Source of the DNA: Sminthopsis crassicaudata
Taxonomy: Eukaryota
NCBI RefSeq assembly: GCF_048593235.1
Contig: NC_133617.1
Location: 5,709,607-5,773,606, forward strand
Length of the DNA stretch: 64,000 nucleotides
Reading direction: 5' to 3'
Of this stretch, positions 1 through 64,000 are shown piece after piece. Within the stretch, counting starts at the first letter, position 1. Each line of letters starts with the position of its first letter. The notes below the pieces were generated by a model, which was given only the letters and a program-made list of their open reading frames with translations, made no database searches and had not been told where the DNA came from. The translations under genes and the position numbers were made by a program.

Positions 1-300
1 TGGAGGCTGGCCCAGGATGTGGTGGCAAGCCCTTCTGCCTCACTCCCCCTTAACCCCGGACCCACAGTTTCCGCTTTTATACTGATGAAAGGGGCCATGG
101 TCCTTCAATGCTGAGATCTGAGGGGATCAGGGTGGCTTATGGTAAATGGAGCCTGGCAAGGAAAGTGATGCATATTTAGGGTTAAAGCCAACTGAAAGGG
201 GTCTGGGGCCTCCACAAATGCGTCATTGTTCCATGAAAGGACCAGCATCCCCCTTACATAGCCTCTCCCTGAAATCCCCAAGATTGGCACAATGGTTTAA
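1..300 (-). promoter_or_regulatory. 5' flank/promoter of a further LRC-type paralog whose leader exon should lie just left of the window
   Basis: Co-linear homolog of 48161-48500, which lies directly upstream of the gene B ATG; minus strand reads TATAAAAGCGGAAACTGTGGG at 61-82. Confidence 0.7.
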
Positions 301-467
301 CACCACAGCCCAGAACTGACCTCAGACCCTTGGTTCAGATGGAGGGTGAGCACATGTTCTATGCATGGTATGACTTCTGTCCCAAGTGTCATTTCCTGCT
401 GTTTTGGTGTGAACCTTGCCATCCACAACACAAGCACAACAATAATGCAATAATGATGTATATCATT

Positions 468-660
468 TCTATAGCACTTTCATTTTGGCAAATGTTTTAC
501 AAATATGTTCTCAACATATTTGAGCAGCCTGGAATGCAGAGTCTATATTGTCCCCATTTTACAAATGAGAAAACTGAGGCACAGAGTTAGTTTTTTGGCC
601 TTAGCTCACACAGCTTGTAATGATCTAAGTTAAGTTTTGACTGCAGCCTTTCCTGATTTC
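468..660 (-). mobile_element. MIR-type SINE remnant
   Basis: ccccattttacaaatgagaaaactgaggcacagag MIR core; homologous copies at ~31350-31540, ~48650-48830 and ~60660-60840. Confidence 0.6.
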
Positions 661-3600
661 CAGTCAGTTAAAATCAAGAATCGGACAAATAATGTAGGAA
701 TCTGTTGCCCTTTATTTCCAGGTAGATAAATGGCTCAGTGACTGCATCTCCTATAGGATGCCGCAGTAGACACACTTTTCAGCCAAGAATTGGCCAGCCT
801 TATTCTTGGCTGCTCTGATTATTCTAGGGTCAGCCATTGCTCCTACCCTGACAATAAAGCCTTGACCAGGACATCTCAGGAGTCAGTCAGGACATCACTG
901 ACTCTTCTCACCTGCCTTGCCCATCATTATTCAATACTTTTCTGGCTCACAATTCCATTAGACGGGCCGCATCCCACCTAGACAGGACCCAAATAAAACT
1001 CAGTGACCAGTTATGGAGCTTCCACTTTATCATCCCTCCTGTGCAGTTGCTGGAAATGCAATGAGAAAGGACATTGCTTATGGAGGTTATACTTTACTGG
1101 TGAACACAAAAATATATTTCAGAATGAGCTTCTAGGCTCTATGGTTTTGCACTACTCTCACTTAAACATGTGTTTACGTACATGTTTCAGTACATGTTTC
1201 TACAAGGATCCTGCTCCACAAGCAAAATCAGATCAAAAAGGGAACAATAGGAGAAAGAAAATTAGGTACTAGCAAATAGAAAAAAGTGAAAATGCCATGT
1301 TGGGATCCACACTTAGTCCCCTCAGTCATCTCTCTAGTTGCAGATGTCTCTCTCCATCTGAAGACCATTGGAACCCTCCTGAATCATCTCGCTCTTGAAG
1401 GAAGCCATGTCCATCAGAATTGTCATTGTGTAATCTTGTTGCTGTATATAAAATTCTCTTGGTTCTACTCACTTCACTTAGCATTGGTTCATATAAGTCT
1501 CCCCTGGCCTTTCTGAAATTATCCTGCCGATCATTTTTTATAGAACAATAATATCCCATAACATTTATATACCATATTCAAAAATGGTTCCCATTTGTTA
1601 ATTTTGTAGGAGTAGGTGTTGAGGATGAGGCAAAGGGAACTGGTAAAAAGTGAAGTGAATTAAATAGATGAAGGTAAAATAACTGAAGATACATAATTCT
1701 TTATTTATATTTGAAATGCTTAAATTTATGCAAATTCCATTTGCATAAAATAATAAAATAAATGGAGGAAAATAGAAACCTAAAAGTCAGAATTTTACAT
1801 GGAAAGATAGTAAAAATTTAAGAAAATTTAAAAAAAGAATTACAGACTGGATAAGCAAACACCCACCCACCATTTGTTCTTTAAAATAAACACATTAAAA
1901 AACATAGCCACATCTTTTGCTCTTTTGGAATGAATAATATAAAAAAGAACAACAGCAATGACAACAACAATGGCTATCATTTATATGGCATTTTCCATTT
2001 GGTACAGTACTTTATACATTTTGGGTAATTGTCACAAAAATATGGAAGTTAAGTTCTATATCATCCCCAGAGGTTAAATTAGTTGCCTAGATTCATAGAG
2101 CTAATTAATATCCAAGGTAAAATATGAACTCATGTCTTTCTGACTCTAAATTAGTTGAAGTCATGAATCTGTCACCAAATATTGTAGAATTTGTTGTATT
2201 TCACTTCTAGGTGTTTAAAGGCCTCAGTTACAGCATCTCCTGTAAAACACTACAATACAGCACCTTTTAATCTTAGAATGGACAGCCATAGTAGACAGCA
2301 ACTGACCTCTCTGTTGGCATTTCCATTAGGCATTGTATCAACCTGAATGTTTTCTCTTGACAAAGATCTCTTGAGAGTCCTTCAGGCCAACATATAATTG
2401 AGCTGGGATTCCTATATATTATGACTCAACACTTTTCTGCCTAAAGTCCTCCCTAGATAAGACCCAGGTCATAGGTCTTTATGACCATTTATTAATCCAG
2501 GTGCTGTGAATGTAAAGACAAGAGAGACAGAATTGTCCTTATGGAGCGTATACTCTCTTGATGAGGGTAAAAATATATTGAAGTATACTTGTCAGTACAA
2601 CATGTATATGCAAAATGATTTTTGGGTGGAAGACAGAGCTTCCGATTCCCAAAGGCATAAAGTGAGACTTGGGGAATGTGGGCTGGATATAGGAGGGACT
2701 GAATTTGCAATAAATGGATATAGTAGGAGAGAGTCTGCTTCTCAGCAAGAAAGCTTTTTCCTGGGTAACCTCTGAGTGGAGGCCCTGGGCAGCAGTAAAT
2801 AATCAGCCCTTCACTTCTGTAAAAATATGATTGACTTAATTTTCATTCTTCTTGGAAGGAAAAGGGGGTGACACATGATTGGAGTTTCTGATCCTCTCTG
2901 GTGCATAATCAGTGATAATCATTTATGAGACATCCAATGTTGACTACATTTTCTGGTAACTCCTTTGGATAGAAAGTCAGAAAGATGCTTAAGGAGCTTC
3001 CAGTTTTTCAAGTCAAAACCTGTACATAGGTGGGTTTTTAGGTCAAATAAGTATAAAACAGCATCACTACAAAATAATGAGTTGAAGGGAGTAGCTAGTG
3101 TGAAAGGCATACTTAGCCTTAGTGGCTGAGGATGTGGAAATGTTTTATGCGAATATGGTGTGTGAGTAGAGAGAACCTCTGAGGTAAAGGTCAGGGGAAG
3201 TGCATTACAGAATTGACACACAGTCCAAACAATCATATATCTCTCTCCAGACATAAATATAATTGTCTACTCAAACATGTATTTTTTTTTTAATTTGATG
3301 ATTTGGTTATTTTAGGGAATGGAAAGTTTGAGATATAAACAATATGGTGAGACAGCAACGCCATACACACCTGAAATCCCCCCTCCTATCTAGAGAAGTG
3401 ATGGTGAAGTTACAGGTTCTGAGAACACTGTTGAAAATGCTGTGGCCTCTTAGATATAGGAACTTCAGCAGAGCAACAAAGAGCGATCTGTGCAGGAGCT
3501 GCAGTATGAATTGGCCCGCCACACTTTTCACTGCATGCTTTCCATCCTGGAGATGAAGTCTACCTACCTTAAGAGGTTTTAGTGAATTGGTGGATTTCAG

Positions 3601-3709
3601 CCAGCCAAGGAAGATCTCTTCCAAGTGTTCTGACAACTCCTGCTGCAACTAAGATCAAGAAAAAGACATTTGGACAAATGGAAAAACCTGTTCCTTCTAT
3701 AGATCATAA

Positions 3710-3781
3710 TTTTATTTTGTTATTTTATTTTTATTATGTTTATATTTTATTTTATTTTATGTTTTATGTTATTTTATTTTT
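3710..3781. repeat. (TTTTA)n-like simple repeat
   Basis: Seen directly. Confidence 0.85.
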
Positions 3782-4616
3782 GTCCTCATCATTTTTACTT
3801 CTGATAATTCTTCCCTGTCTTTTCACTCTTCCCAGGATACTGAAGAAGCAATAAACACCCATCTTTCTGGCAAGCTCATATTCAGGAACATGAATGTTTT
3901 TTTCCCCTACCACTTGCTTTATGTTTCACATTTGAATTAGTTTAATTGTGACAGATGGTATTGGTAACCTTTGTTTTATTGTTTTGATTCTGGTATTTTT
4001 TGTTATTCTTAGGAGGACTTGAAGATGGAGGACCTGGTAAGTAATTTCCTTCCTTCATGGGATTTTTCTGGTTGAGGATTTTGTCATATATGACAGGCTG
4101 GTTTCTTTTGATTTTGTAACTATTTGTTATATCTATTATTATATGCCTGAATACAATTATTATAACATGTGAATCTAGACTTTCTTGTGGTTGCTTAGTT
4201 TCATTATTATCAATTGTACTTTCCTTCCCCACTTACTTTCATGAATACTGGAAAAGAGTCAGTGCTATTATTAAAATGCATGGTGAAACAGGACAGACTT
4301 TACATCACTTGAAGTTATTGGACCTCATGGGTATTGGGTATGTCATCAAGGAGAGACCTAACAACTTATGGGATGTGGGAATAATACTCTCCCACAACAA
4401 AGATTCAGTAAATCTTGACAGATTTAGCTTTAGTTCAGTATAACTTGTATGGCCGTAATATAAAGATACAAAACTAGCCCTAAGTCCATGATTTTTACTT
4501 ATCTGGGAAATGATTTCATTTAATTGAAGGTAAAGACTTTCTAGGTAATACAAAAGTACATTGCAATGTCTCTTATTTTGAGTTTGCCTCTAGGAGTGTA
4601 CTTCTCCCACCTTTTC

Positions 4617-4619
<3 letters not shown>

Positions 4620-4672
<53 letters not shown>
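4620..4672. repeat. (TA)n microsatellite
   Basis: Seen directly. Confidence 0.95.
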
Positions 4673-7642
4673 CTCCAGACCATTACCCCTGTAACACCTT
4701 TGACTATAGTAAAGTATGTGATTGGATCCACAGCATTGCAATCTGTAGTATAACTGAGGGAAATCTCTTCATTTTGTTAGACCTTGTTTCTACAAGAATT
4801 ATGCAGAACATGAGCACAAGTTTGTTTCCTTAGCAAGCTACCTGTCTTTGACTGGATTAGACATGTCAACATGTCAACAATTTTGCTAGACAAAATTCAA
4901 TTTCCATTAAACTTACATGGAGTCCAATAGTCCTTGGTCAATTTTTCTTCTATGGAGATAAGGCCTATCTATGTCTTCCTTCCTTTACAATGGTTTAGAA
5001 TATGTAGGATTGTTTTATTAACCAGTCAGAGGAAATTATGATGATTCTTCACAAAATTCAACTTATTATAATAGAGACACCATTACCTGACCCAAAAGAA
5101 CGTTGGTAGAATCTCCCCTCTTGTTTTACTTAGTCTCACTGAAATGAGTTATTCCTCAACCTAGGCACATAGGCTGTTCTTGCTTTAGTTATGATTTTTA
5201 CTTCTGTGCTATGCATTTACTATTGCCCTAAGTTGTGTGAGAAAATGGAGCTACTGGTATTGTTACACAATTCTTATTCTGATTCTTTAGATATGAGAAA
5301 CCCTATGGATTTTGTTTATAGATAAGTGATTAACTGGAATTAGGCCAGAGTTATATTAATTCCCCTTAATCAAAATTTGGCATTGATGAGATAAAATAAA
5401 AAACATGGCCCAAATGGAGTTGATTTGGTATGGAAATCAAGAGAACCAATCAGATTTTATCTAATGAACACTGACTTTGTGTTGTGCTATTATAGGTGTT
5501 CTTCTCCAAGTGTTATTCTGTTATTCCACCATGGGAAACTATATTGTATAAACCATGTACATTTTATATATGCTAGTGCATTCAGTTAATCAAGATCTTT
5601 CCATTTTATGAATAGATAACCCTAGAACCTTCTTGTACTGTTCCTAAATTGACCAAAATTCATTCTCTCTATTTCTCAACTTGGGAAATCCCTAATCCTT
5701 CCTTTAAAAACCAGATGACCTATTTTTCTTCAAAGTAGAAGTAGGCATTATTCTTTATATATTATAAATGGGGATGAAAAATTGATAACATTACTTATCA
5801 ATGCTAATGGGACGATATCTATTTTCATTCCCCCCCCACAATTTTAAATCAACCTTCAGTTTGCATTCAATCAAACAACATTTTGGCGAAAGAAGTATTT
5901 CTTTTCTGTTACATTGACATGAACTACATGAAGGTTCAAAACTTTTTGCTAAAATCAGGATTTCATAATTTACATCAAATTTGACATCTATAAAATAAAC
6001 AAGGTATTTAAGTTACCACAATCCAGTAGATTACCAAGTTTTATACCCTGTTTTGTAGCCTGGTTAATTGAGTTTTTATCATTATAATTATGTAGGATTC
6101 ACAGCTCAGTGAATAGACTAAGTATGGATATGAAATGAAGATGTACTAGTTAGGTGGGATTTGTCTAAGTCTGAGATCCAGAGATTATATACTCTTTAAA
6201 TTAATATAGCATCAACACCAGATGTCTCTAGGTGGCATTGTATACAGCAGCACTGTATACGTTCCAGGGTTAAGGTATAAAGCACACTTGGACATTTCAG
6301 TTTGACATTAACCTTAAATAGTTATTAGCAGTAACAATACCAGAGTTGTAAATGGCAGCGAAGAACAGTAACAATGTACCCATCATAACAAAGTTATAAA
6401 TAATATAGTTCGTGATGTCCTATTATTGTCACATGCATTCTTCACCAAGATTATCTTAAATTTGCCTCGAGCATGTCTGTCATTCATAGTTACAGGAGAC
6501 AGTGCTTTGAAGTGAGCCCTTATAGAAAGCACATCTCTAGCAATACCTGGATCTGATTCTTCCTGTGCATGAACTTATTCAATACTGGCCTTCTATATTA
6601 TTATGTTAAATAATATGTTATAATATTGCATCATAATATAATATTATGTTATAACAACATTAAATTTTTATAATTCATTGGTCTTCTTTGGTTACTTGTT
6701 TTCTGTATGAAAAATCTGCTTCACTCTGTATTGTCTTTGCATTTAGTGGAGAATCCAGTGATCAACTGTTTCTGACTGCCCAACTATTAAGTTACTTTTG
6801 CTCTGATTGCTTTCTCAGTTGTCATTAGTTACTATCCAGAGCTCCCTGATCAAGTAGACAACATTCAAAATACTATATTCAGTGATGAGTGTGTTCCTAA
6901 AGGAAGAATGTGGAGAAACTGGAGAAAATCCACTGAGTAGATAAAAATAAATCTATTGCTAGAAAGGAGCTCAGTGATGATCTATTTCAGACCGCTTATT
7001 TTGCAGCTCAGGAAATTCTGGCCCAGGGAACTAATTGATATGCTCAATTTAAAATAAGGGAAGACAATTCCACATAAAGATAGGTAAAACTAATTGGTAA
7101 TATTCAGCCTGGTAAAAACTGTGAATATGGTGAAACTGGTGAAGCAACATTAATATCTTTATTTTTAAAGATATATTTCTATTAATATGTTTTAATTTAT
7201 ATATGTTCAGAATTTCTTCCAGATATCTGAGACATTTCTTAAGGTTTCTCTGAGGAATTTTTGAATTGATTGTGAGACATGGGAAAAAGTGGGTCTCCTA
7301 GCATTGTATGTCCACATCAAAGAAGGCTTTGTGATCTATGCAATAATTTATAAAATATCATAAATGCTAAAATTTAGGAACAACTTCACTCTCTAAGTGT
7401 TCACATGGGCTATTTGTACCCAGTCTGTGTAGTAGCTTCTGAGTTCATCTTGGTCTGAACAGACATAGTTAGGACAAACTATGCCTTGAGCCCAACATAG
7501 TGATGCCATTTTGGTCCTCTTTAAGAATGAAGGACAACAACCAGTCAATAAAATTGATATATATTAATTCTCAGAGAACTGAAAAAAAAAGCAAAAATGC
7601 AAAAGCCAAAAATAAAATGACAATAAAATGGTAATTGGTTGA

Positions 7643-8122
7643 TGTTAGGTTCTTATTAAGTGCTAACGAGATAATGAGATATTGGGTTCTTACTAAGTGC
7701 TAAGTCAGTACTTAACAATTCTCTGCTTCTGCCCTTTAAGGGGATTTTTACCCCTTTGAACTTCCGGGGAGGAGCTTACGTGTTTAAGAGGAGCAAGTTC
7801 ATTGGTTGAAGTATTTTTTCCCAGAAACCCCAAAGTCATTCCCATCTGATCATCCTAGAAGTTTGCTATTACTTCAGTGCATTTCACTTTGCTTGAATTT
7901 GTGGTTCCAGGTTTTTCTGAAAACATCCCACTCATCATTTTTTTGTAAAGTTCTGTTGTCTGCAGAGACTGCCAATCGCTCTCTGGGAGAAGATGTGCTG
8001 TCTCAACTCAATCTCTCCACCAGATTCTTCTTCCTGACCTAGAGTCAAGACTCCCCCTCCTTGCTCAATGTTGCTTCTTTTATCCTCCCAGAGAATGGGC
8101 GTGGAATAACTCAGGGGCTTCT
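7643..8122. mobile_element. Rearranged LTR: 5' part in + orientation (~7643-7830), 3' part inverted (~7945-8122)
   Basis: Starts tgttaggttcttattaagtgctaa, as do the LTRs at 24889 and 56564; 7945-8122 is the reverse complement of the R/U5 part of the 56564-56996 LTR. Confidence 0.7.
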
Positions 8123-8269
8123 TGTATCTCAAACAGAAGACATAAACCAAAATAAAAAATCACATAGTGAAATTCTAAATAATGAATGAGTCAAAGAACA
8201 AATAAAAAAACCAATATTTATATGAAAGAAAAATTAATTTTATTATTTTTTTCTTCTGAAATCTTTCTT

Positions 8270-8720
8270 TTTTATTAATTTTATAATTATAACATTTTTG
8301 ACAGTACATATGCATAGGTAATTTTTTACAACATTATCCCTTGTACTCCCTTCTGTTCCGAATTTTTCCCTTCCTTCCCTCTACCCCCTCCCCTAGATGG
8401 CAGCCATTACCATACATATTAAATATCTTATAGTATATCCTAGGTACAATAGATATGTGCAGAACAGAATTTTGTTGTTGTTGTTGCAAAGGAAGAATTA
8501 TATTCAGAAGGTAAAAATAATCTGGGAAGAAAAACAAACAAACAAAAAAAGCTTACAGTTTACACTCATTTCCCAGTGTTCCTTTTCTGGGTGTAGCTGA
8601 TTCTGTCCATCATTGATCAATTGGAATTGGATTAGCTCTTCTCTATGTTGACGATATCCACTTCCATCAGAATACATCTTCATACAGTATCATTGTTGAA
8701 GTGTATAATGATCTCCTAGA
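8270..8720 (-). mobile_element. L1 3'UTR fragment
   Basis: Reverse complement of the 3'UTR seen in the L1 copies at 35750-36120 and 39000-39420 (ccccctcccctagatggcag, gatcaattggaattgg). Confidence 0.8.
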
Positions 8721-8739
8721 TGATAGTTCAACACTAAGA

Positions 8740-11390
8740 AAACAAGCAAAATGATTCTTTGAAAAACGAATAGAAAAGTCCAAAATTATATGATTTATCT
8801 CAATAGACATGGAAAAAACTTTGGATAGAGTACAGCACTCATGTGTACTAAAAACTCTACAAAGATTAGGAGTTTTTTTTTTAAATATCATGTAATATCA
8901 TCTGTAATGAAATGCATATATCATTTACAATGAGGAAACTTTCCTATTAAATGTAAAAATTAAAGATGGATATTTATTCTTCCTAGTTTTATTTGATATA
9001 GGTGTGGAATTATTACCAATAGAAAGCATGAAAGAGACCAAAATTAAAGGCATATGTTTAGGCAGAGAGATTATAGAATTGTAAAGTCCGAGCTAGCTTC
9101 CTGAAGGGCTCAGAATCAGTCAGAGTCAGGATAAGCAAAATTCTTAGCCCCACATTGGGCGCCAAAATGTAATGTTCTGTTTCTCTAAATTGTAATTCAT
9201 TCTCTGTGGGCAGATCTCTTGGGTAGCTTCTGGAGCCAGCCTTAGTTTTAATTTCAGTTCAATAATCCCAAAATGCAGCCAGGAGTTAAAGTCCAGATCC
9301 TATATTGTGTCTTTCAAAGTCTTGAATATTTTCTTGTGGTCTGGCTAGCTTTAATAGCTCTTGTCAGAATGTCTTCAGCCTGCTTCAGTCTCCAGCTCCC
9401 TCTGAATCCAAAGCCTCCAGCCAGCACGAAGGTAAGCAAGGGAATGAATAAGACTCTGCCTCCAAGAGTGTGGGATTGTAGGTTTCCCAGAATTCAATAC
9501 TAGATGTGAATCTAGTCCATGAGTAGGCTTTTCCTTTCGACTTGTGAATCTGATGGACTTGCGAATCCACTGAATCCTAGCTCTGAATCTCCTTGAGCTT
9601 CCCGGAAGTTCTCCTCTTGACTCCAATCTAGACTCCTTCCAGACTGGCTTCCCCACTCAATATTGGCTCCTTATATCCTCCCAGAGAATGGGCTTGTGGG
9701 TACTCCAGGGGTTTGTGGGAACTCCTTACAGAATCAATGAATGAGCTCCTTTAAAGATGTTAACTCCTTTAAAGGTGTAAGCTCCTTTAAAGATATAAAC
9801 TCCTTTTAAAGGTGTGAACTAAGTGCTTTACTTTGTCTCAAGTTCTGGCCCATAATATCTGCAAGAATCCTAACATAGAACTATCTACATGTGCTGATAA
9901 TATAAGGATTTACTTAAATCCTGGGGAACTAAACAAGATAATTTAAGCAATACTTCATGTTAAAAAAAACTCACAAAACGACTACTTTTCTAAGTAATAT
10001 CAATACTCAAGAAGCAATAAAAATTGTATCTTTTCAAATAACTCCAAAGCACATGAAGTATCTGGGGATAAACTACCAGTTTTTATATAAAAAAATCATT
10101 TAAGATAATTTCAATTACAATACTCTCCTTAAAATATAAAAATATAAATATCTGGAAGAATATTCAGTGCTCATGACTAAACAGTATTAATATGTGCCAA
10201 AATAGTGACATTATTTTCAAAGTTGATTAATATTTTTCATGTTAAAGACCTTAACAAAAATAATAAAAATTCTCTGAGAAAAATAAAAAAATTAAATGTT
10301 CAATGAAATGGTAAAAAGAAGTAAGAGTGAAGGGAGAATAGTACTTCCAGTCTTTAAATTATGTTATACAGCAGTAAATATAGAATAATCTGCTATTGGT
10401 TAAAAATAGAGAAGACTAATAAAAGGGAAATCAGTCAGAGAGACAATGAAAATGATACAAATAGACACTCCCACCTTGCTGATTCCAAGAGAATGGAGCC
10501 AACAATTGATCGATATTGCACATATTTTCAGACATCTTTGACATTGAACAGCTATGTTGACTGTTCCTCTTCTTATTCTACTTTTTCTTAAAATACTATT
10601 TGTTATATGATATTGTTTTATGGAAAGTACATAAGGAGAGATTCTGTCAAAATCATGGTGATACAAAAACACAGTATAAAAATTTATTTTAAAGATAATT
10701 TGAAATTAAGTAAACTGATTTATCTCATGGAAAAGTTCAAAAAAATAAAGTCTAAGAAAACCAACTAATTAGAGAAAGACCACAAGGTGGAGACTACTTG
10801 CTATATTTGCAGTCCTTTACTAAGTGATCTTCTATAGTCAAGATCTATTTGTGTCTTTGTGGAAGAAGTCCTGAGAATAAAGATCTGATTAAAATGTATA
10901 AGAAGTAATGACATTACATAATCAATTGTGCTCAAATGGCGTGAACATATTTTTATTTTTATTTTTTCCAAAAAATAATTTAATCTACCAAAATAAAAGT
11001 TGTTAATCATAGATAATCAAAAATACTAATTAAAGTAACTTAAGTTATACCTCCTTTTTTCCCCAGAATATTAAAATCTATAAGTTAAAAATAAAAGAAA
11101 GTCATTGAAAGAGGCCATGGGGAAATGGACAAATGACAAAACTTTATTGTTAGCTATAAAATGAGCAGACATTCTGAAAATCATTTGAAATTAAAATCAA
11201 TAATCTGGCACATCTTTTAAGTAACAGTGAAAGAGAATAAGGAGCCATATGTATAAAACTATTAATAGAATATTTTTTAATTGGCAAAGATCTGGAAACT
11301 GAAACATTAATCATTATTTGGAAAATGGCTGATCAAAAATGACATATGAGTGTATTATGATGTTTTTGGACCAAAAGAAATTAAGTTGCT
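8740..11390 (+). mobile_element. Old, decayed L1 ORF2 (RT region), interrupted by the LTR element at 9080-9875
   Basis: AT-rich; atatgatttatctcaatagacatggaaaaaactttggatag resembles the L1 RT motif HMIISIDAEKAFDKIQ; ends approximate. Confidence 0.55.
9080..9875 (-). mobile_element. ERV LTR (9168-9875) + tRNA-Lys primer-binding site (9147-9164) + 67-bp LTR-like terminus
   Basis: TG..CA ends; minus strand TGGCGCCCAATGTGGGGC matches PBS-Lys1,2; flanks tagaat (9074-9079) / tagaac (9876-9881). Confidence 0.8.
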
Positions 11391-11514
11391 GAGGACAACA
11401 TCAAAGTCTCTGTAGACCCTCACACTGTGTCTCTTGGCCAGAACCAAGGCCACATATTTTCTTGTAGGGACTGAGGAATGGAGAGGGTATTGGAACCCTT
11501 CCATTTTCTTCTCA

Positions 11515-11792
11515 TTTCACCTAGAAGCATCACTAAGCTTCTAGAGACTTCCATTGGTGCCAGACTGGTACCTATACCTGTAATTGCCAGGTTACATGGG
11601 GATCACATAAATCAAGAAGAACTAGGCCCAATCTTCATGAGTTTCCATGCTAGGCGGAATTCCTTCAACTCCCTCCTTGTACAGAACCAAACCTAGTAGT
11701 CCCTGAGGCTCCCCAGCATAGGATGGTAACATTGGTCTCTGAGACCTCCTCTAGGCCAAGCCAGACTAAGAGGGAAAGTTTGGGGAATGTAT
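11515..11792 (-). pseudogene. Decayed D5-type Ig exon (unit E)
   Basis: cag|AT ACA TTC CCC AAA CTT TCC..., DTFPKLSLLVWLGLEEVSETNVTILCWG, then a +1 frameshift. Confidence 0.8.
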
Positions 11793-12214
11793 CTGGAAAT
11801 GAAAATGCAAATTATAAATGCTTAAAGCCCCCTGCACAATTGCGATAGGGGTGGGTGGATGGGGAGCAAAACTACAGAGGTTTGTGAAAAACTCCCCTGA
11901 CCACCAGCCTGTGCTTCCATTGACTCTTTGACTGTTCATTGCCCAGTCTGTGTCCCTGAACAGGGGTAGATTTTAAACCTCAGATTGGCACTATCCAGAA
12001 AAGGATGGTTGTTTCTCCTATCATTTTTATCACTTCGGTTTGGTACAGTATTTGAGCAGGTCCATCTTTGTTCTGTATTTTCTATGGGACGCCCAGTTTT
12101 AGTCCCAATTTCTACTTCATTATGCTCAAAGGGCCCCGAAAAATAGATCCTCCCAGATAATTGTGAGGTGCCTTTCAATTCTACTTCTCATCCCTCTATT
12201 TTATGCCATAGGTT

Positions 12215-12480
12215 GAACACACAGATATCTAGGAACTCATTGAACTTCAACATGTGGTATGGAGCCATCCTCTTCCAGTAGACACAGCTGTGGTTGCTAG
12301 CCTCCTGACCCATCATGCTCATTCCCATAAGCATCTGCTTCATCATTATCATCATCATTTTCTCCATCTTCTTCATCACCATAACCAGTATAACCACTAC
12401 CAACACCAGCACCAGCACTTCAACTACTATTTTTTTGGGCCACGATTATCTCAACGACCACTATCATTACTATCAAGGCT
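12215..12480 (-). pseudogene. 3' remnant of a D4-type Ig exon fused to a (CAT/CAC)n repeat (unit E)
   Basis: GQEASNHSCVYWKRMAPYHMLKFNEFLDICV aligns with D4 AQDAGNYTCVYSERMAPYQVSEPSDALEIWV; the 5' half is replaced by trinucleotide repeat. Confidence 0.7.
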
Positions 12481-13470
12481 CAGATTAGCGCTTTTATCAT
12501 TAAGAAGTTCTAGAACATGACTGATACCTTGAGCTTTGGTTGCATTTTTTGCCTTTTCTTTATTTCCCTGTAAATACTTTGAAAGTCCTCTTGCAAAAAC
12601 CCAAAAGGCCTGAGTAAAGATTTCGTTCCAGTGCCTGTAGGCAGCCTCATGAAGAGGATATGTATGAGAACAAGGGAGGGACAGGGCTAGAGAGCCTTGG
12701 AGAAGGGGTGAAGGCAGAGCACAAAAGGAGAGAGATATCCATGGCACCCAGATGGGCCTAGCCCCAGAGTCCTTCACTCCTTCCTTCATTCATTCATTCA
12801 TGCTGGAGGGGGGAGAAAAAATACCCTTTTATTACTTCCCTCTATGGATGTCAGAAAAAGACACAACAATAGCATTTTCGAGTCTGGTCTGTTTACCCAT
12901 GACTCACCATGCTTGTGCTCCCTGAATTCACCTCTCAAAGCATAGGGACCTGACCACATTTTTTCCTTACTCAATAAGCTCCTGTGAGTCTCTTCTATTC
13001 CCAGGATCAAAAAAGTCCCTGTTTAGTACATCCCTTGACCATCTATTCTCTTCCTCTTTTTGATCTTTTCTGTTATTCTGCTGCTCTGCCCTCATCCCCT
13101 GATTCATCTTCAGTGGGCCAGGGGGATGGTGCTCCCAGATTGTGCTCCAACCCCTGAATCTGTGCATTTCAATGGTTAGAATATCCTTCCCTCTCACTTC
13201 CTCTGGTTTTGTTCACAATTTGTGTTAAGATCAATCTCTGGTGGGAGACCATTCCAGTTATACTAGTGCCTCCTCTCTGAAATGATTAGTCATTTACCAT
13301 ATTTATCTCTTGTAGGCAAATGGATTTTTACATATTCTCTTCTCCATAAGTGTGACCTTCTTCAGGGCAGAGATTGCTTTTGCATTTCTTTTTATTTGCA
13401 AGGATTATCCCAGTGTAAAATAGTAAGCCTTTAATAAATGCTTTTAATCTGACAAAATTCCAATGAAGAG

Positions 13471-13772
13471 TGTAGAGGGCTGGAACTCTGGAGAATATAC
13501 TTGAAACAAGGTGTTAATTCAGTGGAATTGATGAGATGATGGTTCTCTAATTCACATATATTCTTAGTACTTAGTATGGTGATGGTTCTCTAGTTCACAC
13601 ATATATAGTATACTGTAATAATGTAATTACAATAAGGTATATAAGGGCGAAGAAGAACTGGAAATGAGACATTCTATCTTTGACCATCCTGGTGGCTCTC
13701 ATGTCTCCTCCACTAAGACCAAGGACTCAGACTGGTCCCAAGATCCTCCAGAAAGCTAGCCCGAACATTACA
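13471..13772 (+). mobile_element. Solo LTR
   Basis: tgtagagggc...aacattaca; 4-bp TSD AGAG; related to the LTR at 45249. Confidence 0.75.
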
Positions 13773-14649
13773 AGAGGGGGTTTATCTCTTGGAGTAAGAG
13801 TGAAATAAAAAGAAGCCAGGATAAAATGTGTGGGTGAAAAGGAAGCAAGTGGGAATTCTTCATGTCTCAGCTCACAGACTGGGTCTCCATTGGCTTGGGG
13901 CTAAGAACAATGTCAAAGTCTCTGTACAGTCTTACATTGTCTCTCTTGGGCAGAACCAAGGCCATGCTTTCATTTCCTTGTAGGGATGGGGAATGGAGTG
14001 GTTATTGGCACCCTTCTGTTGCCTTTCTTTCACTTCTTACTAGAAGCTCCAGGGTATCACTAGGCTGTTTCCAGAGATTTCTATTGGAACCAAATTCATA
14101 TCTGTAGTTGTAATTGTCCAAGTGCTTCGGGATCACACAAGTCAAGAAGAACTGGACCATATCATTATGGATTTCCAGGTTGATGCAGGATTTTCTCAAC
14201 TTCTCTCCTTGTTCAGAACAAACCTGTATGTAGCATATGAATTTTCCCAGCACATGAAGGTCATATTGGTCCCTGAGGTTACCTCTAGGCCAGTCCAGGC
14301 TGAGAGGAAAGACTTGGGGAGAGCATATGGAAACCCAAATAGGGATCAAGGTTCGCTTAAGTGTTGTGATGGGGGGTGGATGGAGAGCAAGACTGTAGAG
14401 GTCTCTGAGGAACTCCCTGACCATCAGTTCCTGCTTCCATTGATTGTGTCCATTTATTGCCTTTGGTGCAGCACCTGAGATGATCTATAATTCTAACTTT
14501 TCCCTTTGCTTCCTAAAGGACATCTCAACTTCTAGTTAATGGTGTTCAAACTAGCCTGAAAAATATGTCCTCCCAGATTTTTCTGGCAGTCTTTCTGTTC
14601 TAACTCCCTCCCTCTATTGTATGCTTTGAGAACTTGAACACATCCTCAT

Positions 14650-14951
14650 CTGTCACCCAGATCTCTAGGACCATACTGGGTTCAGACACCTGGTATGCAG
14701 CCATCTTCCTACAGTGGACACAACTATAGTTGCCAGTATCCTGGCAGCTCACAGTGAGGAGGGAAGAATTAATTGAAGTCCCAGCTGGTCTCTGGCTCTG
14801 CAGGGACTGAGGACTACCCACGTTCTGCAGAGTGAATGTCGCTCTCCAGAGTGCTGAACAAGGGAGCTGCCTGCATTGGAGAGTCACATGCTTCCCAGGC
14901 CCCATCACTAGGAATGGTAATGCTGAGAGGGATGGCTTGGGGAGAGATAAT
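14650..14951 (-). pseudogene. D4-type Ig exon of pseudogene D (open frame but non-functional splicing)
   Basis: ORF 14600-14995 SLPKPSLSALP...CRQ...GNYSC...VLEIWVT; 302 bp versus 300 in paralogs; donor reads ATGAGG. Confidence 0.8.
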
Positions 14952-17139
14952 CTGAGAGGAAGAACATGTGGTGGGAGTGAGGACACCTGGGTCAAATGAC
15001 AATGGTTTAATCATTTGATCTGTCTGAGTCTAAGTTTGGTTGCTCAGTTGTTTTTCAATCATGTCCAGTTGTTAGGACCTCATTTAGAGTTTTCTTGGGA
15101 AAAATTGTAGAGCTTTGCCATTTTCTTCCAGAGTTCCTTTTAGAGATGAAAAAAAAATGAGACCAACTGAGTTAAATAATAAGTTCAGGCTGTACAGGTA
15201 GTAATGATACAGAGGCTAGATTTGAATTCAGAAATATGAGTTTTTCAATTTCCAAGCCCTGCTTCTATCCTTTAAGCTTTGAGTTTCATTTAAGTCCTCT
15301 CTACATGAGTTCAACTTGAATATCTCTTGAAACTTTCTAGCTGCAGGTAGCCCTAAATCTAAGGAGACTGTCACATTCAGGGGAGACCACTCAACCTATG
15401 GTCTCATACATGTGATGACTCAAAAAATAAAAGATCATGGCCCCTCCTTCCTAAACTGGGCTATCATAGATAGCCCAGAGCTTAGCCTAAAACCAGGGCT
15501 TAGGTCATAATTCAGGAGTGAGAAGGCTCAAGCTTGTTTCCAGGCTCTGTCCCTCAGTCTTGTTTTCCTCTCAGTTCTTCATTTGCTCATTGGTAATAAG
15601 AGGATTTGAGCCTTAAGAATCTCCAAGGTCCCTCTCAACGTCTAAACTCCAACTCAGCTCCACCATAAGTTTTTACCCAATATTCTAGATCACAACAGAA
15701 ATATCTTATGTCTTCCTATGCCCCTGATTCAGGATAGATCCAGGGCACAACTGCGTGTGTAGACACCATTCCCTTGTCTTTGTGAAGTCCTTTCTGGCAG
15801 AGCACAGAGGGGTTATTCTTAGCCCTATACTGTGTCCCTCATATCCATCATCCAGCACCACCAGCTCTAGGGTATCACTGGACTCTGATTCTCCACCGGA
15901 GGATGACCTGCCCTTGTAAGTATGGCTGTAGCTCCCACTGTCTCCTCAGATCTCATGGAAGGGAAGGAGAAGATCCTTCCAGAGATCTGCGGCTATAAGG
16001 GTTTCTGAGTCCCAGCCTTCCACAGAGTGAAAATCACTTTTTTAAGACAAGATAGTCTGGGTCTTGAGCACCACAGAGTGATATTAGTCTTTGGGGTTAT
16101 CACAAGGCCAGATTGGGCCCACAAAGTGTCTTTGGGGAGTTGTCCTAAGAAGAAAGGAGTTCTAGAGTTCAAAGTCTGATGTTATTTCTAGCCCCCAAGA
16201 AAGAGCTAGCAGAAATTTTCTCATGAGAATGAGCAGTCCCACCACGAGATAAGCTCATGGAGGGCTGAAGAATTAGTAAAGAAACACAACTTTTATAGAT
16301 TTTGTTACAAGAGATTACATCATAAGTAAGAGTGCCTTGGGTAAGGGGGAGGCATCTAATTGATTGCTGCTATCCGGAGAGATTGGAATAGAAAGTTTCT
16401 ATTTCCCAGAAATCACCTGATTTCTAGGAAACAGAAAATCAGGCCTTCAGGTTTTAGATAATCAAGCAGACAATGGTTAAGCTAATAGACTAAATATTGA
16501 TAAATGTCACCAGCTTAGGTTAAATAAATTTAGGCCTGTAACTAACCAAGGCTAAGTAAATACACCTGCACATATTATATTTATTCAGGTTATGATGAAA
16601 ATAAAGAAAAAGAATTCACACATTTCCGTAAGTTCTTCATCTTTCCATTCCACACACTTGTAAGGCTCTTTAGCTATAAAACCTCCAGGTTCTTTGCCTC
16701 CAGGAGGGCAAAACTGTAGGGTTACCATGATGACATTTGGCTCTAGATGGTCATTCTTCTCCCTGGGGATATCATGGAGCCATGAGGTTGAAATGCTAAG
16801 TATGGGGAGTGTTGCTGTGAGAGGAGGAAGCTAGAGACCTTACCTCTCACAACCAGTCCCTCACATTATAGCCTGGAACACAGCTGAAAAGGGAGAGGAT
16901 AGGCTGAGGGTCCTGGCCAGGTGTCTGGATCCAGTCCTGTAGGCCTGTTTGTTGCTCAGTAATTTGACTCCAAGGGTCAGCAAAAAGATTTTCTAGGCCC
17001 AGCAAAGCCATGAATGTACAGAGTCATGGGAGGAGAAGGGACATGGATAGAGGTGATCACCCTCCCCCTCCTCACTCACTCTTCTCACCTACTCCAAGGT
17101 ACCCAACCTTGGCTCTACAGTTGGGCTGCTGGATTAAGG

Positions 17140-17616
17140 CAGGATCTTTTTATATTATTATTATAGCTTTTCATTTACAAGATATATGCAGGGGTAATTT
17201 TTCAGCATTGATAATTGCAAAACCTTTTATTCCAGTTTTCCCCTTCTTTCTCCCTCCCCCTCCTCCAGATGGCAGGACATGTATATATGTCCATACAGTT
17301 ATTTTGGTAACAAAAAGAATTGGACTTGAAATAGTTCACACATTTAGCCTGTGAAGAAAATCAGAAATGCAGGTGGACAAAAACAGAGGGACTGGGAATT
17401 CTATGTAGTGGTTCACACTCATTTCCCAGAGTTCTTTCTCTGGGTGCAGCTGGTTCAGTTCATTACTGCTCTATTGGAACTGATTTGGTTTATCTCATTG
17501 TTGGAGAGGGCCACGTCCATCAGAATTGATCAGCATATAGTATTGTTGTTGAAGTGTATAATGATCTCCTGGTCCTTCTCACTTCCCTCAGCATCAGTTC
17601 ATGTAAGTCTCTCCAG
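17140..17616 (-). mobile_element. L1 3'UTR fragment
   Basis: Poly-T head plus L1 3'UTR motifs (ctcctccagatggcagg, gtccatcagaattgatc, ctccctcagcatcagttcatgtaagtctctccagg). Confidence 0.8.
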
Positions 17617-20600
17617 GTAAGGCAGGATCTTAATGCACCATAATCTGACAAATTCAGTCCTTTCTCTTAGCTTCTGGGTTTGGAAAGCCCTTTGTTCTTA
17701 ATAATTCCATGAGTGGGTGGGGGTTGAGTGTAGTTAGAGAGAAACCCAGTTTCTGAGGAAAGGCCCTACCCATTTCTCACCCTGTTGTATTGTGCCTGGT
17801 TCTTGCTCTGCGAAACCACAGCAGAGCTGGCAGAGGTGTGTATGACCCAGGATAGAGATAGCAGACACCAGTACAGGAGGACAGGGGCTCCCTCTGGAAA
17901 GATTTATGAGGAATTATACATTCTCTGGTTCACTTGGCCCCACTCATCATCTATGAGCCATTTCCTACTTCATAATGGGGGAGCCCAAAGATTTAGGGGA
18001 GACACCATTCTTGCTACCATAAGGGGATTCACATCCTGGGGATCACAGAGGTTGAACTCAAATGATCCCATTAGAGAATTTTGCTCATGAGCTTCATGCT
18101 ATGGAAAGGGGAGCTGAGGTCCACTGGAGGTCCAGGACTAGCTCATAGTTGCCCATCCATGACTGGGGTAGGACAGGTGTGTGAGCCCCCTCTCTCACGC
18201 TCCTAATCTTAGGCTTTTTCCTCCTTCAGCAGGCTGCCATCTAACACAGTTCAGATGGATAGCAGCCTGGGGCTGCTGGGATGGGTCTCAAAACTAGAGT
18301 GGGCTCATGAGAGAGGTAAAGGGCCAAGGGCCAGGTTATTGTCACTTGAGTCCATTAGGGACAGCATCCTTGGGCAGCCAGTGTCTAAGCTAAGGTTCAT
18401 GCATGTGTAGGAAAGTGAAGTTGAAGGTGGGAAAGGCATCACAGGCAGAGAAACTGTGTAAAGGAAGAATGGTGTGATATGATGGAGGTGGAGGAGGCAT
18501 CTGTGCAGGCTGAGTGTAATATAGGGAAGACAGAAGGGGACCGTGGGAGACAGAAATGGACAGGCAGAATGTTTTCATCATGGGCCATATGGAAGCAAGG
18601 AAAAATTCATCCAGATGTCATTTGTTCAGGAAAAGCTATATGTCCATTCTCCCAAAGATTGCTGGGAATCCTCTAAGGGAGTGGTAATCTGGCTGATTCA
18701 CCAGGGGACACTAAGCAGATTGGGGAAGACACCTGGATTTGGAGCTGGGGAACATTCTACTCCTGACACTAAAGAACCTTTGGACTTGATCAAGTCAGTT
18801 TACCTCTTCTCCAGGCCTCAGTTTCCCATCTCTAAAAGAGAAATTATGGTATCTATGCTCTCTAGGTCACAGCGTTATTCAGGAGAAAGACTTCAACACT
18901 CAAAATGTCAGGTTAAGAGCAATAAGTTCCCAGAGCCTTGTGAATTGTGACTGGTAAGAGGAAAAAGGTAGTAACACTTGAAAGTCTGCACCATGTATAA
19001 ATTGAATCTTTAGAGGGGGATCTGGGGGTCTTCTCTTAGGACTTGATCCTTTCCCCAAGGATAGTTTTATACCAGCTCTCTCTTACCTGTCTCCACCACC
19101 AGGGCCAAGGGGTCATTGATCTCTGACCACTGGGGTCCCTGCCCCCGAGCGGCACCTGTAGCTTTCAGCATCTCTGAAGTCATCCACGTTCTTGTGCATA
19201 AAATCGGCCAATTGCCCCAAATCGTTTCTCTCTTTCAGTCTTGATGGTTCCCTTCCTCAGTGCATTTCTGTGTGTCCTGGACTTAAAATGATTACAGTCA
19301 TTTAACATCATGATCACTACTATTCCCAGTATACTGGCAAGATGTGAAAAAAAAGTCAAAATCTATTATTATGGGTCATTTGGCCAAGAATAAGAGACAG
19401 AAATATTATTCAATGATAAAGAGAATGAGAAAAATTTATCATATTTTAGAGAAATGTCCAGAAAAGATTTGAAATAATGAAAAAAATAAGTTGAAAGTCA
19501 GAAGAGGAATGAATCACACCCTAATTTCTTTTCTGAGAGGAAAAGAGAAAGGAAAAATTAAATAATTAGATAAAAGGAAAAAGGGAAACAATAAGCAAAA
19601 TTTTAAGATCAGAACAAGAGGTACCCATTTTAAAAAAAATTATATTCTTTTTTTAAAATTTAAATCTTTATTTTTAAAACATATGCACATTTAATTTTTA
19701 ATTTTCACCCTTGCAAAAGGTTATGCTCTAAATTTTTTTTCTCCCTTCCCTCCCCTCACCCCTTCCTCTAGACCACAAGTAATCCAATATATATTGAACA
19801 TGGGCAATTCTTCAATATATACATATTTCCATTGAATTATCATGCATGTACTTACCTCACAGAAAGGTGATGAATCAAGATGGAGAAGAAGACATACACT
19901 TTGGGACACTTCAAAGTTAAAATTTTTGCATAACATATTTTTAGAAGGTCTTTCTTTTATTTTTCCTTTACAAAGAGCTGGGTTTTTGGGAAATGACAGG
20001 TGATAAGAATAAGGTAGAAAAAAAAAAAAACAAAGAGAGAGAGAATAGAAAAATATAAATGCTGTCTCTTTCATTAGACTTTTACCTTCTTGAAGACTGA
20101 GAATTTCTTTTTATTTGTAACCTCAGAACATAGCATAGTGCCTGGCATAGATGTTTGTTGACAATTTGAAAATTGATGGTGTGTTGTCACCATTGTCATA
20201 GTATATAGTTCTAGAGATAGTAGTTAATCAATGACAAGAAAAACGAGTCAATACAAGAAACCTCAAAAGGATTGCTTTTTTTTTTCAGATGATATGACTA
20301 CTTAAATTAAATGTTTTAATTAAATGTTAAATTTTTAAAAATTAACAAAATGATTTTGTTAAGTTATAAGACATAAAATCAATTCAAGAAATCTGGAGTA
20401 TTTTTGTATGTTAACAACAAAGCTCACGAGAGATACAAAAGACTTTTGTATTCATAATTCATATAGAATATATAAATTATCTGAGACTTCCTTTACCAAG
20501 ACACAAAGGGGAACTAATGGATTTCAACTCTAATTAAAGACAAACTTTAATCATTTAAATAGTGACTTTGCCTGTAATTCTACTGGGAGAGGGAACTTCC

Positions 20601-21114
20601 ATGTGAGGAAATTCCATCTATTAATGTGCTAGGCCATCTCCTGTGCAATTTAAAGTCTAAAAAATTTGACAGAGCATTGAGAGGCTAAAGGATGTGCCTA
20701 GAACTGGAGAACTAAGATGTGGTGGAGTGAGATCTGAAAGAAGGTATGGTTGGCTTCATGTCTGCCTTCTCTCATCTGCCTCCTACTGCTTATAAACTTC
20801 TCATGATTAAGCCTTTCTAACAGAGCAAAAATATAAAACTGATACTAAATATTAAAACCAATGAATTTATATGCTCTTTTCAATATAAAAATTACTAAAT
20901 ATTTCCTCATAGAATGAAGAGCATATATACATAGAAATATATAATTTATATATGTGTGTGTCTATACATTTATATATACATACATAAGTATACACACACA
21001 TATCCAGGAGTATAAGTTATGCAAAAACAACAGACATTGTAAAGAAAAGCAACTTTGAAAGTCTTAAATACTCTGAAAAATGCAGTTATCCATATCTGCA
21101 GAAGATGTCCCAAG

Positions 21115-21653
21115 NNNNNNNNNNNNNNNNNNNNNNNNNNNNNNNNNNNNNNNNNNNNNNNNNNNNNNNNNNNNNNNNNNNNNNNNNNNNNNNNNNNNNN
21201 NNNNNNNNNNNNNNNNNNNNNNNNNNNNNNNNNNNNNNNNNNNNNNNNNNNNNNNNNNNNNNNNNNNNNNNNNNNNNNNNNNNNNNNNNNNNNNNNNNNN
21301 NNNNNNNNNNNNNNNNNNNNNNNNNNNNNNNNNNNNNNNNNNNNNNNNNNNNNNNNNNNNNNNNNNNNNNNNNNNNNNNNNNNNNNNNNNNNNNNNNNNN
21401 NNNNNNNNNNNNNNNNNNNNNNNNNNNNNNNNNNNNNNNNNNNNNNNNNNNNNNNNNNNNNNNNNNNNNNNNNNNNNNNNNNNNNNNNNNNNNNNNNNNN
21501 NNNNNNNNNNNNNNNNNNNNNNNNNNNNNNNNNNNNNNNNNNNNNNNNNNNNNNNNNNNNNNNNNNNNNNNNNNNNNNNNNNNNNNNNNNNNNNNNNNNN
21601 NNNNNNNNNNNNNNNNNNNNNNNNNNNNNNNNNNNNNNNNNNNNNNNNNNNNN
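21115..21653. other. Assembly gap (N run)
   Basis: Seen directly. Confidence 1.
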
Positions 21654-21727
21654 TGAGACCAAATTTAAACTCGGGTCCTCCTGAATTCAGGGCTGGTGCT
21701 CTATCCACTGCACCACCTAGCTGCCCC
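21654..21727 (-). mobile_element. Marsupial-type tRNA-derived SINE, 5' part
   Basis: Minus strand ggggcagctaggtggtgcagtggatagagcaccagccctgaattcaggaggacccgagttt. Confidence 0.85.
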
Positions 21728-21764
21728 ATGGACTCCAAATCTTGACTGAGAAGTCCTGGTTACC

Positions 21765-21770
<6 letters not shown>

Positions 21771-21810
<40 letters not shown>
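21771..21810. repeat. (GT)20 microsatellite
   Basis: Seen directly. Confidence 0.95.
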
Positions 21811-21812
<2 letters not shown>

Positions 21813-22068
21813 ATCCAACAGCATCATAGAACTCCTGCTCAGGATTATCTCTTGGAATCAGAGTGAGACAAGCAGAAAACTGGATAAAGATGTGAGGGTC
21901 AAAATGAAAAAAAAAAAGGAATGGCTCATGTCTCAGCTCACATTCTTGGTCTCCATTAGCCTAGAACTGAGGTCAATGTCAAAGTCTCTATAGACCCTTA
22001 CATTGTATCTCTTGGCCAGACTAAGGCCATGGCTTTATATTGGTACCCTCCCTTTGTCTTCCTCTCAC

Positions 22069-22354
22069 CTCCTATTAGAAGCTCAGGGAATTACTAGGTT
22101 GTTCCCAGGGATATGTATTGGTGTCAAGCTGATGAATAGAGATATAATTTCCAGAGTTCTTGACAGTCACATGAATTAGGAAGAACTGGGCCTGACCTCT
22201 ATGCTTTCCATACAGAGTGATATTCTATCAACTGCCCCCTTGTACAGAACAATCTTAGTAGTCCATGAAGGTCCCCAGAACTGGAGGGTCACATTGGTTC
22301 CTGAGGGCACTTCTAGGCTAGGTAAGGCTGTGAAGGGAGGCTTGAGGAATACAT
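22069..22354 (-). pseudogene. Decayed D5-type Ig exon (unit E')
   Basis: cag|AT GTA TTC CTC AAG CCT..., DVFLKPPFTALPSLEVPSGTNVTLQFWG: first Cys lost, frameshift and stop; 286 bp versus 288. Confidence 0.8.
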
Positions 22355-22789
22355 CTGGAAAAACAGAGTCCAGAGATCCTCAAGATCACCTCCACAGTTG
22401 CTATGAGCATGGGTGGAGGGGGAGCAAGACTGGAGAGGTCCTGACTATCAATGCCTGTTTCCATTGACTCGTTGCCCAAAGTCTGTTTCCCTGAACAGAA
22501 GTAGATATTAAACCTCAGGTATTTTTTAGGGTTATCTAGGTATAGGAAGGCTATTTCTCCTTCCATTCTTGTCCCTTGAGCTTGGTGCAGTACCTGAGCT
22601 GGTCCATCCTTCCACTTATGCTCTTCACTTCCTAAGGATCACCCAGTTTTTGTCCCAATCTCTACTTTATGATGATTCAATGAGCCTGAAAAATATATTC
22701 TCACAGATTTTCTGGGCTACCATTAAATCCTACTTCCCATCCCTCTACTTTATGCCTTGGGTACTTGAACACACTCTCCCTTTTCACCC

Positions 22790-22995
22790 AAATCTGTGGG
22801 ACCTTATTGGGCTTAAACCCCTGGCAGAAAGCCATTTTCTTCTAGAGAAACATCTTTTATTGCCACCATCCTGGGCCATAGTCTTCATTACCATCATCTT
22901 CCTTATCATTATCACTATCATCATCATCTCCTTTTTCATAATCACCACCACCACCAACACAAAGATCATCCTCATTATTATACAATCTCAACATT
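22790..22995 (-). pseudogene. D4 3'-end remnant fused to a (CAT/CAC)n repeat (unit E')
   Basis: Flanks homologous to 12190-12560, with the same type of repeat at the same place. Confidence 0.6.
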
Positions 22996-24888
22996 AGAGC
23001 TTTTATCATGAGGAGCTTCTAGAATATGGCTAATGTCTTGAGCTTGGGCTGCATTTTTACTTCCACTTCATTTCCCTATAGATACTTTGAAAGCCTCTAG
23101 TAAAGAAACAAAAAAGAGGGCCTGAATAAAGTTTTAGTCTCATTGAATTTTGGCAGGTACGGGGGTATATAGGGACAGGGGAGAGATGGGTAGTGAGCCT
23201 TGGACAAGGGTTGCATCAGAGACTAAAAGAAGAGAGAGTCATGGAATCCAGATGGGACTAGTTGGGTCTAGTCCAGAGCCTTTCACTCCCTTATATATTT
23301 ATTCATACTGGAGGGAGGAGCAAAAACATCCTCCCATCCCTTCTTTTAATGAAGGTCTGAAAATACTCATCATCTCTTCATTTGCCACCTGATGCTATGC
23401 TAGGATTTTCTGCCACCATCATCTTGATCATGCTCAGGTTCAGGTACTCTCTGACACTGTCCTTTCCTCTTCTTCAGTGTCCTCTTGCTTATCATCTTTT
23501 CCATTAATTATAAGTCCCTAGAAGACAGAATAGTTTTTCATTTTTCTTAGTTGCCTCATTAGGGCTTATCACTTAGGATCTCAATAATTATTCATTATAT
23601 CATAGAGTATCATTTATTGATTCATCCATTCGACAAATGCTTATTATATCCACTATGTGCAAAGCATGTTAAAGCTGTTGATGCAAAAATAAAGCTGAAA
23701 AAAATCAACCCCTTCTTTCAGAGTGATTATATTATTTCCAAGAGATTGCATTGTAGATATACAGTTACAAGATGTATATAATGAGCAAATACTAAGTTAA
23801 CAAAAATTACATAGTCATTTCAAGAGAGAGAAGATGCCTGGAACTGAGGGAGAGGGTAGTAGTACCAGTCAGAGTCTGGAAAGGACTTAGCACCGGAGAA
23901 GTTTATCAAAGGAAGCGGATGATTCTAGAAACCAAAACAGATGGTAATCCAGACAGGAGGCAGGGGCACATACTTGAGGAGATACCATTTCCACAGAAAC
24001 TCAAACATTAGGTAGTCTTCCTTCCTTTTTTGCATCTAGGTTCCTGACCCGGCTGTTTAAGCTTTAGGGCCATTTTGGGACCTCTGTCCTTGGTCCTCCT
24101 CTAGTTCTTCCATTCCTTACCCAAGATGAACCCTAGGATTATAAGGACTAGTGTGGCCAGGCCAATGTGTATGAGATTCCCCACAGTATAATCCTTTAGA
24201 GCGGAATCTGAGGAAGAAAAGGTTAGAGGCAGTCATTGATTCAAGAATGGAACTTTGATTCAGGAAGTCTTTGAAATGTCCCAGATCCTTGCCTGTTCCA
24301 TCCTTCTCTCCTGTTAGCTGAGAGTTCCCCACAACTCACTTGAATTCAGCCCTAGACAGCTTGGTTTGGGACAGGATCACACTGAACAAAAATTCTGAGA
24401 TTGATTTTCTTGCTACCAACCTCCACATTCACATTAGGAAAGTTCCTCATCTTTTGTACTTTCCTTCCCTTTCTCTGATCCCGTGTACTGGGGAACCTGG
24501 CACATCATATCTCCAATTTTTATTGCTTCTCTAGAGCAAAGGTCATCCCTGAGATTGAGGGGGAGTGGAGTGCAGAAGTATACAATGAGGACATCTGGGA
24601 CAGGTGGTGAGACAGGGAAAGAAGAGATAGGTCAATACATCAAGAGATTCTGAAAGGTCAATGTAACTGGAGATGGGGCAGGCTTTGAGCTGGCAAGGAA
24701 TCAACAGGTGGTGAAAGCATGGCCTCAGAGGAGATTTTAAAAAAGTGAGTGGAATGGCTTGTGAAATGAAGGACAAAATCTGTGCGAGTGAAGTTGTTGA
24801 GGAAAAGAGGACTGAGTAGTGATGGTTGAAATTGTTGGGAATGTCAGGAGGGTGCATGCTCCTTTGGGCAAGACACTTGGGGCATGGT

Positions 24889-25010
24889 TGTTAGGTTCTT
24901 ACTAAGGGCTAATGAGATAATGAGATATTAGGTTCTTACTAAGTGCTAAGTCGGTTCTTGACAATTCTCTAGTTCCCGCCTTTACTGGAAGTTTTACTTC
25001 TATGAATTCA
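24889..25010 (+). mobile_element. 5' fragment of LTR (same family as 7643 and 56564)
   Basis: tgttaggttcttactaagggctaatgagataatgagatattaggttcttactaagtgctaag. Confidence 0.75.
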
Positions 25011-25898
25011 AGATTTGTCCCAGCCTTCCCAGAGGTGAGCGCATAGATATTTTCTTTGAGATGAATCTCCCAATACCAGAAAGGCCTTAGCCTTTCTCTG
25101 TGGCCCACTCATGGCCCTGTGTTCCAAAGTAATTCAGTAGATGAAGATATTTATAGGGTCAAGGGATTGGAAGTATTAGTTAATGTGAACAGATGATGAA
25201 TGAGTTGTGTGAAGTTCTGTCTAAGGTGATAGAAGCCATACTGAAATCCAACCAGAAAATAATCCCATCAAAATGGAGACAGAGTTGACAATTGTCAGAT
25301 GACTCTAGATATTGGAAGAGCTCACCTTGAGAATCAATTCTCTTCATACTGTGTATGTAGGCCATTTGTTTTATGCGGCAACAGCTGTTGCACAGGGTTG
25401 AAGGTGAAATATATGTCCTTGTGGAGAGGTTCATGATACCTGCTGACTGTGAATATTGACAGGTTCCTGAGCTAGGAAATAGGTTCTCCCAGCACATCCT
25501 CTGTTTACACTTCTTTCAGACTTCCCAAGGGAAACAGATACTAAACTCCTTCATTGCCGATAAAATTCTGGGAATGTTAGTGCAACCTTAATCTTCATTG
25601 CTTCCATGTTGTCATCTCTCAAAGGTGCCCACTTGTCTCCTCTGTGACTACCCTGCCCTGATTCAGGCTCTCATCATCTAGTGGCTAATTACAGCAAAAA
25701 CCATTTTGAATCTGTCCTGTTTACTCCATGACTCCCCATGCTTAGCGCTCGCTTTATTATCCTGCCAAAGCACAGGGCCCTGACTGCATCTTTACCCTAC
25801 TCAAACTCTTGTGCCTCCCTTCTACTCCCAGGATTGAAAAGTCCCTGTTTAGTATCAACAACCGCTGTTCCTTTCCTCAGTTTGGTCTCTTCTACTAT

Positions 25899-25904
25899 TT
25901 TATT
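25899..25904 (-). terminator. Candidate polyadenylation signal AATAAA for gene C read-through transcript
   Basis: tttatt on + strand, ~83 nt past the TGA at 25987; a second hexamer at 25753-25758; use is not demonstrated. Confidence 0.3.
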
Positions 25905-25986
25905 GTCCTGCTTGAACTCTCCCATTTATCCTCACTGATCTCTGGGAGGATGCTCCCAGACGATGCTTCAGTTTCTGTAATTGCTT

Positions 25987-26339
25987 TCAGTTCCTTGTAA
26001 GGGCTGATGAATAGAATGGTTCCTGGTACCTTTGTGTTGGGTTCCTCTCACCTCTTACTAGAAGCTCCAGGGTATTACTAGGGTGTTTCCAGAGACTTTC
26101 TTTGGTGCCCAGCTGATAGCTGCAGCTGTAATTGCCAGAGTGCTCGGGAGTCACATGGGTCAAGATGAATCTGCCCTGGTCTTCATGGGTTTCCATGCTG
26201 TGCAGGATTCCCTCAACCCCCTCCTTGTACAGAGCAAACCGAGGAATCCATGAGGGTCCCCGGCAAAGGAGGGTCACATTGCTCCCCGAGGCTACCTCTA
26301 GACCAGGCCAGGCTGAGAGAGAAGGCTTGGGGAGGGCAT
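25987..26339 (-). CDS. Gene C Ig D5 exon (splice form ends at 26052; read-through to TGA at 25987)
   Basis: DALPKPSLSAWPGLEVASGSNVTLLC...GNYSCSYQLG...LELLVR(GERNPTQRYQEPFYSSALTRN*). Confidence 0.85.
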
Positions 26340-29300
26340 CTGGAAACACAAAGAAAGACCCGAGATGCTCAAAATCCTCTCTGCAGTTGTGTTGAGGGGG
26401 GTATAAGGAGGGGCAAGATCATAGAGTTCTCTGAAGAATTTCCTGACCAACGATTCCATTGATTCTGACCATTCATTGCTCTGAGTTTCTTTCCCTTAAC
26501 AGGGGTAGATAGTACACTTCAGATGATCTTTGGGGCTATCTAGGAAAATACAGTTGTTTCTCCTTCCATTCTTGTCCCTTGAGCTTGGTGCAGTTCCTGA
26601 GCTGGTCCATTGTTCCAACTTTGTTTTCCACTTCCTAATTGATATCCAGTCCTTATCCCGACCTCTCCTTTCTGCTGTTAAAAGGAGCCCACATTTTCTG
26701 GGCTACCTTTCAATCTTAACTTCCATCCCTCTATTTTTTCCCTGGAGAACTTGAAGACATTCTTACCTGTCACCCAGATCTCTAGGGCATCACTGGGCTC
26801 CGACACCTGGTGTGGAGCCATTCTTTCAGAGTAGACACAAGTGTAGTTGCCAGCATCCTGGGATCTCACAGAGAGGAGGGGGAAGACAGCTGAGGTCCCA
26901 GCTGGGCTCTGGCTCTGCAAGGGCTGAGGGCTGCCCACCTTCAGCAGAGCAAATGTGGCTCTCCAGAGTGCTGACCGAGGGGGCTGCCTGCACTGGAGAG
27001 TCACATGCTTCCCAGGCTCCACCACCAGGCCTGGGTGGGCTGAGAGAGAAGGCTTGGGCAGAGATCCTGAGAGGGGAAGAATGGGGGGGGTGTGAGAGGA
27101 CGCCTGGGTCAAGTCCATGTTCTGACTCTCTGTTCCTATGTGACCATCTGAGACTTCTACCTCCTAACTCAGAACTCACTATCAACTTTTACCTAAGATC
27201 CCAGATCAAAACGGAAATATCTCATGCCTTTCAAGGTCCCTGACTCAGGACTGGCCCCAGAACAGATCAGGCCATGTAGGCCCCCTGCCCTTGGCTCTGG
27301 GGGCCCCTATTTGTGCAGAGGGCAGAGGGGTCACACTCAGCATTATTCTGGGGTCCCCACACCCCTCACCTGTCACCACCAGCTCCAGGGTCTCACTGGG
27401 CACTGATTGTCTATCAGAGCCTGTCCTGTCCTGGTAAGTACATCTGTAGCTCCCAGTGTCCTCAGGTCTGACAGAAGGGAGGGAGAAGTCAGTCCAGAGC
27501 TGTGCTGAGTTCTGGTTCTGCAAGGGCTGCCTCGTCCCAATCTTCCACAGAATATATGTCACCTCCTCAGGAGAAGCCAGCTTGGGCCTTGAGCACCAGA
27601 GAGTGATGTTGGTCCCTGGGGCTACCACAAGGCCTGGCTGGGCCCACAGGGTGGGTCTGGGTAGTTGTCCTGAGGAGAAAGGGATGCCTGAGGTCAATGT
27701 CAGATGTCATTTCTAGACCCCCTCTGCTAACCCCCTGAAAGGGGCAGCAGAAATCTTGTTTCTCATCTGATTCTCTCCCTTAGGTCCTGTCTGACTGGAG
27801 AACACCCCCATTATCCTAGGGCCTAAAGTGAGATGGCCAAGACCTTTCTTCCAGCCCTATTCCCACCATCCCTTCAGAATACCCATGATCTTATGCTGTC
27901 CCCGGAGCTTTGGGGCCTCTATGTGGGGACATGGAATGGGTACTTAGGGATTCCCAGGACTAGTCACCAAGCACAGTCAGCTCCACGGCTTGGCTGAGAA
28001 AGGATGCTCTGTGTGGGGGTGTTTTCAGGTAGTAAATACAGCTGTAGCTCCCAGTGTCCTCAGCTCCCACAGATGGAAGTGAAAATTCAGTCCCGGGCCC
28101 TGCAGGGATCTGTAGCAGTAAGGGCTCCAGTCTCTTTGCATCCAGCAGGGCAAAAGTGTAGTCCTGAGAGGGGGACCATTGGGGCATTTGGCACCAGATG
28201 GTCACTGCTTTCCCTGGAGATATCAAGGGTCCAGGTGAAGCTCCAATGTTGGGTTTGGAGAAGGTTCCTGGTCAAGGAGGAAAGAAGAAAGTTAATGATC
28301 TGATCTCCCCATCCCATGCAACCATTCCATGAAAAGAGCCAAGCAGGCAAAAAGCGTGCTTGATCAGGCCCATTTTACAGTCCTGTAGGCCTGGGGTACT
28401 TGGTCCATGGGTTCCTTGGTCACCTTGAGAAAGATGTTCTGGGCTTGAGAAGTCTGTGAATCTATAAAACAATGGAGAAGATGGAACAAGGGGCGGAGCA
28501 GGTCCCCCTTTCACACCTGTCCCCCTTCTTACTCCCTTCAAGGGGCCCAACTTTGGTCCTACAGCCAGGCCAGCAGGACCAAGAAAGGACTCTAATACAA
28601 CCGCACAGACAAATTCAGACTTTTCTCTTAGGTTTTAAGGTTTGAAAATCTCTGGCTTCTCTTCCAAATAACCCCATAACTGTGGGATACACAGAATTTC
28701 TAGATTCCCAGGCTCCAATTTCCCCACACTGTGGCATGTCCTTGGCCTATCACTCATTGTCAATACTGCAGTGAAACCAGAGCAGGAGCTGCCAGAGGAG
28801 AATGGAGACTCCCTCTGAGTCTGCTTTCCCTGCCCTCATTCATCATCAGTCATTTCCTGCTCAATGAAGGGGGAGCCCTAAAGATTTAAGGAAGGGATCA
28901 TTCTTGCTACCTGAAGACAGTCATTTTCACAAGGATCACAGAGTTTTTAGCTCAAAAAACCCCATTAGACCATCCGGTCCATTAGAACATAAGCTTCATG
29001 TCATGAAGAGGGAAACTGATCTCTAGAAGGCCAGGACTTTCCCATAGTCACCCCACCAACATCGAGGGGGACAGGTGTGTGAATGTTATTTCACAGCCAT
29101 CAAATCAAGCTCCTCCTCCCTTCATCGGGCTATCTTCTGTCATAGGCCAGATGGACAGTAGCTTGGGGTGCAGAGAAGGACCCAGGGCTAGAGTGGACCC
29201 ATGAGAATGGTAAAGCCGGCATGCTGGGAAGGACCAGGACATTGCCACTTGATGGCAGCTGGGGCAGCATCCTGGGGCCGCCAGCATCTGAGCTGGGCTT

Positions 29301-30823
29301 GAAGCATGTATAAGAAAGTGATGAAGGCGAGAAGGGCATTACAGGCAGGGAAAACAGTGTGAGCAAAGGCAGAGAGGTGGGACATGATGGAGATTGGGGG
29401 AAGCATCTGTCCGTGCTGATGGGAATGTAAGGAGGACAGCAGGGAACACTGGGAGACAGAACGGGGCTGGTGGGATATTGGCAGTGTGAGCCCAAAGAAG
29501 AAAGGAAAAGTTCATCTAGGTAAAGTTTCCTCTGTAAAAGCTGGGTGCCCCTGCTCCCAAAGGTGGCTGTGTATGTCTGAGGGAGGAGCATCCTGGCTTG
29601 AATGGCTGAGTCACCAAAGGACCCTGAGCAGATGAGGGGAGATCTGTAGATTTGCTGCTAGGAGACATGGCTCACAATCCTGTCCCTGACACTTAAGATC
29701 CCGCTGACCTGCTTGAGTCCCCTTACCTTCTCTCCAGGCCTCAGTTTCCCCATCTCTAAAAGAAAAACCATCACACATGAGCTCTCCTCCTGGCAGAATT
29801 ATTGAGGGGAAAGATTTCTAAACTTTATAATCTTAACCTCTGAGTGGGTGAGGCAGGTGTTCTCGGAGCCTAGGGAGGTGGTTGGTGAGGGGAGACAGTT
29901 ATTAAAGACCAATAGTTTTCCCTTTTAATCATTGACTTTCTAGAGACGGATCAGGGGCTCCTCTCCCAGGACTTGCCTTTCCCCAAAGGATGGTTTGAGC
30001 ACACCTCACCTGTCATCACCATCAGGGCCAGGGGGTCACTGAGCTCTGACCACAAGGGCCCCTGCCCAGAGCGGCACCTGTAGCTCCTGGCATCTGTCCA
30101 GTCATTCACACTCCTGAGCACAAAGTCTGTCTGTGACCATGAATCATTTCTCTCCTCTATGAGCTCTCCATCCTTCCAGAGCTGGAATTTGTCACTCCCC
30201 AGTCGTCCCTGGCACCTGAGGGTCACATCTGCTCCCTTGGGGACCACGGGACTTGGCAGAGCCCAGAGGGTGGGTCTTGGGAGGATTTCTGAAGAGGAAA
30301 CAAATTTGATTTTTAGGGATTCCTCTGGAGCCCGTGTTTCTCCTCCACATCCTGAAGTCCCTCCTTTCATCACCCCTTCCATTCCTTGCAACGGCACCTG
30401 TTTTCCTCCCTGCTTAACCCAGGAGTGGATTTCTGGGTTGATCTGAGACAAAGACTGAAAGGCGAACATTGTGCTTTTGGGGGCAGGACTCACCCATCTG
30501 TGCCCTGACCTCCCAGTGCAGACACAGCCCTGTAAGAGAAGACCAGGTTACAGATGGCTCCCCTCCAGCCCACTCTGACTTCTTCCCCAGCCCTTGCCAA
30601 CGACCCTGATTCTCTAATTCTGCTTTGATCAAAATATGAAGGGGGATCCCTGTGAGCAGAGACTGGGTCCTGCTCTGCCTCAATGATTCTGACTCCTCTT
30701 TAAGTTTCCTCCCTGTCCTTCTGACTCAGTCAGCTAAAGGCCTTGGCAAAATAGTCTCTCTTTTGCCAGGGTTAACCTTGAAGACTCACCTGTGGAGAGC
30801 AGCAGAGTGAGGGTGGCGTCCAT
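25987..30823 (-). CDS. Gene C: LRC-type Ig-superfamily protein, signal peptide + 5 Ig domains, no visible TM (candidate secreted, ~533 aa)
   Basis: Exons 30790-30823, 30494-30529, 30010-30288, 27968-28267, 27370-27669, 26767-27066, 26052(25987)-26339; all GT-AG, phase 1 and open; the 3' end is uncertain. Confidence 0.75.
26767..27066 (-). CDS. Gene C Ig D4 exon
   Basis: 300 bp, cag|GA...G|gtaag; SLPKPSLSAHPGLVVEPGKHVTLQC...GNYTC. Confidence 0.9.
27370..27669 (-). CDS. Gene C Ig D3 exon
   Basis: 300 bp; QLPRPTLWAQPGLVVAPGTNITLWC...GSYRC. Confidence 0.9.
27968..28267 (-). CDS. Gene C Ig D2 exon
   Basis: 300 bp; TFSKPNIGASPGPLISPGKAVTIWC...GSYSC. Confidence 0.9.
30010..30288 (-). CDS. Gene C Ig D1 exon
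   Basis: 279 bp; ILPRPTLWALPSPVVPKGADVTLRC...FQLWKDGEL...RSYRC. Confidence 0.9.
30494..30529 (-). CDS. Gene C 36-bp signal-peptide mini-exon
   Basis: cag|GG CTG TGT CTG CAC TGG GAG GTC AGG GCA CAG ATG G|gtgag; the 36-bp second exon is a hallmark of LRC genes. Confidence 0.88.
30790..30823 (-). CDS. Gene C leader exon (MDATLTLLLST G)
   Basis: Kozak cccaccATGG, 34 bp, G|gtgag. Confidence 0.88.
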
Positions 30824-30940
30824 GGTGGGCCTTCAGCTTTGTCCTAACCTCTACTGTGGAGAGTACCGGAGGCTGCAGGACTGGAGGCTAGTCCAGGATG
30901 TTGTGGGCAGCCCTTCTACCTCAGGCCTCCTAAACCCTGG

Positions 30941-30975
30941 CCCCACAGTTTCCGCTCTCATACAGATGAAAGGGA
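30941..30975 (-). promoter_or_regulatory. Conserved proximal promoter block of gene C
   Basis: Minus strand ctttcatctgtatgagagcggaaactgtgggg, conserved at the same distance from the ATG in A, B, C and at 61-90. Confidence 0.5.
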
Positions 30976-33702
30976 CTATGGTCCTCCAAGGCTTATTTCT
31001 GAATGAATTAGAGTGACTACAAGTAGATGAAACCTGGAAAGGACTGTGGACTATGATGGATATTTAATGTTAAAGACAACTGAAGGTGATCTGGGGTCTC
31101 TATACACGCATCCCTGTTCTGTGAAAGGAGTAGCATCGGCCATACAAACCCTGACCCTGGAATCACCAGGATTCAGCTCCAACTCCTGACCCCACAGCCC
31201 GGGAAGAGTGACTTGGGAGATGGATGGGCACATGTTCCATGGCTGGTAGGACTTCTGGGTGAGTGTCATTTGCTGGTGTTTTAGTATGAACATCATCACC
31301 AGCAGCCACCACACCCACAGTGACAACAACAGTGGAATCGTTGTAAAGTACTTTCAGCTTGGCAAATATTTTACATAGGTGTTCTCATTTGAGGCACACA
31401 ACATGTGAGGTAGCTATCACACCTTCCAGATTTTACAGATGAGATCGCCGATGTAGACAGAGTTAAATTCCCTGCCCAGGGTCATAAAACAAATAAGTAT
31501 CTATGTCAGATTTGAACTTAGCCTTTCCAGGTTTAATTAATTAAATTTATGAATCAAATAGTAGATAATGCAGGCATTTGTTGCCCTTAATCTCCAAGTA
31601 TATAAATCCCTCAGTAACTCCATCTCCTGTAGGAGACCAAAATGGCCACACCTTCTAACCGAGGACTGTCCAGCATTCGTGTCGGCCGATCTGCTTGCCC
31701 TTTGGTCGGCCGTTATGCATTTGCTTACAATAACTGGTTGACTAGGACATATCAAGAGTCAATCAGAACAGTCGCTGACTGTTCTGGGCTGTCTTGCCCA
31801 ACATCAGTCAATAATCTGTTGGCACAGAGTCCCATGAGACAGGTGGCATCCTAGCTAGAAAGACCCCAGCTCAAACTCAATGACCATTTATCAAGCTTCT
31901 GCCACGTTGCCTGACCTGTGCTAGTTGCTGGGAATTCAACTAGAAAACAGAAATAGATCAGTCCTTATGGAGCTTATACTTTCCTGCAAGGGCAAACATA
32001 GATTTTAGTATAAGCACTTGTGCATGATGAATTTGCAGGTTTAGAATCAACTCTCATTTAAATGATTGTTAATGATAGTACATATGTTGAGAGAACATAA
32101 AAAAATATGGGAAGTAATGAGCTGGGACACAAAAGGAACTGACGTTAAAGTAATTGGGCATGGCAAAAGAGAGTCTGAAATGCAGACTGTTTTGACCTTG
32201 GCAGTGCATGGCTCAGCATACCGGTGAAAGCATTGGGTGCTATTCAGGCAGGCTTTCAGTTCATTTAAAAGTAAGATTCATCAATTTTCATCCCTGTGGC
32301 TGGAAATTGGGGATGAGCTCACATTTGTGATTGTAGGTCAGATGGTCCCAGGTTCTGTCTGATGCACAATCAATCCCCAAATCTCTTGGGGATTCAAAGA
32401 GAGAAATATTCCATTCTCACAGGTTAGATAGCATGTACATGGGCTGTGTTTATACAGAAGAAAGACACGCAATATTAGTATAAAATAAATATATATCTGT
32501 GGGTAAATATATATTTGTCAGGGAGGTAAGGCACTAGTGTACATGCTATTAGGAATGATTTCATTTTCATGATGGTATGTGAGCAGATTCTCCAATGAAT
32601 GGAGGGTCTCAGTGAGCTAGAGGGGTGGGGGAAGGGCATACAGATGTGACAGATGGCTCAAACAAAGATATATCCATATATAGAAACAGATCTATGTATA
32701 TAAATACACGCCTCATAGCAGAATATAAATATCCGAGTCAATTTTTCATCTAACGATCTGTGGTTTTAGTAAATGAAAAACTTGAGGTGTGACCAATGTG
32801 GTGAGATGACAGTCCCACACATTTCTGAGACCCTCACCTTTATTTCAAGAAGTGTTACAAGCTGAGATCGTGATAGTGCTGCTTTGCCTTGTCTTTATCA
32901 GGCCACATCCAAAGTACCTTGGAGTGTGATTCTATGGAATCTGGAATAATGAGGGAAAATCCTGGACAGGGTGATATGAATGATCACCAGTCATCGATCT
33001 CCTGGCAAATATATATCAAGTTACTCCATGAATTTGGGGGATTTCCAATTTAGAGGCCCTGCTCTGGATGATTAGAAGAAAATATTGGTAAGTGATTAAG
33101 GTGTAGTTCAGCTTCGAGCCTAGAGCCTGCTGGGAAAGGTTAAGGTCAAGGATAAAACAGCTTCCTTCAGGGGGAGGACAGGAGGGGTAACTCACCAGTT
33201 TTTCCCTTGATCTTTCCTTGGCCCCTTCTGTATCTTAGGAAGAGGGAGGTTTCCAAGACTGAGAATCCCTTCCACAATCCCCTCCCCTTGACTCATTATC
33301 ATATCCCTTTCTTGCCCTGATAACTTACATAGTAGTTCCTCTTTGGGGCCCTCCAGCTGCATATGGGTACTCCAAGGGAGATAAGGGCAAGAAAGATGAC
33401 TGTGATATGGAGAGGAGGATATAGAACGAGGGAAAATATTCCATCTGGGAAGCTTTATGAACATCACCATGTCTTTGATTCAATGTAGAGGTTCCAAGAT
33501 TATATTGGAAGGAAGAAACAGAGGATTATGGGGAAAAGAGATGAATCTACTTATCTCCTAGGGCTCTCTCCTTGCCCACACCCTGGTGATACACAAGGGA
33601 AGGGAAGAAGCAAAATCAGGGAAGATCATAATGAAGAAATTGAAAGTCCCAGTCCCAACCTAATTTTATTCCTTAAGACATAAAAATTTAAGGCTGTTTT
33701 AC

Positions 33703-33798
33703 CTATAGAGAGGAATCCTTGGCAGAGGAATGCCATCAAGAGAAGGCAAAGGAGGGAGGAAATGGAGCTGAATCTGATAATTAGGGTATTACTAGAAC
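33703..33798 (-). pseudogene. TM exon of F, open frame, with intramembrane Arg (GSSNTLIIRFSSISSLLCLLLMAFLCQGFLSIG)
   Basis: 96 bp, tag|GT...G|gtaaa; aligns with TM exons of A and B. Confidence 0.75.
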
Positions 33799-34775
33799 CT
33801 AAACCTAGTGTTTTTGAGGGAGCAGAATCTTCATAAATCACTATTGTTAGACCATCCTCACATTGTATCTATATATTCTTTTCTTATTTCCCTCCAGATA
33901 TACCCATCTTCACCAGCAATCCAAAGATTAAGGGAAATGCTGCTCAGAGGTGGCTTTTCCCTTGAAATTATATTCAGAAAGCTAGAAACTAGGATAGCAT
34001 TATGGTTCCCAGGGAAGTATGAGAGAAAGTCTCTCATGCCAAGCCACAATCTTTTTTCTACAGACCTGGAATTGAGGAAAGGGTTAAAATATCAGTAGTG
34101 TCTGTTCCCATGTTTCTTGGCTAGAGCAAAGGTCTTGGTTTCTTTTCCTCGTAGGGGATGAGTAAAAAGGTGCCATTGGCACCTTCCAGTGAGTATTATG
34201 GGCTTCTGCTTCTTACTTCTAACTGCAGGGGTTCATTGCCTTTTTTTCCAGAGATTTCCCTTGGTGAGTGGCAGCCAAAGTCCTTGAGGATCACCTTTGT
34301 CAGAATAGCTGTTCTCCATCTTGAGTGATATCCATGTTCGGAAGAATTTTTTCATCTCCTTCCTTTTAGAGAATAAAGCAATTATTTCTTGAGGGTCCCC
34401 ATCACAGCAGGGTCATATTGGCCCTGAGATCAATTCTGGGCCAAGTTAGGCTGGGAGGAAAAGCTTGGGAAATGTATATGGAAATCCAAATAGAAGTCAG
34501 AGATCCTCAAGTTCAGCTTCACAGTCATAATGTGGGTGGGTGGGTGAAGGTAGCAAGAGTTTTGAGATCTCTGAAAGACACCATCACTTCCTTTGTCATT
34601 TTGGTCATTTTTTGACCAAAATCTCCAAACAGAAAAGGCATGATTGTTGAACCTCTGATGTTCTATGGGCCTATCTAGAAACAGGGTCCTTCTGTGACCT
34701 TTGAGCTTAGAGCAGTACTTGAGCCGGTCCATCCTTCCACCTTTGTTCAAATCTTCCTTAAAAACCCTCAGCCTT

Positions 34776-36120
34776 ATGGACCTACATTTAATACCATACA
34801 GCAAGATGAGATCAAAATGGGTCCATGATTTAGGCATAAAGAATGAGATTATGAATAAATTAGAGGAACTCTTAGACTTGTGGAGGAGGAAGGAATTTGT
34901 GACCAAAGAAGAACTAGAGATCATTATTGATCACAAAATAGAAAATTTTGATTATATCAAATTAAAAAGCCTTTCTACAAACAAAACTAATGTAAACAAG
35001 ATTAAAATGGAAGCAATAAAGTGGGAAAACATTTTTATAGTTAAAGGTTCTGATAAAGGCCTCATTTCCAAAATATATAGAGAATTGACTCTAATTCAGA
35101 AGAAATCAAGCCATTCTCCAGTTGATAAATGGTCAAAGGATATGAACAGACAATTTTCAGATGATGAAATTGAAACTATTTCTACTCATATAATCACTAT
35201 TGATCAGAGAAATGCAAATTAGGACAACTCTGAGATAACACTACCCACCTGTCAATTGGCTAAGATGACAGGAACAAATAATAATGAATGTTGGAGGGAA
35301 TGTGGGAAAACTGGGACACTGATGTATTGTTGGTGGAATTGTGAAAGAATCCAGCCATTCTGGAGAGCAATTTCAAATTTTGCCCCCCAAATTATCAAAC
35401 TGTGCCCTTTGATCCAGTGGTGTTACTACTGGGCTTATATTTCAAACAGATACTAAAGAAGGGAAAGGGACCTGTATGTGCCAAAATGTTTGTGGCAACC
35501 CTTTTTGTAGTGGCTAGAAACTGGAAAATGAATGGATGTCCATCAATTGGAGAGTGGTGGGGTAAATTGTGCTATATGAATGTTATAGAATATTATTGTT
35601 CTATAAGAAATGACCAGCAGCAATAATACAGAGAGGCTTGGAGAGATTTGGAGAGACTTACATAAACTGATGCTGAGTGAAATGAGCAGAACCAGGAGAT
35701 CATTAGACACTTCAACAACAATACTGTATGAGGATATACTCTGATGGAAGTGGAAATCTTTGACAAAGAGAAGATCTAATTCCATTCCAATTGATCAATG
35801 ATGAACAGGATCAGCTACACCCAGAGAAGGAACACTGGGAAATGACTGTGGACTACTTACATTTTTGCTTTTCTTCCCAGTTTATTTTTACTTTCTGAAT
35901 CCAATTCTTCTTGTACAATAAGAGAAATATATAGTTCTGCTCACATATAGTGTATCTGGGATATACTATAACATATTTAACATGCATAAGACTGCCTGCC
36001 ATCTAGGGAAGGGGTGGAGGGAGGGAAGGAAAAAGTCAGAACAGAAGTGAGTGCAAGGGATAATGTTGTAAAAAATTACCCATGCATATGTTCTATCAAT
36101 ATAAAGTTATAATTTAAAAA
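34776..36120 (+). mobile_element. 5'-truncated L1 (ORF2 C-terminus + 3'UTR + A-rich tail)
   Basis: ORF2-like ENFDYIKLKS...DKGLISKIYREL...WSKDMNRQF, CWRECGKTGTL; 15-bp TSD aaaaccctcagcctt (34761-34775) / aataccctcagtctt (36121-36135). Confidence 0.92.
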
Positions 36121-36829
36121 AATACCCTCAGTCTTGTTCCAATTTTTATCACACATGGTCAGACCAGCCCAGAATAATGTAATATCTCTACCTTCTTAGC
36201 CTGACTTTCAAATTTGAAATACAAATTTCTATTTTATTCCTTAAGTACACAGACATACTCACCTATTATCTAGGTGACCTCACTGGGCTCAAATACCTGG
36301 TGGAGAGTCATTCTTCTATAATAGAAACAGCTATAGTTGCCATCCTGGACCCTCACAGAGAGCAGTGAGAAGTCAACCGAGGTCTCAACTGGGATCTGGC
36401 TCTGCAGGAGCTGAGGGTTGCCCAGCTTCAGCAGAATAAATGTCACTCTCCAGAGTGCTGATTAGAGAACTTTCTGCACTGAAGAGTTACATGCTTTCCA
36501 AGTTCCACCAACAGGCCTGGAAGGTCCAAGAAGGAAGGCTTGGGCAGAAAACCTGTTCTGGGCCATACTTCCAACTTTGTTCAAACCTATCTTAGAAATC
36601 CTCAGTCTTTTCCCAATTTCTATCTCATAATGATGAAATCAATCTAGAACAATGTATCTTAAAGGCATTCCTGGCCTGCTTCACAAGCTTGATTCCCATA
36701 TTTGTCATCTAGATCTCTAAGATTTCACTTGTTTCAAAGATTTGAAAGGAATAGCAAGATTTGAACCTTTCTGGAGTCCTACCAGATTCCTTTTATGACA
36801 CAGATATGGTGGTTGGTAGCTAAATCAGG

Positions 36830-39425
36830 TAGGATGAAAACAAGAAAGAAAATTATATACCAAATTCCTTAATGAATATTGATGCCAAAATCTTAAAAAA
36901 TAGTAGCAATAAGATTACATGAAATCATCCCCAGGGTACTGCACTATGAACAAGTAGAATTTATACTAAGAATGCAGGGCTGGTTCAATATCAGGAAAAC
37001 TATTAGCACAATCAACTATATCAATAACCAAACTAACAAAAATCATATGATTATCTCAATAGATGCAGAAAAAGCTTTTGATGAAATCCAACACCCAGTC
37101 CTATTAAAAACATCCCTGAGGTCAGGGTGATCTGAGGTCAAATCTAACCTCAGACACTTAACACTTCCTAGCTGTGTGATCCTGGGCCAGTCACTTAACT
37201 CAATTGCTTTAGCAAAAGAAATTATACTCAATAAATAAAAAAGAAGTTTTAGTTTTGGCAATAAGAGAAGATAAAGAGATTAAAGGAATTAGAGTAAATC
37301 ATGAGGAAATCAAATTATCACTCTTTGCAGATGATATGATGGTATCCTTAGAGAACCCTAGAGATTCAACTAAAAAAAACTACTAGAAACAATTCAGAAC
37401 TCTAGTCAATTTGCAGAATACAAAATAAATCCATATAAATGATCAGCATTTTTATATATTACCACCAAAGTCCAGCTGCAAGAGATACAAAAAGAAATTG
37501 CATTCAAAATATCTGTCAATAATATAAAATATTTGGGAATCCACCTGCCAAGCAAAAGTCAGAAACTATATAAGCACAACTACAAAACCCTTTTCACACA
37601 AATGAAGTCAGATCTAATCAGTTGGGAAAATATCAAGTGCTCATGGGTAGGCCGATTGAATATAATAAACACACTACTTAAATTAATCTACTTTTTTAGT
37701 GTCATAATGATCAAAATCCCCCAAAAATTATTTTACAGATCTAAATAAAATAGTAATAAAGTTCATCTGGAAGAACAAAGTCAAGAATTTAAAGGGAATT
37801 AATGAAAAAAAATGCTAATGAAAATGGCCTAATTGTGCCAGACCTAAAATTATGTTATAAAAGAGCAGTCATCCAAACCATTTGGTACTGGCTAAGAAAT
37901 AGAGAAGTCGATCAGTAGAATAGGTTAGGATCACAGGATAAAACAGTGAATGACTACAGCAATCTAGTATTTGACAAACCCAAAGAACTCAGATTTTGGG
38001 ATAAGAATTCACTATTTGACAAAAACTGCTGGGTAAATTGGAAACTAGTATGGAAGAAATTAGAGTTCGATCCACACCTAACACCACATATCAAGATAAG
38101 ATCTAAATAGGTTCATGATTTAGATATAAAGAGTGATATTATAAGCAAATTAGAAGAACATAACATAGTTTACCTCTCAGATCTGTGCAGAAGGAAAGAA
38201 TTTGTGTCCAAAGAAGAACTGGAACTCATAATTGAACACCAAATAGATAATTTTGATTATATTAAGTTAAAAAGGTTTTATACAAACAAAATGAATGCAG
38301 ACAAAATTAGAAAGGAAGCAATAAACTGGGAAATCATTTTTACATTTAAGAGTTCTGATAAAGGCTTCACTTCTAAAATATATAGTGAATTGACTCAGAT
38401 TTATAAGAATCCAATTCATTCTCCAGTTGATTAATGGTCAAAAGATATGAACAGACAATTTTCAGATGAAGAAATTAAAACTATTTCTAATCATATGAGA
38501 AAGTGTTCCACATCACTATTGAGCAGAGAAATGCAAATTAAGACAACTTTGAGATACCACTACACACATCTCAGAATGGTTAAGATGACAGAAAAAATAT
38601 AATGATGAATGTTGGATGGGATGTGGGAAAACTGGGACACTAATACATTATTGAGGGAACTGGGAACACATCCAATCATGTGGAGAACAGTTTGGAACTA
38701 TGCTCTAAAAGTTATCAAACTGCATACCCTTTGACCCAGCAGTGTTTCTATTGGGTCTATATCCCAAAGAGATTTTAAAGGAAGGAAAGGGACCCACATG
38801 TGCAAAAATGTTTGCGGCAATACTTTTCATAGGATTTTTGGGAGTGGATGACTATCAATCAGAGAATGGCTGAATAAGTTATGGTATATGAATGTTATGG
38901 AATATTATTGTTCTATAAGAAATGGTCATGGAGAGATTTACATGAACTGATGGTAAATGAAATGAGTGGAAGCAGGAGATCATTGTACATAGCATCATCA
39001 ATATTATATGATGATCAGTTCTGATGGATGTGACTCTTTCTAACAATGATTGATGCCCATTCCAATGATCTTGTAATGAAGAGAACCATCTACACCCAGA
39101 GAGAGGACTGTAGAAACTAAATGTGGATCACTAATTTCTCTGTCTTTTTGTTGTTGTTTGCTTGCGTTTTTTTTAACTCAATTATTTTCTTCTTTTTTTT
39201 TGATCTGATTTTTCTTGTGCAGCAAGAGAATTGTATAAATATGTTTATCTATATTAGATTTAACATATATTTTAACATGTTTAACATATATTGGATTGCT
39301 TGCCATCTAGGGGAGGGGGTGGAGGGAAGAAGAAGAAAATCTGAAACACAAGGCTATGAAAGGGTCAATTTTGTCAAAGTATCTGTGCATCTGTTTTGAA
39401 AATAAAAAAAAAAACTTTATTAAAA
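36830..39425 (+). mobile_element. L1 ORF2 (RT to C-terminus) + 3'UTR, degenerate, with internal deletion and SINE insertion
   Basis: atgaatattgatgccaaaatc, catatgattatctcaatagatgcagaaaaagc, ctctttgcagatgatatgat (FADDM) motifs; many stops. Confidence 0.9.
37110..37215 (+). mobile_element. SINE fragment inside L1
   Basis: aaatctaacctcagacacttaacacttcctagctgtgtgatcctgggccagtcacttaactc. Confidence 0.75.
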
Positions 39426-40249
39426 AGATTTGAACCTTTTCTCTCATGGAAATGATTCAAAGTGGGAATATAATTTAGACAGTTATGTAGGTATAGAAAT
39501 CCATCTTGTCTAACAGGAAAATAATAGGGGAGGAGTGAATGAGAAGAGAGGGCTGATAAAAGGGTAAGCAGCAGTTAGAAACAACAATCTTTTAAAGATG
39601 GTGTGAACAGAGAGAGAAGAACAAAAAAAGAGTAAGAGAGGATGGTGGGAAACACAGTAATCATAACTGTAGATTAAGAATGTGATGAAATCACCAATTA
39701 AATCAAAGTGTACAACAAAATGCATCAAATATTAGAATCGTATGGTATATTGTTTACAAGGAACACATTAGAATATACAGTAAAATTTATGGGATGAAAC
39801 CAAGAAGATGCTTTGGGGAAAATTTACATCTCTGACAGCTTTCATTCACAAAATAAAGAGAAAGAAAGGAGATCTATGATTTGAGCCTGAAGCCAAAATT
39901 TTAAATAAAAATTATCCAATTAAATATTTAATTGGACTTCCTGAAAAATCAAAGAAAACATTATTAAAATTGAAAGAATAATATTAAATAAGGAATTTGT
40001 TTTGTTTTATTTTATTGTATTTAGTATTTTATTTCCCTCTAATTACATGAAAAATAACTTTTAATATTTTTATATCCACTAAATTAATTTTAAAAATCAT
40101 AAATCATTTCTTTCACAGTAATGTTATATTATGCACACTGCTTTGAATATATGCTAGAAACATATGGAATATTGATACTCTTTCTCTCTTGTTTCGCCCC
40201 CTCAAAAATTATAGCCATAGCAAATAAATATGGTAGCAATAGTTACAGG

Positions 40250-40430
40250 NNNNNNNNNNNNNNNNNNNNNNNNNNNNNNNNNNNNNNNNNNNNNNNNNNN
40301 NNNNNNNNNNNNNNNNNNNNNNNNNNNNNNNNNNNNNNNNNNNNNNNNNNNNNNNNNNNNNNNNNNNNNNNNNNNNNNNNNNNNNNNNNNNNNNNNNNNN
40401 NNNNNNNNNNNNNNNNNNNNNNNNNNNNNN
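40250..40430. other. Assembly gap (N run)
   Basis: Seen directly. Confidence 1.
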
Positions 40431-40728
40431 NAATGAAATGCATTCTCTGCTGGTGCTTCATAATTTCAATATTGTTTTTTTTTAAACTTTGAGGTCCAGA
40501 TTCTCTTCTCCTCCTTCCTCCTAAACCACCTTTAGACTGGTGTACTCTGTCCAAGTTTATATCCCAGTGGATGTTCCTTATAGCTACCATGGCTCAGTGA
40601 TGGCAATGGGAGAAAGCACATTAGAGAACACATGAAATGAGGATCAGGGAGAGGAGAAGAGATGGAAGAGGAAAAGTAAAGAATTCCTTTGTGAAAAGTG
40701 CCCAAATCCTCAGTCTAAAAATACAGTG

Positions 40729-40842
40729 TCATAGAACATAGGTTCTATGGGTATCTCCTTGGCATCCTTTTTTTTTCTTATTCAAGGTTCTTAAGTTCAA
40801 CTGAGTGTACGTCACTTCCTGTGGCTCTTCAGCCATGGCGAC
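40729..40842 (-). CDS. Gene B terminal ITIM exon (VAMAEEPQEVTYTQLNLRTLNKKKKGCQGDTHRTYVL*)
   Basis: ccttcag|GTC; VTYTQL fits the V/IxYxxL ITIM consensus. Confidence 0.85.
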   Translation of the reverse strand, partial: VAMAEEPQEVTYTQLNLRTLNKKKKGCQGDTHRTYVL

Positions 40843-42046
40843 CTGAAGGAGAAATATAAGAGGGAGGGAACAGTGAGTGACTTCACAGTGGCAGTTCTTA
40901 ATCTAGTTCTGTTGTGAAAGCTTTGAAGACTCGTTTGGGAAAGCTATAGATACCTTCTCAGTCTCACACTGTACTAAAAAGAATTATGAAGGAAATAAAT
41001 GATATTGAAGTATAGTTATGGAAATGTTATTTACATATTCTCACTAATTTAAGAGATACTCATTTTAAAGGCATTATACTGGAAGAGAAGAAATAAGAAA
41101 GATCTTTTCCAACCAAACCCTGTTAAAAGTTAGGGTCAAGTTTGAAAGTTTTTCGAGGTAGAAGACAGGATGGAATTAACTTACGAATAGTTGTCCTGGT
41201 CTGTCTTCGGCAGCTTCTGAATCTGAGGTGGAGGGAAGATTATATCATTCACAAGCTCCAAGAACAAAGATTTCCTTCTACTATTCCTCCCCCATCCCAG
41301 GATCCTGCTCTTTTCCTGACCAGATAACTTACATGGGTTTTCCTCTCTGGGTCCATCAGCATGATGAGGCAGGCAGGTACTCCAAGGAAAGCAAGAGCAA
41401 CAGCTACAGTAGGGAGAAAGGGAAGAAATAACCTAAGGAGATGGAATTCACTCAGGGAGGTTCTGTCAGCTTCTTCTCCTCACCAGAATCTCTTTCCAGT
41501 TCAGAGAGTTCAGGTTACATGGAAAAGAAGGAACCAAGGACAATGGGAAGAAGAGTGGAGTCTCCTTACCTCTGAAGGCTGTATCCTCTCAAAGACCCTG
41601 GGAGAGAGACATGGGCACAAAGAAATAAAGTCAGGGAAGACTTCAAAAAAGGAAATGGAGGTCTAGTCCTTATTATTTCTGTTTCATCCTCTCTTCCCCA
41701 AACTCACCCACAGGGATGGATCCATGGCAGAGGAATGCAAACAGGAGAAGGCAGAGGAGGAGGAGAAGAAAGGAAACACAGCTGAGGATGATGATCAAGT
41801 TGTTACTGGGATCTGAACATGGATTGGGGGCAGAGAAGAATCTTCATAAATAACTGTGCAAAGGAACGCTTACCTTTCCTATATAATTATTACTAAGTTT
41901 TTCTCTTATTCCCTCTACAACCTCCCATCACCACTAGCATTCAACAGTTTGGTACAAATCCTATTCAGAGAGGGTTTATCTCTTAGAATCAAAGTGAGTA
42001 AACAGAAACCAGAATAAAGATGCATGTTTGTATGTGTGTGTGTGTG

Positions 42047-42106
<60 letters not shown>

Positions 42107-45100
42107 GGAATAAGGAAGAATGTCTTATGCCTCAGCTCACACACTGGACATCCATTGGCCTGGAAATGAGGACAGTGTCAAAGTCTAGAGACCTTACCCT
42201 CTATCTCTTGGCTAGAACCAAGGCCATGCTTTCCTTTCTTTGTAGGGGCTGAGAAATGAAGTACTTATTGTCATTTTCCCATCATCCTGTTCTCACCTCT
42301 CACTAGAAGCTCCAGGGCATCACTAGGCTGCTTCCAGAGACTTTCATTGGTGCCCAGCTGATAGCTGCAGGTGTAATTGCCAGAATGCTCGGGGGTCACA
42401 TGAGTCAAGGAGAACCTGGCCCTGTCTTCATGGACTTCCATGCTGTGCAGGATTTCTTCAACTCCCTCCTTGTATAGAACAAACCTAGGAATCCATGAAG
42501 GCCCCCAGCAAAGGAGGGTCACATTGGTTCCTGAGACCACCTCTTGTCCAGGTGAGGCTGAGAGCGAAGGCTTGGGAAGCTCATCTGGAAATACAAAGAG
42601 AGAGAAGAGATGCTCAAGCCTCACCCCCATAGTTGTGATGAGGGAGTGTGGATGGGGAGCAAGACTGTAGAGGTCTGAAGAATTCCCTGACCATCAACTC
42701 CAGCTTCCATTAACTCTGACCATTCCTTGCTCTAAGTATATTTCTCTTAATGGGGAGAGATGGTAAACCTTAGGTGTTCTTTGGGGTTATCTAGCTAACA
42801 ACAAGCAGGTTGTTTCTCCTTCTATTCTTGTCCCCTGAGAGTGGTGCAGTGACTGAGCAGGACCTTTTTTCCTGGACTCTGTATTCTGATACCCAGTCTG
42901 TTTTGGCCCAACCTCTACTTCATGATAATAAAATGAGCCCAAAACGATGTCCTCACAGATTTTCTGGATTGCCTTTCAATCATACCTCCCATCCCTCTGT
43001 TTTATGCCTTGAGAACATGAATACACTCTCACCTGTCACCCGGAACTCCAGGACCTCACTGCACTCAGACACCTGGTATGGAGCCATCTTCCTATAGTAG
43101 ACACAAGTGTAGTTGCCAGCATCCTGGGCCCTCACAGAGAGGAGGGGGAAGTAAGCTGAGGTCCCAGCTGGGCTCTGGCTCTGCAGGGGCTGAGGGCTGC
43201 CCACCTTCAGCAGAGTGAATGTGGCTCTCCAGAGTGCTGACCGAGGGGGCTGCCTGCACTGGAGAGTCACATGCTTCCCAGGCTCCACCACCAGGCCTGG
43301 GAGGGCTGAGAGGGAAGGCTTGGGCAGAGATCCTGTGAGGGAATAATGGGGATGAGAGGAGGCTGGAGGTCAGGACACCTAGGTCAAGTCCCTGCCCTGC
43401 CTCCATTTGCTGTGTGACTGGGGCTCACTCATTGGGTCTGTGTCAGTCCACTTTGGTTGTCCAGGTGGTTTTTAATCATGTCCAATGGTAAGGACCCCAT
43501 TTAGAGTTTTCTTGACAAAGATATTGAGATACTTTGTCATTTTCTTGTCTAGCTCATTTTACAGATAAAGGAGATGAGATCAACAGAATTAACTGAAATG
43601 TTCGGGATCACGAATGTAGTAATGGTATGGAAGCCAGACTTGAATTCAGGAAGATGAATCTTCCAAATTCCAAACCCAGCTTCCATCCTTGATCCATGAG
43701 CTTCCTTTAAGTCTTTTGTACATGAGATGTTTGACTAGATATCTGGCTGGTGCTAGCCAGGGGTGTAAGGACACTGCCCAACTGGAGGGATTTCACCCAG
43801 TCTTTGATCTCATACATCTGATGAATCCCCGGGAATGAAGCTCATGTCCTCTTACTCCTTTCCCTTCTAGTCTGAAACAAAGATCTTGGTCTCAGATTAG
43901 AGTCCAGGAGTGAAAAAGCTTAGACTTGTGTCTAAGTTTTGCCCCTCACTTGTTAGGCGACCCTGGACAAGTCCTTTTCTCTCAGGGTCTTGTTTGTTCC
44001 TTGGTATTAGGAGGGTTTAGCCTCAAGAACCTCCAAAGTCCCTTTCAGGTCTTAGTCTCTGTGCTTCTTCTCCTGTCTCCCAACTCAGGAACGAATAAGA
44101 TTTTACCCAAGATTCAAGATCCCAAGAGCTGGCTGTGTAGACACCATGCCCTTGTCCCCATGTGGGCAGAGAGGAGAGGGGTGGTTCTTACCACTCTTTT
44201 GGGTACCCAACTTGCTCACCTGGCACCACCAGCTCCAGGGCATCACTGGACACTGATTCTTTACCAGAGGTGGTCCTGTCCTTGTAAGTACAGCTGTAGC
44301 TCCCAGTGTCCCTGGGTGTTACCGAGAGGAGGGAGAAGTCAGTCCAGAGATCTGCTGAGGGCTTCTGCTGTAAGGGCTCTCGGGTCCCAGCTTTCCATAG
44401 AGTGAAAATCACTTCCTTAAGAGAAGACAGCCTGGGTCTTGAGCACCACAGAGTGCTGCTGGTGCCCGGGGCCATCACAAGGTCAGCTTTGGCCCACAGA
44501 GTAGGCTTGGGGAATGGTCCTGAGGAGAAAGGGGTGACAGTTGTCAAGATCCCATGTCATCTCTAGGCACCCTCTTTTTACCACCCAATGCCAGGGATAG
44601 CAGAAATTTTGCCCCTGTTCCCACTTTTTTGGCTGGGAACGTCCACATTATCTTGAGGCTCAAAGCTGAATCCATATAGAACAGGCTAGAGCACCAAAGT
44701 CTCCCTCCCCCAAACCATCCCTCAATAATCTGTGGATTTTATTCTGTCCCCATAGCTCTATGGGCCCCCCTATGTTGGGGCTGGAATTGGACGCTTAGGG
44801 TGTGTCCATCTCTAGTCACCAGACACAGTCAGCTCCAGGGCATGGCTGGGATATGACCCCCTGTAGGGGGGTGTCTTCCTGTAGTAAATACATCTGTAGC
44901 TCCCAGTGTCCTCAGCCTTCACCGATGGAAGTGAGAAAACAGCTTGGCTCTGTGCAGGACTTTGCAGCTGCAAGGGCTCCAGGCTCTTTGCCTCCAGGAG
45001 GGCAAACATGTAGTCGTGAGAGGATGATGGTGATGGCATTTGGCAGGAGATGGTCACTGTTGTTGCTGAAGATACTGGGAAGCCATGTGAAGGTGAAATG

Positions 45101-48091
45101 TTGGGTCTGGGGAGGTCTACTGTGAAAGGATGAAGGAAATGAGAGCCTGATCTCTTACCACCAGCCCTTCCCAGCACTGCCTGAAATAGCTTAGCAGGGA
45201 TAGGGAGGGCTGAAGGTCCCTGACCAAACCTCTGTTTCCAGTCCTGTCTGCAATGGGCCAGAACCCTGTACTTAAAACAAGGATTCTTACCAAGTACTAA
45301 CAGTGGAATTGATGAGACAATGGTTATCTAGTTTAGCATGGTGCTTAATAGTTCTCTAATTGATTTAATTTTACCACAAATAATGGCTCCCTAATGGTAT
45401 AATGATTGGCTCACACTCAGTAGGATGAATGGATTTAGCTGTGATAGAGGATATGAGCTGGGACAAACTCAGCCAGGGCGGGACCATCTTTTGTGGTGGC
45501 TGGAAATGGAGCCCAAGCCCTGGGACTCAGAGCCAGGTTCATTCCTTCATCTCACAGCACCGTGGAGGCTGGCCTCCTGCACTTCCCCCACGGAGACCAA
45601 GGCCGGTCTGAAAGGCTCTCCAGAAAGCTGGCCCGGGCCCCAGGCAAGGAAACTAAATTGTGAAGGAGATAATAAAGGATTTGGACTTTAACACCTGACT
45701 CTTCTCGAGGTGATTACTGAAGAGAAGGCTGGTTGCAAAACCCCCAGAAAACCAACCAAGAATGCTACACTGTCACCCATTTCACTGGTTAGTAACATGA
45801 CTCTCAGGATCATCAGAAAAAATTTCTGAGCCCAGGAAGGCTGTGAAAGTGCAGAGCCAGGGGAAGGGCAGAGTCCTGGACAGAGGAGTCACCCTGCCCC
45901 AGCTGCCCCCTTCTCACCTCCTTCAAAGAATCAAGCTCTGGCACAAGAGCCTGGGCTTGCTCCATTAACGAGGGATGCTAATGCAACATCACTGGCAAAT
46001 TCAGACCTTTTCCTCAGCTTCGGGGTTTGGAAAGCTCTTGGTTTCTAACAATCCCAGGACCATGTGGGGTGGAAGGTGCTTAGAGAGAAATTCAACTTCT
46101 CAAGAAGGGCTCTGCCATTTTGCAACACTGTTGCACAATGACTGCTCTTTGCCCTGCTTATCCTTGCCCAGCCCTCCCTGAAGCTAGAGAGGATGTGGCA
46201 GAGCTTTGTGCGGCCAGTGGTGGGGAAGATGCTGGTATGGGAGAACGGGGGATCCCTCTGGACTGATGTGTAAGGATCCTGCCCTCCCTCGTCATCTACC
46301 AGCCATTTCCTGCTCGGTGACTGGGGGAGCCCAAAGGTGTAGAAAAATCACCATCCCTGCTCTCATCAGAGGCCTCCTAGTCCCAGAGGTCACAAGGTTT
46401 TGAGTTCAAGTGACCCCATTATATAATCTTTCCTCTTCATGCCATAAGGGGGAGCTGAGATCTTCAGCGACTAGCCCACTGTTACCCAGCCAGAAGCTGG
46501 GGATGCAGGTCTCTGAGCCCCCCTCTCTGGCTCCCACTCTTAGGCTCTTTCCCTCTTCAGCAGGCTCCCTTCAAACACTCGCCAGGTGGATGGCAACATG
46601 AAATGCTGGGAAGGGGCCCAATCTTAAGAGTGGGCACAAAAGAGAGGTGAAGCTAGCATGCTGGGAGGGCCAAAGAGCAGGACAGTGCCATTTGTTGCCA
46701 TCAGGGCGAACAGGAAAGTCAGGGTCTGAGCTGGACTTGAACCATGTGCAGGAAAACGAGTGTGAAGGTGGGAAAGGCATCAGAGGGAAACATCTGTTCA
46801 GGGTAATGGGAAGGTAGTGAGGACAGAAGGGAGCGGTGGGAGATAAAACTGAACATGTAGGGTGTTGCTGGGTTGGACCTAGGAGAAGAAAGAAAAAGTT
46901 CATCTACATTCCATTTGCTCCGGGAAAGCTGTGTCCCTCTTCTCCCAAAGGCTGCTGGGTATCATCTGAGAAAGGAGTAGTCTGGCTCTCCTGACTGCAT
47001 CACCAAGGGACTGTGAGCAGGTCGGGGAAGATCCCTGGGATTGGAGCCGGGAGACATGGCTTCTAATCCCCTGACACTAAAGAACCTGCTCACCTACTTA
47101 AGTCAGCTTACCTCCTCTCCAAGTCTCACTTTCCCCATTTCTAAAAGAGAATCACGTACACATGTACTCCTCCTCTTAGGGCTATTGAGGAAGATTTCAA
47201 AACTCAAAATGTGAGCTTAAGGGCGACAGGTTCCCAGAGCACTGTGAGTTGTGAGAAGCTTTAGCAAAGGAGAAAGGAGAGGAAGATAGTACAGCCTGAG
47301 GGTTTGCCCCATTTATTTAAGTTGACTTTCTAGGGAGGAATCTGGGATTCCCATTCCAGGATTGGTTCCTTGCCATCTGGGATGGCTTAATACCAGCACT
47401 CCTCACCTGTCACTACAAGGGTCAGGGGGTCACTGAGCTCTGACCACAAGGGCCCCTGCCCAGAGCGGCATTTGTAGCTTCTGGCATCTCTCAAGTCATC
47501 TACTTTCCTGAGCACAAAGTCCGCCCGTGACCACGAGTCATTTCTCTCCTCTCTGAGCTCTCCATCCTTCCAGAGCTGGAATCTGTCACTCCCCAGTCGG
47601 CCCTGGCACCTGAGGGTCACATCTGCTCCCTTGCGGACCACGGGACTTGGGTCAGCCCAAAGGGCCGGCCTGAAAAGGGCATCTGACAAGGAAAAAAGAT
47701 TCAAGATTTTTCAGGATTTCTCTCACCCTGTGAATCTTTCACCTGTGGACTCTGAAGTTCCTATCCCGGAGTGGATTTCTGAATTGTTTTGGGACCAGGA
47801 GTACAAAAAGAACAATGGGATGTTGGAGGGGGCAGCACTCACCCATCTCTGCCGTAGACTCCCAGTGCAGGCACAGTCCTGTAAGAGAAGCTCAGGTCAG
47901 AATATGAAGGAAGAACCATTTGAGCAGACATTGGGGTCCTGTTTCACCCCCAGTACTTCTGTGTCCTCCTTAAGTTTCTTCCCCATCGGTCAGGTGAGCC
48001 AGCTCAGAATCTTGTCACAATGTCCTTCCCTACCCTGGTGTGACTCTGGAGACTTACCCATGGAGATCAGGAAAGTTACTGTGGAGTCCAT
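40729..48091 (-). CDS. Gene B: LRC-type inhibitory receptor, 5 Ig + TM + ITIM tail (~621 aa)
   Basis: Exons 48058-48091, 47843-47878, 47407-47682, 44820-45119, 44220-44519, 43033-43332, 42297-42584, 41708-41812, 41570-41597, 41333-41379, 41185-41222, 40729-40842; total 1866 nt, open, all GT-AG. Confidence 0.85.
41185..41597 (-). CDS. Gene B cytoplasmic mini-exons (28, 47, 38 bp)
   Basis: GSLRGYSLQS|TCLPHHADGPREENP Y|SEAAEDRPGQLF; this combination keeps the ITIM exon in frame. Confidence 0.65.
41708..41812 (-). CDS. Gene B TM exon
   Basis: 105 bp; DPSNNLIIILSCVSFLLLLLCLLLFAFLCHGSIPVG; no charged TM residue. Confidence 0.88.
42033..42103. repeat. (GT)n microsatellite in gene B intron
   Basis: Seen directly. 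Confidence 0.95.
42297..42584 (-). CDS. Gene B Ig D5 exon
   Basis: 288 bp; ELPKPSLSASPGQEVVSGTNVTLLC...GNYTC. Confidence 0.9.
43033..43332 (-). CDS. Gene B Ig D4 exon
   Basis: 300 bp; SLPKPSLSALPGLVVEPGKHVTLQC...GNYTC. Confidence 0.9.
44220..44519 (-). CDS. Gene B Ig D3 exon
   Basis: 300 bp; PFPKPTLWAKADLVMAPGTSSTLWC...GSYSC. Confidence 0.9.
44820..45119 (-). CDS. Gene B Ig D2 exon
   Basis: 300 bp (or 297, NAGNAG acceptor cagtag); DLPRPNISPSHG...TISC...GSYRC. Confidence 0.9.
45249..45769 (+). mobile_element. Solo LTR in gene B D1-D2 intron
   Basis: tgcaatgggccagaac...aatgctaca; perfect 5-bp TSD CTGTC. Confidence 0.85.
47407..47682 (-). CDS. Gene B Ig D1 exon
   Basis: 276 bp; ALFRPALWADPSPVVRKGADVTLRC...RSYKC. 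Confidence 0.9.
47843..47878 (-). CDS. Gene B 36-bp mini-exon (GLCLHWESTAEM)
   Basis: cag|GA...G|gtgag. Confidence 0.88.
48058..48091 (-). CDS. Gene B leader exon (MDSTVTFLISM G)
   Basis: ccaccATGG, 34 bp, G|gtaag. Confidence 0.88.
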
Positions 48092-48218
48092 GGTGGATCT
48101 TGCGTTCTGTCCTGGGTCAGCCAGCCTCAACTGTGCAGAGCGGAAAAAGGCAGGTCAAAAGGAGGCTGGCCCAGGATGTGGTAGCCAGCCCTGCTGCCTC
48201 ACGCCTCCTTAACCCAGG

Positions 48219-48252
48219 CCCCACAGTTTCCACTCTTATACTGATGAAAGGG
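48219..48252 (-). promoter_or_regulatory. Conserved proximal promoter block of gene B
   Basis: Minus strand ctttcatcagtataagagtggaaactgtggg. Confidence 0.5.
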
Positions 48253-49141
48253 ATGGTCCTTCAAGGCTGAGTTCTGAGGAAATCAGCATGGCTCATGGTA
48301 AATGGAGCCTGGCAAGGACTGGAGAAACTGATGCCTCTTTAGTGTCAAAGACAACTGAAAGGGGTCTGGGGCCTCCACAAATGCCTCGCTGTTCCAAGAA
48401 AGTACCAGCATTCCCCTTACGTAGCCTTTCCCTGAAATCACCAAGATTGGGCACGAAGGCTTAACACCACAGCCTCAGATCCTGACCTCAGACCCTTGGC
48501 TCACAGGGAGGGTGAGCACATGTTCCGTGCATGGTACGACTTCTGTCTCAGTGTCATTTCCTGCTGTCTTGGTGTGAACATCATTATCCACATCATAAGC
48601 ACAAGAACAAAAACAATATTGATGGATATCATTTCTATAGTGCTTTCATCTTGGCAGATATTTTTCACATATATTCTCATTTGATCTTTACAGCAGCCTG
48701 AAAAGTAGACTCTCCATTGTCCCCATTTTACAGATGATCAAACTGAGGCAAAGCTAATGTTTTGGCCTTGGCTCACATAGCTTGTAACGATCTAAGTTAA
48801 GTTTTGACCACAGCCTTTCCTGATTTCCAGTCAGTTAAAATCATAAATCAGGCAAATAATGTAGGAATCTGTTTCCCTTTATCTCCAGGCATATAAATGG
48901 CTCAGTGACTGCATCTCCTGTAGGATACCATAGTGGGCACACTTTTCAGCCAAGGATTGGCCAGCCTTGGTGTTGGCTGCACCGATTGCTCTATGGTCAG
49001 CCATTGCACCTACCCTGATAATAGAGCCTTGACCAGGACATCTCAGGAGTCAGTCAGGACACCACTGACTCTTCTGGCCTGAGTAACACATCATTATTCA
49101 ATGCTTTTCTGACTCAGAGTTCTAGGAGACAGCATCCTATC

Positions 49142-49272
49142 NNNNNNNNNNNNNNNNNNNNNNNNNNNNNNNNNNNNNNNNNNNNNNNNNNNNNNNNNNN
49201 NNNNNNNNNNNNNNNNNNNNNNNNNNNNNNNNNNNNNNNNNNNNNNNNNNNNNNNNNNNNNNNNNNNNNNNN
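49142..49272. other. Assembly gap (N run)
   Basis: Seen directly. Confidence 1.
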
Positions 49273-49348
49273 GTGTCTGAGACCAGATTTGAACTCGGGT
49301 CCTGATGAATTCAAGTGAATTCTATTCACTGCGCCACCTAGCTGCCCC
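49273..49348 (-). mobile_element. Marsupial-type SINE, 5' part
   Basis: gtgtctgagaccagatttgaactcgggtcctgatgaattc...ccacctagctgcccc. Confidence 0.85.
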
Positions 49349-50519
49349 CCGACCCAGCTCAAACTTAATGACCAGTTATTAGTCTCCACTTTGTGGCCTG
49401 CCCTGCCAGGAATACAAAGAGAAAAAAAGAACATTTCTTATGGAGTTTATACTTTACTGATGAGGAAAAAAATACATTTCAGAAAAGCATTTCTGCAAAA
49501 AGAACCTTACAGGATCATCTTCTGTTCTCTTGGGCTGAATATCCTAAACAACAACACCAGCAATGATAATAGCACTGGCTATCATTTCTTTAGCACTTTC
49601 CCATTTTGTATAGATTGTACAAACATTTTTTCTCATTTAATCCTCACAACATGGAAGATGGCTTCTCTCTTATCCCCAGAGTTTGTTAGTTGCCTGGATT
49701 CACAGACTAATAAATGTCCAAGGACAAATTTGATGTCATATTGTTCTGACTTCATGAAGTCATGAATCTGTCACCAAATCGTGTCCTAATTTGTTGTATC
49801 TCATTTCTAGGTATTTAAGGGCCTTAGTTACCGCATCCCTTGTGACACCACAATGTAACAATGGCAGCAGCTTTTAGTCCTGGAATAGCCAGCCAGAGTA
49901 AGCAGGCGTTGGCTGCTCTGTTGACATATTCATCAGGCACTGTATCTATTCTGAAAGTTTTCTCTGGAGAAAGAGGAAATGAGAGTCCTTCAGGACAACA
50001 AATGGTTGTTCTGCGCTTCCTTTATATCATGATTCAATACTTTTCTGCCTACAGTTCTGCCTAGACAAGACTCTGCTCAAACTTAATGACCATTAATTAA
50101 TCTCCTATTATGTGATCTTCCCTGAGCTAGTTGCTGAGAATGCAAAGACAAGAAAGAGATAGAATTGTCCTCATGGAGCTTATACTCTACTGATAAGGAC
50201 AAAAATATATTGAAGGATACTTATCAGTACAAGATATTTATGCAAAATAATTTTAGGGTGGAAGGTAGAGCTGCCTTGAATGGAAACTTGTTAAAAATAG
50301 AAGTGGGATTCCAGAGGGCAGAAAGGAAAATTGGGGAGAGTGGGCTGGTCACAGGAGGGACTAAATTTGAAACAGATGGAAATAATAGGAGACAGTCTGA
50401 TTATCAGAAAGATAACTTTTTCCTGGGTAAGATTGGAATCAAAATTCTGAGTGGAGACCCTGGGTAGTAAATTATTAAGCCTTTACTTTGGTGAAAAGTA
50501 AGATTGACTTAAGATTCAT

Positions 50520-51390
50520 TTTTTAAAATTAAACCTTTTTATTTAGAAAGCATATGCATGGATAATTTTTCCAACATTGACCCTTGGAAAACCTTATATT
50601 CCAAATTTTCCCCTCCTTACCCCCACCCCTACCTTAGCTGACAGGTAGTCCAATCCATGTTAAATACATCGACATACATGTTAGATTCAATATACGTATA
50701 CATATTTATACCGTTATCTTGCTGCACAAGAAAAATCAGATTAAGAAGGAAGAAAAAGAAAAACTGAGAAAGAAAACAAAATGCAAGTGAATAACAAAAG
50801 AGAGAGTGAGAATGCTGGGTTTGTTCCCGTGATTCTCTCTTTGGGTGTAGATGGTTCTCTTTATCACCATACAGGTGGAACTGGTTTGAATTATCTCAAG
50901 GTTAAAGAGAGCCATATCAGTTAGAATTGATCATCATATAATATTGTTGTTGAAGTATATACTCATCTCCTGGCTCTGCTCACTTCACTCAGCATCAGTT
51001 CCTGTAAGTCTCTCCAGGCCTTCCCGAAATCATCCTGCTGGTCATTTCTTATAGAACAATAGCATTCCATAGTATTCATGTGCCATAACTTATTCATCCA
51101 TTCTCCATTTCATGGACATCAGTTTCCACTTTCTTTCCACTACAAAAAGTGTTGCCACAAACACTGTTGTTCATGTGGATCCCTTTTCCTTCTTTAAGAT
51201 CTCTTTGGGATATAAGCCCAGTAGAAACACTGCTGGATCAGAGGGTAAGCACAGTTTGATAATTTTTGGGGTATAGTTCCAAATTGCTCTCCAGAACGGT
51301 TGGATACATTCACAATTCCACCAACAATGAATTATTGTCCCAATTTTCCCACATGCCCTCCAAAATTTGTCATTATCTTTTCCAGAAAAA
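50520..51390 (-). mobile_element. L1 3' end (3'UTR + ORF2 C-terminus)
   Basis: ORF 51171-51482 contains WRACGKIGTIIHCWWNCECIQPFWRAIW (L1 ORF2 C-terminus). Confidence 0.88.
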
Positions 51391-52587
51391 AAAAAAAAGA
51401 TTTTCCCAGAGCTTTCACTCTCCCAGGTTAGATAGCATGTACACGGGCTATGTTTATGCAGAATAAATACATGTAGGGTCAATGTAAAGGAAATCTATAT
51501 CTGTGGGGAAATATGTATTTGAGAAATAAGTTACTAGTGCATACATTGTTGGGAAGGATTTTATTTTCATGATAGCATATAAGCAGATTCTTCAATGAAT
51601 GGAGGGTCCCTGTGAAGCAAAGTTTGGGAGGGGGAGGGCATTATGGATATGATAGATGGCCCAAAGATATATCCCTATATAGATACAGATCTATGTGTAG
51701 GCATACACACATATCACAGTATAGTGAAAATTCCAGAGTCAATTTTTCCTCGAACCCCCTGGTGGTTTTAGTGAATGGGAAGCTTGAGGTGAAAACAATG
51801 TGGTGAGACAATAGTACCAAACATTGCTGAGATTGTGATCTTTATTTGAAGAAGACATGTTGCAGACTTAGGTTTTCGATCGTGCTGCTGTTGCTGCTTA
51901 TATCTGGCCACACCCAAAGTACCTTGGGTAGTGGGGAGTGGGAACTATTGGAAGAATGTGGAAAAATATGGGAAACTCTTGAGCAGTGTGATCTATTCAG
52001 ATCATTTGATCACTGAACAGAGATCTGCCAAAAAGAAGCACAGGGTGATCTATTCCAATTCTCTCATGTTATAGAAGAGGAAACTCTTGTCCAGTAAATT
52101 TTAATGACATGTTCTCTATTAGAAAGTGAAAGATCATTCCCTGTGAGGACTGATAAAAGAACTGTGATGTATTTAGCCCTAATTAGTAAAATACTGGGAG
52201 AAATCACTGGGACCTTTATTTTTTAAATAGATTTTATTAATCTTTTTGAAATTTTGCATTCTCTTAATTTCTTCCATTATACTTTTAATAGTTCTTCTTC
52301 AAAAAACATCTACCTATAAAACTATAGGGTACAGGAACGTAAACAGTTTAACCTTGTGAAGTCCCTCTTGATTTGTTTTTCCTGGTGACTTTTTTTTTTT
52401 TACATTTCTTATAATGTATCTGAAAGCCAAAGTTTCTAATTAGCTCTTTTCTTTTCCTCAAGAATATTTGGAAATCCTCTATTTCTCAGATTATTCTTGT
52501 GCTACTCAGGGATTGTAATCGTTTTTGTGGGTTTGGTGATCCTTGGTTCTAATCCTATCTCCATTGCTATTCAAAATTTCTTATTCT

Positions 52588-52730
52588 GGGGCAGCTAGGT
52601 GGTACAGGGGATAGAGTACCTGACTCGAAGTCAGGAGTAACTGAGTTCAAATCTGAACTCAGACACTTAAACACTTCCAACTATGTGACTCTGGGCAAGT
52701 CACTTAACTCCAATTACCGCAGGAAAAACA
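52588..52730 (+). mobile_element. Marsupial-type SINE
   Basis: ggggcagctaggtggtacaggggatagagtacc...ctcagacacttaaacacttcc...gggcaagtcacttaactcc. Confidence 0.88.
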
Positions 52731-52943
52731 AAACAAAGAGATAAAAAAAATCTTATTCTAAGTCCTCCAATCGCTTAATGTAGAAACAGCTGAATCTTCT
52801 TTGATTTTGTCTTCATGATTCTTGAATTGTTAATTTCTGGGAAAGATGCATTAAGGAACAAATTTATTAAGGGTGAAGGAAAGACGAGAAGAAAGGAGAG
52901 AATTCCTTTGCAAAAAGGGCCCAAACTTTCAGTTTATATCGGC

Positions 52944-53054
52944 TTAGAGTGTGGCTTCTGTTGGTGTCTTCTTGGTATCAGTTTTCCTCTTATTCAAGGT
53001 TCTTATATTCAGCTGAGTGTAGGTCACTTCCTGTGGATCTTCGGCCATGGAAAC
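52944..53054 (-). CDS. Gene A terminal ITIM exon (VSMAEDPQEVTYTQLNIRTLNKRKTDTKKTPTEATL*)
   Basis: ccttcag|GTT; VTYTQL ITIM; TAA at 52944-52946. Confidence 0.85.
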   Translation of the reverse strand, partial: VSMAEDPQEVTYTQLNIRTLNKRKTDTKKTPTEATL

Positions 53055-56000
53055 CTGAAGGAGAAATAGAAGAGGGAGAGAACAGGGAGGAATTGGGAGC
53101 AGATGTTCTTAATCTATTTGTGTGTCATGAAATCTTTGAAGACTCATCTGCCAAAAGCAATAGATGCTTTCCCATTCTCATACTTTTAGATACATGAAAT
53201 ATACTTCATAGAATTATGAAGGAGATAAAGGGTATTGAAATATTGTCATTGAAATGTTATAGAAATATTCACAATAATTTAAGATATCCTCATTTTAGAG
53301 GCATTGAATGGCATTCCTGGAGACAGAAGACAGAATGGGGTTAACTCACCCATGGTCCTCTTGTTGTCTCTCCAGTCTCTTCTTCATCTGAAGTGAAGAA
53401 TAGATTTCATCATTCCCAAGCTCCCAAGACCAGGATTCCCTTCTATTATTCCTCTTCACCCTCTCCCCCTGGGGCCAGGATTCTGTCATCTCCTTCAACA
53501 GATAACTTACATGGCCTTTCCTCTCTGGGTGCCTCAGCATGATGGGGCTGGCAAGTATTTGAAGGGAGACAGTAGCAACAAAAACAGCTAGAGTAGGAAG
53601 AAAGGGAAGACATGGGATAAGCGGCTGGAGCTCACTCTCAGATTTTCTATTAGCATTTTCCTCTCACCAGAATCTCTGCCTGCTTCAGAGAGTCTGGGTT
53701 ACATGGGAAAAGAAAAAAGGGCACCATGGGAGGAGGAGCTGAGTTTCCTTACCTTGTACGGATGCATCCCTGCAAAGATCCTGGTGAGATACACATGGGA
53801 CGAGAAAGAAGCAAAGTCAAGGAAGATCTTAGAGAAAGAAAATTTAAGCCTTACCCATCTCTGTTTCATCCTCTTTCCCCCAAACTTACCCAGTAGTACA
53901 AGCAAGAGAAGGCAAAGGAATAGGAACAGAAAGCAAACATAGCTGAGGATGATGATGAGGCTGTTACTTGGCTCTGAAACTAGGTGAGGGGAGAGAGAAG
54001 AGTCAACATAAATGACTGTGCTAAGCAATGCTCACACTTCCCCTATAATTGCCAGCGCATTTTCTTTTCTTATCCCCATCTTCCCATCACCACGAACATC
54101 CAACAGTTTGTACAAATCACACTGAGGGAGGGTTTATCTCTTGGAATAAGAGTGAGGTAGACAGAAAGCCGAATAACGACGTATTTGTCAAGTAAGACGT
54201 CAGGAGGAATGCTTTATGTCCCAGCTCACACACTGGGTCCTCATTAGCCAGGAGGTGAGGACTGGGTGAAAGTCTCTATAGATTCTCACACTGTGTTTCT
54301 GGGCAGAAGCAAGGCCAGGCTTTCAGTTCCTTGTAGGGGCTGAGGAATGGAGTGGTTACCAGTACCTTCCTGCTGTGTTCCTCTCACCTCTTACTTCTCT
54401 TACTTCTCTTACTAGAAGCTCCAGGGCATCACTCGGCTGCTTCCAGAGACTTTCATTGGTGCCCAGCTGATAGCTGCAGCAGTAATTGCCAGAGTGCTCG
54501 GGGGTCACATGGGTGAAGATGAATCTGCCCCCATCTTCATGGGCTTCCATGCTGTGCAGGATTCCCTCAACCCCCTCCTTGTACAGAGCAAACCGAGGAA
54601 TCCATGAGGGTCCCCGGCAAAGGAGGGTCACATTGCTCCCCGAGGCTACCTCTAGACCAGGCCAGGCTGAGAGAGAAGGCTTGGGGAGTGTATCTGGAAA
54701 CACAAAGAAAGACCTGAGATGCTCAAGATCCCCTCCACAGCTGTGTGAGGGTGAGCAGAAGGGGGGCAAGATCAAAGAGTTCCCTGAAGAATTTCCTGAC
54801 CAACCATTCCACTGATTGTGACCATTCATTGCTCTGAGTTTGTTTCCCTGAACAGGGGTAGATAGTACACTCCAGATGGTCTTTGGGGTTATCTAGGAAA
54901 ATACGGTTGTTTCTCCTTCCATTCTTGTCCCTTTGGTGCAGTTCCTGAGCTGGTCCATTGTTCCAACTTTGTTTTCTACCTTCTAATTGATATCCAGTCC
55001 TTATCCCAACCTCTCCTTTGTGCTGTTAAGAGGAGACCACATTTTCTGGGCTACCTTTCCTTTCAATCTTAACTTCCATCCCTCTATTTTTTCCCTGGAG
55101 AACTTGAAGACATTCTTACCTGTCACCCAGATCTCTAGGGCATCACTGGGCTCTGACACCTGGTATGGAGCCATTCTTTCAGAGTAGACACAGGTGTAGT
55201 TGCCAGCATCCTGGGCCCTCACAGAGAGGAGAGGGAAGACAGCTGAGGTGCCAGCTGGGCTCTGGCTCTGCAAGGGCTGAGGGCTGCCCACCTTCAGCAG
55301 AGTGAATGTCGCTCTCCAGAGTGCTGACTGAGGGGGCTGCCTGCACTGGAGAGTCACGTGCTTCCCAGGCTCCACCACCAGGCCTGGGTGGGCTGAGAGA
55401 GAAGGCTTGGGCAGAGATCCTGAGAGGGGAAGAATGGGGATAGGGTGTCAGGACGCCTGGGTCAAGTCCATGTTCTGAACTCTCAGTTCCTGTGTGACCA
55501 TGGCTCATTCACTGGGCCTGAGACTCTGTTATCTTTGTAAAGGGGAGATTATTGCTCTCTGTAAAGGAGGGGGTATGAATAAAAGATGCCCACTATCTTT
55601 CTATTCACAGCTAGCTAGCAATCTAAGGACACTGTCACACTGCAGGGACCTCGTCTAGTCTATGATCTCATGCCTCTGATGACGGACAGGCAGGGAGATT
55701 GTGGTCTCCTTTTTTTCCTCAGGGGCAACACAGTCAGGCTCAGGGATGAGTCAGGGTGCAAGAGAGAGAAGGCTTGTATCCAAGCTCTGTTCCTCACTTT
55801 TCGGTGACCCTGGACAAGTCCTTTTCTCTGTCAGGGCATTATGTGATCATTGGTAAAGGGAGGGTTTGGTCCCTCTAAGCTCTGGGTCTTTGTGCTTCTT
55901 CTAATGCCTAACTCAGGATGCATCATGAGCTTTTACAAGATCCCAGATCAAAACAGAAATATCTCATGCCTTTCAAGGTCCCTGACTCAGGACTAGCCCC

Positions 56001-59000
56001 AGAACAGATCAGGCCGTGTAGGCCCCCTGCCCTGGGCTCTGGGGGCCCCTATTTGTGCAGAGGGCAGAGGGGTCACACTCAGCATTATTCTGGGGTCCCC
56101 AAACCCCTCACCTGTCACCACCAGCTCCAGGGTCTCACTGGGCACTGATTCTTCACCAGAGACTCTCCTGTCCCTGTAAGTACATCTGTAGCTCCCAGTG
56201 TCCTCAGGTCTGACAGAAGGAAGGGAGAAGTCAGTCCAGAGCTGTGCTGAGTTCCGCTTCTGCAAAGGTTGCCTGGTCCCAGTCTTCCACAGAGTGTATT
56301 TCACCTCCTCAGGAGAAGCCAGCCTGGGCCTTGAGCACCAGAGAGTGATGTTGGTCCTTGGGGCCACCACAAGGCCTGGCTGGGCCCACAGGGTGGGTCT
56401 GGGTAGTTGTCCTGAGGAGAAAGTGGTGCCCGAGGTCAATGTCAGATGTCATTTCAAGATCCCCTCTGCTAACCCCCTGAAAGGGGGAGCAGAAATCTTG
56501 TTTCTGGTCTCACTCTCTCCCTTAGGTCCTGTCTGACTGGAGAACACCCCCATTATCCTGGGGTGTTAGGGTCTTACTAAGTGCTAATGAGATATTAGGT
56601 TCTTAGTAAGTGCTAAATCGTTACTTAACAATTCTCTAGTTCTGGTCTTTACTAGGAGTTCAACCCCTTTGAATTCCTCAGGAGGAGCTTACAGGCTTAG
56701 GAGGAGCAAGTTCATTGGTTGAAGTAATTTTTCCCAGAAGCCCTTGAGTTATCCCATGCCCATTCTCTGGGAGGATAAAAGAGAGCGGCACTCCAGAGAT
56801 AGTCTCTGCTCTAGACCAGACTTGAGGCAGCTCTCTGCAGGAAGGGAAGTCACTTCTCTGGACGACAGTTAACGGCAACTGTCTGGAGACAACGGCTCTC
56901 TACAGGAAGAAGAATCTGTCCAAAAGATTTGAGTTGACACAGCAGATCTCCTCCCAGAGAGCGATCTGCAGCTTCTGGAGACAACAGAACTTTACATATT
57001 GGCGCCCAATGTGGGGCGCCAATAATGTAACATGCTGCTGTCTCCAGAAACTGCCTATTGTTCTCTGGTCCAGAGTAGTGACTTCCCTTCCTGAAGAGAG
57101 CAGCCTCAAGTCTGGCCTAGAGTAGAGACTATCTCAGGAGTGCCGCCCTCTTTTATCCTCCCAGAGAATGGGTGTGGGATAACGCAAGGGCTTCTGGGAA
57201 AAATTACTTCAACCAATGAACTTGCTCCTCCTAAGCATACAAGCTCCTCCCCAGGAATTCAAAGGGGTTGAATTCCTAGTAAAGACCAGAAATAGAGAAT
57301 TGTTAAGTACCGATTTAGCACTTACTAAGAAACTAATATCTCATTATCTCATTAGAACTTAGTAAGAACCTAACACTGGGGCCTAAAGCAAGATGGCCCA
57401 GAGCTTTCTTCCAGCCCTATTCCCACCATCCTTTCAGAATTCCCTGGATCCTATGCTGTCCCCAGAGCTTTGGGGCCTCTATGTGGGGACATAGAATGGG
57501 TACTTAGGGATTCCCATGACTAGTCACCAAGCACAGTCAGCTCCACGGCTTGGCTAAGAAAGGATGCTCTTTGTGGGGGTGTCTTCTTGTAGTAAATACA
57601 GCTATAGCTGCCAGTGTCCTCCGTCCCCACAAATGGAAGTGAAAAGTCAGCTCTGGGCCCTGCAGGGATCTGTAGCAGTAAGGGCTCCAGGCTCTTTGCA
57701 TTCAGCAGGGCAAAATTGTAGTCCTGAGTGGGGGACTGTGCAAACATTTGGCACCAGATGGTCACTGTTTTTCCTGGCAATATCAAAGATCCAGGGGAGG
57801 CTCCAATGTTGGGTTTGGGAAGCATTCCTGAGAAAGGAGGAAGGAAGAAAGTTAGAGACCTGATCTCTGCCATCCCATTCAATCATTCCATGAAAACATC
57901 CAAGCAGAGAAAAAGGGTGGACTAAGCATGCCTGATCAGGCCCATTTGCACAGTCCTGTAGGCCTGGGGTAGTCGGTACGAGGGCTGCTTGGTCACCTTG
58001 AGAAAGATGTTCTAGGCCCAAAAAAGGCTGTGAATCTACAGAACAATGGAGGACAAGGAATAAGGCCCATTCAGACCTTTCTCTTACATTTTAAGGTTTG
58101 AAAATCTCTGTCTTCTCTTCCAAATAATTCCATAACTGAGGGATAGATAGATCTTGAGATTCCCCGGCCTCAATTTCCCCACACTATAGCAGGTCCTTGT
58201 CCATTGTGCTTACTGCAGTGAAACCAGAGCAGGAGCTGCTAGAGGAGAATGGGGGCTCCTTCTGAGCTCTGCTTTTCCTGCACTCCATCATCTATCAGTA
58301 ACTTCCTGTTCAGTGAAGGAGCCCCAAAGATTTAGGGAAGGGGTCCTTGCTACCTGAAGACAGTAGCAGTCCCAGGGATCACAGGGTTTGAGCTCTAGCA
58401 TCCCCATTAGACCATCCAGACCATTAGAACATGAGCTTCATGTCATGAAGGGAGGAACTGAGTTCCAGAAGGCCAGGACTTTCACATAGTCACCCCACCA
58501 GCATCTAGGGGGACAGGTGTGTGAAGTTATATCACAGTCACCAAATCTGAGGCTCCTCCTCCCTTTACCAGGCTATCTTCTATCACAAGCCAAATGGACA
58601 GTAGCTTGGGGTGCTGAGAAGAGCCCAGTGCTAGAGTGGACCCAAGGGAGAAGTAAAGACGGCATGCTGGGAAGGACCAGGACAGAAGGGCTTTACAGGC
58701 AGGGGAAACAAGATGAGCAAAGACAGAGAGATGGGACATGATGGGTGTTGGGGGAAGCATCTGCCCAGGATGAAGGGAATATAAGGAGGACAGAAGGGAA
58801 CACTGGGAGACAGAACGGGGCTGGTGGGATATTGGCAGTGTGAACCCAAAGAAGAAAGGAAAAGTTCATCTAGGTAAAGTTTCCACTGTAAAAGCTGGGT
58901 GCCGCTGCTCCCAAAGGCGGCTGTGTATGCCTCAGGGAGGAGCATCCTGGCTTGAATGGCTGAGTCACCAAGGGACCCTGAGCAGATGAGGGGAGATCCC

Positions 59001-60179
59001 TGGATTTGCTGCTAGGAGACATGGCTCCTCATCCTGTCCCTGGCACGTAAAATCCCGCTGACCTGCTCGAGTCCCCTTATTTTCTCTCCAAGCCTCAGTT
59101 TCCCCATCTCTAAAAGAAAAATCATTATGTGAGCTCTCCTCCTGGCAGAATTATTGAGGGGAAATATTTCTAAACTTTATAATCTTAACCTCAGAGTGGG
59201 TGAGGCAGGTGTTCTCAGAGCCTAGGGAGGTGGTTGGTGAGGGGAGACAGTTAATAAAGACTGACAGTTTTCCCTTTTACTCATCAACTCTCTAGAGATG
59301 GATCAGGGGCTCCTCTCCCCGGATTTGGGTTTCCCCAAAGGAAGGTTTGATAGCAGCACCCCTCACCTGTCATCACCATCAGGGCCAGGGGGTCACTGAG
59401 CTCTGACCACAAGGGCCCCTGCCCAGAGCGGCACCTGTAGCTCCTGGCATCTGTCCAGTCATTCACACTCCTGAGCACAAAGTCCGCCTGTGACCATGAA
59501 TCATTTCTCTCCTCTCTGAGCTCTCCATCCTTCCAGAGCTGGAATTTGTCACTCCCCAGTCGTCCCTGGCACCTGAGGGTCACATCTGCTCCCTTGGGGA
59601 CAATAGGACTGGGAACAGCCCAGAGGGTGGGTCTTGGGAGGATTTCTGAAGAGGAAACAAATTTGATTTTTAGGGATTCCTCTGGAGCCAGTGTTTCTCC
59701 TCCACATCCTGAAGTCCCTCCTTTCATCACCCCTTCCATTCCTTGCCATGGTGCCTGTTTTCCTCCCTGCTTAACCCAGGAGTGGAGTTCTGGGTTGATC
59801 TGAGACAAAGACTGAAAGGCGAACATTGCGCTTTTGGGGCAGGACTCACCCATCTGTGCCCTGACCTCCCAGTGCAGACACAGCCCTGTAAGAGAAGACC
59901 AGGTTACAGATGGCTCCCCTCCAGCCCATGCTGACTTCTTCCCCAGCCCTTGCCAACGACCCTGATTCTCTAATTCTGCTTTGATCAAAATATGAAGGGG
60001 GATCCCTGTGAGCAGAGACTGGGTCCTTCTTTGCCTCCAAAGATTCTGACTCCTCTTTAGGTTTTCTCCCTGTCCTTCTGACTCAGTCAGCCAAGGGTCT
60101 TGGCACAATATCCCTCCCTCGCCAGGCTTAACCTTGGAGACTCACCTATGGAGAGCAGCAAAGTGAGTGTGGAGTCCAT
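52944..60179 (-). CDS. Gene A: LRC-type inhibitory receptor, 5 Ig + TM + single ITIM (~613 aa)
   Basis: Exons 60146-60179, 59850-59885, 59367-59645, 57528-57827, 56112-56411, 55120-55419, 54388-54693, 53890-53973, 53753-53769, 53511-53547, 53350-53387, 52944-53054; total 1842 nt, open, all GT-AG. Confidence 0.85.
53350..53769 (-). CDS. Gene A cytoplasmic mini-exons (17, 37, 38 bp)
   Basis: GMHPYK|PHHAEAPREERP Y|EEETGETTRGPW; the 17-bp form (acceptor 53770-53771) is required for the ITIM frame; an alternative acceptor gives 28 bp. Confidence 0.55.
53890..53973 (-). CDS. Gene A TM exon
   Basis: 84 bp; EPSNSLIIILSYVCFLFLFLCLLLLVLLG; G|gtaagt. Confidence 0.85.
54388..54693 (-). CDS. Gene A Ig D5 exon (306 bp, with 9-bp triplication at 3' end)
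   Basis: TLPKPSLSAWPGLEVASGSNVTLLC...GNYCC...LELLVREVREVR. Confidence 0.9.
55120..55419 (-). CDS. Gene A Ig D4 exon
   Basis: 300 bp; SLPKPSLSAHPGLVVEPGKHVTLQC...GNYTC. Confidence 0.9.
56112..56411 (-). CDS. Gene A Ig D3 exon
   Basis: 300 bp; QLPRPTLWAQPGLVVAPRTNITLWC...GSYRC. Confidence 0.9.
56564..57375. mobile_element. Palindromic ERV-derived element: LTR(+) 56564-56996, PBS-Lys 57000-57017, inverted LTR 57026-57375
   Basis: Arms are reverse complements (roughly 90% by eye); TSD CTGGGG at 56558-56563 and 57376-57381; empty site in gene C near 27810-27825. Confidence 0.9.
57528..57827 (-). CDS. Gene A Ig D2 exon
   Basis: 300 bp; MLPKPNIGASPGSLILPGKTVTIWC...GSYSC. Confidence 0.9.
59367..59645 (-). 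CDS. Gene A Ig D1 exon
   Basis: 279 bp; ILPRPTLWAVPSPIVPKGADVTLRC...RSYRC. Confidence 0.9.
59850..59885 (-). CDS. Gene A 36-bp mini-exon (GLCLHWEVRAQM)
   Basis: cag|GG...G|gtgag. Confidence 0.88.
60146..60179 (-). CDS. Gene A leader exon (MDSTLTLLLSI G)
   Basis: cccaccATGG, 34 bp, G|gtgag. Confidence 0.88.
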
Positions 60180-60297
60180 GGTGGGCCTTCAGCTCTGTCC
60201 TAATCTCTACTGTGGAGAGGACCAGAGGCTGCAGGACTGGAGACTGGTCCAGGATGTGGTGGGCAGCCCTTCTACCTCAGGCCTCCTAAACCCTGGC

Positions 60298-60330
60298 CCC
60301 ACAGTTTCCGCTGTCATACAGATGAAAGGG
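60298..60330 (-). promoter_or_regulatory. Conserved proximal promoter block of gene A
   Basis: Minus strand ctttcatctgtatgacagcggaaactgtgggg. Confidence 0.5.
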
Positions 60331-62509
60331 ACTATGGTCCTCCAAGGCTTATTTCTGAATGAATTAGAGTGACTACAAGTAGATGAAACCTGGAAAGGAT
60401 TGTGGAATATGATGGATATTTAATGTTAAAGACAAAAGAAGGTGATCTGTGGCCTTCACACCAAGTCTAATTACCAAGATTGAGCACAAACACTTAAGTC
60501 CACAGCTCTGGAAGACTGACTTCCTATCCTTCACTTGGGAGATGCATGGGCACATGTTCCATGGCTGGTAGAACTTCTGGGTAAGTGTCATTTGCTGTCT
60601 TAGTATGAACATCATCACCAGCAGCCACCACACCCACAGTGACAACAACAGTGGAATCATTGTAAAGTACTTTCAGCTTGGCAAATATTTTACATAGGTG
60701 TTCTCATTTGAGCCCCACAACATGTGAGGTAGCTATCACACCTTCCAGATTTTACAGATAAGATCACTGATGTAGACAGAGTTCAATTCCCTCCCCAGAT
60801 TCTCTGAGTCTGGTTTGAACTCAGCCTTTCCTGATTCTAATCAATTAAAATCATGAATCAAAATGCAGATGATTTGTTGCCCTTAATCTGCAAGTATATA
60901 AATGCCTCGGAAATTCCATCTCCTGGAGGAGGCCAAAATGGTCCCGCCTTCCAATGGAGGACTGTCCAGCACTGGTGTTGGCTGCTCTGCTTGCCCTTTG
61001 GTCAGACTTTCTGCATACGCTTATGTTAGCTGGTTGACTAGGACATATCAAGGGTCAATCAGAACAGTCACTGACTGTTCTGGGCTGTCTTGCCCATCAT
61101 CAGTCAATAATCTGTTGGCACAGAGTCCCATGAGACAGTTGGCATGCTACCTAGAAAGACCCCAGCTCAAACTCAATGACCATTTATCAAGCTTCTGCCA
61201 TGTTGCCTGACCTGTGCTAATTGCTGGGAATTCAAAGAGCAAAAAGAAATAGATCAATCCTTTTGGAGCTTATTCTTTACTGGCAAGGTCAAAAATAGAT
61301 TTCAGTATAAGCACTTATGCATGATGAATTTGCAGGTTAAGAGTCCACTCTCGTTTAAATGATTGTTAATGGTAGTTATAGACAAGGCAACCAGCACACT
61401 GGACATTTCAGTGAGATATTAAATATTAGGAAAGGAAAGATCATTCCCTTTGAGGACAGGCTAAAAGAAGTGAGATCTATTTAGCCTTTTATTAATAGCC
61501 TGGGAGACATCACTGGTTTCTTTATTTTTGAAATACATTTTTTATTAATCTTTTTTGATGTTTTGTCTTTTCAGAATTTCTTCCGTCATTCCTTTTGAAC
61601 TTCTTCACAGAGCATTTTCTCATAAAACGAATGACATTTTACAGGGAAAAAAGAAACAAATGAAGGGGAAAATGATCAAAGTTAGTCAATCACTCATAGA
61701 AGCTTGAAAATACCTTTATTGTTTCAAACTCATGAAGTTCCCCTTTGCAGAAGAGTGAGCTAAGAATGTCTTCTCATTTTTTTACCTTAATAATGTTTGA
61801 CTTGGGTAATTGAGAAAAAGCGGAAAGTGGTAAGGATTTAATAATTAGTAGAGAAAAATAATCATTTTGATTGAGAAATTCTTGGGATATTATGAATCTT
61901 AGAGGAGGAGAAGATAATTTTAAAACTGAAGATAAGATAGAAAGGAATATTCCAAGTCTATAAATGTGACCAGAGAATTTGAGGAATGTAACTTGTGCTC
62001 TTATTTTTATAAATTTGATGCCGTTCTCTATATGGTTGAGATATAAAAACTTTATCAGAGAAAATTGCTTTGAAATTTTTCTACTATTATATTTGCAAAC
62101 AGTATTTTTCTCTAACCTGTATCTCCTGTTTATTCTATTCTTTCTCTCCTTTCCTCTATTCTGCCTTAAAATTGTTTTGTGTCTGACTACCTTTTCCCCA
62201 ATCTGCCATCCTTTCTATCTTTTTCCCTTCTTCTCTTATTCCCTTCTCCCATTTCCTGTGGATATGGTAGATTTCTATACCCAACTGAGTGTGTGTGTTA
62301 TTCCCTCTCTGAACCAGTTCTAATGAGAATAAGGTCCAGTCACTCTTTCTTCCTTTCCCACTTTTCTCCTCCACTATAAAAGCTTTTTCCTGTCACTTTT
62401 ACTTAAGATAATTTCTTTCATTCTGCTGTTTTTGTTTCTCCCAGCTTATTCCTTTCTCAGTCCTTAATTTTATTTTCTCTAGATATCATCTCTTCACATT
62501 CAACTAATA

Positions 62510-62781
62510 NNNNNNNNNNNNNNNNNNNNNNNNNNNNNNNNNNNNNNNNNNNNNNNNNNNNNNNNNNNNNNNNNNNNNNNNNNNNNNNNNNNNNNNNNNN
62601 NNNNNNNNNNNNNNNNNNNNNNNNNNNNNNNNNNNNNNNNNNNNNNNNNNNNNNNNNNNNNNNNNNNNNNNNNNNNNNNNNNNNNNNNNNNNNNNNNNNN
62701 NNNNNNNNNNNNNNNNNNNNNNNNNNNNNNNNNNNNNNNNNNNNNNNNNNNNNNNNNNNNNNNNNNNNNNNNNNNNNNNNN
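62510..62781. other. Assembly gap (N run)
   Basis: Seen directly. Confidence 1.
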
Positions 62782-62860
62782 NCTGGCCTCAGACACTTAA
62801 CATTTCCTAGCTGTGTAACTCTGGGCAAGTCATTTAACTTCAATTACCCAGGAAACACAA
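62782..62860 (+). mobile_element. 3' part of a marsupial-type SINE, at the position equivalent to the 52588 SINE
   Basis: ctcagacacttaacatttcctagctgtgtaactctgggcaagtcatttaac; downstream flank matches 52750 onward. Confidence 0.8.
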
Positions 62861-63069
62861 AAGAAACGGACAAACATCATATTCTAAGTCCTCCAATCGC
62901 TTAATGTAGAAACAGCTGAATAATCTTTGGTTTTGTCTTCATGATTCTTGAATTGTTAATTTCTGGGAAAGATGCATTAAGGAACAAATTTATTAAGGGT
63001 GAGGGAGAGGAAAAGAGATAGAAGAAGAGAAGAAGGGAAAAATTTCCTTTGCAAAAAGTGCCCAAATAT

Positions 63070-63911
63070 TCAGCTTATATTGTCGTTGAGTGTGGTTTCT
63101 CTTGGTATGTTCTTGGTATCAGTTTTCCTCTTATTCAAGGTTCTTATGTTCAGCTGAGTGTAGGTCACTTCCTGTGGATCTTCGGCCATGGGAACCTGAA
63201 GGAGAAATAGAAGAGGGAGAGAACAGGGAGAAATTAGGAGCAGATGTTCTTAATCTATTTGTGTGTCATGAAATCTTTGAAGACTCATCTGCCAAAAGCA
63301 ATAGATGCCTTCCCATTCTCATACTTTTAGATACATGAAATATACTTCATAGAATTATGAAGGAGATAAAGGACATTGAAGCACTGTCATTGAGGTGTTA
63401 TAGAAATATTCACAATAATTTAAGATATCCTCATTTTAGAGGCATTGAATGGCATTCCTGGAGACAGAAGACAGAATAGGGTTAACTCACCCATGGTCCC
63501 CTTGTTGTCTCTCCAGTCTCTTCTTCATCTGAAGTGAAGAATAGATTTCATCATTCCCAAGCTCCCAAGACCCGGATTCCCTTCTATTATTCCTCTTCAC
63601 CCTCTCCCCCTGGGGCCAGGATTCTGTCATCTCCTTCAACAGATAACTTACATGGCCTTTCCTCTCTGGGTGCCTCAGCATGATGGGGCTGGCAAGTATT
63701 TGAAGGGAGACAGTAGCAACAAAAACAGCTAGAGTAGGAAGAAAGGGAAGACATGGGATAAGCGGCTGGAGTTCACTCTCAGATTTTCTATTAGCATTTT
63801 CCCCTCCTCCCAATCTCTTCCTGCTAAAGAGAGTCTGGGTTACATGGGAAAAGAAAAAAAGGGCACCATGGGAGGAGGAGCTGAGTTTCCTTACCTTGTA
63901 CGGATGCATCC
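63070..63911 (-). CDS. Gene 0 (partial; continues past the right edge): cytoplasmic exons 63895-63911, 63652-63688, 63491-63528 and terminal ITIM exon 63070-63195
   Basis: Near-identical to gene A tail; VPMAEDPQEVTYTQLNIRTLNKRKTDTKNIPRETTLNDNIS*. Confidence 0.8.
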
Positions 63912-64000
63912 CTGCAAAGATCCTGGTGAGATACACATGAAAAGAGAAAGAAGCAAGGTCAAGGAAGATCTTAGAGGAAGAAAATTTAAGCCTTACCCAT

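Follow-up and report, generated by a model that had tools for sequence, protein, structure and literature searches.

Gene C, on the minus strand of a window of 64,000 nucleotides from the fat-tailed dunnart Sminthopsis crassicaudata, is a genuine five-domain immune-receptor gene and, to judge from its sequence, it is not anchorless, as an in-frame membrane-anchor (TM) exon of activating type is found in the locus. Its predicted structure is that of a chimera, with an ectodomain like that of the neighbouring inhibitory gene A and an activating-type 3' end, in which the signalling arginine and most of the tail appear to be lost; the gene is possibly signalling-dead or decaying. That C is the activating member of an ordinary pair of activating and inhibitory leukocyte receptor complex (LRC) receptors, with A as its partner, is about an even call.

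The gene corresponds to the NCBI protein XP_074121866.1 ('IGSF1-like', Sminthopsis crassicaudata), and its top database relatives are marsupial IGSF1-like proteins. All five Ig domains match Pfam Ig_2, the best PDB matches of the domains are to LILR, PIR-B and OSCAR, and with these LRC-type Ig domains C falls within the 'MAIR' expansion of marsupial IGSF1-like LRC genes (group B, PMC6557307). Leader exon 1 (30823-30790, ATG at 30823) has the same sequence as the start of the NCBI model P0202, and leader exon 2 (30529-30494, 36 nt, phase 1 to 1) is identical to that of A at 36 of 36 positions. The leader is followed by the Ig exons D1 (30288-30010; Ig_2 E 3e-9; 95.7% amino-acid identity to A), D2 (28267-27968; Ig_2; 82% amino-acid identity to A), D3 (27669-27370; Ig_2 E 1e-11), D4 (27066-26767; best PDB match LILRA6/LILRB1 D4, E 1e-31) and D5 (26339-26052; 100% identical to residues 399-493 of P0202), each of them intact. 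All seven exons are open and in phase 1, with GT/AG sites and two cysteines per Ig domain, in agreement with the intact leader and five intact Ig exons of the earlier note; neither stops nor frameshifts nor broken splice sites were found in them, 14 of 14 splice sites and 10 of 10 Ig cysteines being intact. Leader exon 2 is used in relatives such as P0018, and is omitted from the NCBI model of C.

Concerning the relation to gene A (54319-61376), both genes are on the same strand at a distance of 29 kb, gene B being in the interval, and they share about 91% of their nucleotides overall (~89-93%). Exon nucleotide identity amounts to 87-97% and the domains are 82-96% identical in amino acids, which bears out the description of C as a twin of an inhibitory receptor, A possessing an uncharged TM exon at 53981-53890 and, near 53055-52945, an ITIM exon with the motif VTYTQL. 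The promoter region of C is 95% identical to that of A. The tree of D5 groups C and A as sisters (94/87 support) within a clade of devil and Antechinus inhibitory genes, whereas D5 of an Antechinus gene with an anchor of the NxxR type lies outside the clade. That C might be an assembly haplotig of A was rejected, the two being 9% diverged and in tandem with gene B between them, with different 3' flanks.

The abrupt end of the homology to the post-D5 intron of A at about 25983, noted earlier, was confirmed by blastn: 25983-27147 matches 54319-55501 at 91% identity, and below 25983 (equivalent to 54319 in A) identity falls to 51%. This point is the junction between the A-like ectodomain block and an activating-type 3' flank. 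Homologues of the inhibitory TM or ITIM tail exons of A, B or X were absent from 19300-26060 in searches by blastn (word 7) and tblastx. The earlier note had concluded that no TM or tail exon was visible between the break and the next promoter, but its search was restricted to homology with the tail of A and thus missed an NxxR-type TM exon of 87 nt at 24207-24121 (minus strand; 24207 to 24101 including the stop), which is in phase 1 and in frame with D5, 1.85 kb downstream of it. Its acceptor comprises a CTAAC branch point, a pyrimidine tract and AG. The exon encodes a stalk, a DYT motif, N-L-I-H and an 18-residue hydrophobic span (Kyte-Doolittle 19-residue maximum 2.58), after which the six residues GKEWKN are followed by a TAG stop (24103-24101). 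The first AATAAA past this stop is situated at 23613-23618, about 95 nt short of the end of an X1 contig (23519-24925).

The TM exon is most similar to that of Antechinus XP_051845621.1 (P0022; blastp E 1e-15, 29 of 34 residues identical, 85%), followed by devil P0219 (KAM9034782.1; E 1e-10), and matches more than 30 other NxxR anchors at E 1e-8 to 1e-4, among them eutherian IGSF1, LILRA, OSCAR and GPVI-type anchors. The NxxR class is defined by a DYT motif, an Asn, an Arg and an acidic residue at the C-terminal end of the span, and the Arg is called essential for association with FcR-gamma (PMC6557307). All of these features except the Arg are found in C: its exon reads K-D-Y-T-V-G-N-L-I-H, with the Asn three residues before the charged position, and the span is followed by G-K-E-W (cf. 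A-E-A-W and A-I-E-W in relatives), whereas the codon at 24169-24167 is CAC, encoding His; for the X1 contig over this codon no difference is listed. Two single-base changes distinguish C, namely that of the FcR-gamma-pairing Arg to His and that of a conserved Trp, six residues past the span, to TAG. The latter cuts off the tail; translated past the stop, C continues to agree with Antechinus at 19 of 22 residues.

Since the D5 tree places C beside A in the inhibitory clade, the activating-type 3' end points to a chimeric origin. C would then be the activating-lineage partner of inhibitory A in the leukocyte receptor complex, which is expanded in marsupials. Promoter, leader and the five Ig exons of C were copied or converted from the A lineage inside the dunnart lineage. 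The A-like block stops 69 nt into the post-D5 intron (25983), and what lies beyond is the 3' part of a gene of another type. By default, such a gene would yield a five-Ig receptor anchored in the membrane, with the same ligand as A and with poor or no coupling to FcR-gamma, and C may for this reason be a surface partner that signals poorly or resembles a decoy, or else an activating receptor whose decay is at an early stage.

A stronger version of the latter, in which C is transcribed but has lost its activating function (Arg to His, truncated tail), drifts and yields aberrant transcripts only, is a minor though real possibility. Of the changes assigned to the lineage of C, 28 are nonsynonymous and 13 synonymous, as opposed to 18 and 23 along that of A (Fisher p = 0.045); omega in C is about 0.7 and, with 41 polarised changes only, not different from neutral (p = 0.28), whereas gene A is strongly constrained (p = 1e-5). 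Faster evolution of one member is the usual asymmetry in such receptor pairs, and in this respect favours the paired reading. The neutral-like pattern and the two damaging changes in the TM exon agree with decay, as do the pseudogene state of the neighbouring units D (11389-19238) and E' and the NCBI model of C, which skips leader exon 2, takes up half of D2 and recruits cryptic exons, one in intron 3 and three at the 3' end. Moreover, activating members of paired families are established to be short-lived and derived from inhibitory ones (cited in PMC6557307). Decay is, however, difficult to reconcile with the complete set of splice sites and Ig cysteines, with the conserved promoter region, and with the absence of stops and frameshifts from the exons (1537 nt): the introns of C and A are 9.6% diverged and, over 3068 aligned nt, differ by 22 frameshifting indels, and at these rates 5.5 frameshifts would be expected in the exons, where none exists (P ~0.004). 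Repeated gene conversion from A is a process by which exon intactness of C could be mimicked.

The earlier note had interpreted C as a soluble decoy, a reading whose premise, the lack of a TM exon, is false. The features on which it drew are nevertheless present. Read-through of the D5 donor, intact as stated and with the sequence GTGAGA, adds 21 codons and a TGA (26051-25987, TGA at 25989-25987; open reading frame 25987-26349), and the two AATAAA signals at 25904-25899 and 25758-25753 were found in a block (25702-25899) that matches 12873-13077 at 74%. The read-through sequence is homologous to the intron of A, in which the same frame stops after 10 codons, and the 69-nt stretch is 84% identical between the genes, thus less conserved than either exons or introns; the 21-residue peptide would simply be translated intron. 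No conserved coding 3' end with a poly(A) site was found in C downstream of D5, and none of the database proteins of 64-203 residues contains D5 together with the read-through tail.

A second open read-through exists at the D3 donor, from which 41 codons and a stop extend into intron 5 (27369-27245; open reading frame 27245-27697), a candidate three-Ig secreted isoform. With A, the beginning of intron 5 shares 97.3% of its nucleotides over 150 nt; the first 18 residues of the read-through recur unchanged in the devil model P0021, and X1 covers the stretch at a depth of about 88 with C-type letters present.

Contigs of four runs were examined (X1, X5 and X10 among them), whose RNA nature is a guess. 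C-type letters are seen in the RNA-like X1 contigs; over D3, where depth is 100-280, no A-type differences are listed, such that the contigs there are of C type. X5 and X10 contain the splice joint D4|D5 (26767/26339), and where contigs cover D5 and the 3' portion of D4, their letters are those of A. The sole C-specific contig over the D5 donor, X1 25456-26081 (626 nt with a single mismatch; letters of C at 26073, 26076 and 26080), is unspliced. The joint from D5 to 24207 is absent from the contigs of the four runs, and the TM-exon acceptor is crossed by X1 and X5 contigs collinear with the genome at a depth of 3-5. In the NCBI model of C, D5 is instead spliced to an out-of-frame cryptic exon within unit E' (22490-22390), without a TM, and an X1 contig (22221-22583) crosses this exon unspliced. 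Against a TM exon the model weighs little, since the NCBI model of A skips the TM exon of A and that of C skips leader exon 2.

It is on such data that a mainly secreted C would have to be based, whether by D5 read-through, by the TM-less 3' exons of the NCBI model, or by intron-5 retention in a three-Ig form. The unspliced contig 25456-26081 reaches a depth of 13, compared to 2.4-5.5 in intron 6 and 3-5 further downstream, the tail of the NCBI model has no hydrophobic span (Kyte-Doolittle maximum 0.54), and the start of intron 5 is open in frame, covered and common to the devil model; marsupial LRC genes in which a TM exon was not detected are possibly secreted (PMC6557307). We nevertheless consider a mainly secreted C unlikely, as the D5 donor is a good one, the intact TM exon is in frame, the read-through peptide is unconserved and unmatched among the proteins searched, and a depth of 13 is less than one tenth of exon depth. 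In addition, the same contig runs past both AATAAA to 25456, 280 nt beyond the second, and thus shows the use of neither. Minor secreted forms of C may result from unspliced read-through, alongside an anchored default product.

A last alternative, that D5 is spliced to an inhibitory-type TM exon belonging to unit E' and hidden in the N gap at 21115-21653, which would make C a second inhibitory receptor, is highly improbable. Unit E' (23363-21842) consists of decayed D4/D5-like exons, with a frameshift near 22200, and of an inhibitory-type post-D5 intron leading into the gap; as the earlier note had it, this intron homology heads toward the gap, with 21842-22036 matching A 54131-54323, after which comes the (CA)n repeat that is also present in B, and in A the TM exon is situated about 150 nt beyond the equivalent point. 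Yet E' is frameshifted, a SINE fragment occupies 21654-21715 directly adjoining the gap, an ITIM or tail block is absent left of the gap, as had also been stated, a closer intact TM exon intervenes, and such a joint occurs in no contig.

The organization of C and A is most similar to that of paired LRC receptors (LILRA/LILRB, PIR-A/PIR-B, KIR2DS/KIR2DL), which are neighbouring genes with near-identical ectodomains, one partner possessing an uncharged TM and an ITIM (here A, with VTYTQL) and the other a short tail behind a TM exon of charged type. As in C and A, similarity between such partners ends in the intron before the TM exon, and the activating-type member, like C, evolves faster. Despite this general similarity, C has a His in place of the charged Arg and a six-residue tail in its candidate TM exon, and differs from LILR and KIR proper in that its Ig domains, five in number, belong to the IGSF1-like group of marsupials.

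Soluble members of the LRC, i.e., LILRA3, A1BG and opossum DM43/DM64, are multi-Ig proteins without an anchor. The NCBI model of C is likewise TM-less, whereas the C locus has a TM exon, and its would-be secreted tail appears to be unconserved intron. A1BG consists of five Ig domains (PMC6557307). Orthology of C to A1BG or DM64 is not supported by the present tree, which comprises neither of them and places C with A in a dasyurid clade of inhibitory IGSF1-like genes; C would be a recent copy of a membrane receptor rather than an orthologue of A1BG, the comparison with A1BG and DM43/DM64 being one of descriptions.

With the NxxR TM exon (Guselnikov and Taranin 2019, PMC6557307), C shares the DYT motif, the Asn three residues before the charged position and the hydrophobic span, and differs in the His for Arg and in a stop codon for the conserved Trp. 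At the cytoplasmic edge the Glu-Trp of EWKKW in IGSF1 and EWKNW in Antechinus recurs in C as EWKN-stop. Losses of the Arg are also found in dunnart TARM1-like P0254 (NLFH), in a bat IGSF1 (Gln) and in P0069/P0074 (NxxH). The TM exons closest to that of C, those of Antechinus flavipes XP_051845621.1 and Sarcophilus KAM9034782.1 (85% identity), keep the Arg; that of Antechinus retains the Trp as well, with at least 29 residues of tail. In the Antechinus protein, D4-D5 is joined directly to the TM exon, as is proposed for C. The D5 domains of both relatives are only 73% identical to that of C and lie outside the A/C clade, such that they are related to C via the 3' end only.

A possible parallel is FCGR3B, which arose recently by duplication of FCGR3A, a receptor coupled to FcR-gamma. 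Its tail is cut short by an early stop, and its anchoring and signalling are altered by the exchange of a residue close to the membrane span. C would resemble it as a recent duplicate with an early stop and with an exchanged residue by its span, whereas GPI anchoring by a defined Ser is a feature of FCGR3B.

All receptor genes of the window are situated on the minus strand, as found by self-comparison and by tblastn with the domains of gene C. From right to left, the window contains the tail of a gene starting outside it (62788-64000), the inhibitory gene A (54319-61376, with tail exons at 52658-54179), its tandem relative gene B (42118-49139, tail 40619-42020), Ig debris (34318-36547), gene C (25983-30880), the decayed D4/D5-like exons of unit E' (21842-23363), an N gap (21115-21653), pseudogene unit D (11389-19238), and the upstream region of a further gene (1-1129). 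Stops and frameshifts mark both the Ig debris and unit D as decayed five-Ig copies. After unit D come a copy (12873-13077) of block X, the block that bears the AATAAA signals at C, and an E-type unit; C has the same two neighbours, pointing to duplication of a larger segment.

The seven 5' exons of gene C are as the earlier note described them, i.e., open and in phase 1, with consensus splice sites and two cysteines per domain. All five domains match Pfam Ig_2, and the best solved relatives of D4 are LILRA6, LILRB1, LILRB3, PIR-B, and OSCAR. The alignment of C with A spans 32079 to 25983 (identity 87-97% in exons and 88-97% in introns); below 25983 identity is at chance level, such that the abrupt end of homology is confirmed. 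C as a haplotig of A is ruled out by the divergence of 9%, the different flanks, and the tandem layout, and E' as additional Ig exons (D6/D7) of C is ruled out as well, since E' is frameshifted and degenerate. At the end of D5 in A (54388-54414), the 9-nt motif aagtaagag is present in three copies, whereas C has one; the extra copies add R-E-V-R-E-V in A, and every copy contains a potential GT donor.

Both AATAAA signals exist as claimed, as does the open read-through of the D5 donor (21 codons, TGA at 25989-25987), and an inhibitory-type tail is indeed absent downstream of C: no TM/ITIM homologue of A, B or X occurs in 19300-26060, where blastn (word size 7) and tblastx matched nothing beyond the homologous E' intron, a (CA)n repeat in common, and part of a SINE. 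The statement that no TM exon is visible, on which the view of C as an anchorless soluble decoy was built, proved false, however. Downstream of D5, an 87-nt exon is found at 24207-24121 (minus strand), with CTAAC, a pyrimidine tract, and AG on its acceptor side and in frame with D5 via one carried-over base. It is the only copy of this exon in the window and encodes a short stalk, K-D-Y-T-V-G-N-L-I-H, and a hydrophobic span of 18 residues (Kyte-Doolittle 19-residue maximum 2.58, versus -1.44 for the D5 read-through tail); the frame continues with G-K-E-W-K-N and ends in TAG at 24103-24101. With this exon in place, it is highly improbable that the TM exon of C is concealed in the N gap at 21115-21653.

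In comparisons with full-length D5 relatives (an all-library HMMER set and a second set), the exon matches the C-terminus of Antechinus flavipes XP_051845621.1 at 29 of 34 residues (E 1e-15), directly preceded there by a D5-like domain, as well as the Tasmanian devil protein KAM9034782.1 (E 1e-10) and more than 30 further N-x-x-R-class anchors of eutherian IGSF1, LILRA, OSCAR, and GPVI-like proteins. A homologue search with the TM/tail region of XP_051845621.1 returned no protein besides XP_051845621.1 itself. The NxxR class, the membrane anchor of FcR-gamma-coupled LRC receptors, comprises 45 of 74 opossum TM exons; its hallmarks are a DYT motif, a conserved Asn, an Arg on which association with FcR-gamma depends, and, at the cytoplasmic end, an acidic residue (Guselnikov and Taranin, PMC6557307). 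All of these features are present in the exon of C except for the Arg, which is replaced by His (CAC at 24169-24167). At the cytoplasmic edge, Antechinus and IGSF1 read E-W-K-N/K-W, whereas C reads E-W-K-N-stop; among the 22 codons past this TAG, 19 still match Antechinus, so the stop is probably recent. An X1 contig (X1, X5, and X10 being runs of aligned, presumably RNA-derived contigs) covers the His and TAG sites with no listed difference from the window. If used, the exon would anchor the five Ig domains at the cell surface, with His in place of Arg and only six tail residues, and the receptor would probably signal poorly. Outside the window, the dunnart TARM1-like protein XP_074163430.1 has N-L-F-H in its anchor where its devil orthologues have N-L-F-R, such that the species has two NxxR-type anchors in which Arg has become His.

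Concerning expression, the RNA evidence consists of assembled contigs only. Two runs, X5 and X10, show the D4|D5 splice joint (26767/26339, GT..AG). Every diagnostic site has the A-type base in the X10 contig and in most of the X1 coverage over D5 and the 3' part of D4, and these sequences therefore derive from A or an A-like allele. C-type bases stand at 26335 and 26337 in a spliced X5 contig of 140 nt. In X1, the contigs that cover D3 and the 5' half of D4 (within 26767-27669; depth 100-280) are without listed A-type differences, and at the start of intron 5 the C-type depth is about 31-55 (27292 and 27253). Gene C is probably transcribed. The mosaic in X1, C-type in D3 and 5' D4 and A-type in 3' D4 and D5, may stem from alleles, another paralogue, or bubble-popping by the assembler. 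A short repeat at 24886-25009, with further copies at 7643-7760, 56561-56676, and 57255-57375, reaches extreme depths (about 58,000 at most) in each of the four runs; expression of a SINE or LTR fragment is the probable explanation.

A mainly secreted product of C is in our view unlikely. It would accord with an X1 contig (25456-26081, 1 mismatch in 626, depth 13) that is unspliced across the D5 donor and extends past both AATAAA signals; some C molecules read through this donor. The acceptor of the TM exon is crossed genome-collinearly by an X1 contig (23519-24925, depth 5.3) and an X5 contig (24072-24251, depth 4), and the aligned contigs show no downstream joint from D5 to the TM exon, to the cryptic exon of the NCBI model, or elsewhere. 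D5 with its read-through tail has no match among database proteins of 64-203 residues. A different secreted form is a candidate further upstream: retention of intron 5 would give a conserved three-Ig isoform. The first 150 nt past the D3 donor (27220-27369, minus strand) are 97.3% identical between C and A, versus 87% for the remaining intron 5, and stay in frame for about 40 codons (the counterpart in A lies just below 56112); the devil model UniRef A0A7N4PH33 shares the first 18 residues, and X1 covers this part at about 88, with both A-type and C-type bases. Furthermore, an X10 contig with a loose end at 27669-27672 joins the 3' end of D1 straight to D3, pointing to a D2-skipping isoform of A or C.

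The NCBI model of C (Sminthopsis crassicaudata XP_074121866.1, 579 residues) is identical to the window's translations of D1, D3, D4, and D5; it omits leader exon 2, leaving a leader of 11 residues, adds a cryptic exon (28477-28379), and enters D2 via an internal acceptor. Past D5 it continues with 22490-22390, out of frame within pseudogene E' and crossed genome-collinearly by an X1 contig (22221-22583), then with 3648-3523 and 120-43, resulting in an 86-residue tail without a hydrophobic span. In the model of A (XP_074158598.1), D5 is followed by a 30-nt exon (53694-53665) and the ITIM exon (region 52947-54424), whereas the clear uncharged TM exon at 53981-53890 is omitted, which points to a TM-less isoform or else to an error in the model. 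As even the obvious TM exon of A is left out, such models carry little weight on anchoring, and the 3' ends of both are doubtful.

Concerning selection, 9.6% of intron sites differ between C and A, and the 3068 nt of aligned intron contain 22 frameshifting indels, from which about 5.5 frameshifts are predicted in the 1537 nt of C's exons; none is observed (P about 0.004). Pairwise dN/dS is 0.47. With changes polarised by B as outgroup, the C lineage shows 28 nonsynonymous and 13 synonymous changes (omega about 0.7), not different from neutral (p = 0.28), and the A lineage 18 and 23 (omega about 0.25, p = 1e-5); the two lineages differ in Fisher's test (p = 0.045). Open exons combined with fast change would fit an activating partner whose selection is relaxed or diversifying, or else a gene in early decay that conversion from A has buffered. 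Early pseudogenisation, with which the near-neutral rate and the stop would agree and the lack of frameshifts would not, is a possible but rather doubtful reading.

That C is the partner of A from the activating lineage, its TM exon having been overlooked, is the best-supported reading, and we give it about an even chance. In a maximum-likelihood tree of D5, C is sister to A (support 94/87), both nested in a clade (85/97) whose devil and Antechinus members have an uncharged TM and an ITIM, and the Antechinus NxxR gene forms a long branch outside it. The ectodomain block is therefore of inhibitory-lineage origin, copied or converted after the dunnart lineage had split off. The TM exon is that of an older activating lineage common to Antechinus and devil, and position 25983 marks the junction of the inhibitory-lineage ectodomain with the activating-lineage 3' part. 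More tentatively, and with little probability as yet, C may be an ex-activating receptor disarmed by the Arg-to-His change and the early stop, i.e., a signalling-null surface decoy, possibly lipid-anchored or shed, that competes with A for the same ligand. Given the second NxxH anchor in the TARM1-like protein, the marsupial LRC may on this reading have lost FcR-gamma coupling repeatedly and under selection.

In LRC clusters, the end of homology to an inhibitory twin is no safe ground for concluding secretion: a TM exon of the activating type has an unrelated sequence and lies at a greater distance. C is of a known kind, belonging to the paired receptors of the expanded marsupial LRC, and the public annotation includes it already. 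What deserves attention is its disarmed anchor, along with how doubtful the public models are. With His for Arg and no tail to speak of, the anchor is a naturally occurring variant of the element most conserved in the LRC, and would make a simple test case for roles besides FcR-gamma binding. C also offers a clean, recent example of a paired receptor formed via recombination within the intron preceding the TM exon. Such a junction is the standard anatomy of paired receptors, and the break of C at 25983 is alike.

Follow-up and report, generated by a model that had tools for sequence, protein, structure and literature searches.

In the second (plus-strand) transfer of reverse transcription, including its intermolecular form, plus-strand strong-stop DNA that ends in a primer-binding site (PBS) anneals and is extended, and two co-packaged genomes can both contribute, as set out in the sections of the two sources available to us (PMC6088434; PMC9278108). 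The unit described here, two long terminal repeats (LTRs) placed tail to tail through their PBSs with one 6-bp target-site duplication (TSD) around both, would have arisen by a process resembling the intermolecular form of this transfer but with a mistaken partner: a second plus-strand PBS would take the place of the minus-strand PBS, so that the LTRs come out inverted, both ends are U3 ends, and internal genes are missing. The resolution of PBS heteroduplexes and the reversion to the tRNA sequence, in the part of PMC4549124 consulted, likewise involve a plus strand copied from the tRNA and a mismatched duplex resolved at about 50:50; the heteroduplex proposed here differs in consisting of two tRNA copies in antiparallel register. 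Strong-stop DNA self-priming in vitro is also a mispriming through a self-complementary 3' end, but it is intramolecular, concerns the minus strand, and is a dead end, whereas the priming considered here would be plus-strand and mostly intermolecular, with products fixed in the germline with TSDs. The inversion circles formed by autointegration are likewise aberrant LTR-element DNA with an inverted part; their breakpoints, in the accessible portion of PMC7197481, are scattered and made by integrase, in contrast to the fixed 22-nt PBS-PBS overlap seen here. The PBS palindromes of MMTV and HIV-2 are self-complementary at the PBS, as in our case, but they are a different palindrome acting at the RNA level (packaging/dimerisation), and the portion of PMC8096270 consulted describes no DNA product or insertion. 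Related in origin are the class II endogenous retroviruses (ERVs) of dasyurid marsupials (PMC11334065, seen in part), with which the unit shares LTR termini, a Lys-type PBS, a 6-bp TSD, and, in its relatives, beta-like gag-pro-pol; the available main text of that article makes no mention of inverted, palindromic, PBS, or TSD. No description of LTR-PBS-inverted-LTR insertions was found in the literature searched, which mostly left subscription journals and older virology outside, and the excerpts of PMC3159456, PMC6894440, and PMC13756887 at hand contain nothing on such products.

Judged by its sequence, the unit is neither a provirus nor a solo LTR, nor is it a TRIM, a DIRS element, or a MITE. 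Unlike a canonical provirus it has inverted LTRs and no internal region, and unlike a solo LTR it has kept the PBS and an inverted partner. Short, non-coding elements with terminal repeats are known as MITEs, TRIMs, and DIRS elements, the repeats being inverted in MITEs and DIRS; the inverted LTRs of DIRS elements surround a reverse transcriptase (RT) and a tyrosine recombinase, and these elements are not known to make a TSD. The terminal inverted repeats and the TSD of the unit resemble those of a MITE superficially, though clonal spread by a transposase is improbable; the direct LTRs of a TRIM, with PBS and PPT between them, are absent, and the lack of a coding region and the presence of a 6-bp TSD set the unit apart from the DIRS type.

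Structure and setting of the insertion

Within the window, by which we mean the whole stretch of 64,000 nt that was analysed, the unit with its TSD spans 56558..57381. The left copy of the TSD, CTGGGG (56558..56563, plus strand), which is single-copy at the paralogous empty site, is followed by a plus-strand LTR of a long subtype (56564..56996, 433 nt) and by the 3-nt spacer TAT between this LTR and its PBS (56997..56999, plus strand), identical in relatives. The 22-nt PBS-PBS joint comes next (57000..57021, plus strand): a full 18-nt tRNA-Lys-type PBS (57000-57017) extended by GCCA, a sequence found at 191 genomic sites. A 4-nt spacer on the minus strand (57022..57025) leads into a minus-strand LTR of a short subtype of the same family (57026..57375, 350 nt), and the right CTGGGG (57376..57381, plus strand) closes the unit. 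Both LTRs have TG...CA termini with the U3 end outward, TGTTAGG at the outer edge, and TTACA at the centre, and they agree at 312/342 aligned columns (91%). We assume the primer to be tRNA-Lys(CUU).

The coordinates, lengths, and TG...CA ends of the two LTRs given in the initial annotation were borne out, as were the hairpin it had placed between them at 56997-57024 and its reading of both outer ends as U3 termini inside a single 6-bp TSD. Its figure of ~70 bp for the excess length of the left arm has to be corrected to 83 nt, the balance between an additional 91 nt in the 3' part of the left arm and 8 nt that only the right arm possesses, near its 5' end. The statement that the centre contains exactly one full PBS stands in that a full PBS is present, but needs refinement, as the joint is symmetric and the full PBS is that of whichever strand was kept; read on the minus strand, the 22 nt are the right arm's PBS with two mismatches and one CpG-decay change.

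A tRNA-Lys-type PBS 2-4 nt behind the LTR is present as in class II (beta-like) ERVs, and the TG...CA termini of each arm and the 6-bp TSD also agree with that class. As regards a canonical TATA box and an AATAAA signal, the window arms contain a GATAAAA motif only, without AATAAA, which the LTRs of the two families A and B introduced below possess. Among 20 loci tested, five proviral relatives of the window family have capsid-region matches of 51-61% to the Gag of family B, and from this beta-like gag we conclude, on sequence grounds, that the arms are ordinary class II (beta-like) ERV LTRs. The window family's own proviruses show both PBS types.

Two further pieces of this LTR family lie in the window (7643-8036 and 24886-25009), and elsewhere in the genome the family offers additional arrangements around the PBS. 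At L009 and L023, a first PBS of a variant Lys(CUU) type is followed, ~92 nt further on and behind a U5-like stretch, by a tandem primer site of the Lys3 type, and another inverted LTR pair (L005:1380-1430) has more than 30 nt of tRNA-Lys3-like sequence at its centre, the Lys(CUU) and Lys3 labels at these three loci being our assumption. At L004:1501-2187, an LTR, a PBS, a short leader, and an inverted 96-nt U3 end stand within one TSD; its joint is different, and to judge from its sequence it is another two-U3-end insertion.

A genome search with each arm brought up scattered copies in either length: 29 are long (431-447 nt), 27 are short (346-354 nt), and most have their own TSD or proviral context. 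In a tree, long and short copies split at a support of 0.998, with one window arm on each side. Since copies of both lengths are dispersed and the arms fall on opposite sides of the split, the 91-nt difference is a subtype trait and not damage, which favours the earlier proposal that two different templates were involved. The comparison of arm-to-arm with arm-to-subfamily divergence that had been suggested as a check gave a divided answer: the subtypes split, but over the first 300 nt the arms are 93.1% identical to each other and 93.4% and 92.7% identical to their respective best relatives, an equality that, taken as it stands, counts against the two-template reading.

The unit lies in a 1116-nt intron (56412-57527) of a minus-strand gene, ~146 nt from each splice site. 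The exon preceding the insertion (57528..57827, minus strand) encodes the second Ig domain of a LILR/OSCAR-like gene, as indicated by domain and structure matches, and the exon following it (56112..56411, minus strand) encodes the third, for which LILRB3 and PirB are the best matches among solved structures; the Ig exons of this host gene are closest to LILR, PirB, and OSCAR. The surrounding region, 11400-61400, contains in tandem at least four related genes that have LILR/OSCAR-like Ig exons and lie on the minus strand. As had been claimed from the window alone, the paralogous site is empty: in the paralogous gene at ~26-32 kb of the window, the same intron is continuous and contains a single 6-mer, CTAGGG (27816..27821, plus strand), with one mismatch to CTGGGG.

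The TSD and the empty site bear directly on two other explanations. The first is that the two LTRs entered in independent insertions, or that a rearrangement after integration took place at the quasi-palindromic PBS. LTRs of these families are abundant, and nested or adjacent insertions do occur; yet each arm having its own TSD, the outcome expected from two events, was not seen, there being no inner TSD, one outer 6-bp TSD, and an empty paralog with one 6-mer, and the identical 22-nt joint at 191 sites as well as the lack of the genomic PBS variant in the joints (see below) argue against both versions. We regard this explanation as very improbable and agree with the earlier description of the unit as a single insertion. 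The second is that the palindrome is a fold-back artefact of the assembly. Its centre is spanned by none of the short-read contigs listed, but in that case identical arms without a TSD would be expected, whereas the arms are 91% alike and of different subtypes, a TSD and an empty paralog exist, and exact contigs from two runs cover both edges (left, 63 nt with 29 inside the LTR, run X3; right, 134 nt with 28 inside the LTR, run X2), although both fall just short of the 31 letters set as the bridging rule. The likelihood of an artefact thus appears negligible. The empty-site contigs of run X1 (17 differing letters) and run X16 (24 differing letters) are indistinguishable from the paralog.

Because the arms are inverted copies, the predicted structure of the unit's minus-strand transcript is a single long hairpin (-618 kcal/mol; mean of 20 shuffles, -243). 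An effect of the copy in the immune-receptor intron on its host, such as the editing, altered splicing, or convergent promoter activity suggested in the initial annotation, is possible. No RNA run was among the sequencing runs listed as containing the sequence.

Recurrence of the joint in the genome

The initial annotation had called for a genome-wide search for the joint flanked by inverted LTRs with TSDs, and this search demonstrated that the unit is not unique. In the genome (3.24 Gb in 8 contigs), a symmetric joint pattern matched 191 sites and a reversed control none. The pattern was found in one orientation at 105 sites and in its complementary form at 81, so that 186/191 joints keep one intact PBS; the remaining 5/191 are of a mixed form, all of one kind. 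We examined 182 of the 191 loci (100/105, 81/81, and 1/5 of the mixed form). About 100 of these 182 join LTRs of two families, A (576 nt) and B (301 nt), which have no similarity to each other, and the rest are varied pairs, many of them from the window's family. An earlier count of one-sided A-B joints (~48 A-intact, no B-intact) was an artefact of a pattern that ended in A, and it disappeared with the symmetric and complementary patterns.

Both termini were recognised at 76 loci; the 6-bp TSD is perfect at 42 of them, has a single mismatch at 4, and is absent at 28, compared with 0.06% perfect and 0.44% one-mismatch in 5000 mismatched pairs; these TSD counts are lower bounds, as 106/182 loci are without one or both recognised termini. 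An imprecise first boundary finder was supplemented by a motif-based one, and by either method 50/182 loci are two-arm dimers with a 6-bp TSD. A census that relied on A and B LTR ends within 31 nt of each other and left the PBS out of the pattern yielded 116 A-B sites; in the 100 of these that were listed, the PBS-PBS joint is kept in 98, and the other 2 have central deletions. The locus pairs L187/L188 and L095/L096 are duplicated, and L188 was left out of the distance and tree analyses below.

Two other products share the joint. In 11/182 loci (null 8/5000), a single LTR is followed by the joint and by a TSD directly after the joint's last CA (L055, L066, L084, L158, L162, L173, L178, L196, L207, L215, and L226), and on this sequence evidence a PBS-derived CA was apparently used as an integration end in this single-LTR class. 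Of 16 loci followed over 10 kb, eight are TSD-bounded composites with differing breakpoints (L332, L335, L336, L337, L339, L341, L342, and L346), in which an LTR and the joint precede an inverted partner LTR with a 3' internal piece, a switch, and a direct 3' LTR. These eight composites account for only part of the 28 loci that lack a TSD. L191, and also L103, L161, and L209, consist of a B LTR, the joint, and only ~27 nt of A; the A remnant stops where a hairpin in the U5 of A resembles the terminus of an LTR, and a TSD was found for L191.

The number of A-B dimers raises the question of whether one or a few founding dimers spread as a unit, as a clonal, MITE-like family, the interpretation implied by the description of the window unit as a MITE-like element. 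About 100/182 loci do have the same A-B pair, and among 33 TSD-bearing A-B dimers the A-arm and B-arm distances co-vary (r=0.90; 0.53 for the 16 young ones). In a tree of 19 young and 2 older dimers with 25 ordinary A LTRs, the dimer arms cluster (7 changes versus 14.5 when shuffled) and form two dimer-only clusters of 7 and 4, the ordinary LTRs being a biased sample picked as nearest to one arm. On the other hand, clonal descent predicts a single inherited joint type and a clade of dimer arms, and the observations speak against both: A-intact and B-intact joints stand at 52:48, sister arms on the A tree carry opposite joint types, and the placement of all young dimer A arms in one clade apart from ordinary A LTRs is rejected (AU p=0.005). 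There are also many other LTR pairings, the window's own included, and a transcript from either arm would, by its anatomy, include neither a PPT nor, further downstream, a second copy of that arm's LTR. We therefore consider clonal spread improbable and find the notion of a MITE-like family unsupported. From the sequences, the dimers are likely repeated independent accidents of reverse transcription, dead ends and not a self-spreading family, and we read the clustering and co-variation as A and B source lineages that were active together, a pattern that partial clonality also fits.

Pairing of primer-binding sites as the probable source of the joint

We propose that two plus-strand strong-stop DNAs of different subtypes were joined PBS to PBS and integrated by their two U3 ends, a reading to which we assign a probability of roughly 0.85 from the sequence evidence. 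Plus-strand strong-stop DNA ends in an 18-nt copy of the tRNA, which serves as a template for the plus strand alone, according to the parts of two studies that were consulted (PMC4549124; PMC6088434). The last 14 nt of the PBS are self-complementary at 12/14 positions; for the antiparallel duplex of two copies, which has flush 3' ends and contains two G-A mismatches, we computed -15.0 kcal/mol. Extension of each end by GCCA gives exactly the 22-nt joint, whose strands differ at two positions only. The sequence of events would thus begin with two such DNAs in one particle, each ending in the 18-nt tRNA copy, which would anneal PBS to PBS through the 14-bp mismatched duplex with its flush 3' ends; RT would add GCCA and displace the partner's minus strand out to the U3 end, integrase would use both U3 ends, and replication would fix one strand of the mismatched centre. 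We infer the annealing, the displacement synthesis, and the use of two U3 ends inside the particle from the structure of the products. If extension halted after GCCA, the CA could serve as the end and a single LTR with the joint and a TSD would result; if the partner's minus strand were kept and a template switch followed later, the product would be a composite with an inverted LTR and an internal piece.

Three predictions of this scheme can be compared with the census. PBS heteroduplexes segregate 50:50 in the part of PMC4549124 at hand, and the 52:48 split between A-intact and B-intact joints over 182 loci (p=0.76) matches this segregation, which supports the prediction that the two arms should supply the intact PBS equally often. 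Among family B proviruses, 358 by pattern, 88 of 100 listed possess a PBS variant whose position 6 is T (counted by eye), whereas this variant occurs in 0/44 B-intact joints (by eye) and in 0/31 with the same spacer (Fisher p=1e-20). The joint is therefore a copy of the tRNA and not of the genomic PBS, though tRNA-type joints are partly expected by selection, because only a palindromic PBS could form the joint. Third, a common intermediate should yield further kinds of product, and the single LTRs ending at the joint (11/182) and the TSD-bounded composites (8/16) agree with this. In 88 of the 100 listed B proviruses the PBS departs from the joint-type tRNA copy at 1-2 positions, far from the 50:50 that simple segregation predicts.

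PBS homodimers are known in vitro for HIV-1. The energy of pairing does not by itself favour such a duplex: plus/minus PBS duplexes, even with variant PBSs, were computed at -19.1 to -24.7 kcal/mol, stronger than the self-duplex, and 802/5000 shuffled PBSs self-pair as well. Geometry and timing, and not energy alone, must consequently favour the self-duplex. The mixed form of five joints fits what a heteroduplex could give; in 5/5 of them C has replaced the A of each G-A mismatch, and in none the opposite change was seen (p=0.06). A C-for-A change of this kind would, we presume, fit an adenine glycosylase such as MUTYH.

The initial annotation had envisaged strong-stop DNA priming on its own or on a second PBS through the pairing of GCCC with a GGGC end. 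The second PBS, the two templates, and the two U3 ends are supported, and these ends do pair, but the pairing extends beyond four nucleotides to 12/14 with flush 3' ends, and priming on the own PBS is excluded at this locus by arms of two subtypes. More generally, one strong-stop DNA could fold back and prime on its own PBS hairpin, with one arm diverging or being deleted later. The PBS does fold into a hairpin of 4 bp in which the 3' end is paired (-3.6 kcal/mol), the arms are nearly identical at a few loci (L365, 99%; L109, 97% over 378 nt), and joints of the single-LTR class keep the LTR's own PBS in 12 cases and the other form in 2, more one-sided than 50:50. However, fold-back cannot join the unrelated LTRs A and B and is excluded for heterodimers, the window arms match two dispersed subtypes, and the exact deletion of the short subtype is present in many older solo LTRs. 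Fold-back may have produced a minority of the loci, the window locus not among them, and as a general explanation of the joint we rate it slightly below clonal spread.

The scarcity of homodimers needs to be discussed with respect to the joining of two strong-stop DNAs. Random co-packaging predicts homodimers at least as common as heterodimers, and the 2 A-A sites (detected with a pattern for the young subtype only) and 1 B-B site versus 116 A-B sites count against the mechanism. All three homodimers have lost sequence, either centrally or from one arm. Perfect palindromes are lost or revised in genomes, and by analogy this loss or revision is the likely reason for the scarcity; the nearly identical arms of L109 are still present.

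The coding capacity of the two families is unequal. Family B elements, ~6.7 kb, encode Gag_p10, Gag_p24, RVP, RVT_1, RVT_thumb, RNase_H, and rve domains, with no env frame seen in the copy examined, and family A elements are ~3.7 kb, the one long frame tested being without a Pfam match. As A is short and without a known domain in the tested frame while B encodes gag-pro-pol, these sequences suggest that A likely rode in the particles of B, as a parasite-helper pair whose subtypes changed in step.

Occurrence elsewhere and significance

A Lys3-type analogue of the joint was found at 6 sites of the genome, none with inverted arms or TSDs. In metagenome contigs, the exact joint occurs in 26 (L352-L377), representing 17 distinct loci. 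At 13 of these loci CA precedes both PBS starts within 6 nt (null 8%), and at 11 related ends flank the joint on either side (null 0.3%). These metagenome loci have no similarity to the LTRs of this genome, and the single joint match in viral contigs is without arm similarity. Whether the pathway extends to any tRNA-Lys(CUU)-primed retroelement is a question on which we consider the odds to be even. In such elements, strong-stop DNAs would pair with each other instead of undergoing the second transfer, integrase would accept U3/U3 and PBS-derived CA ends, and overlooked insertions (dimers, joint-ended single LTRs, and inverted composites) would exist across animals. If so, these insertions would record which RNAs shared a particle, their formation would be boosted when the genomic PBS drifts from the tRNA, perfect homodimers would be thinned by palindrome instability, and animal genomes would be seeded with long-hairpin and convergent-promoter cassettes that are now annotated as two solo LTRs.

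For repeat annotation, the joint provides a fixed 22-nt tag, which can be scanned for with the pattern TGGYRCCCMAYRTKGGGYRCCA, for a class currently split into two solo LTRs, and this tag is quickly applied to any genome with tRNA-Lys(CUU)-primed elements; by their predicted fold such insertions are ready-made long hairpins. With 116 A-B joints next to 358 family B proviral 5' ends, the dimers constitute a fossil record, in large numbers, of a reverse-transcription path for which the reviews searched contain no description. Integrase likely used two U3 ends, and ends whose CA was made from the PBS, in the germline. Finally, each dimer names two RNAs that were likely present in one particle, so that co-packaging and the pairing of helper and parasite may be read from the genome.
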